From assembly GCA_903821805.1 (NCBI GenBank), contig CAIJNA010000163.1, forward strand, positions 1 through 40,251: a stretch of 40,251 nucleotides of DNA. The letters are read 5' to 3'. The number at the start of each line of letters is the position of its first letter. The first letter of the stretch is position 1. Of this stretch, positions 1-40,251 are shown piece by piece. The stretch is from an uncultured Campylobacterota bacterium. Its GTDB lineage: Bacteria > Campylobacterota > Campylobacteria > Campylobacterales > Arcobacteraceae. Both the position numbers and the translations under genes were made by a program. Under the pieces are notes generated by a model. The model was given only the letters and a program-made list of their open reading frames with translations. It searched no databases and was not told where the DNA came from.

Positions 1-121
1 ATAAATCCTCCCAAGTAAGAAACAATAATATTTAACTCTAAGGGGTCAATGAGTTTCTCCGGCTCTTTAAGTTTTTCTAAGATTTAAGACAGACAGTAAT
101 TAAATGGTATATACTTTTAGG

Positions 122-355
122 TTATTTTTTGTCTTGAGAGTTTGATTTTATCTTATTGTTTTTTAGCTCTTTTATTTTATTTTCTTTTCTGATTGCATCT
201 TGTAAGTCTTCAGTGGAATCAAAAAGAAGTCCATCCATCATTTTTTTGCCATCATCAAATTGACCTTGTTTGGCAGCCCAAATAAATATTCCCAAAAGTG
301 AAAAACTCACAATGATTCCAATAAGTAATTCTAGCCATAATATTCCATCATTCAT
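122..355 (-). CDS. ccoS: cbb3-type cytochrome oxidase maturation protein CcoS/FixS
   Basis: 77-aa ORF with one N-terminal TM helix followed by WAAKQGQFDD, the CcoS/FixS signature. ATG at 353-355 directly abuts the ccoI stop (356-358), the usual ccoI-ccoS arrangement. Confidence 0.85.
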   Translation of the reverse strand: MNDGILWLELLIGIIVSFSLLGIFIWAAKQGQFDDGKKMMDGLLFDSTEDLQDAIRKENKIKELKNNKIKSNSQDKK

Positions 356-2761
356 TTATACACCTTTTTGGTTTTTTGGACCATTAATTTTAATGTTATT
401 TTCTTTTATTCTCATGCTATTTCCAACAACTAATAGTGAGCTAAGACTCATTGAAAGAGCCGCAATTAATGGTATCACATAGCCCATTATTGCAATAGGA
501 ATTGTGATTAGATTGTAAATTAAAGAGATTGTTAGATTTTGTTTTATAAACATAAAAGTTCTTTTTGAAATGTAAAAACTTTTAATAATCCCTTCTAGCT
601 TATCATTTAGTATGACAATATCACTAACACTAAGGGCTATATCAGACCCATTGCCCATGGCTATTGATATATCAGCTCTGCTAAGTGCTAAAGTATCATT
701 GATCCCATCACCAACCATGACAACTATTTTGTTTTCATTTTTTAGTTTGCTAACTAAATCAGCTTTGTCTACCGGTGACATTTTAAAATAATAATCAGAT
801 ATTTGTAATTCATCTGATACTTTTTTCACTACTTGCTCGTTATCACCACTGCAAATAATTGTCTCAATATTGTTATCATTTAAATATTTTATTGTTTGCA
901 ATGCATCAGTTCTGATCTCATCTTCTAATTCAAAAGTAGCTATTTTCTTGTCGTTGACCATAAAGCAATAACTTGTATATTGACTATTGAGTTCACTTCT
1001 TCCACCGAAAATATTAATATCTTTATATTTTGCTTTCATTCCAATAGCCGGTATTTGCTCGACACTTTCAAGAGCAAGATGAGTTAAATTTGAATATTCT
1101 TCAAGTAAATATATTTTGATTGCCACGCTCACTAAATGTGTCGAACTATCAACTAAGCTAAATAATAAATTTGCTTCTTGTTGATTCAAGTTTGATGTGT
1201 TTTTAATAACTTTTAATTTGCCTTTTGTTAGTGTTCCTGTTTTATCAAACACTACTGTTGTTGCTTTGGAGAAAGTTTCAATAAATTTGGCCTCTTTGAA
1301 TAGCAATCCTTCTCTGGCTAACCAACTAATTCCTATAAGGCTTGCAATTGGTGTTGCAAGAGCAAGTGCACAAGGACAAGCAATCACAATCACAGAAATA
1401 GTTACTATCAAGGAATGTTCAAAGTCAAGCCCGAAAAAATACCAGCTTATAAAGGTTACGGATGCTAAAAGTAAAATAGTTATTGAAAAATATTTTGATA
1501 ATTCATTGGTCATCTCTTCAATCTTTGGTTTTGAATTCAATGAGTCTTCAAGAAGTTCAACAATATGATTTAAAGTTGAATTTGCATAATCCTTTGTTGC
1601 TCTGTATCTAATCACCATATCTAAATTGATTGTTCCACTTATTATTTTGTCGCCAATTTTTTTATTAACAGGAACAGATTCACCACTTATACTACTTTCG
1701 TCAAACGAACTTTCTCCACTTATTAATTCCCCATCTACGGAACTTTTTTCACCATTTTTGACTTCAATAATATCACCAATCACAATATTGTCAATCGATA
1801 CAACTTCCTTGCCATTGTTTCTAATAACAGTTGCTTCATGCGGAATATATGCTTTAATCTTGTCCATCGTGTCAACTGCACTTTTTTTGCCCAAAACCTC
1901 AAGGTATTTGCCAACTAAAACAAAAGTTATTATCATGGAAACGCTATCAAAGTAACTATGTCCAAATCCACCAAAAAGAATATATAGTGAATACAAGTAG
2001 GTAAGGCTCGCGCCAGTAATAACCAAGAAGTCCATATTGATGATTTTATTTTTTAAACCATAATATGCACCCCTGTAAAATATCCAACCACTATAAAATA
2101 ATACAGGCGTTGCAAAGAGCCATTCTGCAAAATGGATAATTTTGAGCATGTCTGTGCTCATTCCTGTAAAAAATCCAGTATATTTTGCGACACCAATCAT
2201 CATTATATTCATGGAAGCAAAAATTGCTACACTCATTCTTAAAAAATAGTCTCTATTTTTTTTAAGCGCGTTTTGTTCGTTTATTGTTTTATCATAAGGG
2301 TAAGCGTTATAACCGATACTTCTTATTTTATCAATAATTCTTGCAAGATCAACAATATTTTCATCCCAAACAATTTTAGCCTTATTATTTGTAAAATTAA
2401 TACTCGCCTCAATAATCCCATCAGTCTCGTCTAAAATCTTTTCATTTAGCCAAATACATGCTGCACAATGTATTCCTTCAATTATTAAGTCTACGCGGCT
2501 GAATCCTTCCGAAGTTGTTTTTATGTATCTTTGTTTGAAGCTATCGGAATCAAAAGCTGAGCTATCTTTGCCTATTGCTATTGGCTTTGAGAGAACATTT
2601 TTGCCTATCTTTTCATAGAAACTTGTTAGCCCGTCATCTTGAAGTATATGATATACACCCTGACATCCGTTACAGCAAAAATATAATTTTAGATCTTCTT
2701 CTTGTATCATTACACTTTCGTCAAATTCTAATTGACAATGATTACACTTTACTGTAGACAT
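356..2761 (-). CDS. ccoI: heavy-metal (copper) translocating P1B-type ATPase, CcoI/FixI type
   Basis: 801 aa. N-terminal Cys-rich FixI-type domain (CNHCQ...CCNGCQ) and an HMA-like CAAC motif. P-type motifs are the transmembrane CPC (ACPCALALATP), DKTGTLT and GDGINDT. Followed by ccoS. Confidence 0.9.
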   Translation of the reverse strand: MSTVKCNHCQLEFDESVMIQEEDLKLYFCCNGCQGVYHILQDDGLTSFYEKIGKNVLSKPIAIGKDSSAFDSDSFKQRYIKTTSEGFSRVDLIIEGIHCAACIWLNEKILDETDGIIEASINFTNNKAKIVWDENIVDLARIIDKIRSIGYNAYPYDKTINEQNALKKNRDYFLRMSVAIFASMNIMMIGVAKYTGFFTGMSTDMLKIIHFAEWLFATPVLFYSGWIFYRGAYYGLKNKIINMDFLVITGASLTYLYSLYILFGGFGHSYFDSVSMIITFVLVGKYLEVLGKKSAVDTMDKIKAYIPHEATVIRNNGKEVVSIDNIVIGDIIEVKNGEKSSVDGELISGESSFDESSISGESVPVNKKIGDKIISGTINLDMVIRYRATKDYANSTLNHIVELLEDSLNSKPKIEEMTNELSKYFSITILLLASVTFISWYFFGLDFEHSLIVTISVIVIACPCALALATPIASLIGISWLAREGLLFKEAKFIETFSKATTVVFDKTGTLTKGKLKVIKNTSNLNQQEANLLFSLVDSSTHLVSVAIKIYLLEEYSNLTHLALESVEQIPAIGMKAKYKDINIFGGRSELNSQYTSYCFMVNDKKIATFELEDEIRTDALQTIKYLNDNNIETIICSGDNEQVVKKVSDELQISDYYFKMSPVDKADLVSKLKNENKIVVMVGDGINDTLALSRADISIAMGNGSDIALSVSDIVILNDKLEGIIKSFYISKRTFMFIKQNLTISLIYNLITIPIAIMGYVIPLIAALSMSLSSLLVVGNSMRIKENNIKINGPKNQKGV

Positions 2762-3267
2762 TCAAAATAGCCTTTATTGTAGTTCTTTTTTATCATATTG
2801 TGTTTCTCTATTCGACCATTCATGCAAATATAAACACCGTTATTTTTTTCATCACTATTGATATTTTTTAGAAATCCTAATGCCATAAAAAGTGTAGAAG
2901 AAGCTTCAACCGGTTCAATGGAATATGGCTGCATCGCTCCAACAAAGACAATTGTTTTGTTCGTTACAAACTTGGATAAAACTTTCGCAGATTTCTTCAT
3001 AGTATCTGTACCATGAACAATAATAATCTCGCTTTCTTTAAGCTGCTGAATTGTTTCTAGGAGAAGTAACCTATCCTTTTTGTTCATCTCTAGACTATCT
3101 TTATGGATAAGACCTTTGACATTAATCATTTGATCATGTTTGTAAACTTTTTTTAGTATCTCATTGATAATTTGATTATCTTTAGTTACTTCTAATTCCC
3201 CAGTTAATGGTTGATATATTTTATTGAAGGTTCCACCGATATTGATAACTATTAGGTTTTTATTCAA
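2749..3267 (-). CDS. short asparaginase/glutaminase N-domain protein
   Basis: 172 aa. Has NIGGTFNK near the N-terminus and HGTDTM, the two catalytic-Thr signatures of the L-asparaginase N-domain, but no C-terminal domain. Start is TTG at 3265-3267 with AAGGAAAGAG upstream. The 3' end overlaps the ccoI start by 13 nt. Confidence 0.65.
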   Translation of the reverse strand: MNKNLIVINIGGTFNKIYQPLTGELEVTKDNQIINEILKKVYKHDQMINVKGLIHKDSLEMNKKDRLLLLETIQQLKESEIIIVHGTDTMKKSAKVLSKFVTNKTIVFVGAMQPYSIEPVEASSTLFMALGFLKNINSDEKNNGVYICMNGRIEKHNMIKKNYNKGYFECLQ

Positions 3268-3307
3268 GTTATTTCTCTTTCCTTTGGTTTAATACAAGCT
3301 ATTTTAA

Positions 3308-3931
3308 TTAACCTATCCAATTCTCAATGATGACTTGTTTTGAAAACAGAGATGCTTTAATCATTGATGCATGACCAATAGAAATTAGTTTCTTACTAGC
3401 AACATCCAGATCATCATTAAGTATAAAATAATCATACTTGTCAAGACTTTCTAATTCAATTTTCGCATTTTTCAACCTATTCTGAATAATTGTTTCAGTG
3501 TCAGTATTTCGTTTGATTAGTCTTTTTTCTAGCTCATTCAACGTTGGAGTAGTTATGAATACTGATGTTGTTATGTCGTTTAATTTTTTTCTCACTAAAT
3601 CGTGACCTTGAACATCAATATCAAAAATAACTAATCTTTGCTCATTAAGTGCTTGATTTATAGGTTTCATTGATGTCCCATAGTAGTTATCATGAACGCG
3701 AGCATATTCTAGAAAATTATTATTTTTGATATCTTCTTCAAATTCTTCCTTAGTTACAAAAAAATAATCTATGCCATGTACTTCACCAATTCTAGGTGCT
3801 CTTGTTGTTGTTGATATTGAAAAATAATAATTAGTAAAATGTTCATAAAACTTTTTCAAAAGTGAACTTTTCCCGCATCCACTTGGGCCAGAAATTATTA
3901 AAATTGCTCCTTTATTAAGTTCATTTATCAT
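3308..3931 (-). CDS. gmk: guanylate kinase
   Basis: 207 aa with P-loop GPSGCGKSS and the TTRAPRIGEVHGIDYFFV guanylate kinase signature. Confidence 0.95.
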   Translation of the reverse strand: MINELNKGAILIISGPSGCGKSSLLKKFYEHFTNYYFSISTTTRAPRIGEVHGIDYFFVTKEEFEEDIKNNNFLEYARVHDNYYGTSMKPINQALNEQRLVIFDIDVQGHDLVRKKLNDITTSVFITTPTLNELEKRLIKRNTDTETIIQNRLKNAKIELESLDKYDYFILNDDLDVASKKLISIGHASMIKASLFSKQVIIENWIG

Positions 3932-4709
3932 TGTCGAGCCTTATTTTTAAGATTATTTCATTGCCTTCAGCAAGATTGTCAACCATATTTTTATTTAGCT
4001 GTTTCAGTAGAGGAGACAACTCATCTAAAGAATATTTATTTAGTATTAATTCTGTAGGTTTAACCTCATCATATTCGTACTCTGGAAGATCGTCAATTGC
4101 TTGATCTATTATTTCTGATAATTCATTCCAATTATCTTTCTTTGATTTAATCTTATGCGATGAATAGCCATTTGTGCCTTCATTGATCATGCTTGAAAGT
4201 CTAGATAACTCATCTTTATCAAGTATTCCACCATGACCTAGCTGTTCTTTTTTAACAACCAAGTCAGCATCTGAATTCTGGTTTATTTCGTCAAATTCAC
4301 CTATCATATCATTAATTAAATTAGCAAGATCATCAGAAATTTGGCTATTAGTAGGCTCGCTACTTGAGTAAATAGTTTGACAGTTTTTAGTTTCTTTTGA
4401 ATCGTCAACTGTTTTTAGGATTTTTTCCAAACTATTATTTAATGTTGATGGCAAAAAAGGTTTTTCAATAACAAAATCATAATTTATTTCTTCTAAGTTA
4501 TCATCTTTTAAGAGCACTAATGTATTTGAATATGATCTTAGGTTTGATAAATTATGATCAGATAATGCGTTGTCAACAACTATTAAATCAAAATGATTTG
4601 TGATGCTAGTGTTGCTATATATTCTTAGATTTACCATTAGTTTATTTGCCATTAGAGTAAAAATTTTATTTATTATTTCTGTCTTTGATATTAAAGCAAT
4701 ATTCTTCAT
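3921..4709 (-). CDS. highly acidic hypothetical protein with degenerate receiver-like N-terminal domain
   Basis: 262-aa ORF. Its start overlaps the upstream ABC ATPase stop (TAATG at 4707-4711) and its end overlaps the gmk start by 11 nt. The N-terminal ~100 aa has a CheY-like pattern (DLIVVD, VLLKDD, EKPFLPSTL) but lacks the N-terminal acidic pair. The C-terminal part is D/E/S/N-rich. As I recall, the same slot in C. jejuni holds a 'highly acidic protein'. Confidence 0.6.
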   Translation of the reverse strand: MKNIALISKTEIINKIFTLMANKLMVNLRIYSNTSITNHFDLIVVDNALSDHNLSNLRSYSNTLVLLKDDNLEEINYDFVIEKPFLPSTLNNSLEKILKTVDDSKETKNCQTIYSSSEPTNSQISDDLANLINDMIGEFDEINQNSDADLVVKKEQLGHGGILDKDELSRLSSMINEGTNGYSSHKIKSKKDNWNELSEIIDQAIDDLPEYEYDEVKPTELILNKYSLDELSPLLKQLNKNMVDNLAEGNEIILKIRLDNDK

Positions 4710-5416
4710 TATTTAATTCTCTCTAGTTTTAGTTCATTTATTCTGTAAATTTTATCACACAAGTTGGCCAAATCTTCTTCATGTGTAACCAAAATCATAC
4801 CAGCTTTTTCATAAGCAATATACTTAAAAAGCACTTCCATAACTTCTTTAGCAGTATTTTTATCTAGATTTCCAGTCGGCTCATCTGCAAAAATAACTTT
4901 AGGACGTTTTGTAAGTATTCTGGCTACGGATAATCTTTGCTGTTGACCACCACTCAATTCACCAATACCTTGTGAAAGCACATGATCTATTTTTAGAGTT
5001 TTCATAAGCTCCATGTCAATAATTTTATCATTTAGAAACTCAGCAATTTTAAGATTTTCTTTTGCCGTAAAGCCTCGAAATAGATAATGTGCTTGAAATA
5101 CAATACCAAAAATATCCCTTCTTAACTCAAGTAATTTTTTTTGTGAAAGATTAAAAATTTCAGTATTTTTATAAAAAACTTTACCAGAATTTGGTTTTAG
5201 AAGTGAACAAAGGATATTTAAAAGTGTAGATTTTCCACATCCAGATGATCCTATTATTGCAATAGTTTCATTTTGTTTAAGTGTAAAATCAATTTCTGAA
5301 AATATAGGATAGTCAAATGTGTGAGAAATCCCTTTAGCTTGAAGTAAAATTTCTGGCGCCAGGGATGTTTGTAAGTTTGTAGTAGTTGCTGAATCTTCTA
5401 AATTTTGATTATTCAT
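4709..5416 (-). CDS. ABC transporter ATP-binding protein, FtsE/LolD (type VII) like
   Basis: 235 aa with Walker A GSSGCGKST, signature LSGGQQQRLSVAR and Walker B/D-loop FADEPTGNLD, typical of the FtsE/LolD/MacB class. No permease gene is adjacent. Confidence 0.85.
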   Translation of the reverse strand: MNNQNLEDSATTTNLQTSLAPEILLQAKGISHTFDYPIFSEIDFTLKQNETIAIIGSSGCGKSTLLNILCSLLKPNSGKVFYKNTEIFNLSQKKLLELRRDIFGIVFQAHYLFRGFTAKENLKIAEFLNDKIIDMELMKTLKIDHVLSQGIGELSGGQQQRLSVARILTKRPKVIFADEPTGNLDKNTAKEVMEVLFKYIAYEKAGMILVTHEEDLANLCDKIYRINELKLERIK

Positions 5417-5441
5417 AGTTCAACAACTTTATATTCGGAAA

Positions 5442-6491
5442 TTATTTAGCCATTTGAGCTGCAACTTCAGCTGCAAAATCTTCCTCTTTTTTCTCAATTC
5501 CATCACCAAGTTCAAATCTAACGTATTCAACGATTTCAATTGATGCATCAACAGCTTTTATAGCTTCTTCAACAGTCATTTTGTCATCCATTACGTAGTT
5601 TTGAGAAAGTAACGCGTTAGCTTTATCAAGTTGAGTATTATCTTCAATCCATCTAGCTATTTTACCAACTAAAATATTATCGATAATTTTTTCAGGTTTA
5701 CCTTCAGCAAGAAGCTCAGCTTTCATTGCAGCTTTTGCAGTTTCAATAGCAGCATCTGTTAATTGAACTCTTGAAACGTATTCTGGAATATTTTTCAATG
5801 GTTTTTTAAGTCTATAAAGTTCTTCGTTTTCTTTTTCAATATCAGCAATAATTGCTTTATTTTCAGACTCAATAAAATCAACAGATAAATCTTTATACGA
5901 AATAACAGTTGGTTTCATTGATGCAGCATGCATTGCTACTTTTTTTAGCATATCAATAGCTTTTTCTTTTGCTTCAGGAGCACAAGTTGCAGCCAAAATT
6001 ACACCAACTTTACCAAGATGAACATAACCATTTACGATTCCATTATCTGAGCTTACAGTTATCATTTTTCTAGCAACGATATTTTCACCAATAATCGCAA
6101 TTTTACCATTTAGGTATTCTTCAAAATTAGTACCATTGATATTTGTTTTTAATAATTCAGAAGTCTCTGTAATATTTTGTGATTGAACATGAGCTGTAAT
6201 ATCTTGAACTAACCCAACAAAGTTATCGTTTTTAGCAACGAAATCTGTTTGCGAATTAATTTCAGTCATTGTAGCTTTTGTGAAATCGCTATTAACAAGA
6301 ATATTTACAAGGCCTTCAGCTGCAACATTACCAGCTTTTTTAGCTGCTTTTGCAAGCCCAGACTCTCTTAAAAATTTCATAGCATTGTCAATGTTACCAT
6401 CACACTCATTTAATGCATTTTTGCAATCAAGCATACCTGCACCAGATTTCTCTCTTAATTCTTTAATAAGTTGTGGAGTTGCACCAGCCAT
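5442..6491 (-). CDS. tsf: translation elongation factor Ts
   Basis: 349 aa. N-terminal UBA-like LIKELREKSGAGMLDCKNAL signature. Located immediately downstream of rpsB. Confidence 0.95.
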   Translation of the reverse strand: MAGATPQLIKELREKSGAGMLDCKNALNECDGNIDNAMKFLRESGLAKAAKKAGNVAAEGLVNILVNSDFTKATMTEINSQTDFVAKNDNFVGLVQDITAHVQSQNITETSELLKTNINGTNFEEYLNGKIAIIGENIVARKMITVSSDNGIVNGYVHLGKVGVILAATCAPEAKEKAIDMLKKVAMHAASMKPTVISYKDLSVDFIESENKAIIADIEKENEELYRLKKPLKNIPEYVSRVQLTDAAIETAKAAMKAELLAEGKPEKIIDNILVGKIARWIEDNTQLDKANALLSQNYVMDDKMTVEEAIKAVDASIEIVEYVRFELGDGIEKKEEDFAAEVAAQMAK

Positions 6492-6493
6492 GA

Positions 6494-7276
6494 TTATTCC
6501 TTACCTTCGAATTCAGAAGCTTCCATTTGGATTTCAGTTGTAATATCAGCTATTTCTTCACTAGAAACTTCAGCTGCTGCTTCACCATTTTGTTCTAAAT
6601 AAGCCATTCTTCCTTCATTCATAGCAGCTGCCATTTCATTACAGAAAAGTTGTACTGATCTAATTGCATCATCATTTCCTGGGATTGGAAAATCTACAAG
6701 ATCAGGATCACAGTTAGTGTCAAGTGGAGCAATAACCTTAATACCAAGTCTTCTAGCTTCTAAGATAGCAATTTTTTCTTTAACTGCATCAATTACAAAC
6801 ATCATATCTGGAAGTTGTTTCATATCTTTGATACCACCAAGGTATGCTTCTAATTTTTCTTCTTTTCTTGAAAGCATTAATGCTTCTTTTTTAGTTAAAA
6901 GATCAAGTTGACCTTCTTCTCTCATTTTTTTGATAATTTCAAGTTTTCTAATTGATTTTTTGATTGTTGGGTAATTTGTAAGCATTCCACCTAACCATCT
7001 GTGGTTTACGAATGGCATATTACAAGAAATTGCCGCATCTTTTACCGCTTCATCAGCTTGTTTTTTAGTTCCAACAAAAATCATTGTTTCACCTTTAGCT
7101 GCCGCATCTCTTACTACATTATATGTATATCTGAAATATCTTAGTGTTTTTTGTAAATCTATAATATAGATATTTTTTCTAACACCAAAAATAAATTTTT
7201 TCATTTTTGGATTCCATCTTCTTGTTTGGTGACCAAAGTGTACACCACACTCTAATAAATCTTTCATTGTTACCAT
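6494..7276 (-). CDS. rpsB: 30S ribosomal protein S2
   Basis: 260 aa with the [23 protein letters not shown]2 signature. Part of the conserved rpsB-tsf pair. Confidence 0.97.
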
Positions 7277-7400
7277 GTTGTTTCCTTCTTTTGAGCTTTT
7301 GCTCGGATTATTTAGGGGCTTTTACCTCTATAGCCATTCGTAAGTTTCCTTACAGCCCTTTATGAGAATTGCTATATGTGAGTTCTGAATAGAAAAAAAA
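7277..7400 (-). promoter_or_regulatory. structured 5' leader of rpsB (putative)
   Basis: On the minus strand upstream of the rpsB ATG there are nested stems. GGGGCT (7315-7320) pairs with AGCCCT (7354-7359), giving five Watson-Crick pairs plus one terminal G-U wobble. GTAAG-N4-CTTAC lies at 7340-7353 and reads as a GAAA tetraloop on the mRNA. GAGC-N4-GCTC lies at 7293-7304, next to the RBS. A TAGAAT -10 candidate is the reverse complement of 7400-7405. The region is more GC-rich than neighbouring spacers. Confidence 0.35.
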
Positions 7401-7546
7401 TTCTAAAAAGTTTGTGATTTTATCTCTTTTTGGTTTAATTTATTCTTATGAGATGATAATGTTTTATTGATTGTTGCAATGGGAAGTAGAATTCTAGCTA
7501 ATCAAATTAGTTAAGATTAGCCAGATGAGTTTCAATAAGAATAATG

Positions 7547-9169
7547 CTACGAATTTTTAGATAATAATCCAGCTTCTACAAATGATAAAATTATCGGATT
7601 TGGTGTTTGTAAACTACTTTTAAATTCTGGATGGAATTGAACTCCTACAAACCATTTATGATTTGGTATTTCAACAACCTCAATCAAGCCATTAGACTCA
7701 CCAGTTACATTCATTCCTGCATTTTCAAGAATAGTTTTGTATGCTGGATTTGCCTCGTATCTATGTCTGTGTCTTTCGCTACTTACACCAGCTCCATATG
7801 CTTTTTCTAAAATACTTCCAGCTTTTGCTTCAAACGGATATCCTCCAAGTCTCATTGTTCCACCCATAGGAGAAGTGTGAGTTCTTAGTTGACTATTCCC
7901 ATTCGTATCTAGGAATTGTTCAATTAAATAAATCGCAGGTTCCGTTGTATTTTTATCAAATTCAACACTATTTGCTTCTTTGATACCCACTACATTTCTT
8001 AGATATTCAATGATTGAAAGTTGCATACCAAGGCAAATTCCAAGATAAGGAATGTTGTTTTCTCTTGCAAATTTGATAGCTTCAATTTTGCCTTCAACAC
8101 CACGGTGACCAAATCCACCAGCTACAAGTACACAATCACTGTCTTTAATAATTTCACTTGCACCCTTTTCTTCAATTTTTTCACTATCACACCAATTGAT
8201 ATTGATTTTAGCATTTAAATGAGCGCCACAATGAATTAGTGCTTCTTGAAGTGATTTGTATGCTTCTTTTAATTCTAAGTATTTTCCAACGAAAGCAATA
8301 TTCACTTCATCTTTTGGATGAACTATATGTTTTACCAGATTATCCCATTTGTCCATATCTGGTTTCATTTTTCCCATTTCAAAATGTTTTGCAATAGGCT
8401 CAAGTATTCCTTCTTTTAAGAAATTCATAGGAACAGCGTAAATACTTGCAGCATCACCGGCCTCAATAACACTATCCTCGTCAACATCACAACTATAAGC
8501 AAGTTTTCTTTTTAGATCACTTGGAAGTTTTTTCTCAGTTCTGCAAACTAGCATATGAGGCATAATTCCAATTCTTCTTAATTCCTGAACGCTATGTTGA
8601 GTAGGTTTTGTTTTAAGCTCACCAGCTGCAGCTATATATGGAACGAGAGTAACATGAATATTCATAGTAGTAGTTTTCGGATTTTCGTGTCTAACTTCTC
8701 TTACGGCTTCCATGAAAGGAAGACCTTCAATATCTCCAACTGTTCCTCCTAGCTCCACAATTAAAAATTCATGACCCTTTCCAGCTGCATAAATTCTACT
8801 TTTAATTTCATCTACAATGTGCGGAATAACTTGAATAGTTTTTCCAAGATATCCACCTTCTCTTTCTCTTTTTATAACAGAACTATAAACTTGACCAGTT
8901 GTAAAGTTATTCATTTTACCCAATGTACGGTCTAAAAATCTTTCATAATGACCAAGGTCCAGATCAGTTTCAGCTCCATCTTCTGTTACATAAACCTCAC
9001 CATGTTCTAATGGACTCATTGTTCCAGGATCTACATTGAGATACGGATCTATTTTAAGCATGCTTACATCAAAACCACTTTGTTTTAAAAGAGTAGCAAT
9101 ACTCGCACTTGTAATACCTTTTCCAAGACTACTTAAAACTCCGCCTGTTACAAATATGTATTTTGTCAT
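7547..9169 (-). CDS. pyrG: CTP synthase
   Basis: 540 aa with N-terminal [16 protein letters not shown] and the glutamine amidotransferase GICLGMQ motif. Confidence 0.97.
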
Positions 9170-9171
9170 TT

Positions 9172-9804
9172 TTATTTACTCTCTTTATTTTCTTTTGATT
9201 TTTTAAGAACATTGATACTTTCTAAGTATTTCACAACTTCTTTTCTGTCTTTAGTGATTAATGAATAAGGAGCCATTAGAATAGCGGCCCCATTGTCTCT
9301 TTGATTTATTCCATAATCTCTCATCATATCCATGAAATCGTCACTATTTAAACCCGCAAGTTTTCCAGATGTATTTGGCTTTAGTTCACCATTTGCACCA
9401 TGACATCTAACACATTGTGATTCATATATTTTTTTACCATTACCCAATTCATTAATTTCTTTATCAGACTTTTCTTTTTCTAGCCTCTCATTCTCTAATA
9501 CTAATAATTGCGATTTTAAAGTTTCATTTTTAATTAATGGTGTTGTTTGAATTTCGCTAGCACTTTCTTTTGAAAAAATATAAGTATAGTTCATTCCATT
9601 TTCAGCTTTTGAAGTAGAAATATCTTTGATTTTCCAACCATTTTTTCTCATATCATTTGAAGAGTATTTACTATTACATTCACCACCATCTAATGAAGTA
9701 TTTTCTAATTTTGATGGAGTTGTAAAGTTTTCTTTGTAACACATAGTTATTTCACCAAATAGTGAACTAGCTACGAAAAGCGAAAGGATGGATTTTTTAA
9801 ACAT
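9172..9804 (-). CDS. secreted monohaem c-type cytochrome with N-terminal extra domain
   Basis: 210 aa with a signal-like N-terminus ([17 protein letters not shown]). One CXXCH site (CVRCHG) sits in the C-terminal ~90 aa, with a downstream Met (ILMAPY). A coiled-coil-like linker joins the two parts. The stop lies 2 nt upstream of the pyrG start. Confidence 0.7.
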
Positions 9805-9849
9805 AATTGATGCCTTTAGATTTTGGTAATTTATAAAGCGTGATTATAT

Positions 9850-10263
9850 CTACAATAAGGTTATATTTTTCTCAATATCATACAATTCGTAGCGAATATA
9901 TTTAAAGTTTTCACTATCCTCATTTGAAATTAGCTTCGAGAACTCTTCAAGAACCCTAGAACTCTCTTGTGCTCTTTTGAAATTTGCTAAAAGTATTGAC
10001 GTTAAGTTTTCTCTACTTTGTTCGCTTTTTGTTGATGTTTTCAGAACATCATTTTTTATGTCTCTTGAATTTAGTAATTCAATGTGATTTTTAAGTCTTG
10101 CTAAGTGTCGCAGTGATTTTAGTCTTGAAGATGTAGTTTTGTCATTGAAGATATATCTAAATATATCCTCAGTGACTCTTATTCCTTCTCTTAGTCGATT
10201 CAGATTTGCATCTAGCAATCTTAAATTTCTATGTTCAGAAGGAACAAGATTTGAGTTATTCAT
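9850..10263 (-). CDS. hypothetical helical protein resembling the N-terminal extension of long-form ThiE proteins
   Basis: The ORF in the track starts at a TTG (10278). The ATG at 10261-10263 (MNNSN...) is preferred and overlaps the BI-1 stop as ATGAATAA. From memory, the motif LLDANLNRLREGIRVTEDIFRYIF matches the LDANLNR-x-REG-x-RV-x-ED box seen N-terminal to some thiamine-phosphate synthases. Confidence 0.5.
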   Translation of the reverse strand: MNNSNLVPSEHRNLRLLDANLNRLREGIRVTEDIFRYIFNDKTTSSRLKSLRHLARLKNHIELLNSRDIKNDVLKTSTKSEQSRENLTSILLANFKRAQESSRVLEEFSKLISNEDSENFKYIRYELYDIEKNITLL

Positions 10264-10975
10264 TCTTGTTGTTTGCAAAAGAAGCTAGTATTTGAAGCAA
10301 CGAAACAAATAGGTTTAAAAAATCTAGGTAAAGCGCAATAGATGCCTCAATTGGAGTAGAGAAACCACCTTTGATAATTTGTTGTGTATCGTAAAGTATA
10401 AAAGCACTAAACACTAATGCTCCGATCATAGCAATGCCAAGTTGTAAAATTGGCGAACCTATGAAAATATTACTTATTGATCCAACTACCAAAATTATAA
10501 CAGCAATAAAAAGCATTTTTCCCATTCCACTGTAATCTTTTTTAGTTGTCATTGCAAACATTGAGATCCCACCAAATGCAACAGATGTCATTAAAAATGC
10601 TTGAGCAACTATTGAAGCTCCACCAGGCATATTAAATACCGAACTTAATAAAGGTGTTAATGTTAAACCACTTATAAAAGTAAATCCAAATAAAACAGCT
10701 AAATTAATGCCTGGCTTTTCTTTTACAGCATAAAGTCCAAATAGTAAAGCAAACTCAAGAATAACAAGCCCCCAATACCAGCTTTGTATAACAGAAGCCA
10801 TTCCAAGTCCAATATATGCTCCAACAGTAGCAGCAAGTAAACTGCTCGCAAATAATTGATAAGTAGCTTTTAGAAATCCAATTAAATTCTCTGGTCTTGA
10901 TTCTGCATCAGATTGATAATTGGAATATGTTTCGTTTTGTGATTTTCCGTCAGTTAGATATTCTCTATTGTACAT
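10256..10975 (-). CDS. Bax inhibitor-1/YccA family membrane protein
   Basis: 239 aa with about 7 hydrophobic helices and a C-terminal pattern including ILYDTQ, typical of the BI-1/YccA family. A good GAAGGAA RBS lies upstream of the ATG. Confidence 0.85.
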   Translation of the reverse strand: MYNREYLTDGKSQNETYSNYQSDAESRPENLIGFLKATYQLFASSLLAATVGAYIGLGMASVIQSWYWGLVILEFALLFGLYAVKEKPGINLAVLFGFTFISGLTLTPLLSSVFNMPGGASIVAQAFLMTSVAFGGISMFAMTTKKDYSGMGKMLFIAVIILVVGSISNIFIGSPILQLGIAMIGALVFSAFILYDTQQIIKGGFSTPIEASIALYLDFLNLFVSLLQILASFANNKNE

Positions 10976-11097
10976 CTTTCATTCCTTCTATTCAAATTTT
11001 TAGTAATGTTATCGCAAAGACTTAAACTTTACTTTAAGGGATTAAATTAAATTCAAAATATTCCTTATATTATTATTTTTTGATTTTAATTCAAATT

Positions 11098-11106
11098 TGC
11101 TATAAT
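11098..11106 (+). promoter_or_regulatory. extended -10 promoter element for pyrB
   Basis: TGcTATAAT is a perfect extended -10. It lies 26 nt upstream of the pyrB ATG in an AT-rich divergent spacer. Confidence 0.5.
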
Positions 11107-11131
11107 CTTTCAAAATCCACAAAGGTAGTCA

Positions 11132-12040
11132 ATGAAACATTTAATCACACCAAATGACCTAACGAACAATGAAGTATTGGAAATATTTGAAGACGCAAAA
11201 TTATTTCAAGATTTATCATCAAATAGTTTACTTAATGGCAAAATAATAGTAACACTTTTTTTTGAGAATTCAACACGAACAAGAAGTAGTTTTGAAATAG
11301 CAGCAAAAAGACTTGGGGCTAATGTTGTTAATTTGGAAGTTCAAACAAGTTCAACAAACAAAGGGGAAACAGTTGAGGATACGGTTGCAAATTTAAATGC
11401 AATGAAGCCTGATGCTATAATCATTAGACACAAAGACTGCGGACTTCCTGAAAGTTTAAAAAGTTATGTGAGCTGTCCTATTATTAATGCGGGTGACGGC
11501 AAAAATGCCCATCCTACACAAGCTCTTCTTGATTTGTTTACAATAGATGAACACTTTTGTGGCGATATATATGGAAAAAAAATAGCAATAGTTGGTGATA
11601 TTGCTAACTCAAGAGTTGCAACTTCAAATCTTGAGCTCCTACCTAGATTTGGACTAATACCCGTTTTAATTGCTCCAGAAAGATTTAAAGTAACATCAAA
11701 TTTTAGAACAGTTTCTGACATTAAAACAGTTATTGATGAGCTTGATATTATTATGAGTCTAAGAGTTCAGCATGAAAGACATGAGACAACTGTTAGTAAA
11801 GAAGAGCAAAAAACTCAAATGGAAGAATATATAAAACAATATTGCATTACAAAAGAATTGCTAGGTGATAGGAATATTTTACTTCTTCATCCAGGCCCAG
11901 TAAATCGAAATATAGATATTAGCGATGAATTGCTGCTTGATTCAAGAAGTAAGGTTCTTAGACAAGTTCATAATGGTGTGGCAGTAAGAATGGCTGTTTT
12001 AAAAAAATTAATACTAGAAAAAAAGAACAATAATGTTTAA
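11132..12040 (+). CDS. pyrB: aspartate carbamoyltransferase catalytic subunit
   Basis: 302 aa with the STRTR carbamoyl-phosphate motif, HPTQ and HPGP motifs. Confidence 0.95.
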   Translation: MKHLITPNDLTNNEVLEIFEDAKLFQDLSSNSLLNGKIIVTLFFENSTRTRSSFEIAAKRLGANVVNLEVQTSSTNKGETVEDTVANLNAMKPDAIIIRHKDCGLPESLKSYVSCPIINAGDGKNAHPTQALLDLFTIDEHFCGDIYGKKIAIVGDIANSRVATSNLELLPRFGLIPVLIAPERFKVTSNFRTVSDIKTVIDELDIIMSLRVQHERHETTVSKEEQKTQMEEYIKQYCITKELLGDRNILLLHPGPVNRNIDISDELLLDSRSKVLRQVHNGVAVRMAVLKKLILEKKNNNV

Positions 12041-12329
12041 CGAAGAACAAGAGTTTGCCACTTTTAGAAAAACGCTTAAGCAGGTTATTAAAGATTTAGA
12101 AACAATTATTAAAGTAGAGCCGCAACAATTTCAAAAAAAAGTATGCGAGCAATTTGAAAGATATTCTTATGATGGTGAGGATGAGGTTATTGGCTTTGAA
12201 GCATGGTGTGATATTTGTGAAGATGGAGCATACGAGCTTAAGGTTAAGATTAATCATGAGGATGCATATGAATTTACTATTTTTGCAACAACAAAAGATG
12301 GATTGATAAGCGTTGTAAATGTTCTTTAA
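12033..12329 (+). CDS. hypothetical small acidic protein translationally coupled to pyrB
   Basis: 98-aa ORF. Its ATG overlaps the pyrB stop (ATGTTTAA, 12033-12040). No motif recognised. It has three Cys (C38 and a CDIC pair). Confidence 0.5.
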   Translation: MFNEEQEFATFRKTLKQVIKDLETIIKVEPQQFQKKVCEQFERYSYDGEDEVIGFEAWCDICEDGAYELKVKINHEDAYEFTIFATTKDGLISVVNVL

Positions 12330-12427
12330 TATGGTTAAATTTGTATTATTTATTTAGATAATATTTTAAAGTAAAATTTATATTTCATATGATAAAGTTT
12401 GTCTAATTAAATTAAGGAGACAATAAA

Positions 12428-12685
12428 ATGGCAGTAAGAATTACAGACACTTGTATTAGTTGTGACGCATGCTTGGACGAATGTCCAACAGAATCTATAG
12501 TAGACAATGACGAAAACCCAACAGGTGAAGATATATATTATGTAAATGCTGATACATGTACTGAGTGTGTTGGTGATCATGATACACCAGCGTGTGCAGA
12601 AGCATGTCCTACTGAAGGATGTATAGTTTGGGATAATCCTAAAACTGAAGGCGCAGTACACGATCAACCTTGTATTGAAGACTAA
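12428..12685 (+). CDS. 2[4Fe-4S] ferredoxin, Alvin/YfhL type
   Basis: 85 aa. Has CISCDACLDECP (CX2CX2CX3CP) plus CTECVGDHDTPACAEACP (CX2CX8CX3CP), the inserted-loop pattern of Alvin-type ferredoxins. A strong AAGGAGA RBS lies at 12414-12420. Confidence 0.9.
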   Translation: MAVRITDTCISCDACLDECPTESIVDNDENPTGEDIYYVNADTCTECVGDHDTPACAEACPTEGCIVWDNPKTEGAVHDQPCIED

Positions 12686-12702
12686 TATTTGATAAATATT
12701 GT

Positions 12703-12733
12703 AAAAAGGTAGGGTAATTCCTACCTTTTTTTA
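12703..12733 (+). terminator. rho-independent terminator after ferredoxin gene
   Basis: AAAAAGGTAGG-gtaatt-CCTACCTTTTTTT. The stem is GGTAGG/CCTACC (12708-12713 / 12720-12725), extended by A/T pairs and followed by a T tract. Confidence 0.7.
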
Positions 12734-12786
12734 TTTCTGCTAATTCATTATGTGATTTTCTCATAAGATTATTTATAGTTTTGTTT

Positions 12787-12795
12787 TGATACAAT
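12787..12795 (+). promoter_or_regulatory. extended -10 promoter element for ndk
   Basis: TGaTACAAT lies about 29 nt upstream of the ndk ATG, just after the ferredoxin terminator. Confidence 0.45.
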
Positions 12796-12823
12796 CGCAA
12801 AATTTTAAAAATGGAGAAATATA

Positions 12824-13237
12824 ATGGAACAAACTTTATCAATCATAAAGCCAGATGCTGTAGCTAAAAATGTTGTTGGAAAAATCTTAGATAGATTTGA
12901 AACAGCAGGACTTAGAATAGCAGCAACAAAAAAAATGCAATTAAGTAGAGCGGATGCTGAAAACTTCTACGCAGTACATAAAGAAAGAGGGTTTTTTAAT
13001 GACCTTGTGGAATTTATGATTTCAGGACCAGTTGTTGTAACTGTACTTGAAGGTAACAATGCAATGGCAATCAACAGAGATCTTATGGGTGCAACTAATC
13101 CAAAAGAAGCTGCAGCAGGAACAATAAGAGCTGACTTTGCTGATAGCATTGATGCAAATGCTGTTCATGGAAGTGATAGCGTAGAAAATGCTATAAATGA
13201 AATCAACTTTTTCTTTGCACAAAGAGAAATTTGCTAG
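12824..13237 (+). CDS. ndk: nucleoside diphosphate kinase
   Basis: 137 aa with [12 protein letters not shown] and the NAVHGSDS active-site His motif. Confidence 0.97.
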
Positions 13238-13258
13238 TCATTAGTAGATAGAGAAAAC

Positions 13259-13642
13259 ATGAAGATAGAATTCAAAAAAGTACAAACTGTAGAGAAGGAA
13301 TTTGACATAAAGTTAGATTCAGTTGAATTTTCAGGTACTTTTTGTAGAATATCGAACAATTTAATCAAACTCAACTCAAACATTATTGGAAAATTAATGG
13401 TTGAATGTTGCAAATGCGGTGAAGAACACTATATAAACATTGATGAAAATCAAGACTTTATTTTAAGTGATGGTGAATTTTTATCAGAAAATGCAAGAGA
13501 AGGTGAGATGATTATAGAGATTGAAAATCATATTGTAGATTTTGATGAACTGTTATTAAGTGAATTGGAATCTATAAAATCTGATTATCATATCTGCAGC
13601 AATTGTCAATCAAATGACAATTTTATAGACATAGAATATTAA
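13259..13642 (+). CDS. yceD: YceD/DUF177 family protein
   Basis: 127 aa with Cys pairs (CCKCG, CSNCQ). Located immediately upstream of rpmF-plsX, the conserved yceD-rpmF-plsX-fabH arrangement. Confidence 0.7.
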   Translation: MKIEFKKVQTVEKEFDIKLDSVEFSGTFCRISNNLIKLNSNIIGKLMVECCKCGEEHYINIDENQDFILSDGEFLSENAREGEMIIEIENHIVDFDELLLSELESIKSDYHICSNCQSNDNFIDIEY

Positions 13643-13656
13643 ACAAAGGATAAAAA

Positions 13657-13809
13657 ATGGCAGTACCTAAGAGAAGAGTGAGTCACTCAAGAAGTGCAAA
13701 AAGAAGAACACATTACAAAATAACTTTAAAAAGACCAGTAAAAGATTTAGATGGGACATGGAGAATGCCTCATAATGTTAATCCTACAACGGGTGAATAT
13801 AAAGCATAA
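13657..13809 (+). CDS. rpmF: 50S ribosomal protein L32
   Basis: Not in the supplied ORF track because it is 50 aa. Translation by eye from the ATG at 13657 gives [57 protein letters not shown]-x-S-x-SR is the L32 signature. AAAGGA lies upstream. The stop TAA (13807-13809) overlaps the plsX ATG (TAATG). Confidence 0.92.
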
Positions 13810-14801
13810 TGTTAAAAATTGCATTAGATGCTATGGGGGGAGACAACGGTCCTTCTCCAATCATGGAAGGTTTATTTTTAGCTTTAAAGCGAAATAAAAA
13901 TTTCGCAGCTATAGCAGTTGGTAACGAAGCGTTACTACTACCTTTAATTCCTCAAAAGCTCAAAGATAGAATCGAAATAGTTCATTGCGTAGATGTAATT
14001 AGTATGTCTGATTCCGCTACTGATGCATTAAAGAGAAAAGAAAGTTCTGCCTATATTGCTATTGAATTAGTAAAAGATGGAAAAGCGGATGCTTTTGTAA
14101 GTGCTGGACACAGTGGTGCTAGTATGAGTTTAGCTACTCTTAGAATAGGAAGAATTAAAGGTGTTAGTCGTCCTGCAATAGCTACACTTATGCCAACTGT
14201 CGACAAGAATACTCTTGTTCTAGACGTTGGCGCAAATGTAGATTGCGATGCAAAAAATTTAAAAGAGTTTGCAATTATGGGAAATGTCTATGCTCAAGAT
14301 GTATTGGGTATTGAAAAACCATTAATTGGCCTACTTAGTAATGGTGAAGAAGAATCAAAAGGAAATGAAGTAACGAAAGAAGCTTTTAAATTACTTGAAA
14401 ATATGCCACATTTCATAGGAAATGTTGAAGGAAATGATATTTTTAATGGTTCAGTAGATGTTGTTGTTTGTGATGGATTTATAGGTAATATTATGCTCAA
14501 AACAGCAGAAGGTGTTGCTGATACTATTGGAAAAATTATCAAACAAAATCTAAGAAGGTCATTAGTTTCTATACTTGGTGCTGTTTTGATGAGAAAAGTA
14601 TTTAAAGGCCTTAAGCTAAAAGTTGATTACGCAGAATACGGTGGAGCTCCATTACTTGGAGTTAAAGCACCTGTTATTATAGCTCATGGAAAATCCAATG
14701 CTAAAGCTATGCAGAATGCTATTTTCCAAGCAGTTGCAGCTGCTCAATCGGATCTTAATATAAATATAGAGTCAAATCTTAATAAATACAAGGATTTATA
14801 A
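13809..14801 (+). CDS. plsX: phosphate acyltransferase PlsX
   Basis: 330 aa with the N-terminal [12 protein letters not shown] signature. Synteny with rpmF and fabH. Confidence 0.95.
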
Positions 14802-15763
14802 TGTTCGCTTCTTTTAGATCTATAGGAGCTTATGTTCCATCTGATATCAGAACTAATCAATGGTTTATCGACAGAATGGAAACAACTGATGAATGGATCG
14901 TTAAAAGAACTGGCATAAACGAAAGAAGAATTGCATCTGATATCCAGACAACAAGTGATTTGGGTGTAGAGGCATCAAAAATTGCAATAGAAAGATCTGG
15001 GATTGATAAAAATGAAATCGATCTTGTGCTTTGTGCAACTATCAGTCCTGATTATATGTGTATGCCTTCAACTGCTTGCATCATTGCAGATAAATTAGAA
15101 ATAAATGATGTTATGGCATTTGATATTAGTGCTGCTTGTACTGGATTTATTTATGCACTTAGTATTGCTAAAGCATTTATTGAGTCTGGAATGAAAAAAA
15201 ATGTCCTTATTGTTGGGGCTGAAAAATTAAGTTCAATAGTAGATTATACAGATAGAACGACTTGTATGTTATTTGGAGATGGTGCTGGTGCAGCTATTAT
15301 TAGTGCAACTACAAATAAAGATGAAGCGATTATTGATGTTAGGTGTAGTGCTGATGGTAGTCAGAAAGATTTATTGCTTACACCAGGTGTTGGATCTGGT
15401 GAAAAACAATTTATGCAAATGAAAGGTAATGAAACTTTCAAAGTTGCTGTTAGAACTTTAACAAGTGATGTTGTGAAAATTCTTGAGAACAACCAGATGA
15501 CAAATGATGATATAGATCTTTTTATACCACATCAGGCAAACTACAGAATCATTAAGGCAGTTGGCGATGCATTGGATTTTAAAGATGAACAAAAAGTTCT
15601 TACTGTTGATAAATATGGAAATACATCTTCTGCTTCTATTCCTATGGCAATTAATGATTGCTATGAAAGTGGAAGATTAAAATCTGGAGATACGATCTTG
15701 TTGGATGCTTTCGGTGGCGGATTAACTTGGGGTTCAGCTCTTGTAAAATTTGCATCTAAATAG
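14801..15763 (+). CDS. fabH: beta-ketoacyl-ACP synthase III
   Basis: 320 aa with active-site Cys (SAACTGF), HQAN and GNTSSASIP motifs. The start overlaps the plsX stop by 1 nt. Confidence 0.95.
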
Positions 15764-15766
15764 ATT

Positions 15767-16201
15767 TTATCTATTTAGTTTGAAAGCACTTCTAGACTTT
15801 TCAATCTGTTTCAATTCTTCTTCTTCACTCATAAAATATCTATCAACAGTAGCTGTTGGATTTAAAAATAAAATAACATTATCAATATTTACTTGAAATA
15901 TAGAATAGTATGGAACTTGGCAAATAGAACCAAAATTTTGAGCACCAAAACCAGCTTCAAAAGTTAAATATTTATCATGTAATTGTAAACTTTCAAGTGT
16001 ATAATTTGCCAAAGTAAATAATGTGTATTTTGTAAAATTTTTCTTGATTTCATGTGGTATTTCTGGTGTAAAAGTCATTCCAGATATATTCGCAGTTAGT
16101 CCAAATTCTACATTTTTAAACACAAGAAAATCCAATAATTCTTTTAATTGTTGAGATGTTAAATCCTTATATTCTTTACTCTCTATTAAGTTAGTTATCA
16201 T
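15767..16201 (-). CDS. hypothetical protein, possibly SspB-like
   Basis: 144-aa ORF joined to pabC by an ATGA overlap. The segment LTFEAGFGAQNFGSICQVPYYSIFQV loosely resembles the SspB core (ARFGG...VP..AV..IY). This is a weak pattern match only. Confidence 0.4.
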   Translation of the reverse strand: MITNLIESKEYKDLTSQQLKELLDFLVFKNVEFGLTANISGMTFTPEIPHEIKKNFTKYTLFTLANYTLESLQLHDKYLTFEAGFGAQNFGSICQVPYYSIFQVNIDNVILFLNPTATVDRYFMSEEEELKQIEKSRSAFKLNR

Positions 16202-16782
16202 TTTTGATTCCTTGTTAGATCTATTTTAAAGTTATCTATTATATCAAAATCAATCATAGCATTTAATAATCCGATTTTGTTTGCATTGAGCAACATATCA
16301 ATATCAATATCTTCCTCTAGCAGTAATTCTTCATCAATATATCTCGCCCTTGTTGTACCATGAAGTATTGGTTTTTTTGGTGTCATCCATCTATTTTTGT
16401 ATAGAATTGCAATATTTGCAATAGAAGTATCAGTAACTAGATTATTTTTTACAATAATAATTTCATCGCAATTATCTTTTTTTTGATATAGTTTTTCAAT
16501 ATCATGCCGATCAATATATTTTTTAGAGTACTCGATTGTATCATCGAATACAACTTTAAATGATCTAATTTGTTTTTTGACATATGTGCTGTAATCAATT
16601 TGAATAATATGATTTGAATCATATTGTAACTTACATTTTGTTAGGCATTCTGATGGTGGATAGATATATTCTTCAAGATTGATATTTAGTCCAACAGTCT
16701 TAGCAATCCTTTTTTTGTGATATTCAAGATTGAAAACCTCAAAATCATCACATCTTATTGTCTCAAAGTAAATATTTGTCAT
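16198..16782 (-). CDS. pabC: aminodeoxychorismate lyase-like (class IV aminotransferase fold), short form
   Basis: 194 aa with TDTSIANIAILYKNRWMTPKKPILHGTTRARYI, matching the class IV pattern (N-I-F ... TP ... L-x-G-x-TR). Joined to pabB by an ATGA overlap. Confidence 0.7.
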   Translation of the reverse strand: MTNIYFETIRCDDFEVFNLEYHKKRIAKTVGLNINLEEYIYPPSECLTKCKLQYDSNHIIQIDYSTYVKKQIRSFKVVFDDTIEYSKKYIDRHDIEKLYQKKDNCDEIIIVKNNLVTDTSIANIAILYKNRWMTPKKPILHGTTRARYIDEELLLEEDIDIDMLLNANKIGLLNAMIDFDIIDNFKIDLTRNQK

Positions 16783-17738
16783 GGTATATAAACCTTTTCA
16801 ATCATTTCATTGTATTCATTATTGATATCACTGTCAAGTGTTATTCCACCACCACTTTTATAAATATATTGATTCTTATTGTTTGTATTATTTTTCTTTC
16901 TTTCTATAAATCTTATGAGCACTGCAGTATCCAAGCTTGTTCCGTCATATATCCCCCAAATGCCAGTGAAAAAACCACGATCATATTTTTCTATTTCATG
17001 TATAATTTCAACAGTTTTTCGTTTTGGTGTCCCAGTTATGCTTCCAGCCGGGAGTAAATTCACTAAAATATCCCCAATAGTTTCGTGCCAATTGTTAGCA
17101 AGCTCACCAGATATTTTTGAACTAACTTGGAGGAGTTTATTTTCTCCAGCCTTAATTGTTTCTACATATCTGAATTCATCAACTTTAACATTTTTAGAAA
17201 CAATATTGAGATCATTTCTCAGTAGATCAACGATCATTGTGTGTTCAGCTAATTCTTTTTGATCATTTAATATTTTTTCATGTGCATCTTCAACTTTTGA
17301 ATTTATTGTCCCTTTCATTGGGAATGTATATATTTTATTGTTTGAAATTTTAATAAATGTTTCAGGTGAAAATGATACAAATTTATTCTTGTAATATATT
17401 TTATATTTCGCGGAAGAATGCTCATAAATTTCTAAAAGTGAGTTTTTTGATTTGATATTTGTTTTTGTTGTTAAATTCAAAAGGTATGTGTTGCCTTCTT
17501 GTATTTGAGAAATTACTTTGTTAAATTTCTTTTTATAGGTTTGAAACGTTAAGTGTTTTTTTGAAATAAATATTTTATGATTTTGGTGTGTATTTTTAGA
17601 TTCATTGATAGAATATCTTATTGTTTTTGGTAGCTTGTCTAATGGAATAACATCCCAAGCTTTTAAATCATAGCTTATGCAAAAGAAGAATGGTTTTTTG
17701 GTGTTTCCAAAAGAGTTGAGAGTTGATATCAAATTCAA
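16779..17738 (-). CDS. pabB: aminodeoxychorismate synthase component I (chorismate-binding enzyme), short form
   Basis: 319 aa with the chorismate-binding C-terminal signature LLPAGSITGTPKRKTVEIIHEIEKYDRGFFTGIWGIYDG. Start is TTG at 17736-17738 with AGGTAG upstream. Confidence 0.8.
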   Translation of the reverse strand: MNLISTLNSFGNTKKPFFFCISYDLKAWDVIPLDKLPKTIRYSINESKNTHQNHKIFISKKHLTFQTYKKKFNKVISQIQEGNTYLLNLTTKTNIKSKNSLLEIYEHSSAKYKIYYKNKFVSFSPETFIKISNNKIYTFPMKGTINSKVEDAHEKILNDQKELAEHTMIVDLLRNDLNIVSKNVKVDEFRYVETIKAGENKLLQVSSKISGELANNWHETIGDILVNLLPAGSITGTPKRKTVEIIHEIEKYDRGFFTGIWGIYDGTSLDTAVLIRFIERKKNNTNNKNQYIYKSGGGITLDSDINNEYNEMIEKVYIP

Positions 17739-17770
17739 TTTACTACCTAATTTTTTCGGATTATATATCG

Positions 17771-17829
17771 AATAGCTTTTAATTATTATTAATAGCTTTT
17801 AAAAAAGTGGAGTGTAACTTTAGGTTACA
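17771..17829 (+). promoter_or_regulatory. repeat and palindrome cluster upstream of the nuo operon (putative operator/promoter region)
   Basis: Direct repeat AATAGCTTTTAA at 17771-17782 and 17791-17802, a 20-bp period. This is followed by the perfect palindrome TGTAAC-N5-GTTACA (17813-17829), about 15 nt upstream of a TACAAT -10 candidate (17844-17849). Confidence 0.3.
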
Positions 17830-17959
17830 AAGAAATATTTGAGTACAATTGCTATTTTTAAAAGTAAGAAAAGATTTAATGACATTTTGCTAATATCGAG
17901 ATTATTTATTTGATAATCTAAAATAGAGAATTTTTGAGTTAATTATAGGGGGAGAAAAT

Positions 17960-18349
17960 ATGGAACATATGGATTTTGCGCATCCTTACTTTGGAGCATT
18001 TGTAATGTTTGTTGTTACATTTGTCGCATTTACTGCAACTACTATGGCATCAAGGTTTATTAGTAGAAAGCTTGCAAGACTTGATACAGAAAAATTGAAA
18101 TGTACTATTTACGAGTGTGGACCAGAGGTAACAAAGCAGCCAAATACAATATCGGTTCAGTTTTATTTGATGGCATTATTATTTATACTTTTTGATGTAG
18201 AGATTATATTTATGTTCCCTTGGGCTGTAGATTTCAAGGTTCTTGGTATGTTTGGTTTTATTGAAATGATTTTATTTATCGTATTGCTTACAATTGGGTT
18301 TGTATATGCATGGAAAAAAGGAGCTTTAGAATGGCACAGCATGAAGTAA
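17960..18349 (+). CDS. nuoA: NADH-quinone oxidoreductase subunit A
   Basis: 129 aa with three TM helices and the YECG motif (IYECGPEV). Strong GGGGGAG RBS. First gene of the nuo cluster. Confidence 0.93.
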
Positions 18350-18840
18350 AATATTTATCAAATGGCGGTGCTCCTATAGCACTTACGACTGTCGATAAGT
18401 TAGTAAATTTTGGAAGAAGTAATTCACTTTGGCCTATGACATATGGTTTAGCATGTTGTGCTATTGAAATGATGGCAACAGGTGCTTCGAGATTTGACTT
18501 TGATAGATTTGGTACTATTTTTAGAGCAAGTCCAAGACAATCTGATGTGCTTGTTATAGCTGGAACTCTTACAAAAAAACATGCAGAGTTTTTAAGAAGA
18601 CTTTATGATCAAATGCCAGATCCTAAATGGGTAATTAGTATGGGGAGTTGTGCTAACACTGGTGGAATGTTTAATACATATGCAACTGTTCAGGGCGCAG
18701 ATAGAGTTATTCCTGTTGATATCTATCTTCCAGGATGTGCACCAAGACCTGAAACATTACAATTTGCACTTATGATGCTACAAAAGAAAATTAGAAGCCA
18801 ACCATGTAGTTTGGCGCAAAAAGCAAAAAGGTTAATCTAA
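18331..18840 (+). CDS. nuoB: NADH-quinone oxidoreductase subunit B
   Basis: N2-cluster motifs [15 protein letters not shown] and PGCAP are present. The ATG at 18331 is preferred over the track start at 18310 because AAGGAG (18318-18323) sits 7 nt upstream. Confidence 0.93.
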
Positions 18841-19661
18841 TGAGAGCTTATCAACCAAAAGACAATGTACAAAAAAAATCATATTACAACGATAGATTTT
18901 ATGTTACACCAACACTAGCAAGAAAATCAGTTTATGATGATTCAGTTTTTAGTAACGATTATTTAAGTTTAACAAAGAAAGTAACAGTAAATGATGTTTA
19001 TCTAGAACTTGATCATTTGGTTCTATGGATAAATCCTGAAGATAACATTTCAGCAATTAAGCATGCAAAAGAAATATTAGCTTATGATTTTTTAGTTGAA
19101 CTTAGTGCAATTGATTATGTGGCAACAAAAGGTGGATTTGAAATTTTTTATGAAATGTTATCAACTTCTAAAAGAAAAAGACTTAGAATTAAGACTTTTA
19201 TTAAAGAAGGAACAGCAATTGAGTCTGTGAATCCGTTATTTAGAATGGCAGACTGGAGTGAGCGTGAAATGTTCGATATGTTTGGAATAGTTGCAAATAA
19301 TCATCCATATATGAAAAGAATTCTTATGCCAGAAGATTGGCATGGGCACCCACTTTTAAAAACTTATCCACTTCATGGTGATGAGGCTGCAAGATGGTAC
19401 GAAGTCGATAAAATTTTTGGACGAGAGGCTAGAGAAACTATAGGTGAAGAGCAAAGAGATTCTGCAGCTATAGATAGATATGACACAACAAGATTCTCAA
19501 GACTTGGACACGAAGTTCCATTTGGAACTGACATTAGAGATGGTAAAGAACCAGATACCCCTGTTAGATATCAAGAAGATGGAGGAATTAAAATCTTCGG
19601 AATACCTCTTGTTACACCATTTGATGAGATAGAAACTAAAAATTTAAAAGAGAGAAGATAA
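18840..19661 (+). CDS. nuoC: NADH-quinone oxidoreductase subunit C
   Basis: 273 aa with the [11 protein letters not shown] signature. TAATG overlap with nuoB. Confidence 0.92.
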
Positions 19662-19662
19662 C

Positions 19663-20889
19663 ATGCAACAAACAAATAGATTAAAACCTTTTTTTGAAAA
19701 TATAGCATTTGACAGAGAAGACAATACTATGGTTGTAAACTTTGGTCCTCAGCATCCATCAGCACATGGACAGCTTCGACTTATTCTTGAGCTTCAAGGA
19801 GAAGAAGTTGTAAAAGCCCATCCAGACGTTGGATACCTTCATAGGGGTATGGAAAAAATGGGTGAAAACATGATTTATAACGAATTTTTGCCTACAACAG
19901 ACAGAATGGATTATATAGCAGCGACTTCAAATAATTATGGATATGCACTGGCAGTTGAAAAACTTTTAGGTATTGAGGCGCCAAGAAGAGCTGAAGTTAT
20001 AAGAACTATGTTGCTTGAAATAAATAGAATTATTTCTCACTTGTTTTGGCTTGCAACACATGCACTAGATGTTGGTGCAATGTCAGTATTTCTTTATGCA
20101 TTTAGAGAAAGAGAATTCGCGATGGATTTAATGGAAGATTATTGTGGAGCTAGACTTACTCATAGTAGCGTTAGAATAGGTGGTGTTCCATTAGATTTAC
20201 CAAAAAATTGGATTGAAGATTTAGAAAAATTTATGGTAGTTCTTGATGAGCAAATCAAAATTTATGAGGGCCTTCTAACAACAAATAGAATCTGGAGAAT
20301 GAGACTAGAAAATATTGGTGTTATTCCAACAGAAATGGCGAAGTCTTGGGGATGTACAGGATTAGTACTTAGAGGAAGTGGTGTTCAATGGGACTTAAGA
20401 AAAGAGATGCCTTACGGACTTTATCCAGAATTAGAATTTGATGTTCCGTTCTCTGATACTTGTGACAGCTATGGAAGATATAAACTTCATATGGAAGAGA
20501 TGTACCAATCTATGAGAATTTTAAAACAATTAATTCCTATGTATCACGAAAGTGAATCTAAATTAATGGCTCATGCTCCTCAGTATATTTCATCTTCAAA
20601 AGAAGAAATGATGACTCAAAATTATTCACTAATGCAACACTTTGTTCTTGTGACTCAAGGTATGAGACCACCAGTCGGAGAAGTTTATGTTGCTACAGAA
20701 TCACCAAAAGGTGAATTGGGTTATTACATTGTAAGTGATGGAAGTCCTTATCCATACAGAATGAAATTAAGAGCACCAAGCTTCTGGCATACAGGAATAT
20801 TGCAAGATCTACTTCCAGGGCATCAGCTTGCCGATGTTGTTACTATTATTGGTAACCTTAATATAGTTTTCGGCGAAATAGATAGATAA
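19663..20889 (+). CDS. nuoD: NADH-quinone oxidoreductase subunit D
   Basis: 408 aa with [11 protein letters not shown] and the C-terminal NIVFGEIDR signature. Confidence 0.95.
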
Positions 20890-20901
20890 TTAGGGGTTAA
20901 A

Positions 20902-21168
20902 ATGAAAAGATATGATTTAAGAGAACACGGAAATAGTTTTATCCCTAGACTTACTGAGCTTATGAATAACGAAATAGTTGAAGATGAGAATGGCATATTT
21001 TTATTCGAGATTGGGGATTTTTCTCCAATTCAAGAAGTTTCGGATGTAGTTAAAGCAAATAATTGGACATTAATGAATTCAATCAAATTCAATGAAGTTG
21101 ATTGGACTGTTGTTATTAAAAAAACGCAAGACCAATCTCTTATTGTAGAGACTTCTGAAGAAGAATAG
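20902..21168 (+). CDS. Cys-free 88-aa protein occupying the nuoE position
   Basis: The ORF lies between nuoD and the nuoF-position gene with a GGGG RBS. It contains no cysteine, so it cannot ligate the NuoE 2Fe-2S cluster. The position is analogous to the small non-NuoE proteins of the Campylobacter and Helicobacter nuo operons. Confidence 0.7.
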   Translation: MKRYDLREHGNSFIPRLTELMNNEIVEDENGIFLFEIGDFSPIQEVSDVVKANNWTLMNSIKFNEVDWTVVIKKTQDQSLIVETSEEE

Positions 21169-21176
21169 GAAATATT

Positions 21177-23192
21177 GTGAGCAAAGTATATTTTTCAACT
21201 TGGCAAGGAGAGATTGTAGACAATAGAGGCGCTGCATCTATTGAAGATTGGAAAGAATCATCTGCGAAATTGCCAATGGAGTATGATAAAGATAATCATA
21301 CGAAAGCGTTTGTTGGTTGGGATGGATTTGCACTTTTTACAGCTGATGTTGATGTTGTAAAATTAGCAGTTAATTATGCAAAACAATATCAAGAATATAG
21401 TGAAATGTGTGGAAGATGTGCACCTGGAAGATGGGGTGGACGAATACTTTATGATATGTTGGACAAAATCGCAAGGGGTGAAGGTGAGCATAGTGATCTT
21501 GCGCATCTGAATGAAATAAGTGACACTATGATGGTAACTAGCAAGTGTGAAATTGGGAAAACTGTTCCGGTTCCAATCTTGCAAATGATTAAATATTTTA
21601 ACAATGAATTTAAAAGACTAATTGATACAAAAACAGCTTCACCTTGGTATAACATAGATGATGAAAGATATATTGCAAATATAACTGCACCATGTACTGA
21701 CATGTGTCCTGCACATATTGATATTCCTGCATATATTGAGGGCGTAAGAGATCTGGATTTTAGTGCAACATTGAGTGCAACTAGAGATCATATGCCATTA
21801 GCTCATACATGTGGAAGAGTTTGTCCTCATCCATGTGAAACTGCTTGCAGAAGATCAAATCTCGATGAGCCTATATCTATTATGGAGCTTAAGCGAATAG
21901 GTGCTGATTATGAAACAGATCATAAGCTTGATTGGATTCATCCCTCAAAACCTCAAAAACCTAGAAATGATGGTAAAAAAGTTGCTATTATAGGAGCTGG
22001 ACCAGCTGGACTTACAGCAGCTTACTATTTGGGATTACAAGGAATTAATGTAACAATTTTTGAAGAACTACCAGTTCTTGGTGGTGAAGTTACTGTTGGT
22101 GTTCCAGAATATCGTATGCCATTTGATAAGTATAACGAAGACATCAAGTTGATAACTGAATTAGAAACAGTTGAGGTTATAGCTAACCATAGAGTTACAG
22201 CTGAAAGATTAAAAGAGATTGAAGCAGACTATGATGCTACACTTCTTGGATTTGGCGCTAGACTTTCAAAAGCAATTAGATGTGAAAATGAAAATCCAAA
22301 TCATGAAGGCTATTGGGGAGCTATCGCAATGCTTGATAAAGTTAATCTTTGGACAAAATTTCAAATTGGCAGCCCAGCTTCGAATGAATTAAAAGACAAA
22401 ACTGTTGTTTGTGTTGGTGGTGGATTTACTTCAATGGATGTTGTAAGATGTAGTATTAGAGAAGGTGCTAAAAGAGTTGTAATGCTTTATCGAAGAGATG
22501 AAAAAACAATTATTAAAAACACTACACTTGAGGAATATACTGAAGCTGTTGAAGAAGGTGTTGAGTTCGTTTTTCATAGCGCGATCGATACAATTAGGGA
22601 TGAAAATGGTGTAATTAAATCACTATTAGTAAATCAATACGAGCTTGTTCCAGATCCAAATGGAGGAAGAGCTGAGCTTGTAAAAAGAGATGATGGGGAT
22701 TTTGAAATTGAATGCGACTATTTAATTCCAGCAGTTTCTCAAAGTTCAGATTTGCAGATTCTTCCAAAAGAATGGGAGTTAACAATGACATCATGGGGAA
22801 CTTTACAGACTAATGGTAAAGACTTCATGACAAGTAGACCTGGACTGTTTGCAGCAGGTGATTGTGAATACGGACCTATGACTATTGTTAATGCGGTTGG
22901 ACAAGCAAGACGAGCAGCATCTGTTATCAGTAGATATATTTACGATGGTAAAGTGACTCTAACTGATGAAGAGATCATGGAAGACCATATGAATAAGTTA
23001 AAAGTGTATAACAAAAAAGAAAAAATCACAGGTTGGATGGCAGGACTTCCAAGGGAAGTTAGTGAAAAAGCACCAACTGAAATTAGAAAACACAATAATA
23101 TGGAAGTAAATTTTGGTTTCACTGCAGAAGAAGCGCAAGCAGAAGCCGAAAGATGCATGAGATGTTATTACCTTGGGATGGTGGCCATATGA
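21177..23192 (+). CDS. fusion protein: NuoF C-terminal FeS-domain remnant + GltD/NfnB-like NAD(P)H-dependent FeS flavoprotein (occupies nuoF position)
   Basis: GTG start at 21177 with AGGA 6 nt upstream. Residues ~60-145 align to the NuoF N3 domain (SEMCGRCAPGRWGG ... SKCEIGKTVPVPILQMIKYF). Residues ~170-230 carry the GltD-type FeS motifs CTDMCP and CGRVCPHPCETAC. There is a GAGPAG FAD Rossmann (KVAIIGAGPAGLTAAYYL), a second dinucleotide fold (VVCVGGGFTSMDVVRC ... VVMLYRR) and GLFAAGDC. The stop overlaps the next ATG (ATGA). Confidence 0.85.
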   Translation: MSKVYFSTWQGEIVDNRGAASIEDWKESSAKLPMEYDKDNHTKAFVGWDGFALFTADVDVVKLAVNYAKQYQEYSEMCGRCAPGRWGGRILYDMLDKIARGEGEHSDLAHLNEISDTMMVTSKCEIGKTVPVPILQMIKYFNNEFKRLIDTKTASPWYNIDDERYIANITAPCTDMCPAHIDIPAYIEGVRDLDFSATLSATRDHMPLAHTCGRVCPHPCETACRRSNLDEPISIMELKRIGADYETDHKLDWIHPSKPQKPRNDGKKVAIIGAGPAGLTAAYYLGLQGINVTIFEELPVLGGEVTVGVPEYRMPFDKYNEDIKLITELETVEVIANHRVTAERLKEIEADYDATLLGFGARLSKAIRCENENPNHEGYWGAIAMLDKVNLWTKFQIGSPASNELKDKTVVCVGGGFTSMDVVRCSIREGAKRVVMLYRRDEKTIIKNTTLEEYTEAVEEGVEFVFHSAIDTIRDENGVIKSLLVNQYELVPDPNGGRAELVKRDDGDFEIECDYLIPAVSQSSDLQILPKEWELTMTSWGTLQTNGKDFMTSRPGLFAAGDCEYGPMTIVNAVGQARRAASVISRYIYDGKVTLTDEEIMEDHMNKLKVYNKKEKITGWMAGLPREVSEKAPTEIRKHNNMEVNFGFTAEEAQAEAERCMRCYYLGMVAI

Positions 23193-25447
23193 GCGAAAAA
23201 ATAGAACACAGAGGAAAACCAATAAGTATTACAATTGATGGTAAAGTTTGTGATGGAGTTTATGGTGAAACAATCTTACAAATAGCCAGAAAAAACGATA
23301 TCTATATCCCAACAATGTGTTATTTACCAAAAGTTTCTCCGATTGCAAGCTGTAGAATGTGTGCAGTTAAAGTTGTAGGGGTTGATGGCAATATTTTAAG
23401 TTGTCAAGAAAAAGCTGTAAATGGCGCGGTTGTTACAACTAATAATGATGAATTAACTCATCACAGAACAAATATTATGAAGTTATATGATGTTAATCAT
23501 CCTTTGCAATGTGGTGTTTGTGATAAAAGTGGTGAGTGTGATTTACAAAATAAAACATTAGAATTTAAAGTAGATAGTCAAGAGTTTGCAATTAGAGACT
23601 TGAACCGTAAACAAAAAAAATGGGGCGTTTTGGGATACGATCCAAGTCTTTGTATTATGTGTGAAAAATGTGTACATACTTGCAATGAGATAATAGGAAC
23701 AGCAGCACTTTATATAAAACCAGGTGGGTATAAATCTACAATTGATATTAAAATGAGCAGATGTGAACAATGCGGAGATTGTATATCCGTATGCCCTGTT
23801 GGAGCATTGGTTTCAAATCCGTATAAATATACATCAAATGCATGGGAAAGCACCCAGATTCCAGCAACATGTAGCCATTGCAGTAGCGCATGCGCTCTAA
23901 TTTATGATGTGAAAAATAATGAAAAAATCATGAGAGTAAAAAATGATTTTGAATTTTCTTCACTTTGTGGAGCTGGAAGATTTGGATTTGAATATGAAAA
24001 TAAAAACACAAATAAATCAAAAGAAGAGTTTGAAACAGCACTTAATGCAATAAAAACTTGTGAAACAATTAGATTTAATTCTTACATTACCAATGAAGAA
24101 GCAATGATTTTGCAAACATTGAAAGAAAAATTAGGAATAAAGCTTGTCAATGAAGATGCTTATAATTATCAATCATTCCTAAGAACGTATGCTTTGGCAG
24201 CAGGAACGAATCTTTATAGTGCAAGCAACAGAACTATTCAAAATAGTGATGCCATTATCATGATTGGTACAAGAATAAGCAGGGATAATCCTGTTGTGAA
24301 ATATAGTGTAAATATAGCAACAAAGAAAAAAAGAGCTGAATTTATATATATGCATCCGATTGATGATATAGCTTTAGCCAATAAATATACACAATTTGTT
24401 AAATATGAGGTTGGCAGTGAAGAGGCTGTTTTGGCAATGCTTTGTAAATATTTTGTATTAAATGCGCCACAAGAAATAACTTCATTTATAGATGATCTTG
24501 ATATTGGGTATTTAAGCGGTGAGTCAAGTGTTGGCGAAGAGGAAATTGAAGCCATTAAAACTAGATTTATTAGAAGAAAAGAAAAATCAATAATTATTGG
24601 AAGTGATATTTATGGTCACCCAAATGCTACGAATATTGCGAAAATGGTTGCAATTCTTGAGCAGTATGGAAACTTTAAAGTTCTTTTAATTCCAACATTT
24701 ACAAATACTTTAGGTGTTAGTTTAATATGTGATCTTGATAAGGTTGCAACTGGAAAAGTTCTTGGATACAACGAACTAGGAGATTTTACGTTTTCAAATG
24801 ATGGTAATGGTGATTTTAATATACCAGCATTAAATCAACAAGAAGGTACTTTTACTTCTTTGGACATGCAGGTCGTAAATACAAATGCAGCTTTACCATT
24901 TGATGGACCTTGCCTAAATAATTTTGCAAATGAAATTTTAGACATACATCAAAAACATACTATAAATTATACTAGTTTATTGGGCTTAATTAAAGAATTC
25001 AAGCCTATTGCATTTGATGATTTTAAAAATGGATTTGACAAGTACGGTAATGATTTAAGAGGTTACGAATTGAATAGATTTAATACAACAACTTCAAATC
25101 AATTACCAGATGATATAACACCTCTTGATACGTTTAATGGAAGTGTTATCTATAGATGTGAGCCGCTTCATCAATTCAATAAAGCAACTGGAAAATCGCT
25201 ACTTCTTCAGTCTGATACACACTTAAGAGGAAGCGCTTCTTTTGCAACTGCTGCAAAGATTAAAGCTGGTGATAAAGTAAATATAATTTACGGAAATCAA
25301 ATAAAAACAAAAATGTTTAAAATAGATACAACAATAAAAGGTACTGTTGCACTTTATCCTACGTTTGACGATGGATTAAGTGATGATTTGATACCTTTGG
25401 GATATAGATTTAAAAGAGTAAAAATAGAAAAGGTTGCTGAATTATGA
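23189..25447 (+). CDS. nuoG: NADH-quinone oxidoreductase subunit G paralog 1 (retains N7-like Cys motif)
   Basis: The ATG at 23189 (MSEKIEHRG...) is preferred over 23153 because it forms an ATGA overlap with the upstream stop. Motifs present: the 2Fe-2S pattern CX10CX2CX13C, N5 (HPLQCGVCDKSGEC), CIMCEKCVHTC, CEQCGDCISVCP, and CSHCSSAC-X24-C (N7-like). There is also a molybdopterin-oxidoreductase-like C-terminal part. Confidence 0.85.
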   Translation: MSEKIEHRGKPISITIDGKVCDGVYGETILQIARKNDIYIPTMCYLPKVSPIASCRMCAVKVVGVDGNILSCQEKAVNGAVVTTNNDELTHHRTNIMKLYDVNHPLQCGVCDKSGECDLQNKTLEFKVDSQEFAIRDLNRKQKKWGVLGYDPSLCIMCEKCVHTCNEIIGTAALYIKPGGYKSTIDIKMSRCEQCGDCISVCPVGALVSNPYKYTSNAWESTQIPATCSHCSSACALIYDVKNNEKIMRVKNDFEFSSLCGAGRFGFEYENKNTNKSKEEFETALNAIKTCETIRFNSYITNEEAMILQTLKEKLGIKLVNEDAYNYQSFLRTYALAAGTNLYSASNRTIQNSDAIIMIGTRISRDNPVVKYSVNIATKKKRAEFIYMHPIDDIALANKYTQFVKYEVGSEEAVLAMLCKYFVLNAPQEITSFIDDLDIGYLSGESSVGEEEIEAIKTRFIRRKEKSIIIGSDIYGHPNATNIAKMVAILEQYGNFKVLLIPTFTNTLGVSLICDLDKVATGKVLGYNELGDFTFSNDGNGDFNIPALNQQEGTFTSLDMQVVNTNAALPFDGPCLNNFANEILDIHQKHTINYTSLLGLIKEFKPIAFDDFKNGFDKYGNDLRGYELNRFNTTTSNQLPDDITPLDTFNGSVIYRCEPLHQFNKATGKSLLLQSDTHLRGSASFATAAKIKAGDKVNIIYGNQIKTKMFKIDTTIKGTVALYPTFDDGLSDDLIPLGYRFKRVKIEKVAEL

Positions 25448-27885
25448 GTGATTTGATTACTGTAAAAATTGACGGCAAAGACTGTCAAGCTAAAGATGGA
25501 GAATATGTATTAAATGTTGCACGAGCAAATGACATATTTATACCTGCAATTTGCTATCTAACAAGATGCTCGCCAACTTTAGCATGTAGATTATGCCTTG
25601 TGGAATCAGGTGGAAAACAAATTTACGCATGTAACGCTAAAGTAAAAGATGGCATGGAAGTTACAACATCTACTGAAAATATTGAAGTTGAAAGACGAGC
25701 AATTATGGAAGTTTATGATGTAAATCATCCTTTGCAATGTGGTGTTTGTGATCAAAGTGGAGAGTGTGAACTTCAAAACTATACACTTTATATGGGTGTT
25801 GATAAACAAAACTATGCAGTAAAAGATGTTTTAAGAGATACTAAAGATTGGGGTGTTATGAGTTATGACCCGGGTCTTTGTATTGTTTGTGAAAAATGTG
25901 TAACAGTTTGCAAAGATATGATTGGTTCAAATGCATTGAGTACAACTGCTAGAGGTAGTGAAGCTCTTGATAAAAGTTATAAAGACAACATGCCTAAAGA
26001 TGCTTATTCAATGTGGAATAAACTAAATAAAAATCTTATTAGTTTTGACGATGAAAGTTGTATTGATTGTGGTGAATGTATTGCTGTATGTCCAGTTGGA
26101 GCCCTTGTAAGTACAGATTTTAAATACACCACAAATGCATGGGAGCTTGTAAAGGTTCCAGCTGCAAATCCTTTCAGTTCTGATTGTTCATTACTTTATT
26201 ATGAAGTAAAACATAAAAGCATCAAAGATGAAACAAATAAAATCTATAGAGTTACAAATGATTCTCACTATACAAGCTTAAGTGGTGCGGCTAGATTTGG
26301 ATTTGATTATTCAAATGAAGTTGCATCAAAAGATGAGCATGCCTTTAAACAAACTATAGAAGCATTTAAAAGCAGCCAAACAATAATTTTTAATAGTTTT
26401 ATTACAAATGAAGAAGCTTTTATATTGCAAAAAATGAAAAATGAATTAGGATTTAAACTTGTCAATAATGATGCATTTGCATACAAAAGATTCCTATCTA
26501 ATTTCTCTTCAGTATCAGGAAGTACTCTTTATAGTGGAGATTTAAATAAAGTTCATAATAGTAATTTTGTTGTTTCTGTAGGTAGTTATTTCAAATCGGA
26601 TGCACCATCTGTTAGATATGCATTTAATAATTCAATTTCTTTAAATAAAGGTGCTGGACTCTATTTTCATCCACTTGGTGATAGTACTGTTGAAGGATTT
26701 GGCAAAAAAGGAAAAACAATCGAGACAATTTTCCATGCGCCACTATCTGAAGAAGCAATTTTATATCTTATTCTTGATGTATTTGGAAGAAATCTCCCAA
26801 GTGAAATCTCTTCGTATTTAAGTAGTTTAAAATTACAAAAAACAAGAACAATTACAGAGTTAATAAAAGAACAAGTTACTGAAATGGTAAAAGATGAAGA
26901 AACTGGAGAAGAAAAAGAAATAACAAAAGAGGTTTCAAAAAAAGTATCAAAAGAAGAAACTTATTCATCTACTAAATTACTAGAGATGATAGGTTCTGAT
27001 GATACTTTGCTTGAAACAATATCTGCAATGCTTGAGAAAAAAGATACTTTTACATTGATTGTAGGTGAGGATCTGTATCAACATGAAAAAGCAGAAAATT
27101 TAGCAAAATTGTGTGGATTAATTGAAAAATATACATCTTTTGATGTTGTTATTATTCCTAGCTCAACAAATACTTTGGGAGTTAGTTTACTTTGTGATTT
27201 AGATGAAGCTCCAATCGGAAAAACTATTGGTTATAATATGAAAGCTGATTTTGAAATTAGTGCACTTGGTGATGGAATGCTTGATATGCCTACGCTAAAT
27301 CAGCAAGAAGGAACTTTTGTAACAATTAACAAAAGAGTTGTGCCTACAAATGCAGCAATCAAATATCACGGTTACGAATTAAATGATATTGCAAATGAAC
27401 TTTTAGCTAAAAAAACAAAATATACTGTCGACCATACTTCTAATTTATTAAATAAAATTGCATTTGAAAATCTTGAAAATCATTTTACGAACTCAATGGA
27501 TGAAAGAAGAGGATATTTATTAGATGCACAAAGTATAGCTTCAAATGATATGGTTGAAAATGCAAGTGAATTGAAAATGGAAGGAACTATTATTTATAAT
27601 GCTAATCCTATAAATCAATTCAATGAATTTACAAGCAAAGCAAAACAGTTACAACAAGAGATAACAGCATTATATGTTTCTAGTGAGTATTTAACTAAAC
27701 TTGAATTAAATAATGGAGATTTGGTAAACATATCAACTTCAAATGGATCAGTTCAGCTTCCAGTAATGATTGATAATCAACTTGTTGGTGAAATTTCTTA
27801 TGTTCCAACATTTGAAAAAAATAGCGAAACTAAAAACTTATTTGCAAATTATAGATTTATAAACGCAAATTTAACAAAGGTGTAA
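25444..27885 (+). CDS. nuoG: NADH-quinone oxidoreductase subunit G paralog 2 (N7 motif lost)
   Basis: 813 aa, joined to paralog 1 by an ATGA overlap. It has the same N-terminal cluster motifs (2Fe-2S, HPLQCGVCDQSGEC, CIVCEKCVTVC, CIDCGECIAVCP). The N7 position reads PFSSDCS ... SLSGAARF, with only one Cys left. A Lys/Glu-rich insertion lies around EETGEEKEITKEVSKKVSKEE. Confidence 0.85.
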   Translation: MSDLITVKIDGKDCQAKDGEYVLNVARANDIFIPAICYLTRCSPTLACRLCLVESGGKQIYACNAKVKDGMEVTTSTENIEVERRAIMEVYDVNHPLQCGVCDQSGECELQNYTLYMGVDKQNYAVKDVLRDTKDWGVMSYDPGLCIVCEKCVTVCKDMIGSNALSTTARGSEALDKSYKDNMPKDAYSMWNKLNKNLISFDDESCIDCGECIAVCPVGALVSTDFKYTTNAWELVKVPAANPFSSDCSLLYYEVKHKSIKDETNKIYRVTNDSHYTSLSGAARFGFDYSNEVASKDEHAFKQTIEAFKSSQTIIFNSFITNEEAFILQKMKNELGFKLVNNDAFAYKRFLSNFSSVSGSTLYSGDLNKVHNSNFVVSVGSYFKSDAPSVRYAFNNSISLNKGAGLYFHPLGDSTVEGFGKKGKTIETIFHAPLSEEAILYLILDVFGRNLPSEISSYLSSLKLQKTRTITELIKEQVTEMVKDEETGEEKEITKEVSKKVSKEETYSSTKLLEMIGSDDTLLETISAMLEKKDTFTLIVGEDLYQHEKAENLAKLCGLIEKYTSFDVVIIPSSTNTLGVSLLCDLDEAPIGKTIGYNMKADFEISALGDGMLDMPTLNQQEGTFVTINKRVVPTNAAIKYHGYELNDIANELLAKKTKYTVDHTSNLLNKIAFENLENHFTNSMDERRGYLLDAQSIASNDMVENASELKMEGTIIYNANPINQFNEFTSKAKQLQQEITALYVSSEYLTKLELNNGDLVNISTSNGSVQLPVMIDNQLVGEISYVPTFEKNSETKNLFANYRFINANLTKV

Positions 27886-27888
27886 AAG

Positions 27889-28851
27889 ATGGATAATGAT
27901 ATATTAATGACTATTTTAAAAGTTGTTGTAGTTCTTTTAGTATTTTCTGCTCTAGCAGGTTTTACGACTTATATTGAAAGAAAAGTTTTAGCATTTATGC
28001 AAAGACGACTTGGGCCTGTTCATGTTGGTCCGTTTGGTTTATTACAAATCGCAGCTGATGGTATTAAGCTATTTACAAAAGAAGATTTCGTTCCGCAAAA
28101 TGCAAATAGAATTATATTTATGGTTGCTCCTATTATAACAGCTGCAACAGCTTTTATAGCTATGAGTGCTGTTCCTTTTATTCCAGGAGTTATTATTTCT
28201 GATGTAAATGTTGGGATACTATTTGTTCTTGGTGTAATGGCAACAGGACTTTACGGACCACTTTTAGCAGGTATGGCCCAAGCAAACAAATGGGGACTTT
28301 TGGGTGGCGCTAGAACAGCTATTCAACTTTTATCATATGAGGTTGTAACTGGTCTTTCTATCCTTGCACCTATTATGATGATTGGTAGTTTGAGCTTGAT
28401 TGATATTAATAATTATCAAGCTGGAGGCATTCAAAATTGGTTAATTTGGACACAACCTATTGCATTTTTCTTATTTTTGATTGCTGGATTTGCAGAAACA
28501 AATAGAACTCCTTTTGACCTTTTAGAGCATGAAGCTGAAGTTGTTAGTGGATACGCAACTGAATATTCAGGAATGAGATGGGGTATGTTCTTTATTGGTG
28601 AATATGCAAACTTATTTACTATTTCATTCTTGGTTGCATTAATTTTCCTTGGAGGGTTTAATGATTTAGGATTCATTCCTGGGGCAATTGCAATTCTCTT
28701 GAAAGTAATGTTTTTAATTTTTGTATTCCTTTGGACAAGAGCTTCTTGGCCTCACGTAAGACCTGATCAATTGATGTGGCTTTGCTGGAAAGTATTAATG
28801 CCAATTGGATTATTAAACATAGTAATCACTGGCATAGTGATGATGGTATAA
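27889..28851 (+). CDS. nuoH: NADH-quinone oxidoreductase subunit H
   Basis: 320-aa polytopic membrane protein with ERKVLAFMQRRLGP and TNRTPFDLLEHEAEVVSGY signatures. Confidence 0.95.
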   Translation: MDNDILMTILKVVVVLLVFSALAGFTTYIERKVLAFMQRRLGPVHVGPFGLLQIAADGIKLFTKEDFVPQNANRIIFMVAPIITAATAFIAMSAVPFIPGVIISDVNVGILFVLGVMATGLYGPLLAGMAQANKWGLLGGARTAIQLLSYEVVTGLSILAPIMMIGSLSLIDINNYQAGGIQNWLIWTQPIAFFLFLIAGFAETNRTPFDLLEHEAEVVSGYATEYSGMRWGMFFIGEYANLFTISFLVALIFLGGFNDLGFIPGAIAILLKVMFLIFVFLWTRASWPHVRPDQLMWLCWKVLMPIGLLNIVITGIVMMV

Positions 28852-28861
28852 GGATAATAGT

Positions 28862-29497
28862 ATGAGTTATGAAGATTTAAAAAAACATACAAACGAAAGA
28901 AGCACTGGAACCAATGGTTACGTGCAGGTGGAAATTGAAGAATATCCAAAAACAGGATGGGAAGCTTTTAAACAAGCAATGGGAAGAACATTAAGTATGG
29001 AATTGTTTAAAGGCCTTGGTATTACATTTAAAATAATGAACCAAGCATTATTTAAAAACCAAATGCATACAGTTCAATATCCAATTGAACAAATGCCAAT
29101 TAGCCCAAGATATAGAGCCGTTCATAAACTTTTAGGACTTCTAGAGAGTGGAAATAATAGATGTATCGGATGTGGACTTTGTGAAAAAATTTGTATTTCA
29201 AACTGTATCAGAATGGAAACAAAAATTGATGAAAAATCTAGAAAAGAAGTTATGGAATATTCTATCAATCTTGGAAGATGTATTTTCTGTGGATATTGTG
29301 CTGAGGTTTGTCCTGAGCTTGCGATTGTTCATGGCGGAAGATATGAGAATGCAAGTGAGCAAAGAGCACACTTTGTATTAAAAGATGACTTGCTTACGCC
29401 ATTTGATGCTATTGCACAACAAATTGAATACGATGGATTTGGTGCAATTAGTCCAGATGCTGATCAAAAAATCAAAAAAACACCATTAGCGTATTAA
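28862..29497 (+). CDS. nuoI: NADH-quinone oxidoreductase subunit I
   Basis: 211 aa with two 4Fe-4S motifs, CIGCGLCEKIC and CIFCGYCAEVCP. It has an N-terminal extension relative to E. coli NuoI. Confidence 0.93.
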   Translation: MSYEDLKKHTNERSTGTNGYVQVEIEEYPKTGWEAFKQAMGRTLSMELFKGLGITFKIMNQALFKNQMHTVQYPIEQMPISPRYRAVHKLLGLLESGNNRCIGCGLCEKICISNCIRMETKIDEKSRKEVMEYSINLGRCIFCGYCAEVCPELAIVHGGRYENASEQRAHFVLKDDLLTPFDAIAQQIEYDGFGAISPDADQKIKKTPLAY

Positions 29498-29506
29498 GGA
29501 AAAATA

Positions 29507-30079
29507 ATGTTTGAAGTAGTAGCTTTTTATCTCTTTGCGGTTTTAACAATCGCAATGTTTACAATTACAGTTGTGACTAAGAATGCACTTTATGCCCTTA
29601 GTTCTTTGGCTGCAGGTATGATTTTCATATCAGCATTTTTCTTTTTATTAAATGCAGACTTTTTAGGGGTGGTTCAAATAGTTGTTTATACGGGAGCTGT
29701 TATGGCTCTTTATGCATTTGGTATGATGTTTTTTGATTCAATTAGTGATGTTGAAGAAAAAATTTCAAATCCGAGGCTCGCATTTTTCTTAACAGGGATT
29801 GTTGCTCTTTTGGTTGTGCTTATTTTATTGGCACCAATCGTAAGTTCAAATATTATTGCTTCATACCCAATTCACAATGAGTATAGCAACACAGCTGATG
29901 TAGGACTTATATTATTTACGAAATTTTTAGTTCCTTTTGAAGTTGCAGCAGTTATGCTACTTGTTGCAATGATTGGCGGAATTATTTTAGCTGGTAAAAA
30001 AATGGATACGGATGCAAGTTCTTTGGAAGCAGAGCAAGATCATCACCATTGCGACTTTAATACAAAGGATATCAAATGA
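29507..30079 (+). CDS. nuoJ: NADH-quinone oxidoreductase subunit J
   Basis: 190-aa hydrophobic protein with the VVYTGAVMAL and PFEVAAVMLLVAMIG patterns. Operon position supports the call. Confidence 0.9.
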   Translation: MFEVVAFYLFAVLTIAMFTITVVTKNALYALSSLAAGMIFISAFFFLLNADFLGVVQIVVYTGAVMALYAFGMMFFDSISDVEEKISNPRLAFFLTGIVALLVVLILLAPIVSSNIIASYPIHNEYSNTADVGLILFTKFLVPFEVAAVMLLVAMIGGIILAGKKMDTDASSLEAEQDHHHCDFNTKDIK

Positions 30080-30381
30080 TGGTAGCTTTAAATGATTATT
30101 TAATACTCAGTACAATAATTTTTATGATTGGGTTATTTGGAGTAGTAAAAAGAAAAAACCTATTAATGTTGTTTTTTTCTACAGAAATTATGCTTAATGC
30201 AGTAAATATTGGTTTTGTAGCAATTGGAAAATTCCATCAAGATTTAAGTGGACAAATGTTCGCGTTCTTTATTATTGCTATAGCTGCAAGTGAAGTTGCA
30301 ATAGGACTTGGACTGCTTATTTTATGGTTTAAGAGAAAAAATACAATCGATCTAGATTCGCTACAACAAATGAGAGGTTAG
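30076..30381 (+). CDS. nuoK: NADH-quinone oxidoreductase subunit K
   Basis: 101 aa with three TM helices and a conserved Glu in TEIMLNAVN. ATGA overlap with nuoJ. Confidence 0.92.
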   Translation: MMVALNDYLILSTIIFMIGLFGVVKRKNLLMLFFSTEIMLNAVNIGFVAIGKFHQDLSGQMFAFFIIAIAASEVAIGLGLLILWFKRKNTIDLDSLQQMRG

Positions 30382-30383
30382 GA

Positions 30384-32315
30384 ATGGAAAATTATTTATA
30401 TTTAGCATTATTTGCTCCACTTGTTGGGGCACTATTTGCAACATTATTTTCAAATAGTAAAAAAGCACAAATTGTAGGAATAATAACATCATTATTATTG
30501 GCAACATCAATGGTTGCTTCACTTATACTGCTTGCACATGTTTACACAACTGAGCAAATTATTCATGTAAATATGATGGATTGGATATCAATTGGACATG
30601 TTTATATTCCGTTCGGTTTTATAGTTGATCAGGTTAGCGTAACTATGATGGTTGTAGTTACTATAGTTTCAACAATGGTTCATATTCATTCAAATGGATA
30701 TATGGATCATGATAAATCATTTAATAGATTTTTTGCATGGCTATCTGCATTCGTTTTCTCTATGTTAATACTTGTTATGAGTGATAACTTTGCCGGATTA
30801 TTTATAGGTTGGGAAGGTGTTGGTCTTTGCTCTTGGGGATTAATTGGTTTCTGGTACCATAAGGAAGATATTGCTCATAGTAAAGATCTTACGAAATCTC
30901 CATTTTCAACATTGTCACCATATTCTGCAGTTTCACCTTCATGGGCAGCTAATGAAGCATTTATAATGAATAGAGTTGCGGATCTTGGAATGCTAATCGG
31001 AATGTTCTTAATCTTCTGGAATCTTGGAACTTTACAATATGATGAAGTTTTTGCAAACATTGGTATGCTTAGTCATGAATTAGTTGTTGCTATCGCTATA
31101 TTCTTATTTATAGGTGCAATGGGAAAATCAGCTCAATTTCCTTTTAATACTTGGCTTGCAAATGCAATGGAAGGACCAACTCCAGTTTCTGCACTTATTC
31201 ACGCAGCAACAATGGTTACAGCTGGGGTTTACTTGGTTGTTAGAGCAAATGAAATATTTACTATTGTTCCTGAAGTTGGTTATTTCATAGCTGGACTTGG
31301 AGCATTTGTAGCCATAGGGGCTGCTTCAATGGCATTGGTTGCAACAAATATGAAGAAAATTATTGCATACTCAACATTATCTCAACTTGGATATATGTTT
31401 GTAGCAGCTGGACTTGGAGCTTATTGGGTTGCGTTATTTCACCTTGCTACTCATGCATTCTTTAAATCAGTATTATTCTTAGGTGCAGGAAATGTAATGC
31501 ATGCAATGAATGATGAAATTAATATTAAAAATATGGGTGGACTTAGAAAGCATATGCCATACACAGCATTAATTATGACAGTTGCATCTCTTGCTTTAGC
31601 TGGTATTTTCCCATTGGCAGGATTCTTTTCAAAAGATATGATACTAGAGTCAGCTTTTGCAAATGAAGCTTACATATTATGGACTGTTTTATGGATAACA
31701 GCTGGTTTGACAGCATTTTATTCATTTAGACTTGTGATGTATGTATTTTATGGAAAAGAGAATTACCATAATTTGGGTTATCACCCACATGAGAGTTATG
31801 GTTATGTTATAGCAGCTATGACTCCATTAGCTATTTTAGCAGTTATTGCTGGATGGTTTGAAGAAGAATTTGTTGAATTTATTACTATGTCTCTTCCAGT
31901 TTGGGAAGGTCACCTTGAGCATAATACACATTATATGCTTATTGGAGTTACTAGTGCTATAGCAATTATTGGTGTAGCATTTGCAGTGTTTAAATATCTA
32001 AAAAATGGAACATATTTTAGTTCAAGTATGCATAAAAGATTTTGCTATAAAGTTCTTGCAAATCAATATTATCTTCCTCATTTGTGGGAAAAAGTAGTTG
32101 TTAAGCCTTATTACAAATTGTCTGTGTATTGCTGGAAAAAAGTTGACATGAAAATTATTGATGCAATAGTAGATGGTATTGCAAAAATTATTTATACAGG
32201 TGGAGCAGAAGGTAGAGCAATTCAAACAGGAAATCTATCTAGTGCATTAAAATTAATGGTTGGAGGAGTATTTATTTTACTGACTCTCATATTATTTTTT
32301 GGTTTAACAAAGTAA
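30384..32315 (+). CDS. nuoL: NADH-quinone oxidoreductase subunit L
   Basis: 643-aa antiporter-like subunit with GWEGVGLCSW and GKSAQFPFNTWLANAMEGPTPVSALIHAATMV signatures and a long C-terminal part. Confidence 0.95.
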   Translation: MENYLYLALFAPLVGALFATLFSNSKKAQIVGIITSLLLATSMVASLILLAHVYTTEQIIHVNMMDWISIGHVYIPFGFIVDQVSVTMMVVVTIVSTMVHIHSNGYMDHDKSFNRFFAWLSAFVFSMLILVMSDNFAGLFIGWEGVGLCSWGLIGFWYHKEDIAHSKDLTKSPFSTLSPYSAVSPSWAANEAFIMNRVADLGMLIGMFLIFWNLGTLQYDEVFANIGMLSHELVVAIAIFLFIGAMGKSAQFPFNTWLANAMEGPTPVSALIHAATMVTAGVYLVVRANEIFTIVPEVGYFIAGLGAFVAIGAASMALVATNMKKIIAYSTLSQLGYMFVAAGLGAYWVALFHLATHAFFKSVLFLGAGNVMHAMNDEINIKNMGGLRKHMPYTALIMTVASLALAGIFPLAGFFSKDMILESAFANEAYILWTVLWITAGLTAFYSFRLVMYVFYGKENYHNLGYHPHESYGYVIAAMTPLAILAVIAGWFEEEFVEFITMSLPVWEGHLEHNTHYMLIGVTSAIAIIGVAFAVFKYLKNGTYFSSSMHKRFCYKVLANQYYLPHLWEKVVVKPYYKLSVYCWKKVDMKIIDAIVDGIAKIIYTGGAEGRAIQTGNLSSALKLMVGGVFILLTLILFFGLTK

Positions 32316-32324
32316 GGGGAATAG

Positions 32325-33848
32325 ATGGAACACATTTTATCAATATTAATATTTTTTCCATTATTTGCAGCACTCATAGGATTGCTAGTAGATAAAGAAT
32401 CAATTAGGGCTTACGGTATAGTAATAACATTTGTAGAGTTTTTACTATCTTGCGTTATGTGGGCTGGATACGATTCATCAGCTGGAAGTATTCAATTTAC
32501 TGAATTTATTCCACTTGTTTCACAATTCGGAATATCATACAATTTAGGATTAGATGGTATATCTCTTTTTCTAGTAATTATGACTACATTTATAACAATG
32601 ATCTCATTGATAGGTTTGACTGAAACAAGAAATTTAAAACATATGATTTTATCAGTTCTTGTTTTAGAGATGGCTATGGTTGGGGTTTTTGTTGCATTAG
32701 ATGCTATGATTTTTTATCTTTTCTGGGAATTCTCACTTGTTCCAATGCTTTATTTAATTGGGGCTTGGGGAGGACCTCAAAGAATTTATGCATCTGTTAA
32801 ATTCTTTATTTATACATTTACTGGTTCATTAATTATGCTACTTGGAATGCTTTATTTAGGGTATATTTATTCAGAAGCAACTGGTGTTTGGAGTTTTAAT
32901 CTTCTAGATTGGTATATGTTACAACTTCCACTCGATATGCAATTATGGTTATTTGCAGCATTTTTCTTTGGATTCGCTATTAAAGTTCCTATGGTTCCAT
33001 TTCATACATGGCTTCCATATGCTCATGGACAAGCACCTACAATTGGTTCTGTTATTCTTGCAGCAGTATTGCTTAAAATGGGAACTTATGGTTTTATAAG
33101 ATTCTCACTACCACTTTTTCCTGACGCATCAGTTGAAATGATGATACCAATGGCTATTTTAGGGATTATTGCTATAGTTTATACAGCAATGGTAGCCTAC
33201 GCACAAGAAGATATCAAACAAGTTATAGCTTACAGTTCAGTGTCTCATATGGGTGTAATAATTCTAGGAATTTTTGCATTGAATGTTGAAGGAATAGGTG
33301 GGAGTATTTTCTTAATGATTTCTCATGGAATCGTTTCTGGTGCACTGTTTATGCTTGTTGGTGTTTTGTATGATAGAAAACATACTAAAATGATGAGTGA
33401 ATTTGGTGGATTAGCAAAAGTGATGCCCATGTATGCAACAATATTTGGAATCATGTTAATGGCTTCTGTAGGATTGCCACTTACAATAGGATTTGTTGGA
33501 GAATTCTTGAGCTTACTTGGTTTCTTTGCTGTATCTCCAATTATAACTGCTATAGCAGGTCTTACAATAATTTTAGGTGCAGTGTATATGCTTGTTCTTT
33601 ATAAAAGAACATTCTTTGGACCAATAACAAATGAGTCAAATCTTAAATTAAAAGATTTAAATGGAAGAGAGTATAGTGCTTTAATACCACTTGTTATGCT
33701 TGTTGTTTATTTGGGAATCTATCCAAAGCCTATCTTGGAGCCAGTTGATAAAAGTGTAAAACAAGTTGTACAAATTATGTATATTAAAGCAGTAACTCCA
33801 GAAGCTAAAGAAAAAATAGCTACAGTTAATTCAATAGGAGAGAGATAA
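32325..33848 (+). CDS. nuoM: NADH-quinone oxidoreductase subunit M
   Basis: 507-aa antiporter-like subunit with KVPMVPFHTWLPYAHGQAPT and IAYSSVSHMG motifs. Confidence 0.95.
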   Translation: MEHILSILIFFPLFAALIGLLVDKESIRAYGIVITFVEFLLSCVMWAGYDSSAGSIQFTEFIPLVSQFGISYNLGLDGISLFLVIMTTFITMISLIGLTETRNLKHMILSVLVLEMAMVGVFVALDAMIFYLFWEFSLVPMLYLIGAWGGPQRIYASVKFFIYTFTGSLIMLLGMLYLGYIYSEATGVWSFNLLDWYMLQLPLDMQLWLFAAFFFGFAIKVPMVPFHTWLPYAHGQAPTIGSVILAAVLLKMGTYGFIRFSLPLFPDASVEMMIPMAILGIIAIVYTAMVAYAQEDIKQVIAYSSVSHMGVIILGIFALNVEGIGGSIFLMISHGIVSGALFMLVGVLYDRKHTKMMSEFGGLAKVMPMYATIFGIMLMASVGLPLTIGFVGEFLSLLGFFAVSPIITAIAGLTIILGAVYMLVLYKRTFFGPITNESNLKLKDLNGREYSALIPLVMLVVYLGIYPKPILEPVDKSVKQVVQIMYIKAVTPEAKEKIATVNSIGER

Positions 33849-33850
33849 TT

Positions 33851-35344
33851 ATGATAACTCCAATTTCAATAGATATGATAAGTTTAAATATTGCATCTAT
33901 AGCACCAATGACTATAGCAGTACTTGGAGCTTTATTTATATTATGTATAGACTTAGTTAGAAAACACAATGATAAACATTTTTATGTTGTACTTACAGCT
34001 TTATTTTTATTAATAGATTTTGTTTCTATTGTTTCGTATAGCGGAGCAAATAGAGGTTTCTTTGATGTGATCTTGATTGATGGTATTTCATTGTTATCGC
34101 AAGCAATTATTGTTATTTCTTCTGCATTATTCATATTTCTAAGTCTTACAAAACAAAGATTCCATGAATATAGATACCCAGAATATTTTGCATTATTCTT
34201 ATTTATGACAGCGGGATTCCAATTTATGGCATCTTCTGACAATCTGATTTTGATTTTTGTTGGCCTTGAAACAGCATCTTTGAGTTTATATACAATGATA
34301 GCTATGCACAATAGAGATAAAGCAAGTGAAGCAGCGATTAAATACTTTACGATGGGAGCATTGGCTGCAGCATTTTATGCATTCGGAGCTATGCTACTTT
34401 ATTATGTAACTGGAAGCATTGAGTTGTCTACTATATCAAATCATTTCGCTATTACAAACTTCGATAATTACCCGTTAATTCTACTGGGTGTTGTATTTAT
34501 GATTGGAGCATTAGGATTTAAATTATCGCTTGTTCCTTTCCATACTTGGGCTCCAGATGTTTATGAAGGTTCAAGTGCATCAATGGCTGGTTATATTGCG
34601 ATCGTTCCTAAAATAGCAATACTTGTAGTTGCTATAAGATTCTTTAGTATATTTATTCAAGCAGATGATACGTGGGTTAGAAGTACTCTTTATATGATGG
34701 CTATTATTACAATGACACTACCTAACCTTATTGCATTAGTTCAAACAGATATTAAAAGAATGCTTGCATTTTCATCAATTTCACATGCAGGATTCGTTCT
34801 TGTTGCAATCATGCTAGGAACAACACAAGCAATTGAAAGCTTATTTTTATATTGGATAATGTTTGCATTTGTAATTGTTGGTGCATTTGCAATGCTTTGG
34901 GTTCATAGAACAAAAGAAGAACCATCTTTTTATGGATTTACTTCTGACTATCAATTTGACAAATTTACAGGCTTGGTTAAAACTGCACCTGTTGCTGCGT
35001 TCATGCTTGGTATTTTAATGCTAGCTTTAGCTGGCGTTCCCCCATTTTCACTATTCTGGGGAAAAATGTATTTACTTAGTGCAACAATTAACAGTGGTGA
35101 AATATTCCTTGCTGTGGTTATGGTCTTGAACTCTGCTATAGCAGCTTTCTATTATTTAAAATTAATTGTTTATATGTTCTTAAAAACAAGAGATGATAAT
35201 ATTGCAATTGAGTATAGAGCTATGAATAATCTTATTCTAAAAGTTATTATTGGAATAGCTGTTGCATTCTCTATCTTATCAATATTTTGGCTTGATACTA
35301 TTCTGGCAATAGTTAAAATGGCTGTTCAAACAAGTGGATACTAA
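33851..35344 (+). CDS. nuoN: NADH-quinone oxidoreductase subunit N
   Basis: 497-aa antiporter-like subunit with the KLSLVPFHTWAPDVYEGS motif. Last gene of the operon. Confidence 0.95.
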   Translation: MITPISIDMISLNIASIAPMTIAVLGALFILCIDLVRKHNDKHFYVVLTALFLLIDFVSIVSYSGANRGFFDVILIDGISLLSQAIIVISSALFIFLSLTKQRFHEYRYPEYFALFLFMTAGFQFMASSDNLILIFVGLETASLSLYTMIAMHNRDKASEAAIKYFTMGALAAAFYAFGAMLLYYVTGSIELSTISNHFAITNFDNYPLILLGVVFMIGALGFKLSLVPFHTWAPDVYEGSSASMAGYIAIVPKIAILVVAIRFFSIFIQADDTWVRSTLYMMAIITMTLPNLIALVQTDIKRMLAFSSISHAGFVLVAIMLGTTQAIESLFLYWIMFAFVIVGAFAMLWVHRTKEEPSFYGFTSDYQFDKFTGLVKTAPVAAFMLGILMLALAGVPPFSLFWGKMYLLSATINSGEIFLAVVMVLNSAIAAFYYLKLIVYMFLKTRDDNIAIEYRAMNNLILKVIIGIAVAFSILSIFWLDTILAIVKMAVQTSGY

Positions 35345-35370
35345 TTTATAGTATCTTTCTTTGTGAAATA

Positions 35371-35411
35371 AAAAAGGGTGAAGTTTGATTATATCAACTT
35401 TCACCCTTTTT
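35371..35411. terminator. bidirectional rho-independent terminator between nuoN and glmS
   Basis: AAAAAGGGTGAA (35371-35382) pairs with TTCACCCTTTTT (35400-35411). The A tract and T tract flanks give a U-run on either strand. It lies 27 nt after the nuoN stop. Confidence 0.75.
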
Positions 35412-35420
35412 CTTGACTAA

Positions 35421-35451
35421 GTATCTTAGAGGTTATTGACCTCTGAGATAC
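35421..35451. terminator. second stem-loop in the convergent spacer (nearest the glmS 3' end)
   Basis: GTATCTTAGAGGT-tattg-ACCTCTGAGATAC is a 13-bp stem with one G-U position. It lies 10 nt from the glmS stop. It has no adjacent U-run of its own, so it may be a stabiliser or act together with the neighbouring terminator. Confidence 0.5.
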
Positions 35452-35461
35452 TATCCAAATA

Positions 35462-37276
35462 CTATTCTACAGTTACAGATTTTGCTAAATTTCTTGGCAT
35501 ATCAACATCATTTCCAAGTCTAACACTAATTTCCATTGAAAATAATTGCAATACAACAAGCATCTCAAAGAATTCAAGCATATAGTGGTTTGTTTCCGCT
35601 GTTAAAATAAAATCATCAGATAATTCAAAAGAAATAGGAGAAATTGCACAAATTGTACTGTCTCTCGCGCTAAGTTCTTCTACATTTGATTTGATTTTAT
35701 CGTAGTGTAAATGCTGCGGCATAAGTGCTATCGTAAATAATTCAGGATCAGCTAATGCAATTGGTCCATGTTTCATTTCACCAGCAGGATAACCTTCTGC
35801 GTGAAGATAACTGATCTCTTTTAATTTTAATGCACCCTCAAGAGCAAGAGGATAAAAAACATCCCGACCAATAAAGAAGAACCCATGTCCATGCAAATAT
35901 CTTTTTGATAATCTTCTGCACTTCTCATGAAGTTGACTTTCTACTTTCAGGCTATTTGGAACATTTTTTAATGTTTGTAACTCTGTTTTTAGTTTCTCTG
36001 TACTTAATACATTTCTAGTTTTTCCAAAGTAAAGTGCCATCATCCAAAGCACAACAGTTTGAGTTGAAAATGCTTTTGTACTTGCAACCCCTTTTTCGAT
36101 TCCTGCTCTTAAAAGTATTGTAGCATCAGCTACTCTTGTCATGGAGCTATTATCAACATTGCATACAGCAATACTCTTAAGACCAGCATTTTTAGCCATT
36201 TTTAAAGCTTCTAAAGTATCAGCTGTTTCACCACTTTGGGAGATAACTATAAAAAGCGTATCCTTAGAGAGTAATGGTTCTTTGTATCGAAACTCACTTG
36301 CAATTTCAACTGTACATCTAATTTTTGATAATCTTTCAAAAAGATAAGATGCCGTTAATCCTGCATGATAGCTAGTCCCACAAGCACAAATTTTAATCTC
36401 ATTTATTCCCTCAATAATACTTTTATCAAGTTCATCAAAATTAATTTCATCATTTTTTAATCTACCCATCATGGTATCAATTACAACATCTTTTTGTTCA
36501 TAAATTTCTTTTTCCATAAAAAATCTGTAACCATCTTTTTGTGCGAAAAGTTTATTTTGTGGTAATGTTGTCCATTTTACTTCATCTGAAAATTCAATGT
36601 TTCCAACGCTTGCGACACCACTAACCCCATCCTCAAGATAAACAACATCATTTGCAAGACCAATCAGTGGAGCATCAGATGAAGCGAAATATATTTCTCC
36701 ATCGTCATTACCTTTTGCAACAGCCAAAGGCGAGCCATGTTTCATAAAGAATATTTTATGTGGTTCTGATTTTGTTATCAAAAGAATTGAGTAAGCACCT
36801 TCTAGTCTTTTGATGGTTTCATCAAAAGCTTTTTGTGCATCGTTTGATTGATTAAAGTAAAATTCAAAAAGATGAACAATAACTTCAGTGTCTGTTTGCG
36901 ATACAAATATGTGTCCAGCATGTGTAAGTTCTTCTTTGAGTTCTTTGTAGTTTTCAATTATTCCATTGTGTACAACATATGAATAAATTCCAAGGTGAGG
37001 ATGAGCATTGAATTCCGTAGGTTTTCCATGTGTTGCCCATCTTGTATGGCCAATTCCTGTCGACATTTCATTTGGAGTAACGCAGCAAGTAGTATTTTGT
37101 AAAACTTTCTCTTCAAGGTTCTTTATTTTTCCAACAGCTTTAAAAACTTCTAGTTTGTCATCTTGAAGCACAGCTATTCCTGCACTATCATAACCCCTAT
37201 ATTCAAGCTCTTTTAGCCCTTCTATTAAGATACCTTTAGTATTTTTATTTCCTATATAGCCTACAATCCCACACAT
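35462..37276 (-). CDS. glmS: glutamine--fructose-6-phosphate aminotransferase
   Basis: 604 aa with the N-terminal MCGIVGYIG Ntn-amidotransferase start, tandem SIS domains (SQSGETADT) and the C-terminal NLAKSVTVE. Confidence 0.97.
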   Translation of the reverse strand: MCGIVGYIGNKNTKGILIEGLKELEYRGYDSAGIAVLQDDKLEVFKAVGKIKNLEEKVLQNTTCCVTPNEMSTGIGHTRWATHGKPTEFNAHPHLGIYSYVVHNGIIENYKELKEELTHAGHIFVSQTDTEVIVHLFEFYFNQSNDAQKAFDETIKRLEGAYSILLITKSEPHKIFFMKHGSPLAVAKGNDDGEIYFASSDAPLIGLANDVVYLEDGVSGVASVGNIEFSDEVKWTTLPQNKLFAQKDGYRFFMEKEIYEQKDVVIDTMMGRLKNDEINFDELDKSIIEGINEIKICACGTSYHAGLTASYLFERLSKIRCTVEIASEFRYKEPLLSKDTLFIVISQSGETADTLEALKMAKNAGLKSIAVCNVDNSSMTRVADATILLRAGIEKGVASTKAFSTQTVVLWMMALYFGKTRNVLSTEKLKTELQTLKNVPNSLKVESQLHEKCRRLSKRYLHGHGFFFIGRDVFYPLALEGALKLKEISYLHAEGYPAGEMKHGPIALADPELFTIALMPQHLHYDKIKSNVEELSARDSTICAISPISFELSDDFILTAETNHYMLEFFEMLVVLQLFSMEISVRLGNDVDMPRNLAKSVTVE

Positions 37277-37334
37277 ATAAAACCTCTTTATTAAAATTTA
37301 GTTATTATACTTTAAAGTTGATAAAGGGACGCAA

Positions 37335-37985
37335 ATGAAGTTAAATTGGAATGATATTATTAAATCAGAACAACAAAAAGACTACTATAAAAAACTTCAA
37401 GAAGTTATAAATGAAAGATATGAATCTACAAAAGTTTATCCACCAAAAGAAAAAATATTTAATGCTTTTTCACTTTGCAGCTATGACAATTTAAAAGTTG
37501 TAATTATTGGTCAAGATCCATATCATGGAGAAGGACAAGCTCAAGGTTTAGCGTTTTCTACACCAGAAGCCATCAAAAATCCACCATCTATGGTTAATAT
37601 ACTCAAAGAAATTAAAGATGATGTTGGCTTTAGCATTTGCGAAAATGGAGATTTAACCAAATGGGCAGAGCAAGGTGTTTTGCTTATTAATACAATTTTG
37701 ACAGTGGAAGATGGTTTGCCAGCATCTCATCACAATATTGGCTGGGAAATATTTACAAATAATATAATAAGTCATATTTCTGAAAATTGTATTGGGGTTG
37801 TATTTTTACTTTGGGGGAATCCAGCGATTAAAAAAAGTAAATTCATTAATGGTGAAAAGCATTACATTTTATCAGCACCACATCCAAGTCCACTATCAAG
37901 CTATCGTGGTTTTTTTGGCTGCAAACATTTTAGTAAAACAAATGCTTTATTGAGAAATCATGGAACTAAAGAGATTGTTTGGTGA
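37335..37985 (+). CDS. ung: uracil-DNA glycosylase
   Basis: 216 aa with family-1 UDG motifs GQDPYH and HPSPLS. Confidence 0.95.
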   Translation: MKLNWNDIIKSEQQKDYYKKLQEVINERYESTKVYPPKEKIFNAFSLCSYDNLKVVIIGQDPYHGEGQAQGLAFSTPEAIKNPPSMVNILKEIKDDVGFSICENGDLTKWAEQGVLLINTILTVEDGLPASHHNIGWEIFTNNIISHISENCIGVVFLLWGNPAIKKSKFINGEKHYILSAPHPSPLSSYRGFFGCKHFSKTNALLRNHGTKEIVW

Positions 37986-38025
37986 TATTATGTTAATTAT
38001 GAACTTTATTTAATGCAGAAACTAA

Positions 38026-39099
38026 TTAATTTTCTTCTGGAATTGGGGGCTTGTATGAAATTATTTCTTTTTGAAGTTCCTCAATTTTTTTATCACCATT
38101 TGCTATAGTTATAAGGTAATTATTCTCTTTAATCTGATCAATAATCCATGAATTTATATTTTGATGATAATGCGAGAAATCCTTATAGTTATCTAAATCT
38201 TTTGTTATCTCAAATGCATTATGAAAATCATAAAGTCTTACGTTTTTAAATGCTGAAAATCTTTTAAAAGCATACGATTTAAATTTCAAAATATTATGTA
38301 AAGTTTTGTGTTCTTCCCATTGCTTGAAAGCTAGCATTGAATATGGTGGATAAAAAAAGATAAATTTAGTTTCTGGGTGTTTTTCAACAAGTGATATAAA
38401 ATTGTGTTCAAAGCTATTCTTTAAATTGTCAAACGTGTATTCAAGAGGTATGATTTTCTTGCTTTTTTTATTATAATCATCATACATTTCTAATACATTT
38501 TCTTTGCCAAAACTATCTTCTGATAAATGTTGCCATTGATACATGTTTTCATATTTCCATCTAGGCTCATCAGTGTTGTATCGTTGATTTAAAAGCGGAG
38601 TTTGTATAGACTCTTTTAATGTGTCAAAATTTGCCAAATAAAAAAAGTCGTTCAGAATATCATTATCATATAAATACATAGGTAACGAGTTATCACCATA
38701 ACTTAATCTGTCAACTTTTCCAGAAAGTGAATACATATCAAATCCGATTAATATGATATCTATTTTTTTTCCAGTACCAAATGCTGTGTTTAGCATTAGA
38801 AATATTTCATGCGATGTAGCACCACTAATTGATAATTTAATTGGTTTTGGCATTATTTCATTTGATTTTGAGATTAAAAAGTTTTCAGTCATAGAGCTAC
38901 CAATTATTATTGATTGGTAATCGTGATGTTTTGAAAGACCAGTATTTAAGGCTCTTTGGTTTCCTCCATAAAAAGTTTTGTAAAGAGTTGGCTGTCTATA
39001 TTGTTGAAATGGATCAATAATAAAATTAAACACTGCAACACAAGCTATAAATATAAAGGTAAGGATATATATAGAATAAATAAACTTTTTACTACTCAT
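38026..39099 (-). CDS. membrane-anchored DltD-like / SGNH-like partner of the MBOAT protein
   Basis: The ATG at 39097-39099 is preferred over the GTG at 39102 because AGGA sits 6 nt upstream. There is an N-terminal TM anchor (IYILTFIFIACVAVFNFII). IIIGSSMTENF could be SGNH block I, with Ser69/70. KDFSHYH could be block V (D-x-x-H) near the C-terminus. The gene lies 8 nt downstream of the MBOAT gene. Confidence 0.6.
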   Translation of the reverse strand: MSSKKFIYSIYILTFIFIACVAVFNFIIDPFQQYRQPTLYKTFYGGNQRALNTGLSKHHDYQSIIIGSSMTENFLISKSNEIMPKPIKLSISGATSHEIFLMLNTAFGTGKKIDIILIGFDMYSLSGKVDRLSYGDNSLPMYLYDNDILNDFFYLANFDTLKESIQTPLLNQRYNTDEPRWKYENMYQWQHLSEDSFGKENVLEMYDDYNKKSKKIIPLEYTFDNLKNSFEHNFISLVEKHPETKFIFFYPPYSMLAFKQWEEHKTLHNILKFKSYAFKRFSAFKNVRLYDFHNAFEITKDLDNYKDFSHYHQNINSWIIDQIKENNYLITIANGDKKIEELQKEIISYKPPIPEEN

Positions 39100-39107
39100 C
39101 ACAAATC

Positions 39108-40251
39108 CTAAAAATTAAAATACAAAAATTCACTGATTTTGCTCAATGATAAAATGTCAAGTGCCAATAAAAGCACAACAAAGAGAACAAGTTTTTTAGA
39201 CAAAACTAATTTTTCTGCATATTGATTTGAGTTGCTAAAAAAGAAGCTAAAAATAACAACAACAAACATAACGCATATGATAACAAGTGAAATAGTATTT
39301 ACAGCAGCAAAATCATACATGTTAAAAAAATCATCAACTATGTCATACATTGCAAAATCTTCAAATGCATCAATTAAAAACATTCCATTTAATACTTTTA
39401 TCGCATCATCCCATTCCTTAGCTCTAAAAAATATCCAAGATATATTTACGAAGTTAAATGTTACAAACCATCCAAGCCAAGTCCACATTCTAAATCCAAG
39501 ATTTGACCAAAATCTATGGATCACTAGAGCCATTCCATGTAAAAATCCCCAAAATATAAATGTCCAGCCGGCCCCATGCCAGAGTCCACCAAGAATAAAT
39601 GTAATAAGAAGGTTCGTGTAAGTTCGAAAACTTCCTAATCTATTTCCTCCAAGAGGAATATAAATGTAATCTCTTAAGAATCTACTCAAAGTAATATGCC
39701 ATCTTCTCCAAAAATCTTGAATATCTGATGCCTTGTATGGTGAATTAAAATTAATCGGGAGTCTTATATTGAAAAGAAGTGCTACTCCAAGCGCCATATC
39801 CGTGTATCCTGAAAAATCAAAATACAGTTGGAACGTATAAGATAAACTTGTTGCCCAAGCCTCAACGATATTAAGACTTATTGATGTGTCAAAGCCATGA
39901 TTTGCCCAGACAGAAAAGGTATCAGCAATAACAACTTTTTTAAATAAACCGATTGAGAACAAAAAGATTCCAACAGCAATATTTTTGTGATTTTTGGCCA
40001 AGTTGGACACTTTGTCAAACTGCGGCATCATCTCTTTGTGATGCAAGATGGGCCCAGCTAAAAGATGTGGAAAAAATGTTACAAACAATCCATAATTTAG
40101 CAGATCATATTCTTTTGTTTCTCCTCTGTAACTATCAACCAAGTAGGCAATCTGAGTAAATGTAAAAAAACTAATTCCAAGCGGAAGCAACAGATGAATT
40201 AGATTAAAGTCTGTTCCTCCAATCATATTGATGTTTTCAATAAAAAAATCA
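39108..40251 (-). CDS. MBOAT family O-acyltransferase (AlgI/DltB/PatA-like), 5' end beyond window
   Basis: Motifs present are LPLGISFFTFTQIAYLVD, FWRRWHITLSRFLRDYIYIPLGGNR and GGLWHGAGW (conserved His). The reading frame stays open upstream of the track Met through position 40251. The family motifs normally sit more than 100 aa from the N-terminus, so the gene is truncated by the window edge. Confidence 0.85.
   Translation of the reverse strand, partial: DFFIENINMIGGTDFNLIHLLLPLGISFFTFTQIAYLVDSYRGETKEYDLLNYGLFVTFFPHLLAGPILHHKEMMPQFDKVSNLAKNHKNIAVGIFLFSIGLFKKVVIADTFSVWANHGFDTSISLNIVEAWATSLSYTFQLYFDFSGYTDMALGVALLFNIRLPINFNSPYKASDIQDFWRRWHITLSRFLRDYIYIPLGGNRLGSFRTYTNLLITFILGGLWHGAGWTFIFWGFLHGMALVIHRFWSNLGFRMWTWLGWFVTFNFVNISWIFFRAKEWDDAIKVLNGMFLIDAFEDFAMYDIVDDFFNMYDFAAVNTISLVIICVMFVVVIFSFFFSNSNQYAEKLVLSKKLVLFVVLLLALDILSLSKISEFLYFNF

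Follow-up and report, generated by a model that had tools for sequence, protein, structure and literature searches.

How does the Complex I of Campylobacterota take in or give out electrons? Members of this phylum are dominant in sulfidic and hydrothermal settings and some are major pathogens, yet we know of no structure or purified enzyme for their Complex I. The question is raised again by a nuo operon on a 40,251-nucleotide contig of an uncultured Arcobacteraceae bacterium (CAIJNA010000163.1; hereafter the window, meaning the whole stretch of DNA analysed), in which the nuoE-nuoF-nuoG positions are filled by a long head containing a flavoprotein and two NuoG paralogues. With moderate confidence, and as one joint reading, we take this operon to be the full-length form of the Campylobacterota-type Complex I in a marine Arcobacteraceae host, its head to be a route between NADPH and menaquinone, and the shorter head of relatives to have arisen by loss.

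The order described in the first-pass annotation, nuoA-B-C-D followed by non-canonical genes and then nuoH-N, is borne out by NCBIfam and Pfam (Table 1), with models NF006303, NF005012, NF006304 and TIGR01962 for nuoA-D and NCBIfam NF004741 and NF004542 together with Pfam PF00499, PF00420, PF00361 and PF00662 for nuoH-N. Pfam finds no match to PF01257 or PF01512 in the operon, and canonical NuoE and NuoF are absent. As is characteristic of the Campylobacterota-type complex, nuoA-D and nuoG-N lie in one operon and a small HP1264/Cj1575c-family protein directly follows nuoD. This 88-residue protein, rightly described at first pass as a cysteine-free non-NuoE, has no FeS cluster and matches both PF16514 (NADH-UOR_E, E 2e-30) and the NMR structure of H. 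pylori HP1264 (2LXR, E 3.8e-16); its gene is present in all 70 loci spanning nuoD to nuoH that we recovered from the 80 closest of at least 578 NuoG relatives (hereafter the 80-relative set). Direct reading of the sequence also upholds the ATGA start/stop overlaps between the flavoprotein gene (F671) and the first nuoG (NuoG-a) at 23189-23192, and between the two nuoG genes (NuoG-a and NuoG-b) at 25444-25447. The longest open reading frame of NuoG-a opens at 23153, but conservation puts its start at the ATG at 23189. Chance does not explain the layout, since 35 loci from other species share the gene order (80-relative set).

Table 1. The nuo operon and segments of its head, in coordinates of the window.
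Feature	Position	Strand	Basis
nuoA-D, operon start and Q-module	17960..20889	+	
nuoA	17960-18349	+	NCBIfam family model, above cut-off
nuoB	18310-18840	+	NCBIfam family model, above cut-off
nuoC	18840-19661	+	NCBIfam family model, above cut-off
nuoD	19663-20889	+	NCBIfam family model, above cut-off
88-aa HP1264/Cj1575c-family protein (NuoE slot)	20902-21168	+	PF16514, PDB 2LXR
F671, 671-aa flavoprotein, GTG start	21177-23192	+	PF10589, PF14691, PF07992
F671 residues 20-152, NuoF C-terminal four-helix domain	21234..21632	+	TIGR01959; HydB/NuoF C-terminal matches
F671 residues 167-590, Fer4_20 + FAD fold + NADPH fold	21675..22946	+	Pfam, PDB matches, conservation
F671 C660-x2-C663, invariant C-terminal CxxC (n=38)	23154..23165	+	conservation, PDB alignment
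NuoG-a, extra NuoG paralogue, 752 aa	23189-25447	+	NF006305, 822 bits
NuoG-a residues 344-507, first segment kept in short-head NuoF-slot proteins	24218..24709	+	BLASTP, column mapping
NuoG-a residues 638-751, second kept segment, C-terminal beta-barrel of molybdopterin-oxidoreductase-like fold	25100..25441	+	
NuoG-b, 813 aa	25444-27885	+	NF006305, 1090 bits over full length
nuoH, I, J, K, L, M, N: standard membrane arm + NuoI	27889..35344	+	NCBIfam + Pfam

On either side of the operon the ORFs that could be identified are housekeeping genes only (copA, gmk, tsf, rpsB, pyrG, pyrB, ndk, plsX, fabH, pabB, glmS and ung), and five further flank ORFs have no family match. No rTCA, flavodoxin or POR/OOR genes were identified among the flank ORFs scanned, which cover the flanks outside 38026-40226.

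F671 carries three Pfam domains, PF10589 (NADH_4Fe-4S, residues 66-147), PF14691 (Fer4_20, 167-249) and PF07992 (Pyr_redox_2, 267-577), and is a fusion of the C-terminal, N3-type domain of NuoF with a GltD/StnC-type module for FAD, NADPH and two [4Fe-4S] clusters. Neither Pfam nor NCBIfam finds an FMN/NADH-binding NuoF domain in it, and the NuoF model TIGR01959 aligns only over its last 127 positions (282-408), with 61 bits against a cut-off of 559. A protein with a GltD module and without the FMN/NADH half of NuoF, as the first-pass annotation had it, is what is found; with no FMN domain, F671 was rejected as a degenerate canonical NuoF. In the remaining NuoF part the N3-type motif reads C78-x2-C81-x2-G84 ... 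C124, and since Gly84, invariant in 38 sequences, occupies the position of the third cysteine, the four-cysteine CxxCxxC...C motif is absent and cluster binding by the three cysteines is uncertain. The Fer4_20 domain, in the same 38 sequences, has six invariant cysteines (C173, C177, C212, C216, C220 and C224). F671 is 76-100% identical among the 120 clusters listed, and several sources name its homologues 'formate dehydrogenase (NADP+) beta subunit'.

Its nucleotide folds have GAGPAG in the FAD fold and GGGFTS together with Y438-R439-R440, a 2'-phosphate motif, in the NADPH fold; the YRR residues and the GGG fold are invariant (n=38). The corresponding YRR residues of Suden_1824 have been pointed out by comparison with T. 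maritima NfnB (10.1101/717884), and the five best solved matches of F671 in the PDB are NADPH-oxidising Nfn/Stn-type modules. From motif and matches we infer that the substrate is NADPH rather than NADH, which makes the earlier guess of NADPH a reasonable one.

The best PDB matches are the GltD modules of NfnC and StnC (9bov_A and 8oh5_C), with E values of 1e-65 to 1e-73 across StnABC (8OH5) and NfnABC (9BOV, 9N5U). F671 shares with them a lysine, K239, at the position of the non-cysteine ligand of the proximal cluster, aligned with StnC K170 (PMC10482914) and with the lysine of NfnC (9bov) and of archaeal Nfn-Bfu (9n5u), as well as a CPHPCE motif without the NfnL insertion and, after the module, a CxxC aligned with C660/C663. 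An AF2 model of F671 has a mean pLDDT of 64, falling below 50 at residues 167-256 and 601-671, the latter including this CxxC. NfnB/NfnL, which matches F671 at E about 1e-60 to 1e-64, likewise has the GltD fold, FAD, two [4Fe-4S] clusters and an NADPH site, but bifurcating NfnL (5vj7/5jca) has a glutamate where F671 has K239 and has no NuoF-type domain; no NfnA/NfnS partner, such as completes NfnSL (NfnAB), was found in the operon or the 40-kb window. F671 was rejected as a bifurcating NfnB, with lysine in place of glutamate, and its FAD more likely serves as a simple dehydrogenase site without bifurcation, the lysine/glutamate distinction being drawn by analogy from one position. In StnABC and NfnABC, which are soluble enzymes, the module interrupts a NuoG-like polypeptide and passes electrons to a bifurcating module of NuoF/HydB type that contains FMN, whereas F671 is a polypeptide separate from NuoG-a, retains only a flavin-less remnant of NuoF and is encoded in a membrane Complex I operon.

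Both NuoG copies are full-length, as had been proposed, and pass the NF006305 cut-off of 591 bits (822 for NuoG-a and 1090 for NuoG-b). They are 42% identical, with alignment gaps at NuoG-b ~170-204 and ~466-530. Motifs for N1b (four Cys), N5 (His and three Cys) and N4 (four Cys), familiar from the canonical N-module, are found in both. In NuoG-a the ligand motifs of five clusters are invariant (N1b, N5, N7 and two ferredoxin-type [4Fe-4S]; n=40), and NuoG-b has four, N1b, N5 and two [4Fe-4S], the N7 ligands having been lost (n=80). Compared with the canonical NuoE-NuoF-NuoG module of 14-subunit Complex I, of which the NuoF C-terminal N3 domain is still recognisable in F671, the operon lacks the FMN/NADH domain, the [2Fe-2S] cluster N1a of NuoE and the third N3 cysteine, but has two NuoG, each with an extra ferredoxin-type cluster. 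The NuoG of Campylobacter and of Helicobacter score 626 and 587 bits against NuoG-b and 454 and 430 against NuoG-a; by these scores NuoG-b is the orthologue of their single NuoG.

The novelty implied by the first-pass annotation does not stand, as this gene architecture is already known. In Sulfurimonas denitrificans the same layout, consisting of Suden_1824 (an NfnB-like 'NuoF'), Suden_1823 (a short NuoG) and Suden_1822 (a long NuoG), has been described together with its NfnB alignment and a reverse-electron-transport hypothesis (bioRxiv 10.1101/717884), and the window is another member of this type. Gene order and domain content agree, including an NfnB/GltD-like flavoprotein with FeS cysteines and the YRR NADPH motif and tandem NuoG paralogues, the short one first and missing the same two regions. 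Sulfurimonas loci in the 80-relative set are 62-66% identical to the window in F671 and 55-57% in NuoG-b, and the identity between the paired NuoG, 42% in the window, is reported as 36% in S. denitrificans (10.1101/717884). Nothing else differs except the host, an Arcobacteraceae and so from a family outside the published statement that the composition is universally conserved in Sulfurimonas and Sulfurovum (10.1101/717884).

The tabulation of nuoD-to-nuoH gene content that the first-pass annotation had proposed shows how this head is distributed. We scanned the contigs of the 80 closest of at least 578 NuoG relatives; of the 70 loci that span nuoD to nuoH, 35 encode F671 and a full NuoG-a and 34 encode neither. 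The pair occupies a fixed position in the operon in all 35, and the sole partial NuoG-a among the 70 (L076) is without F671 and without the FeS domain. F671 and full NuoG-a are kept or lost together. One Sulfurimonas (L057) and a Sulfurovum-labelled contig (L039) have a short head, so the long head is not obligatory in these lineages.

The first-pass annotation correctly linked this operon to the Campylobacter/Helicobacter-type head. Complex I of C. jejuni (Cj1575c and Cj1574c) and H. pylori (HP1264 and HP1265) shares with the window the HP1264-family protein after nuoD, a NuoG-b-type NuoG, the membrane arm and the lack of canonical NuoE and NuoF, but its NuoF slot holds a small protein of about 230-260 residues without a Pfam domain, where the window has F671 and a full NuoG-a, and it has neither the flavoprotein nor a second FeS domain. 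The small protein of short heads, about 230-280 residues, is homologous to NuoG-a ~344-507 and ~638-751, the ~130 residues between them (508-637) being deleted in the surviving short forms. NuoG-a matches 34 small slot proteins by BLASTP with E values of 1e-32 to 1e-55 (80-relative set). Campylobacter and Helicobacter loci are absent among those 80 and were taken from a profile search of representatives and contig look-ups; their slot proteins match NuoG-a at E 5e-12 (Campylobacter, P0475) and E 5e-18 (Helicobacter, P0442), positional equivalents of Cj1574c and HP1265 in other species of the two genera being used. The relationship is seen in Arcobacteraceae, one Sulfurimonas, a Campylobacter sp. 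and Helicobacter monodelphidis, and a fold search with a model of the small protein matches FdhF, other molybdopterin enzymes and NuoG/Nqo3. On these alignments what fills the NuoF slot of the short form is NuoG-a in truncated copy, also in Campylobacter and Helicobacter operons laid out like Cj1575c/Cj1574c. A further Helicobacter homologue (P0518) lies outside the nuo operon and was dropped as evidence.

The small slot proteins were monophyletic in none of 100 neighbour-joining bootstraps over 267 columns, values that are rough owing to a few saturated distances. The Sulfurimonas protein L057 is 56% identical to Sulfurimonas NuoG-a and 37% to the main small-protein clade, and two others (L006 and L022) are 50-52% identical to Arcobacteraceae NuoG-a and 41% to that clade. 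Bootstrap support is 81-83% for the placement of L057 and L076, whereas L006, L019 and L022 are placed by identities, the strict clade test giving 1 of 100 bootstraps. NuoG-a thus appears to have been truncated at least three times, and for this reason the short head looks derived by loss rather than the long head by gain. The first-pass claim that an epsilon-type head had gained a dehydrogenase module and an FeS subunit is thereby not supported: with a slot protein that is a cut NuoG-a, and with truncations that are not monophyletic, the short head of the C. jejuni/H. pylori type looks like a reduced long head, minus F671 and the FeS half of NuoG-a.

What would the long head do? Most likely it equips a flavodoxin/ferredoxin-type Complex I with an additional, reversible input/output arm between NADPH and menaquinone. 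NADPH would reduce the FAD of F671, more likely a plain than a bifurcating site, and single electrons would then travel along the clusters of F671 to the N-terminal FeS domain of NuoG-a and on through the NuoG-b/NuoI/NuoB chain to menaquinone. StnABC, in which electrons run from NADPH through FAD and two GltD clusters to NuoG-type clusters (PMC10482914), is a precedent for such wiring of F671 to NuoG-a. That the FeS domain of NuoG-a is the partner of F671 is suggested by their co-occurrence in 35 of 35 loci, the 34 loci with neither and the partial NuoG-a of L076 (80 closest of at least 578 NuoG relatives), and the ATGA overlaps suggest translational coupling of F671, NuoG-a and NuoG-b. The C-terminal molybdopterin-oxidoreductase-like domains would anchor NuoG-a to the complex, as those segments alone survive as the short-head slot protein, through which flavodoxin feeds Complex I in C. 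jejuni (Weerakoon & Olson 2008, as related in PMC4178425). During heterotrophic growth the arm would oxidise NADPH for respiration; in autotrophs that oxidise sulfur or hydrogen it would use menaquinol to form NADPH, with the proton-motive force paying for the reaction. The long-head enzyme probably also keeps the flavodoxin/ferredoxin entry site that is known in C. jejuni. PDB searches returned no Campylobacterota Complex I structure, and membership of F671 and NuoG-a in the complex is our proposal.

The same gene set of S. denitrificans has been interpreted by McNichol & Sievert as a bifurcating, dual-output machine (10.1101/717884), which in reverse would use menaquinol and proton-motive force to reduce NADP+ at F671 and also ferredoxin, with the bifurcation site in one NuoG, and so supply the reverse TCA cycle. 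Two branches do exist on paper, the F671 arm and the flavodoxin/ferredoxin site; NuoG-a keeps N7 and the extra ferredoxin-type cluster, and most sampled Sulfurimonas loci (80 closest of at least 578 NuoG relatives) have the long head. We nevertheless consider this reading unlikely, as the proximal-cluster ligand of F671 is the lysine of the non-bifurcating StnC FAD site (PMC10482914) rather than glutamate, Pfam finds no FMN-NuoF/HydB-type bifurcating module in the operon, neither NuoG is predicted to carry a flavin, and L057 and L039 have short heads. Alternatively, F671 and NuoG-a might form a separate, soluble NADPH:flavodoxin/ferredoxin oxidoreductase, much like an NADP-dependent formate dehydrogenase of two subunits whose catalytic domain is dead. 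Its only tie to nuo would be co-transcription, and it would fill or empty a flavodoxin pool that in turn communicates with Complex I. The closest solved relatives of F671 are all soluble, the formate dehydrogenase name recurs in several sources and the pair mirrors a flavoprotein with a NuoG-like FeS/molybdopterin subunit. This we judge quite improbable, given that even in genera as far apart as Campylobacter and Helicobacter the NuoG-a remnant keeps its place in the nuo operon, with the HP1264-family gene before it and nuoG after it, that the C. jejuni slot protein is tied to Complex I function (PMC4178425), that the nuoG-b start overlaps the NuoG-a stop and that the operon position does not vary among 35 loci (80-relative set). 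An active, formate dehydrogenase-like NuoG-a, coupling formate or another substrate to NADP+ and quinone, is rejected as extremely unlikely despite the fold match of its C-terminal part to FdhF and other formate dehydrogenases and its retained N7 (FS0-equivalent) cluster, as its Pfam Molybdopterin matches are sub-threshold (25.8 bits over a partial profile) like those of cofactor-less NuoG, it scores above cut-off as NuoG, and residues 508-637 of the domain can be deleted.

In the literature searched we found no account of the joint retention or loss of F671 and full NuoG-a, of the NuoF-slot protein as a truncated NuoG-a, of at least three truncations giving a short head by loss, or of the StnC/NfnC-type lysine ligand in the flavoprotein. 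To our knowledge neither purification nor assay of a long-head type has been published. As a source of NADPH, and perhaps of reduced ferredoxin, the long head leads the candidates for rTCA autotrophs, where it would work by reverse electron flow, and it is a candidate for NADPH respiration in heterotrophs. Derivation from a second NuoG supplies both an origin and a predicted fold for a slot protein formerly thought to lack homologues, the retained segments show which parts of NuoG-a are structurally indispensable, and cultivable long-head species suggest themselves as models for the pathogen enzyme. More tentatively, it is possible that the long head is ancestral for Complex I of Arcobacteraceae, Sulfurimonas, Campylobacter and Helicobacter, that this enzyme is a dual-carrier, reversible machine linking NADPH and flavodoxin/ferredoxin to menaquinone, and that the Cj1574c/HP1265-type flavodoxin-coupling subunit is the docking stump of the lost second NuoG. 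If so, long-head organisms would offer a natural, tractable system in which to locate the flavodoxin site, and could also answer how the rTCA autotrophs of Campylobacterota obtain low-potential reductant.

The nuo operon lies in DNA of about 31% G+C between a divergent pabB gene and a convergent glmS gene. Its nuoA, B, C, D, H and I genes pass their NCBIfam cut-offs, nuoJ-N have the expected Pfam domains, and the nuoD-nuoH interval holds four genes, those of an 88-aa protein, the flavoprotein F671, the extra NuoG paralogue NuoG-a and a second NuoG, NuoG-b, which together make up the long head. The first-pass annotation had described these four genes: the first cysteine-free, the second without the FMN/NADH half of NuoF and with a GltD-type module, the last two both NuoG, with ATGA start/stop overlaps. 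The finding is real and its domain-level reading correct, as gene coordinates and Pfam/NCBIfam profile searches bear out, and both overlaps are read directly in the window sequence. In the PDB, the 88-aa protein hits 2LXR, the H. pylori HP1264 NMR structure (E 3.8e-16), and among the PDB matches we found no other solved Campylobacterota Complex I subunit. F671 combines PF10589 (NuoF FeS region, residues 66-147), PF14691 (GltD/DPD two-cluster domain, 167-249) and PF07992 (267-577); Pfam/NCBIfam searches found no NuoF FMN/NADH domain in it, and TIGR01959 matches at model positions 282-408 of 410 only. NuoG-a and NuoG-b are 42% identical. The mechanically called NuoG-a ORF opens at an in-frame ATG within the end of F671, but the ATGA junction and comparison with orthologues point to 23189, 36 nt further downstream, as the true start. 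For five flank ORFs of 127-262 aa there was no NCBIfam match at E 1e-10.

Positions of genes, motifs and flank ORFs in the window
Feature	Position	Strand	Remarks
Flank ORF	3921-4709	-	
Flank ORF	9172-9804	-	
Flank ORF	13259-13642	+	
Flank ORF	15767-16201	-	
Flank ORF	16198-16782	-	
nuo operon	17960-35344	+	17.4 kb
88-aa protein	20902-21168	+	zero cysteine; Pfam PF16514, E 2e-30
F671	21177-23192	+	671 aa, GTG start; PF10589, PF14691, PF07992
F671, N3-type motif	21408-21428		
F671, C-terminal CxxC	23154-23165		
Upstream extension of the NuoG-a ORF	23153-23188		
NuoG-a	23189-25447	+	NF006305 above cut-off
NuoG-a, N7 ligands	23870-23968		C228...C260
NuoG-b	25444-27885	+	NF006305 above cut-off
NuoG-b, N7 region	26170-26290		ligands lost

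F671 has relatives that are at least 76% identical in all 120 clusters among the matches listed, the named ones being Arcobacter, Arcobacteraceae, Campylobacterales or Campylobacterota; the relatives of the 88-aa protein give the same picture, close and with Arcobacter-type names among the matches listed. Scanning one genome per species with the NuoG-a/NuoG-b alignment gave at least 578 relatives, of which the best 80 were used; these are mostly labelled Arcobacteraceae (or its genera) or Sulfurimonas, and the top identity to NuoG-b among them is 70%. These relatives assign the window to a marine Arcobacteraceae bacterium of an uncultured type. Gene content was tabulated by tblastn of the window proteins against these 80 loci, 70 of which cover nuoD to nuoH. 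All 70 have the 88-aa gene. Half of them (35) have F671, full-length NuoG-a and NuoG-b, 34 have neither F671 nor NuoG-a, and one (L076) is intermediate, with an N-terminally truncated 479-aa NuoG-a and no F671; loss or retention of F671 thus goes hand in hand with that of the N-terminal, FeS-bearing half of NuoG-a. In 33 of the 34 short heads, a single ORF of ~260-300 aa lies between the 88-aa gene and NuoG-b. Long heads are found in many uncultured Arcobacteraceae, a MAG labelled Arcobacter nitrofigilis (L066) and most sampled Sulfurimonas loci, and short heads in Aliarcobacter, Malaciobacter, Halarcobacter, Poseidonibacter, one Sulfurimonas (L057) and a contig labelled Sulfurovum (L039). In an Arcobacter sp. 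NORP36 MAG (NVWN01000020.1, L062:9741-10120), nuoG directly abuts the 88-aa gene at an ATAATGA junction with no NuoF-slot gene, possibly a third, minimal head, in an assembly of uncertain quality with 12 N in the nuoB region.

The small ORFs have no significant Pfam domain and are therefore annotated 'hypothetical' or, by position, 'NuoF'. BLASTP matched all 33 of them, plus the 479-aa L076 form, to the window NuoG-a. The small ORFs align as two collinear stretches, one over residues ~346-502 (E 1e-32 to 1e-55) and the other over ~640-750, with far weaker matches to NuoG-b and no match at all to F671. An AF2 model of a small protein (pLDDT 71) has FdhF, other molybdopterin enzymes and NuoG/Nqo3 as its fold matches. 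The small-protein profile gave 287 matches among 1.84 billion representatives, including two named as hypothetical, one from Campylobacter (WP_297573512.1, 230 aa) and one from Helicobacter monodelphidis (WP_112051305.1, 259 aa), both encoded in the order nuoD, PF16514 protein (76 aa), small protein, nuoG, nuoH, which is the layout of Cj1575c/Cj1574c and HP1264/HP1265. By BLASTP, the Campylobacter protein matches the window NuoG-a in two blocks (E 5e-12 and 5e-10) and the Helicobacter protein at E 5e-18, and neither matches NuoG-b, the orthologue of the single NuoG of these genera. On sequence comparison, then, short heads carry a truncated NuoG-a in the NuoF slot, the pathogen-type layout being covered by the positional equivalents in Campylobacter sp. 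and H. monodelphidis. The UniRef name of one such protein from Halarcobacter bivalviorum (P0322) is 'NADH:quinone oxidoreductase I, chain G-...', so the NuoG similarity of a NuoF-slot protein from Arcobacter had already been seen by at least one annotator; the name is hypothetical or NuoF in most other sources. A 227-aa homologue of the truncated-NuoG-a family (profile E 3e-18) also occurs in Helicobacter ('Candidatus H. avistercoris' cluster P0518; L083:6001-6684 and L084:6001-6684) outside any nuo operon, beside a DUF7494/TPR protein and housekeeping genes.

NuoG-a aligns with NuoG-b end to end, over the full NuoG-a length, and is therefore the full duplicate, with the small proteins as deletion derivatives. 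In simple unrooted neighbour-joining trees over 267 common columns, the small proteins were monophyletic in 0 of 100 bootstraps. For the Sulfurimonas small protein of L057, identity is 56% with Sulfurimonas NuoG-a and 37% with the main small-protein clade; for those of L006 and L022 it is 50-52% with Arcobacteraceae NuoG-a and 41% with that clade. The L076 intermediate shares 66% identity with Sulfurimonas NuoG-a. The simplest reading is that the long head was reduced independently at least three times, each reduction removing F671, the FeS domain and a ~130-residue internal segment and sparing the same two segments. The first-pass annotation had read the change the other way round, with an epsilon-type head that appeared to have 'gained' a dehydrogenase module and an FeS subunit. 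L076 (Sulfurimonas sp. MAG, JBLIEY010000024.1, 8556-9995) seems to capture the reduction of a long head to a short one in progress: its NuoG-a homologue corresponds to residues 245-749, the entire N-terminal FeS domain being gone.

Across 38 F671 sequences, C78, C81 and C124 are invariant, as is Gly84 where the NuoF N3 motif has its third Cys; also invariant are six Fer4_20 cysteines (C173, C177, C212, C216, C220 and C224), Y438-R439-R440, and C660-x2-C663, which lies 9 residues from the C-terminus and aligns with the CxxC located after the GltD module in NfnC/StnC. The N3-type motif, Fer4_20 and C-terminal CxxC total 11 cysteines, for up to three clusters. Ligands for N1b, N5 (His + 3 Cys), two ferredoxin-type [4Fe-4S] clusters and N7 are invariant in 40 NuoG-a sequences; 80 NuoG-b sequences have the N1b, N5 and two ferredoxin-type [4Fe-4S] motifs and lack N7. 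In the single NuoG, the N7 motif is kept in H. monodelphidis and absent in Campylobacter sp.

From the head parts, cofactor motifs and co-occurrence observed here, we propose that electrons would pass from NADPH to the FAD of F671 and its clusters, then through the NuoG-a N-terminal chain to NuoG-b, NuoI, NuoB and menaquinone, the entire path being reversible. A rival explanation is an obligately coupled NADP+/ferredoxin-reducing (bifurcating) machine. By alignment, however, the non-Cys ligand position of the FAD-proximal cluster in F671 is Lys239, matching StnC K170 and the Lys of NfnC (9bov) and archaeal Nfn-Bfu (9n5u), whereas bifurcating NfnL has Glu; in StnABC the corresponding FAD is non-bifurcating and electrons go singly via two GltD clusters to NuoG-type clusters (PMC10482914). 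A second rival is a soluble NADPH:flavodoxin oxidoreductase merely co-transcribed with nuo; in the proposed path, NuoG-a would instead be anchored on the complex through the C-terminal segments that persist in short heads. The C. jejuni protein corresponding to the NuoG-a remnant has been tied to flavodoxin input (Weerakoon & Olson 2008, in the account given in PMC4178425), and the flavodoxin site is probably also kept in the long head. The last rival, an active molybdoenzyme, is one we set aside in favour of the NADPH-to-menaquinone path.

The architecture is widespread and already published, which makes the finding a rediscovery. A preprint on S. denitrificans describes the same gene set, with Suden_1824 in NuoF's place, aligned to T. 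maritima NfnB with FeS cysteines and Tyr-Arg-Arg NADPH residues conserved, and Suden_1823 and Suden_1822 as the short and long NuoG; it states the composition to be universal in Sulfurimonas and Sulfurovum, and credits Weerakoon & Olson 2008 with first noting non-canonical NuoE/F and two NuoG copies in chemoautotrophic Campylobacteria (10.1101/717884). Suden_1823 and the window NuoG-a lack the same two regions (10.1101/717884; window NuoG alignment). No biochemical characterisation of the long head was found in the literature searched, so the architecture is known but functionally uncharacterised. Three points do not appear in that literature: F671 and the FeS domain of NuoG-a share one fate, the NuoF-slot protein of Campylobacter/Helicobacter comes from a NuoG that was apparently reduced repeatedly and independently, and F671 is StnC-like. 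They open the way to concrete structural and genetic tests.

Follow-up and report, generated by a model that had tools for sequence, protein, structure and literature searches.

The source of electrons for complex I of the Campylobacterota has been at issue since the genomes of H. pylori and C. jejuni revealed that NuoE and NuoF are missing. In the flavodoxin-type complex I of H. pylori, the nuoF slot, which lies directly after the gene for HP1264, is occupied by HP1265 (and, by report, by Cj1574c in C. jejuni). In S. denitrificans, NuoF is replaced by Suden_1824, for which a 2019 preprint described homology to NfnB, a YRR motif and conserved cluster cysteines, and for which an NADP(H)-linked function was independently proposed (bioRxiv 10.1101/717884). 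NuoF itself (Nqo1, NDUFV1) possesses an FMN/NADH Rossmann domain and four ligands of cluster N3, while NfnB (also NfnL) and GltD combine an FAD/NADPH fold with a two-cluster FeS domain in the canonical, non-permuted order and function with NfnA or GltB partners, NfnB being a bifurcating protein. A related module in StnC holds FAD plus two 4Fe-4S clusters and feeds electrons one at a time from NADPH to a NuoG-like chain (PMC10482914); it is inserted inside a NuoG-like polypeptide and bound to a HydBC-like bifurcating pair. Finally, the NADPH:Fe(III) oxidoreductase SfrAB of Geobacter sulfurreducens, an NADPH-dependent enzyme (PMC7483475), includes the subunit SfrB, whose presumed representatives in Desulfuromonadales have the same N-terminal domain and permuted GltD module as the protein described here, with Gly at the third N3 cysteine and a NuoG-like partner encoded directly downstream.

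The window, i.e., the entire analyzed stretch of 40,251 nucleotides from an Arcobacteraceae-like bacterium, contains a complete nuoA–N set (Pfam) in the order nuoABCD, X88, F671, G1, G2 and nuoH–N, in which the 671-residue F671 takes the place of NuoF. The features are as follows:

17960–20889, + strand: nuoA, nuoB, nuoC and nuoD (Pfam)
20902–21168, + strand: X88, NuoE-slot protein of 88 aa (PF16514; Pfam), homolog of H. pylori HP1264
21177–23192, + strand: F671, nuoF-slot protein of 671 aa (ORF, translation, Pfam and NCBIfam domains)
21177–21671, + strand: N-domain of F671 (residues 1–165), comprising the end of the NuoF ubiquitin-like domain and the four-helix FeS domain
21372–21617, + strand: PF10589 match within the N-domain (residues 66–147; Pfam)
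21408–21557, + strand: N3-type site with three cysteines only (alignment to NuoF/HydB, conservation and covariation tables): C78 (21408–21410), C81 (21417–21419) and C124 (21546–21548), with the third cysteine replaced by G84 (21426–21428), an invariant E125 (21549–21551) and G127 (21555–21557)
21675–21923, + strand: Fer4_20 core of F671 (residues 167–249; Pfam), with C173, C177, C212, C216, C220 and C224
21975–22907, + strand: two-Rossmann flavoprotein body of F671 (residues 267–577; Pfam, alignments and Foldseek), with the putative FAD motif GAGPAGL at residues 273–279 (21993–22013) and AAGDC at 559–563, and the putative NADPH motif GGGFTSMD at 414–421 (22416–22439) and Y438-R439-R440 (22488–22496)
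23073–23168, + strand: C-terminal tail of F671 (residues 633–664; C660 and C663), the permuted first ~28 positions of Fer4_20
23189–25447, + strand: G1, first NuoG paralog, probably of 752 aa from the ATG at 23189 (mechanical ORF start 23153)
25444–27885, + strand: G2, second NuoG (full-length match to NCBIfam PRK08493, 1090 bits)
27889–35344, + strand: nuoH, nuoI, nuoJ, nuoK, nuoL, nuoM and nuoN (Pfam)

The F671 gene starts with a GTG codon preceded by AGGA 8 nt upstream, and the N-terminus MSKVYFS.WQGE is conserved in homologs. More than 100 homolog clusters of ~670 aa were found. The original prediction had read the protein as the C-terminal FeS domain of NuoF joined to a GltD/NfnB-like NAD(P)H flavoprotein, and Pfam, NCBIfam, the PDB search and Foldseek agree on these two modules. 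Pfam assigns NADH_4Fe-4S (PF10589) to residues 66–147 (E 3.2e-20), Fer4_20 to residues 167–249 (E 7.9e-22) and Pyr_redox_2 to residues 267–577 (E 1.2e-26), while no match to the FMN/NADH-binding domain Complex1_51K (PF01512), with its glycine-rich loops, was returned for F671. Consistent with this, the NCBIfam NuoF model covers only residues 20–147 (model positions 282–408 of 410), i.e., the part homologous to the last ~130 residues of NuoF, and residues 166–663 are covered by PRK12771 (NAD(P)-binding) and GltD-type models. In a sequence search of the PDB, residues 27–152 matched the C-termini of NuoF and HydB and residues 169–664 matched StnC, NfnABC-NfnA, NfnB and GltD. All of the motifs quoted in the prediction were located in the protein, namely CGRC (78–81), CTDMCP, CGRVCPHPCETAC, GAGPAGL, GGGFTSMD, LYRR, AAGDC and a terminal CMRC. 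An AlphaFold2 model, built from 45 sequences of 76–100% identity, served for a fold search only and yields no geometry (pLDDT 67.7, with the FeS domain and tail below 50); its best Foldseek matches were NfnABC, StnC, NfnL, GltD and DPD. By these sequence comparisons F671 is a NuoF C-terminal FeS domain fused to a GltD/NfnB/StnC-like module with predicted FAD, two [4Fe-4S] clusters and NADPH. In some Helicobacter species the two modules are separated by long low-complexity linkers, indicating that they are not rigidly coupled, which counts against the mechanism proposed below.

Automated names for such proteins invite a literal reading as the beta subunit of a formate dehydrogenase, the label which JGI gives to many homologs, or as the small subunit of glutamate synthase, whose GltD-type NCBIfam models match F671. 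This is extremely improbable: every NCBIfam match of F671 falls far below its curated cut-off, and neither a GltB gene nor a catalytic formate dehydrogenase gene was found near F671. Furthermore, the molybdopterin-domain matches of G1 and G2 are weak and partial, and both proteins behave as NuoG (Pfam).

Within the N-domain, the NuoF-type motif CxxCxxC...C reads CGRCAPG...SKCEIG, the third cluster cysteine being replaced by Gly. This Gly84 is present in 56 of the 57 aligned Campylobacterota sequences, the lone exception being a gap or misalignment, and the site retains three of the four cysteines in all 57, so that a normal N3 cluster cannot be assumed. In SfrB-like proteins, the loss is compensated by a Cys at position 127 (KCTLC; 20/20 Desulfuromonadales sequences), whereas this position is Gly in 57/57 aligned Campylobacterota sequences, which thus have no relocated fourth cysteine (CxxC...CxxC). 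To judge by its ligands, the three-Cys site may contain either a 3Fe-4S or a Glu-ligated cluster, or may be empty. By analogy with StnC, the electron wire could run from the GltD-type clusters straight to G1, bypassing this site.

The second module resembles most closely the NADPH-binding GltD-like modules of StnC (8oh5_C), NfnABC-NfnA (9bov_A, 9n5u_A) and NfnL, its nearest solved relatives, with a best sequence E of 3.5e-73 and a Foldseek E of 3e-27 for the StnC/NfnABC-NfnA domain. These latter proteins share with F671 a split topology in which the RCxxC helix lies at the C-terminal end of the module. As judged from profile and sequence alignments, the terminal CMRC, which had been taken for an additional cysteine pair, turns out to be the opening half of the GltD cluster motif, moved to the C-terminus by circular permutation. 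The tail by itself matches positions 1–28 of the Fer4_20 profile; tail and core together match positions 2–111 with 94 bits, compared to 68 bits for the core alone, and the joined segment aligns contiguously to residues 13–133 of T. maritima NfnB (E 3.9e-18). When the permuted tail is counted, the ligand set for the two predicted clusters is complete, with eight cysteines (C660, C663, C173, C177, C212, C216, C220 and C224), all of which are conserved, the six of the core in 77/77 sequences. In contrast, the proximal cluster of StnC uses Lys or Cys114, and the StnC module forms part of a larger chain, whereas that of F671 resides on a separate polypeptide, fused to the NuoF C-terminal domain.

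Both GxGxxG-type motifs and the GD motif of F671 are invariant, and the putative FAD-binding Rossmann fold displays an invariant GAGPAGL (273–279), FEE (295–297) and AAGD (559–562). The suggestion that a YRR-type motif after the second Rossmann fold marks a preference for NADPH gains in strength here, Y438, R439 and R440 being kept in 77/77 sequences and aligning with the LYRR of the NADPH-binding StnC. For NfnB of T. maritima, this motif has been cited as the one that binds the 2'-phosphate (bioRxiv 10.1101/717884). These data also bear on the possibility that F671 uses NADH, or both nucleotides, so that only the dehydrogenase head of an otherwise ordinary NADH:quinone oxidoreductase would have been exchanged. 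NADH is the substrate of some GltD family members. Earlier surveys have counted the operons of Arcobacter and the C. fetus group as complete ‘NuoA-N’ NADH enzymes (PMC3144371, PMC5630845). Given the invariant Y-R-R, its alignment with NADPH-binding StnC and NfnB, and close solved relatives that all use NADPH, such a function appears very unlikely.

The probable ATG of G1 overlaps the F671 stop codon (ATGA), and the start of G2 overlaps the stop codon of G1. X88 matches the HP1264 structure (PDB 2LXR) with E 3.8e-16, was found in all loci examined and is encoded by a Campylobacterota-specific gene; it is devoid of cysteines, and hence of an FeS cluster. G1 and G2 are 37% identical over their full length (542 bits). 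Alignment indicates that the invariant Cys and His residues of G1 fit 2Fe-2S, His-Cys3, dicluster and N7-type sites. G2, which is kept in operon arrangements B and C, is the ortholog of the single NuoG in H. pylori-type operons. A NuoE/HydC-like gene or a full NuoF/HydB-like gene was not present according to Pfam, an NfnA-like gene was found neither in the operon nor in the window, and no ferredoxin or flavodoxin gene was found within the operon.

A set of species-representative genomes was searched with F671; each of the 57 Campylobacterota loci retrieved in this way, and likewise further loci found later, carries a protein of the F671 architecture in its nuoF slot. The order nuoD, X88, F671, G1, G2, nuoH is identical in 57/57 loci, which represent Arcobacteraceae, Sulfurovaceae, Sulfurimonadaceae and Helicobacter; in addition, H. 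aurati and H. cappadocius show a matching order within 12-kb loci which stop inside G2. In the nuoF slot, Sulfurimonas loci encode a protein of 64–65% identity, preceded by X88 and followed by two NuoG genes. S. denitrificans was not among the retrieved loci, and its Suden_1824 is presumed to be the Sulfurimonas ortholog of the Arcobacteraceae protein. Neither the NuoF-like N-domain nor the absent N3 cysteine is described in the preprint on Suden_1824, nor are the permutation of the FeS motif and the connection with HP1265.

Outside nuo operons, collinear homologs (residues 1–671, 37–40% identity) occur in ~22 Desulfuromonadales loci, and a search with residues 1–165 showed that the wider family keeps the N-terminus from residue 1 onward. 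The prediction had regarded the N-terminal part as a NuoF remnant, which would imply that F671 arose by truncation of a resident NuoF; this origin is rejected, since the entire architecture, N-terminus included, is widespread outside nuo operons. Wherever the sequence extends far enough, the next gene downstream of every full-length relative, in both Campylobacterota and Desulfuromonadales, encodes a protein with an N-terminus of the NuoG type, which fits the proposed role of the NuoF-like domain as a docking element for NuoG. In Desulfuromonadales, this partner gene matches both NuoG and Fdh-alpha models, an arrangement that mirrors the NADPH-dependent SfrAB (PMC7483475) and supports an NADP(H)-linked function for F671. 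On the basis of taxon, size and partner gene, rather than accession, we take the Desulfuromonadales pairs to be SfrB–SfrA.

This kinship suggests another arrangement, in which F671 and G1 form an SfrAB-like NADPH oxidoreductase that is co-transcribed with complex I yet not part of it. SfrAB of Geobacter is a soluble enzyme, which makes the attachment of the F671–G1 pair to the membrane complex a putative one, and the SfrA-like partners give slightly better scores with G1 than with G2. Nevertheless, G1 is much nearer to G2 than to SfrA-like proteins, with which it shares ~30% identity over the N-terminal ~500 residues only, and for this reason an import of G1 as SfrA was rejected. Moreover, in none of the examined Campylobacterota loci did the F671–G1 pair occur outside the nuo operon, and truncated copies of G1 remain in the slot of operons that are devoid of F671. 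An independent soluble enzyme is thus considered quite unlikely.

These truncated copies also account for HP1265. It had been suggested that the N-terminal part of F671 might be homologous to HP1265, which is not borne out by BLASTP (E 0.62) or hhalign (probability 0.3%), and an exhaustive HMMER search with residues 1–165 returned no HP1265-like protein among its best 150 matches. HP1265 aligns instead with G1 (E 5e-14; profile E 1.4e-64), and by this sequence evidence it is a truncated copy of G1 and not a homolog of F671. Similarly, the ~270-aa proteins of 22 environmental operons are truncated G1 copies. Protein searches with X88 as query returned close relatives only and did not extend to either H. 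pylori or C. jejuni; the locus of H. pylori was found by scanning metagenome contigs with the HP1264 sequence taken from the PDB alignment, and statements on Cj1574c rest on its reported similarity to HP1265. That truncated G1 persists at this position even where F671 has been lost from the operon points to a structural role within the complex, and the homology between the C-terminal half of G1 and the HP1265-type proteins, which occupy the same slot in H. pylori-type operons, ties G1, and via G1 also F671, to complex I. In a comparison of these operons, the form with F671 and two NuoG proteins appears to be ancestral, and the H. pylori-type operon appears to have arisen from this form as F671 was lost and G1 became truncated.

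From the domain composition, ligand conservation, permuted topology and conserved gene order observed for F671, we infer its cofactors, its nucleotide specificity, its physical association with complex I and the sequence in which electrons pass the clusters. F671 most likely serves complex I as a reversible entry module for NADP(H), and the reading that it serves, in NuoF's place, as the nucleotide-binding input subunit of the Campylobacterota-type complex by the following mechanism is given a probability of about 0.62. NADPH would dock at the second Rossmann fold, where YRR would grip the 2'-phosphate, and reduce FAD, from which single electrons would exit via the two predicted [4Fe-4S] clusters of the permuted GltD-type domain. 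They would then enter the NuoG-type chain of G1, probably by way of the NuoF-like N-domain and its putative three-Cys cluster site (C78, C81 and C124, perhaps with E125), this domain binding to the 2Fe-2S domain at the N-terminus of G1 in the way that NuoF docks on NuoG. Onward transfer from G1 through G2, NuoI and NuoB to quinone would be coupled to proton pumping. The reaction would be reversible: heterotrophs such as Arcobacter and enterohepatic Helicobacter would oxidise NADPH, while in sulfur-oxidising autotrophs the proton-motive force could drive NADPH formation.

A different direction of flow was envisaged by McNichol and Sievert, who put forward for Suden_1824 a reverse, bifurcating or confurcating machine (bioRxiv 10.1101/717884). 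Here, the proton-motive force would drive electrons from menaquinol to NADP+ and ferredoxin together; F671 would act as the reductase of NADP+, and the branch point would lie at one NuoG or at the FAD. The homology of the F671 module to the bifurcating NfnB is consistent with such a machine, as are the two NuoG paralogs, both of which have Cys sets of the dicluster and N7 types and could supply the branch, and the universal presence of the arrangement in the sampled rTCA autotroph genera Sulfurimonas and Sulfurovum. However, this arrangement is shared by heterotrophic Arcobacteraceae and by host-associated Helicobacter, which have no obvious need for reverse flow to ferredoxin, and StnC, the nearest solved relative, has lost bifurcation at FAD (PMC10482914). 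In addition, the operon encodes no NfnA-like partner, ferredoxin or flavodoxin, and both GltD-type cluster motifs are all-Cys, such that this machine is regarded as rather unlikely. There is likewise little probability that F671 itself is the branch point of a pmf-coupled bifurcating or confurcating complex I. One electron of NADPH would then pass via the three-Cys cluster, G1 and G2 to quinone, while the other would reach ferredoxin or flavodoxin via the GltD-type clusters, or both paths would be run backwards. In that event H. pylori and C. jejuni would possess, in their flavodoxin-dependent complex I, a stripped-down descendant that retains the low-potential entry only.

The NfnB homology and YRR motif of the Sulfurimonas ortholog were already known (bioRxiv 10.1101/717884), to which the present analysis adds the CMRC permutation, the three-Cys N3 site with no compensating Cys and the identification of HP1265 as a truncated G1. 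The proposed history of F671 loss and G1 truncation is testable and suggests what the HP1265-type proteins are. If complex I is indeed NADP(H)-linked, much of the phylum, including Arcobacter, Sulfurimonas, Sulfurovum and several Helicobacter species, would couple its NADPH pool directly to both the pool of quinones and the proton-motive force, which would bear on how carbon fixation is modelled for sulfidic habitats and on the redox balance of host-associated species.

The nuo operon of the window is complete and flanked by housekeeping genes, all of its members being assigned by Pfam: nuoA, B, C, D, the gene for the 88-aa NuoE-slot protein X88 (PF16514), that for the 671-aa nuoF-slot protein F671, those for two NuoG paralogs (G1 and G2), and nuoH to nuoN. 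X88 is a homolog of H. pylori HP1264 (PDB 2LXR, E 3.8e-16) and contains no cysteines. It carries a short acidic tail only, while its homologs in several Sulfurovum-type loci (L007, L009, L010) bear a long Ala/Glu/Lys-rich C-terminal extension, in ORFs of up to 268 aa. The relevant features are as follows.

21177-23192, + strand: F671, GTG start, 671 aa
F671 residues 66-147: NADH_4Fe-4S (PF10589), Pfam E 3.2e-20
F671 residues 167-249: Fer4_20, Pfam E 7.9e-22
F671 residues 267-577: Pyr_redox_2, Pfam E 1.2e-26
23189-25447: G1, likely ATG start at 23189, overlapping the F671 stop (ATGA)
25444-27885: G2, its start overlapping the G1 stop (25444-25447)

The mechanically called G1 ORF begins at 23153, within F671 (window 23153-23192), the ATG at 23189 being most likely the true start. 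The start of F671 is preceded by AGGA 8 nt upstream, and its N-terminus, MSKVYFS.WQGE, is conserved in homologs. G1 and G2 share 37% identity over their full length. In both, the ferredoxin-type dicluster region keeps its eight Cys and the N7-type position its four; G2 carries two inserts relative to G1, one of ~24 residues between the dicluster motif halves and one of ~45 residues downstream.

The original prediction described F671 as a NuoF N3-domain remnant joined to a GltD/NfnB-like flavoprotein. Its observation is confirmed, all of the quoted motifs were found, and at the domain level its interpretation largely stands, with four corrections (the terminal CMRC, the N3-type site, the origin of the module and HP1265) described below. 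A Complex1_51K domain was absent from F671 in the Pfam search, and the NCBIfam NuoF models cover residues 20-147 only, i.e., the last ~130 NuoF positions. Residues 166-663 match GltD-type and "NAD(P)-binding" NCBIfam models, all far under their curated cut-offs. In a PDB sequence search, residues 27-152 resemble the C-termini of HydB, HoxF and NuoF, and residues 169-664 resemble StnC (8oh5_C), NfnABC-NfnA (9bov_A, 9n5u_A), NfnB/NfnL, GltD and DPD; Foldseek with a mediocre AlphaFold model (pLDDT 67.7) returned the same families.

The terminal CMRC had been taken as an additional pair, a view that did not hold. The C-terminal tail (residues ~633-664, ...EAQAEAERCMRC) alone matches Fer4_20 profile positions 1-28, and joining it to the core raises the Fer4_20 score from 68 to 94 bits, with profile coverage of 2-111; the joined sequence furthermore aligns unbroken to T. 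maritima NfnB residues 13-133 (E 3.9e-18). The CMRC pair thus corresponds to the first two of the eight Cys of the GltD motif, and the FeS domain of F671 is circularly permuted relative to the profile, the same split of the motif being seen in StnC. The eight Cys predicted to bind two GltD-type [4Fe-4S] clusters are C660, C663, C173, C177, C212, C216, C220 and C224. Each is kept in at least 75 of 77 sequences and the six internal ones in all 77, C660 and C663 being absent only through a gap in one sequence per lineage.

The N3-type site proved to be incomplete. Canonical relatives read ESCGxCxPCRxG...SxCxxG, whereas F671 reads EMCGRCAPGRWG...SKCEIG. The third N3-type Cys is normally present in the wider family, and where it is replaced by Gly (in Desulfuromonadales and a few others) a Cys appears at position 127 (KCTLC), a clear compensatory relocation. 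All 57 aligned Campylobacterota proteins have Gly at both positions, which leaves an N3-type site with three conserved Cys, and Glu125 is invariant. Possible occupants of this site are a 4Fe-4S cluster assisted by Glu, a 3Fe-4S cluster and a cluster with a partner-supplied ligand.

In Helicobacter sp. 11S02629-2 and an uncultured Helicobacter, the two modules are set apart by roughly 70 to 300 residues of low-complexity linker, indicating that the NuoF-like and GltD modules are structurally independent.

L054:9971-12145, L057:9896-12784 and L081:6254-8557: Helicobacter orthologs with a linker between the modules

At L057, G1 (1046 aa) and G2 (1012 aa) are enlarged as well.

More than 100 clusters of ~670-aa homologs with 76-100% identity occur in Arcobacter and other Campylobacterota, named "FAD-dependent oxidoreductase" or "formate dehydrogenase beta subunit"; the F671 type was also found in H. 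aurati and H. cappadocius. Scanning one genome per species returned at least 597 relatives, the best 80 loci of which were examined. Fifty-seven of these are from Campylobacterota (Arcobacteraceae, Sulfurovaceae, Sulfurimonadaceae/Sulfuricurvum, Nitratifractor and two Helicobacter), every one with the gene order nuoD, X88, F671, G1, G2, nuoH. At one locus (L018:1-9000), the nuo operon is immediately preceded by a second group of nuoL-, nuoH-, nuoB- and nuoD-like genes, distantly related (24-42% identity), which may be an Ech/Hyf-type membrane hydrogenase module. Approximately 22 of the best 80 loci belong to Desulfuromonadales/Geobacteraceae, where the homolog is collinear (37-40% identity over residues 1-671) and the next gene is NuoG/Fdh-alpha-like (806-875 aa where complete), no nuo genes being found nearby. 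Based on taxon, size and partner gene, these pairs are most likely SfrB-SfrA, an NADPH:Fe(III) oxidoreductase (PMC7483475).

An exhaustive HMMER search with residues 1-165 indicates that the whole architecture, i.e., the FSSW.G..VDNR N-terminus, NuoF-type domain and GltD module, is widespread. F671 therefore came into the nuoF slot already complete, and its origin by truncation of a resident NuoF, as implied by the term 'remnant', is rejected.

HP1265, whose alignment to F671 had been proposed, is no homolog of it (BLASTP E 0.62; hhalign probability 0.3%), and instead matches G1 residues 397-519 (E 5e-14). The H. pylori locus was recovered from metagenome contigs, C. jejuni lying outside the sampling.

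L085:6201-7217: HP1265 (H. pylori contig), compared with window 23189-25447 (G1)

A ~270-aa protein (mini-G1) occupies the same slot in 22 distinct environmental Campylobacterota operons (among L089-L122). These proteins match G1 in two blocks (~360-515, with 38-51% identity, and ~645-761) and also HP1265, the match to G2 being weak. Their family profile matches G1 with 100% probability (hhalign, E 1.4e-64) and G2 with E 2.4e-23, F671 is unmatched in hhalign by HP1265 or the slot proteins, and one of them matches the Campylobacterota NuoG model (E 2e-27). On these alignments, HP1265 and the slot proteins are truncated G1 copies. Three operon types can be distinguished.

Type A: X88, F671, G1, G2
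Type B (H. pylori type): X88, mini-G1, G2
Type C: X88 directly followed by G2, a single nuoG (L088, L093, L100)

In a neighbour-joining NuoD tree, type B loci fall in at least three places among type A loci. In the tree for the shared part of G1, 191 of 200 bootstraps place HP1265 with Helicobacter G1 and 142 place environmental mini-G1 with Arcobacteraceae G1, a single clade of all mini-G1 appearing in none of the 200. The trees suggest at least two independent truncations, and the simplest reading of these neighbour-joining trees, built without C. jejuni, is that type A is ancestral and that F671 and the FeS half of G1 were lost more than once, giving rise to type B.

F671 is another case of a known kind, the central idea being already in the literature. 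A 2019 preprint (10.1101/717884) reported Suden_1824 in place of NuoF in S. denitrificans, as a homolog of T. maritima NfnB that keeps the YRR motif and the cluster Cys, followed by two NuoG copies, and described this arrangement as shared by Sulfurimonas and Sulfurovum. According to the preprint, the non-canonical NuoEF and the two NuoGs were first pointed out by Weerakoon and Olson (2008). Literature searches returned no later characterization, and the PDB matches included no Campylobacterota complex I structure. Older surveys ascribe an ordinary 14-subunit NADH-type complex I to Arcobacter and the C. fetus group (PMC3144371, PMC5630845), a count which, for operons like that of the window, may be an annotation artefact of calling X88 NuoE and F671 NuoF. 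In the literature searched, no earlier description was found of the permuted FeS motif, of the NuoF-like N-domain and its three-Cys site, of the relationship to SfrB or of the derivation of HP1265 from G1.

Beyond its domain content, we infer, as the best-supported reading, that F671 would serve as an input module linked to NADP(H). The Y-R-R motif is invariant, as are both dinucleotide motifs and the GD motif; NADPH and FAD are bound by the nearest solved relatives, and StnC passes single electrons via two 4Fe-4S clusters into a NuoG-type chain, its FAD being non-bifurcating (PMC10482914). At the loci examined, the gene that follows the one with the NuoF-like domain always encodes a NuoG-type N-terminus, in keeping with a docking contact like that of NuoF and NuoG. 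The FeS half of G1 would wire F671 to G2, and its C-terminal half would anchor the module to the peripheral arm, as suggested by its retention in H. pylori-type operons. The enzyme should run reversibly: the presence of F671 in heterotrophs argues for NADPH oxidation there, while its occurrence in all sampled Sulfurimonas and Sulfurovum would agree with NADPH synthesis driven by pmf. The evidence here is computational; the finding touches on a question of long standing and lends itself to direct tests.

Follow-up and report, generated by a model that had tools for sequence, protein, structure and literature searches.

Tandem NuoG paralogs in a Campylobacterota complex I operon: comparison suggests that one is the standard NuoG and the other connects an NADPH-type flavoprotein to the complex

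The stretch of DNA that we analysed (the window; 40,251 nucleotides from an uncultured member of the Arcobacteraceae) carries the non-canonical complex I operon that is found in free-living Campylobacterota, in which two NuoG paralogs, both of full length, lie one behind the other. The genes considered here are:

20902..21168, + strand: Esub (NuoE-substitute), 88 aa; PF16514, E 2e-30; PDB 2LXR, E 4e-16
21177..23192, + strand: Fsub (NuoF-substitute), 671 aa; Pfam PF10589, PF14691, PF07992
23189..25447, + strand: G1 (NuoG paralog 1), 752 aa; ORF, NCBIfam NF006305, G1 clade in the tree
25444..27885, + strand: G2 (NuoG paralog 2), 813 aa; ORF, NF006305, profile scores, shared insertions
27889..29497, + strand: nuoH and nuoI, immediately 3' of G2; ORFs, order kept in ~150 loci

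The open reading frames bear out the sequence-only reading, which had placed two NuoG paralogs of 752 and 813 aa at these positions; both are intact. Stop and start codons overlap as ATGA between Fsub and G1 (23189-23192) and between G1 and G2 (25444-25447), and G1 and G2 are translationally coupled. The ORF table offers an alternative upstream ATG for G1 at 23153; the 752-aa start is backed by the conserved N-terminus of the orthologs and by P0271, a database protein of 752 aa that is identical to G1. The two paralogs share 37% identity over their full length. NF006305 matches G1 with 822 bits in three stretches and G2 with 1090 bits from end to end, the copies score 217 and 154 bits with TIGR01973 (both under the cut-off of 470), and the best solved match of both is the Aquifex NuoG. 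The comparison took in about 300 related loci. Gene order is kept in about 150 loci. Both G1 and G2 are under purifying selection, with dN/dS of 0.09-0.23 against their nearest relatives at a dS near saturation.

The two-NuoG arrangement is thus real and conserved, yet it has been described before and is not new. Two NuoG copies with a non-canonical NuoE/F have been reported in chemoautotrophic Campylobacteria, and for Sulfurimonas denitrificans the same pair of NuoG length differences was described in a 2019 preprint, as was the expression of both copies at similar levels (bioRxiv 10.1101/717884). There, Suden_1822, Suden_1823 and Suden_1824 show the same gene set and order as the window, with an NfnB-like Fsub; the NuoG copies are about 36-37% identical, like the window's pair, and what the shorter one lacks is again the spacer in the ferredoxin domain, together with a region of some 65 aa. 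On the other hand, Sulfurimonas G2 has the N7 Cys motif, which the window's G2 lacks. As to whether both copies are ordinary, already characterised subunits, a possibility raised earlier, the duplication, the expression and the two missing regions have indeed been described (10.1101/717884), but not the biochemistry: we found no structure of a two-NuoG complex among the PDB matches, and the literature that we searched gave no structure, complexome or activity data.

Next, we located the Fe-S cluster motifs of both paralogs:

23318..23404, + strand: G1 N1b [2Fe-2S] ligands C44, C55, C58, C72; 150/150 G1 orthologs
23498..23539, + strand: G1 N5 motif H104-x3-C108-x2-C111-x5-C117; 150/150 G1 orthologs
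23651..23794, + strand: G1 8-Cys ferredoxin domain; N4 Cys invariant in G1 orthologs
23870..23968, + strand: G1 N7-type motif C228-x2-C231-x3-C235-x24-C260; in 143-150/150 G1 orthologs
25879..26091, + strand: G2 8-Cys ferredoxin domain (C146-C216); all eight positions in 163/163 orthologs
26167..26283, + strand: G2 degenerate N7 site; N242, S245, S249 and S280 aligned to the N7 Cys, with a stray C248

All residues of the N1b, N5 and two CX2CX2CX3C motifs that had been read in both proteins could be found. In G2, the N1b residues are C37, C48, C51 and C63, and the N5 motif HX3CX2CX5C spans H95-C108; the CX2CX2CX3C pairs are C155-C165 and C192-C202 in G1, and C146-C156 and C206-C216 in G2. In the G1 pair, C155, C158, C161 and C202 are the N4 ligands, while C165, C192, C195 and C198 hold an extra [4Fe-4S] cluster. 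The N1b, N4 and N5 ligands, the optional N7 and a molybdopterin-oxidoreductase-like body without recognisable cofactor site are common to canonical NuoG/Nqo3 (E. coli, T. thermophilus, Aquifex aeolicus 7q5y). What sets both G1 and G2 apart from these is the second 4Fe-4S cluster in the ferredoxin domain; furthermore, canonical complex I has one NuoG copy, bound to NuoE/NuoF, whereas the window has two. All four extra-cluster Cys are lost jointly in 41 of the 150 G1 orthologs, every one from the Sulfurovum clade. The invariance of the extra cluster in G2 (163/163) matches what one would expect of an entry point.

The N7-like motif is found in the window's G1 only, exactly at nt 23870-23968 as had been noted, and G2 retains C248 alone at this place. 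The idea that N7 is the key difference between the paralogs did not hold up. All four N7 Cys are present in 46/163 G2 orthologs from other lineages, including H. pylori, so the loss in G2 is specific to the Arcobacteraceae and N7 is no defining difference. Two insertions, on the other hand, occur in all G2 orthologs:

25912..26058, + strand: insertion found in G2 but not in G1, separating the two Cys motifs, motif MPKDAYSMWNK; in every G2 ortholog, also in H. pylori NuoG
26830..26973, + strand: G2 Lys/Glu-rich insertion, aa ~463-510, motif DEETGEEKE; in all G2 orthologs

The Lys/Glu-rich insertion read earlier at nt 26880-26960 lies inside the second segment. The region has a median length of 81 aa in G2 and 36 aa in G1 orthologs, and in G2 it is predicted to form one long beta-hairpin (AF2 strands 463-483 and 490-510, pLDDT ~57-80). 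The spacer in the ferredoxin domain is 49 aa long in G2 as compared with 26 aa in the window's G1 (26-31 aa in G1); this insertion had been overlooked in the earlier reading.

The phylogenetic check proposed there, namely which copy matches the single NuoG of Campylobacter and Helicobacter, came out for G2 by profiles, insertions and tree. We trained G1 and G2 profiles on two-copy operons only. All 68 single NuoGs and 50 Campylobacter NuoGs score higher with the G2 than with the G1 profile (for example, 709 vs 633 for H. pylori and 933 vs 662 for C. gracilis), and H. pylori NuoG carries both G2-specific insertions. Judged by profile scores and these shared insertions, the single NuoG of H. pylori and of Campylobacter is orthologous to G2. 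The tree also groups the single NuoGs with G2; bootstrap values of the G1 and G2 clades are modest (33-59/100) because the Helicobacter branches are long.

In Fsub, a NuoF C-terminal domain of the N3 type (aa 66-147) is fused to an NfnB/GltD-like FAD/NAD(P)H domain that has two [4Fe-4S] clusters; the PDB chains that match Fsub best are StnC, NfnA and NfnB-like (9bov_A, 8oh5_C, 9n5u_A, 5vj7_A). Among 152 orthologs, the CxxC at the end of Fsub is invariant. The N3-like site has just three invariant Cys, which makes the cluster bridging Fsub and G1 uncertain. The H. pylori homolog of Esub is HP1264, which binds FMN and has an IF3-like fold (PMC6269979); Esub is found in all operon types.

We then asked how these genes are distributed. 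In the 150 loci spanning nuoD to nuoH, full-length G1 and Fsub are jointly present or jointly absent without exception: 86 have intact Fsub and G1, one (L047) has Fsub and a G1/G2 chimera, and the 63 that lack Fsub have a G1 fragment alone in 62 cases and no G1 in one (L204, the sole Fsub-less operon without a G1 relic). These relics, seen beside G2 in about 170 reduced operons, are 220-330 aa long, lack any Fe-S site and lie between Esub and G2. They correspond to two segments of G1:

24224..24697, + strand: G1 aa ~346-503, Rossmann-like part of the molybdopterin-like body, first relic segment; BLASTP/HMM, 68 + 56 + 109 short ORFs
25085..25438, + strand: G1 aa ~633-750, C-terminal barrel, second relic segment; relics match G1 HMM positions ~640-758

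The short ORFs match G1 rather than G2 in BLASTP and HMM comparisons (68/68, 56/56 complete ORFs and 109/109), and HP1265 itself matches G1 with E 1e-18. By these comparisons, the short 'NuoY'/HP1265-type ORFs derive from G1. The HP1265-type ORF has the same operon position as C. jejuni Cj1574c, which is probably such a relic, as judged from gene position and other Campylobacter species. Helicobacter, Arcobacteraceae, Sulfurimonas, Nitratifractor and Sulfurovum each include both the long and the reduced operon type, and the relics group with the G1 of their own lineage; together, this suggests repeated loss. Two Sulfurovum variants have a separate FNR/TrxR-like gene in place of Fsub and the G1 Fe-S half. 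Since a cluster-less G1 relic stays beside G2 in all reduced operons but one, the G1 body seems to function alongside G2.

The residual distance correlation between G1 and Fsub is the maximum of the matrix (r = 0.58, Mantel p 0.0005), as compared with 0.12 between G2 and Fsub; with NuoI, it is 0.30 for G2 and 0.21 for G1. G1 thus appears to co-evolve with Fsub and G2 with NuoI, in an exploratory analysis in which shared rate shifts can produce the same signal.

Taken as a whole, the comparison suggests that G2 is the standard NuoG and that G1 connects an NADPH-type flavoprotein to the complex. In the arrangement that we consider moderately probable, the canonical NuoG site is filled by G2, and G1 forms a second Fe-S module stacked on it, which tethers the NAD(P)H module. 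The 'long' version of the Campylobacterota electron-input module would comprise Esub, Fsub, G1 and G2. N6a/N6b in NuoI are the acceptor for the canonical NuoG chain, and the N4/N5 clusters of G2 would hand electrons to N6a. G1, an in-lineage duplicate, would sit atop G2, with its molybdopterin-like body as the anchor to the complex (G2 and/or Esub) and its N-terminal Fe-S chain (N1b, N4, extra 4Fe-4S, N5) contacting the NuoF-N3-like domain of Fsub. The FAD/NAD(P)H site of Fsub would then be wired to the quinone site via two NuoG chains in series. This wire would probably work either way, oxidising NAD(P)H or using the pmf to reduce NAD(P)+ and perhaps ferredoxin/flavodoxin. The comparison shows the G2 orthology, the pairing of Fsub with full-length G1, the origin of the relics from G1 and the patterns of cluster motifs; that the two NuoGs are physically stacked, how their clusters follow one another and which way electrons run is what we infer here. 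As the Sulfurovum-clade G1 lacks the extra cluster, the route from G1 to G2 must either differ among lineages or go via N5/N1b. A stacked Fe-S wire to the GltD-like protein was among the options of the sequence-only reading; the Fsub/G1 co-occurrence, the co-evolution and the G2 orthology favour it, and stop short of proving the stacking.

Alternatively, G1 and Fsub, perhaps with Esub, could form a separate soluble Nfn/Stn-like NADPH:ferredoxin or NADPH:flavodoxin oxidoreductase that is merely co-transcribed and feeds complex I through a soluble carrier, in which case G2 alone of these proteins would belong to complex I. We regard this as unlikely. It is true that the best solved relatives of Fsub (8oh5_C, 9bov_A, 9n5u_A) are soluble Stn/Nfn-type subunits combining GltD-like and NuoG-like modules, that a free-standing FNR-like gene takes the position of Fsub and the G1 Fe-S half in the Sulfurovum variants, and that a soluble flavodoxin serves C. 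jejuni complex I (PMC4178425). However, the retention of the G1-body relic between Esub and G2 in all Fsub-less operons except L204 is hard to account for if G1 never contacted the complex; the G1 and Fsub genes sit mid-operon among the nuo genes, their stop and start codons overlap, and the HP1264-type Esub is retained in every operon form. StnABC (Sporomusa-type Nfn), NfnABC and FdsABG (NAD-dependent formate dehydrogenase) also combine a GltD/NfnB-like NADPH module with NuoF-like and NuoG/FdhA-like Fe-S chains and share the N4-extra-N7-type cluster series, but they are soluble, whereas the genes for the window's module belong to an operon for membrane-bound complex I. Moreover, the GltD module of StnC is fused within the NuoG-like chain and that of Fsub to the NuoF N3-like domain.

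For S. denitrificans, electron bifurcation or confurcation in the doubled NuoG module has been proposed (bioRxiv 10.1101/717884), a model that is a refinement of the stacked arrangement and not an exclusive rival. Electrons in reverse flow from menaquinol would be split, some reducing NAD(P)+ at Fsub and others reducing ferredoxin at a site on one NuoG, with N7 joined to the main chain by the extra cluster. The NfnB-like Fsub, the full N4-extra-N7 series in the window's G1 and the long operon form in rTCA autotrophs (Sulfurimonas, Sulfurovum, Nitratifractor, Hydrogenimonas) would fit. The N7 branch is not kept as a unit, however (Sulfurovum G1 lacks the connecting extra cluster, Arcobacteraceae G2 lacks N7), and heterotrophic Arcobacteraceae and some Helicobacter have the long form too, which makes the model rather improbable.

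N5 faces NuoI in known complex I structures, and both paralogs have the entire NuoG architecture, N5 included. G1 and G2 could in principle compete for one docking site and give two complex I populations, fed by NAD(P)H via Fsub-G1 or by flavodoxin/ferredoxin via G2, and a MAG contig (L047) indeed has one, mostly G1-like NuoG followed directly by nuoH; yet the final ~80 aa of this protein are G2-like, so that a chimera does not demonstrate docking of G1 alone, and with G1 relics and G2 side by side in some 170 reduced operons, two coupled genes never seen as alternatives and co-evolution of G1 with Fsub rather than with NuoI, this earlier suggestion is very unlikely.

Lineages that lost Fsub have also lost the Fe-S part of G1; under the stacked arrangement, they would have retained the G1 body as a small HP1265-type subunit, and the reduced enzymes would obtain electrons from soluble flavodoxin. 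In C. jejuni, flavodoxin input is mediated by Cj1574c, probably with Cj1575c (PMC4178425). The flavodoxin-dependent complex I of C. jejuni and H. pylori, with NuoG plus Cj1575c/HP1264 and Cj1574c/HP1265, resembles the window in its Esub homolog HP1264, its NuoG orthologous to G2 and its HP1265-type ORF from G1. In contrast, these enzymes lack Fsub and all G1 Fe-S clusters, whereas a second, complete NuoG and a flavoprotein are encoded in the window, implying an input linked to pyridine nucleotides that is absent in C. jejuni and H. pylori.

The complete nuo operon of the window, delimited from its ORFs, has the gene order nuoA-B-C-D-Esub-Fsub-G1-G2-nuoH-...-nuoN, where Esub and Fsub are the substitutes for NuoE and NuoF and G1 and G2 are the two NuoG paralogs. 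Both paralogs lie where a NuoG is expected, between the nuoE/F position and nuoH of a nuoA-N operon:

17960-35344, + strand, complete nuo operon
20902-21168, + strand, Esub, 88 aa
21177-23192, + strand, Fsub, 671 aa
23189-25447, + strand, G1, 752 aa
25444-27885, + strand, G2, 813 aa

The Fsub/G1 and G1/G2 junctions are both ATGA overlaps. The window has a G+C content of about 31%, and its nearest relatives are uncultured Arcobacteraceae with a protein identity of 80-82%. The flanks (1-17738 and 35462-40226) hold ordinary chromosomal and housekeeping genes, that is, a heavy-metal P-type ATPase, pyrG (CTP synthase), tsf (EF-Ts), pyrB (aspartate carbamoyltransferase), plsX, fabH, a chorismate-binding enzyme, glmS and an MBOAT acyltransferase. 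We saw no signs of mobile elements near the nuo operon and no matches to Rfam families across the window.

A sequence-only reading of this DNA had described two tandem NuoG paralogs with shared Fe-S motifs, and this description is correct. G1 and G2 are 37% identical over their full length, and each has the four N1b cysteines, the N5 motif HX3CX2CX5C and two CX2CX2CX3C motifs. The NuoG ligands (N1b Cys4, N5 HxxxCxxCxxxxxC and N4) are thus complete in both copies, and they are invariant in 150 G1 and 163 G2 orthologs. Going by the motifs, G1 is predicted to hold five clusters and G2 four, besides those of Fsub. Neither copy is a pseudogene, a possibility that the same reading had left room for: compared with their closest relatives, G1 has a dN/dS of 0.09-0.18 and G2 one of 0.13-0.23, with dS near saturation. 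With the NCBIfam model of the Campylobacterota-type NuoG (NF006305 / PRK08493, curated cut-off 591 bits), G2 scores 1089.8 bits in a single end-to-end stretch and G1 822.5 bits in three stretches, both above the cut-off. With TIGR01973, the canonical NuoG equivalog (curated cut-off 470 bits), G1 reaches 216.9 and G2 153.5 bits, so that this model recognises neither as a canonical NuoG. We also considered G1 as a working catalytic subunit of the formate dehydrogenase type and rejected it, since it is not listed for TIGR01591, the alpha subunit of Mo/W-bisPGD formate dehydrogenases (cut-off 666 bits; G2 scores 18.7 bits, below it), and since the Pfam Molybdopterin domain, found in G1 only, is a marginal match (25.9 bits, with the cut-off at 24).

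The N7-like motif of G1 lies at nt 23870-23968, where it had been placed (C228-x2-C231-x3-C235-x24-C260), and its cysteines are absent from G2, where the aligned residues are N, S, S and S and there is an unrelated Cys248 besides. In terms of the motif CxxCxxxC-(x~27)-C at the start of the molybdopterin-like domain, G1 is an N7-bearing NuoG (with a spacer of x24) whereas G2 is not. However, N7 does not serve as a functional discriminator of the paralogs: while its cysteines are retained in 143-150 of the 150 G1 orthologs, 46 of the 163 G2 orthologs have them as well (Sulfurovum, Nitratifractor, Hydrogenimonas, Sulfurimonas and H. pylori). Judged from these alignments, the loss of N7 from G2 is a trait of Arcobacteraceae. 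In E. coli and T. thermophilus, N7 is off-pathway and matters for stability (PMC4453560). The second 4Fe-4S cluster of the ferredoxin domain is retained in 163/163 G2 orthologs, and its four cysteines have been lost jointly in 41 G1 orthologs (the Sulfurovum clade), which brings these proteins back to the N4-only pattern of the canonical NuoG. Since the outgroups have both N7 and the 8-Cys domain, the presence of both is the ancestral state. An additional cysteine in the N1b motif region of G2 (Cys42, window 25567-25569, CYLTRCSPTLAC) is kept in 162 of 163 G2 orthologs; the G1 counterpart is Val, Thr or Leu.

The Lys/Glu-rich segment noticed in G2 is real and covers about aa 463-510 (window 26830-26973). 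A second G2-specific insertion had been overlooked: between its two ferredoxin-type Cys motifs G2 has a spacer of 49 aa with a conserved MPKDAYSMWNK motif, whereas the spacer of G1 has 26 aa. The tandem pair as such is not new; it is already in the literature and ordinary for the lineage. According to a preprint on Sulfurimonas denitrificans (bioRxiv 10.1101/717884), chemoautotrophic Campylobacteria had already been noted by Weerakoon and Olson (2008) to carry two copies of NuoG and a non-canonical NuoE/F. The preprint itself reports that Sulfurimonas and Sulfurovum share this composition, that the S. denitrificans copies are 36% identical and similarly expressed, that two regions of the longer one (aa 175-204 and aa 466-532) are absent from the shorter, and that the NuoF-substitute is NfnB-like; it proposes reverse electron transport with bifurcation and does not settle what each copy does (bioRxiv 10.1101/717884). 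The two regions missing from the shorter copy correspond to the two insertions of G2 in the window. We found no structure of a two-NuoG complex I, and no paper of any kind on such a complex later than this 2019 preprint. The feature is therefore real, conserved, ordinary for the lineage and already published; what we can add is the comparative pattern.

To find out which copy is orthologous to the single NuoG of Campylobacter and Helicobacter, as the sequence-only reading had proposed, we built G1 and G2 profiles from two-copy operons only, with Helicobacter left out. The G2 profile scores better than the G1 profile for 68/68 single NuoGs and for 50/50 Campylobacter NuoGs; for example, the scores are 709 and 633 for H. 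pylori NuoG and 933 and 662 for that of C. gracilis. Furthermore, H. pylori NuoG has both G2-specific insertions. In neighbour-joining trees the single NuoGs cluster with G2, and G1 and G2 together fall into a single clade, apart from 12 outgroup NuoG/FdhA-like proteins (bootstrap 100/100). Because the separate G1 and G2 clades have a bootstrap of only 33-59%, we argue the orthology from the profile scores and the shared insertions. Taken together with the NF006305 scores, these sequence comparisons indicate that the duplication arose inside the phylum and that G2 is the ortholog of the single NuoG.

Next, we compared 296 Campylobacterota loci, with their ORFs classified against the proteins of the window; the operon forms were counted in 150 loci spanning nuoD to nuoH, from the first three of the four scans. 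The long form, Esub-Fsub-G1-G2 with a full-length G1, is found in 86 of them. Another 60 have Esub, a short ORF (200-300 aa) and G2, and are without Fsub. In two Sulfurovum loci there is a 447-aa C-terminal fragment of G1, and an FNR/TrxR-like gene on the opposite strand replaces Fsub; in one further Sulfurovum locus (L204) the FNR-like gene is present and G1 is wholly gone. The remaining locus (L047) has Fsub and a single G1/G2 chimera. Hence, without exception, no locus has Fsub in the absence of the Fe-S half of G1, or the reverse. All 47 complete Campylobacter loci, sampled through the C. gracilis group, C. fetus, C. ureolyticus and C. blaseri, with C. jejuni not among them, have the short-ORF form. 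On the other hand, both forms are found within Helicobacter (L189 and L200 versus H. pylori), within Sulfurimonas (L155 versus L157), and likewise within each of Arcobacteraceae, Nitratifractor and Sulfurovum.

The Sulfurovum gene for a thioredoxin reductase / ferredoxin-NADP reductase-like protein of about 335 aa is on the minus strand (L190, 6451-7467; L204, 6532-7533; also in L197), inside the nuo operon at the place of Fsub and the Fe-S half of G1. The L047 gene (2712-4976), between Fsub and nuoH on a MAG contig, might be taken as evidence that G1 can replace G2. We rejected this, as the protein is G1-like to about aa 670 and G2-like in its C-terminal ~80 aa; it is either a recombinant or an assembly artefact. 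Four MAG records (L083, L130, L004 and L233) carry Arcobacteraceae-type or Sulfurovum-like nuo operons under the labels Desulfosporosinus sp., Candidatus Paceibacteria, Helicobacter pylori PMSS1 and Helicobacter cetorum, which are probably binning or labelling errors.

What is the short ORF that stands between Esub and G2, at the position of C. jejuni Cj1574c and H. pylori HP1265? For 68/68 short ORFs the G1 profile scores better than the G2 profile (median 200 versus 73 bits), and the same is true of 56/56 complete ORFs of the Campylobacter set and of 109/109 Campylobacter database proteins. In H. pylori, the ORF found where HP1265 lies matches G1 with E = 1e-18. The short ORFs correspond to positions ~353-512 and ~640-758 of the G1 profile, so that G1 is their full-length homolog; missing are the N-terminal 350 residues, with all Fe-S sites, and an internal block of ~130 aa. 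An HP1265-type small subunit, taken as an ORF of 220-330 aa between an HP1264-type gene and nuoG and without Fe-S motifs, does not occur in the window, where the full-length G1 stands instead. The short ORFs group with the G1 of their own lineage in a weak tree of 158 columns, a pattern that argues for repeated truncation of G1. In the databases they are variously named "hypothetical protein", "NADH dehydrogenase" or "subunit F"; one C. blaseri record has "chain G-like protein", so the resemblance to NuoG was spotted by at least one annotator. In C. jejuni, flavodoxin input has been ascribed to Cj1574c, probably together with Cj1575c (PMC4178425).

Esub is a homolog of H. pylori HP1264 (PDB 2LXR, E = 4e-16; Pfam PF16514), a small protein for which FMN binding has been reported (PMC6269979). 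Fsub is a fusion of the C-terminal N3-type domain of NuoF (PF10589) and an NfnB/GltD-like module with two 4Fe-4S sites and a FAD/NAD(P)H domain. Among solved structures, Fsub is closest to the GltD-like portions of StnC/NfnA-type chains and to NfnB (9bov_A, 8oh5_C, 9n5u_A, 5vj7_A). Among 152 Fsub orthologs the N3-like site has three invariant cysteines only (C78, C81 and C124), in the motif CxxCxxG ... C in place of CxxCxxC. A C-terminal CxxC (C660, C663) is also invariant, and it might either provide the missing N3 ligand or complete the GltD-type cluster. In an exploratory co-evolution analysis of 51 non-redundant two-copy operons, with pairwise distances regressed on the NuoB/NuoD/NuoH mean, the residual correlation of G1 and Fsub was the highest of the matrix (0.58, Mantel p 0.0005); the values for Esub-Fsub and G2-Fsub were 0.40 and 0.12, and the difference between G1 and G2 in their correlation with Fsub was 0.37 to 0.52 under jackknife. 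With NuoI, the residual correlation was 0.30 for G2 and 0.21 for G1.

The comparative results suggest, at the level of sequence, an architecture that can be tested, in which G2 borders on NuoI, G1 makes up a removable unit together with the flavoprotein, and the HP1265-type ORF is a relic of G1. In the best-supported model, G2 would occupy the canonical position adjoining NuoI; its orthology with the sole Fe-S-bearing NuoG of H. pylori-type operons leads us to expect contacts with NuoI/NuoCD, and N5 beside N6a. G1 would be a second NuoG, stacked on G2 via its molybdopterin-like body, and its Fe-S chain would receive the N3-like domain of Fsub, such that the NAD(P)H site of Fsub would be wired to the quinone site through two NuoG chains in series; how the clusters follow one another from G1 to G2, and which way the electrons run, are likewise inferences. 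The loss of Fsub would have taken along the Fe-S half of G1, the body remaining as a small subunit of flavodoxin-dependent enzymes. Tentatively, and with slightly less than even confidence, we propose that complex I of free-living Campylobacterota has two stacked NuoGs, G1 tethering an NfnB-like NADPH flavoprotein, and that the HP1265-type protein is a cluster-less remnant of the G1 body, a docking platform left when soluble flavodoxin replaced the wired NADPH module. A bifurcating enzyme would be a variant of this stacked arrangement. Alternatively, G1 and Fsub could form a separate soluble enzyme, or G1 and G2 could be alternative heads. Against both stand the cluster-less G1 relic, which accompanies G2 in all reduced operons but one, the translational coupling of the genes, and the chimeric nature, with a C-terminus of the G2 type, of the NuoG in L047, the sole operon with an apparently single G1.

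If the stacked arrangement is true, it would give a structural rationale for the acceptance of flavodoxin by the H. pylori and C. jejuni enzymes, and it would be the first case of a core subunit present twice within a single complex I. At stake are the electron input of the flavodoxin-dependent complex I of these two species and a route that has been proposed to supply the rTCA cycle of sulfur- and hydrogen-oxidising autotrophs with reduced ferredoxin and NADPH.

No Campylobacterota complex I was found among the PDB sequences. In AF2 monomer models of G1 and G2, the bodies have a pLDDT of ~90 and the Fe-S halves are below 50. Foldseek searches with these models return no folds beyond those to be expected, alpha subunits of NAD-dependent formate dehydrogenases (FdsA) and complex I NuoG, with a TM of about 0.5. 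The Lys/Glu-rich insertion of G2 is modelled as one long beta-hairpin off the body, with strands 463-483 and 490-510 of about 20 residues each (pLDDT ~57-80), an arm-like shape that, if the model is right, could clasp a partner. Some G2-type NuoGs of Campylobacter and Helicobacter are 930-1107 aa long (L240, 3917-7237; P0130, P0163, P0165), with long low-complexity expansions rich in Ser, Ala, Gly and Glu at the site of this insertion and near the C-terminus. Finally, in one database protein of 1405 aa (P0152) two complete NuoG/FdhA-like units are naturally joined head to tail, each with 2Fe-2S, N5, 8-Cys and N7-type motifs; the protein shares 33% identity with G1 over G1 aa 14-388.
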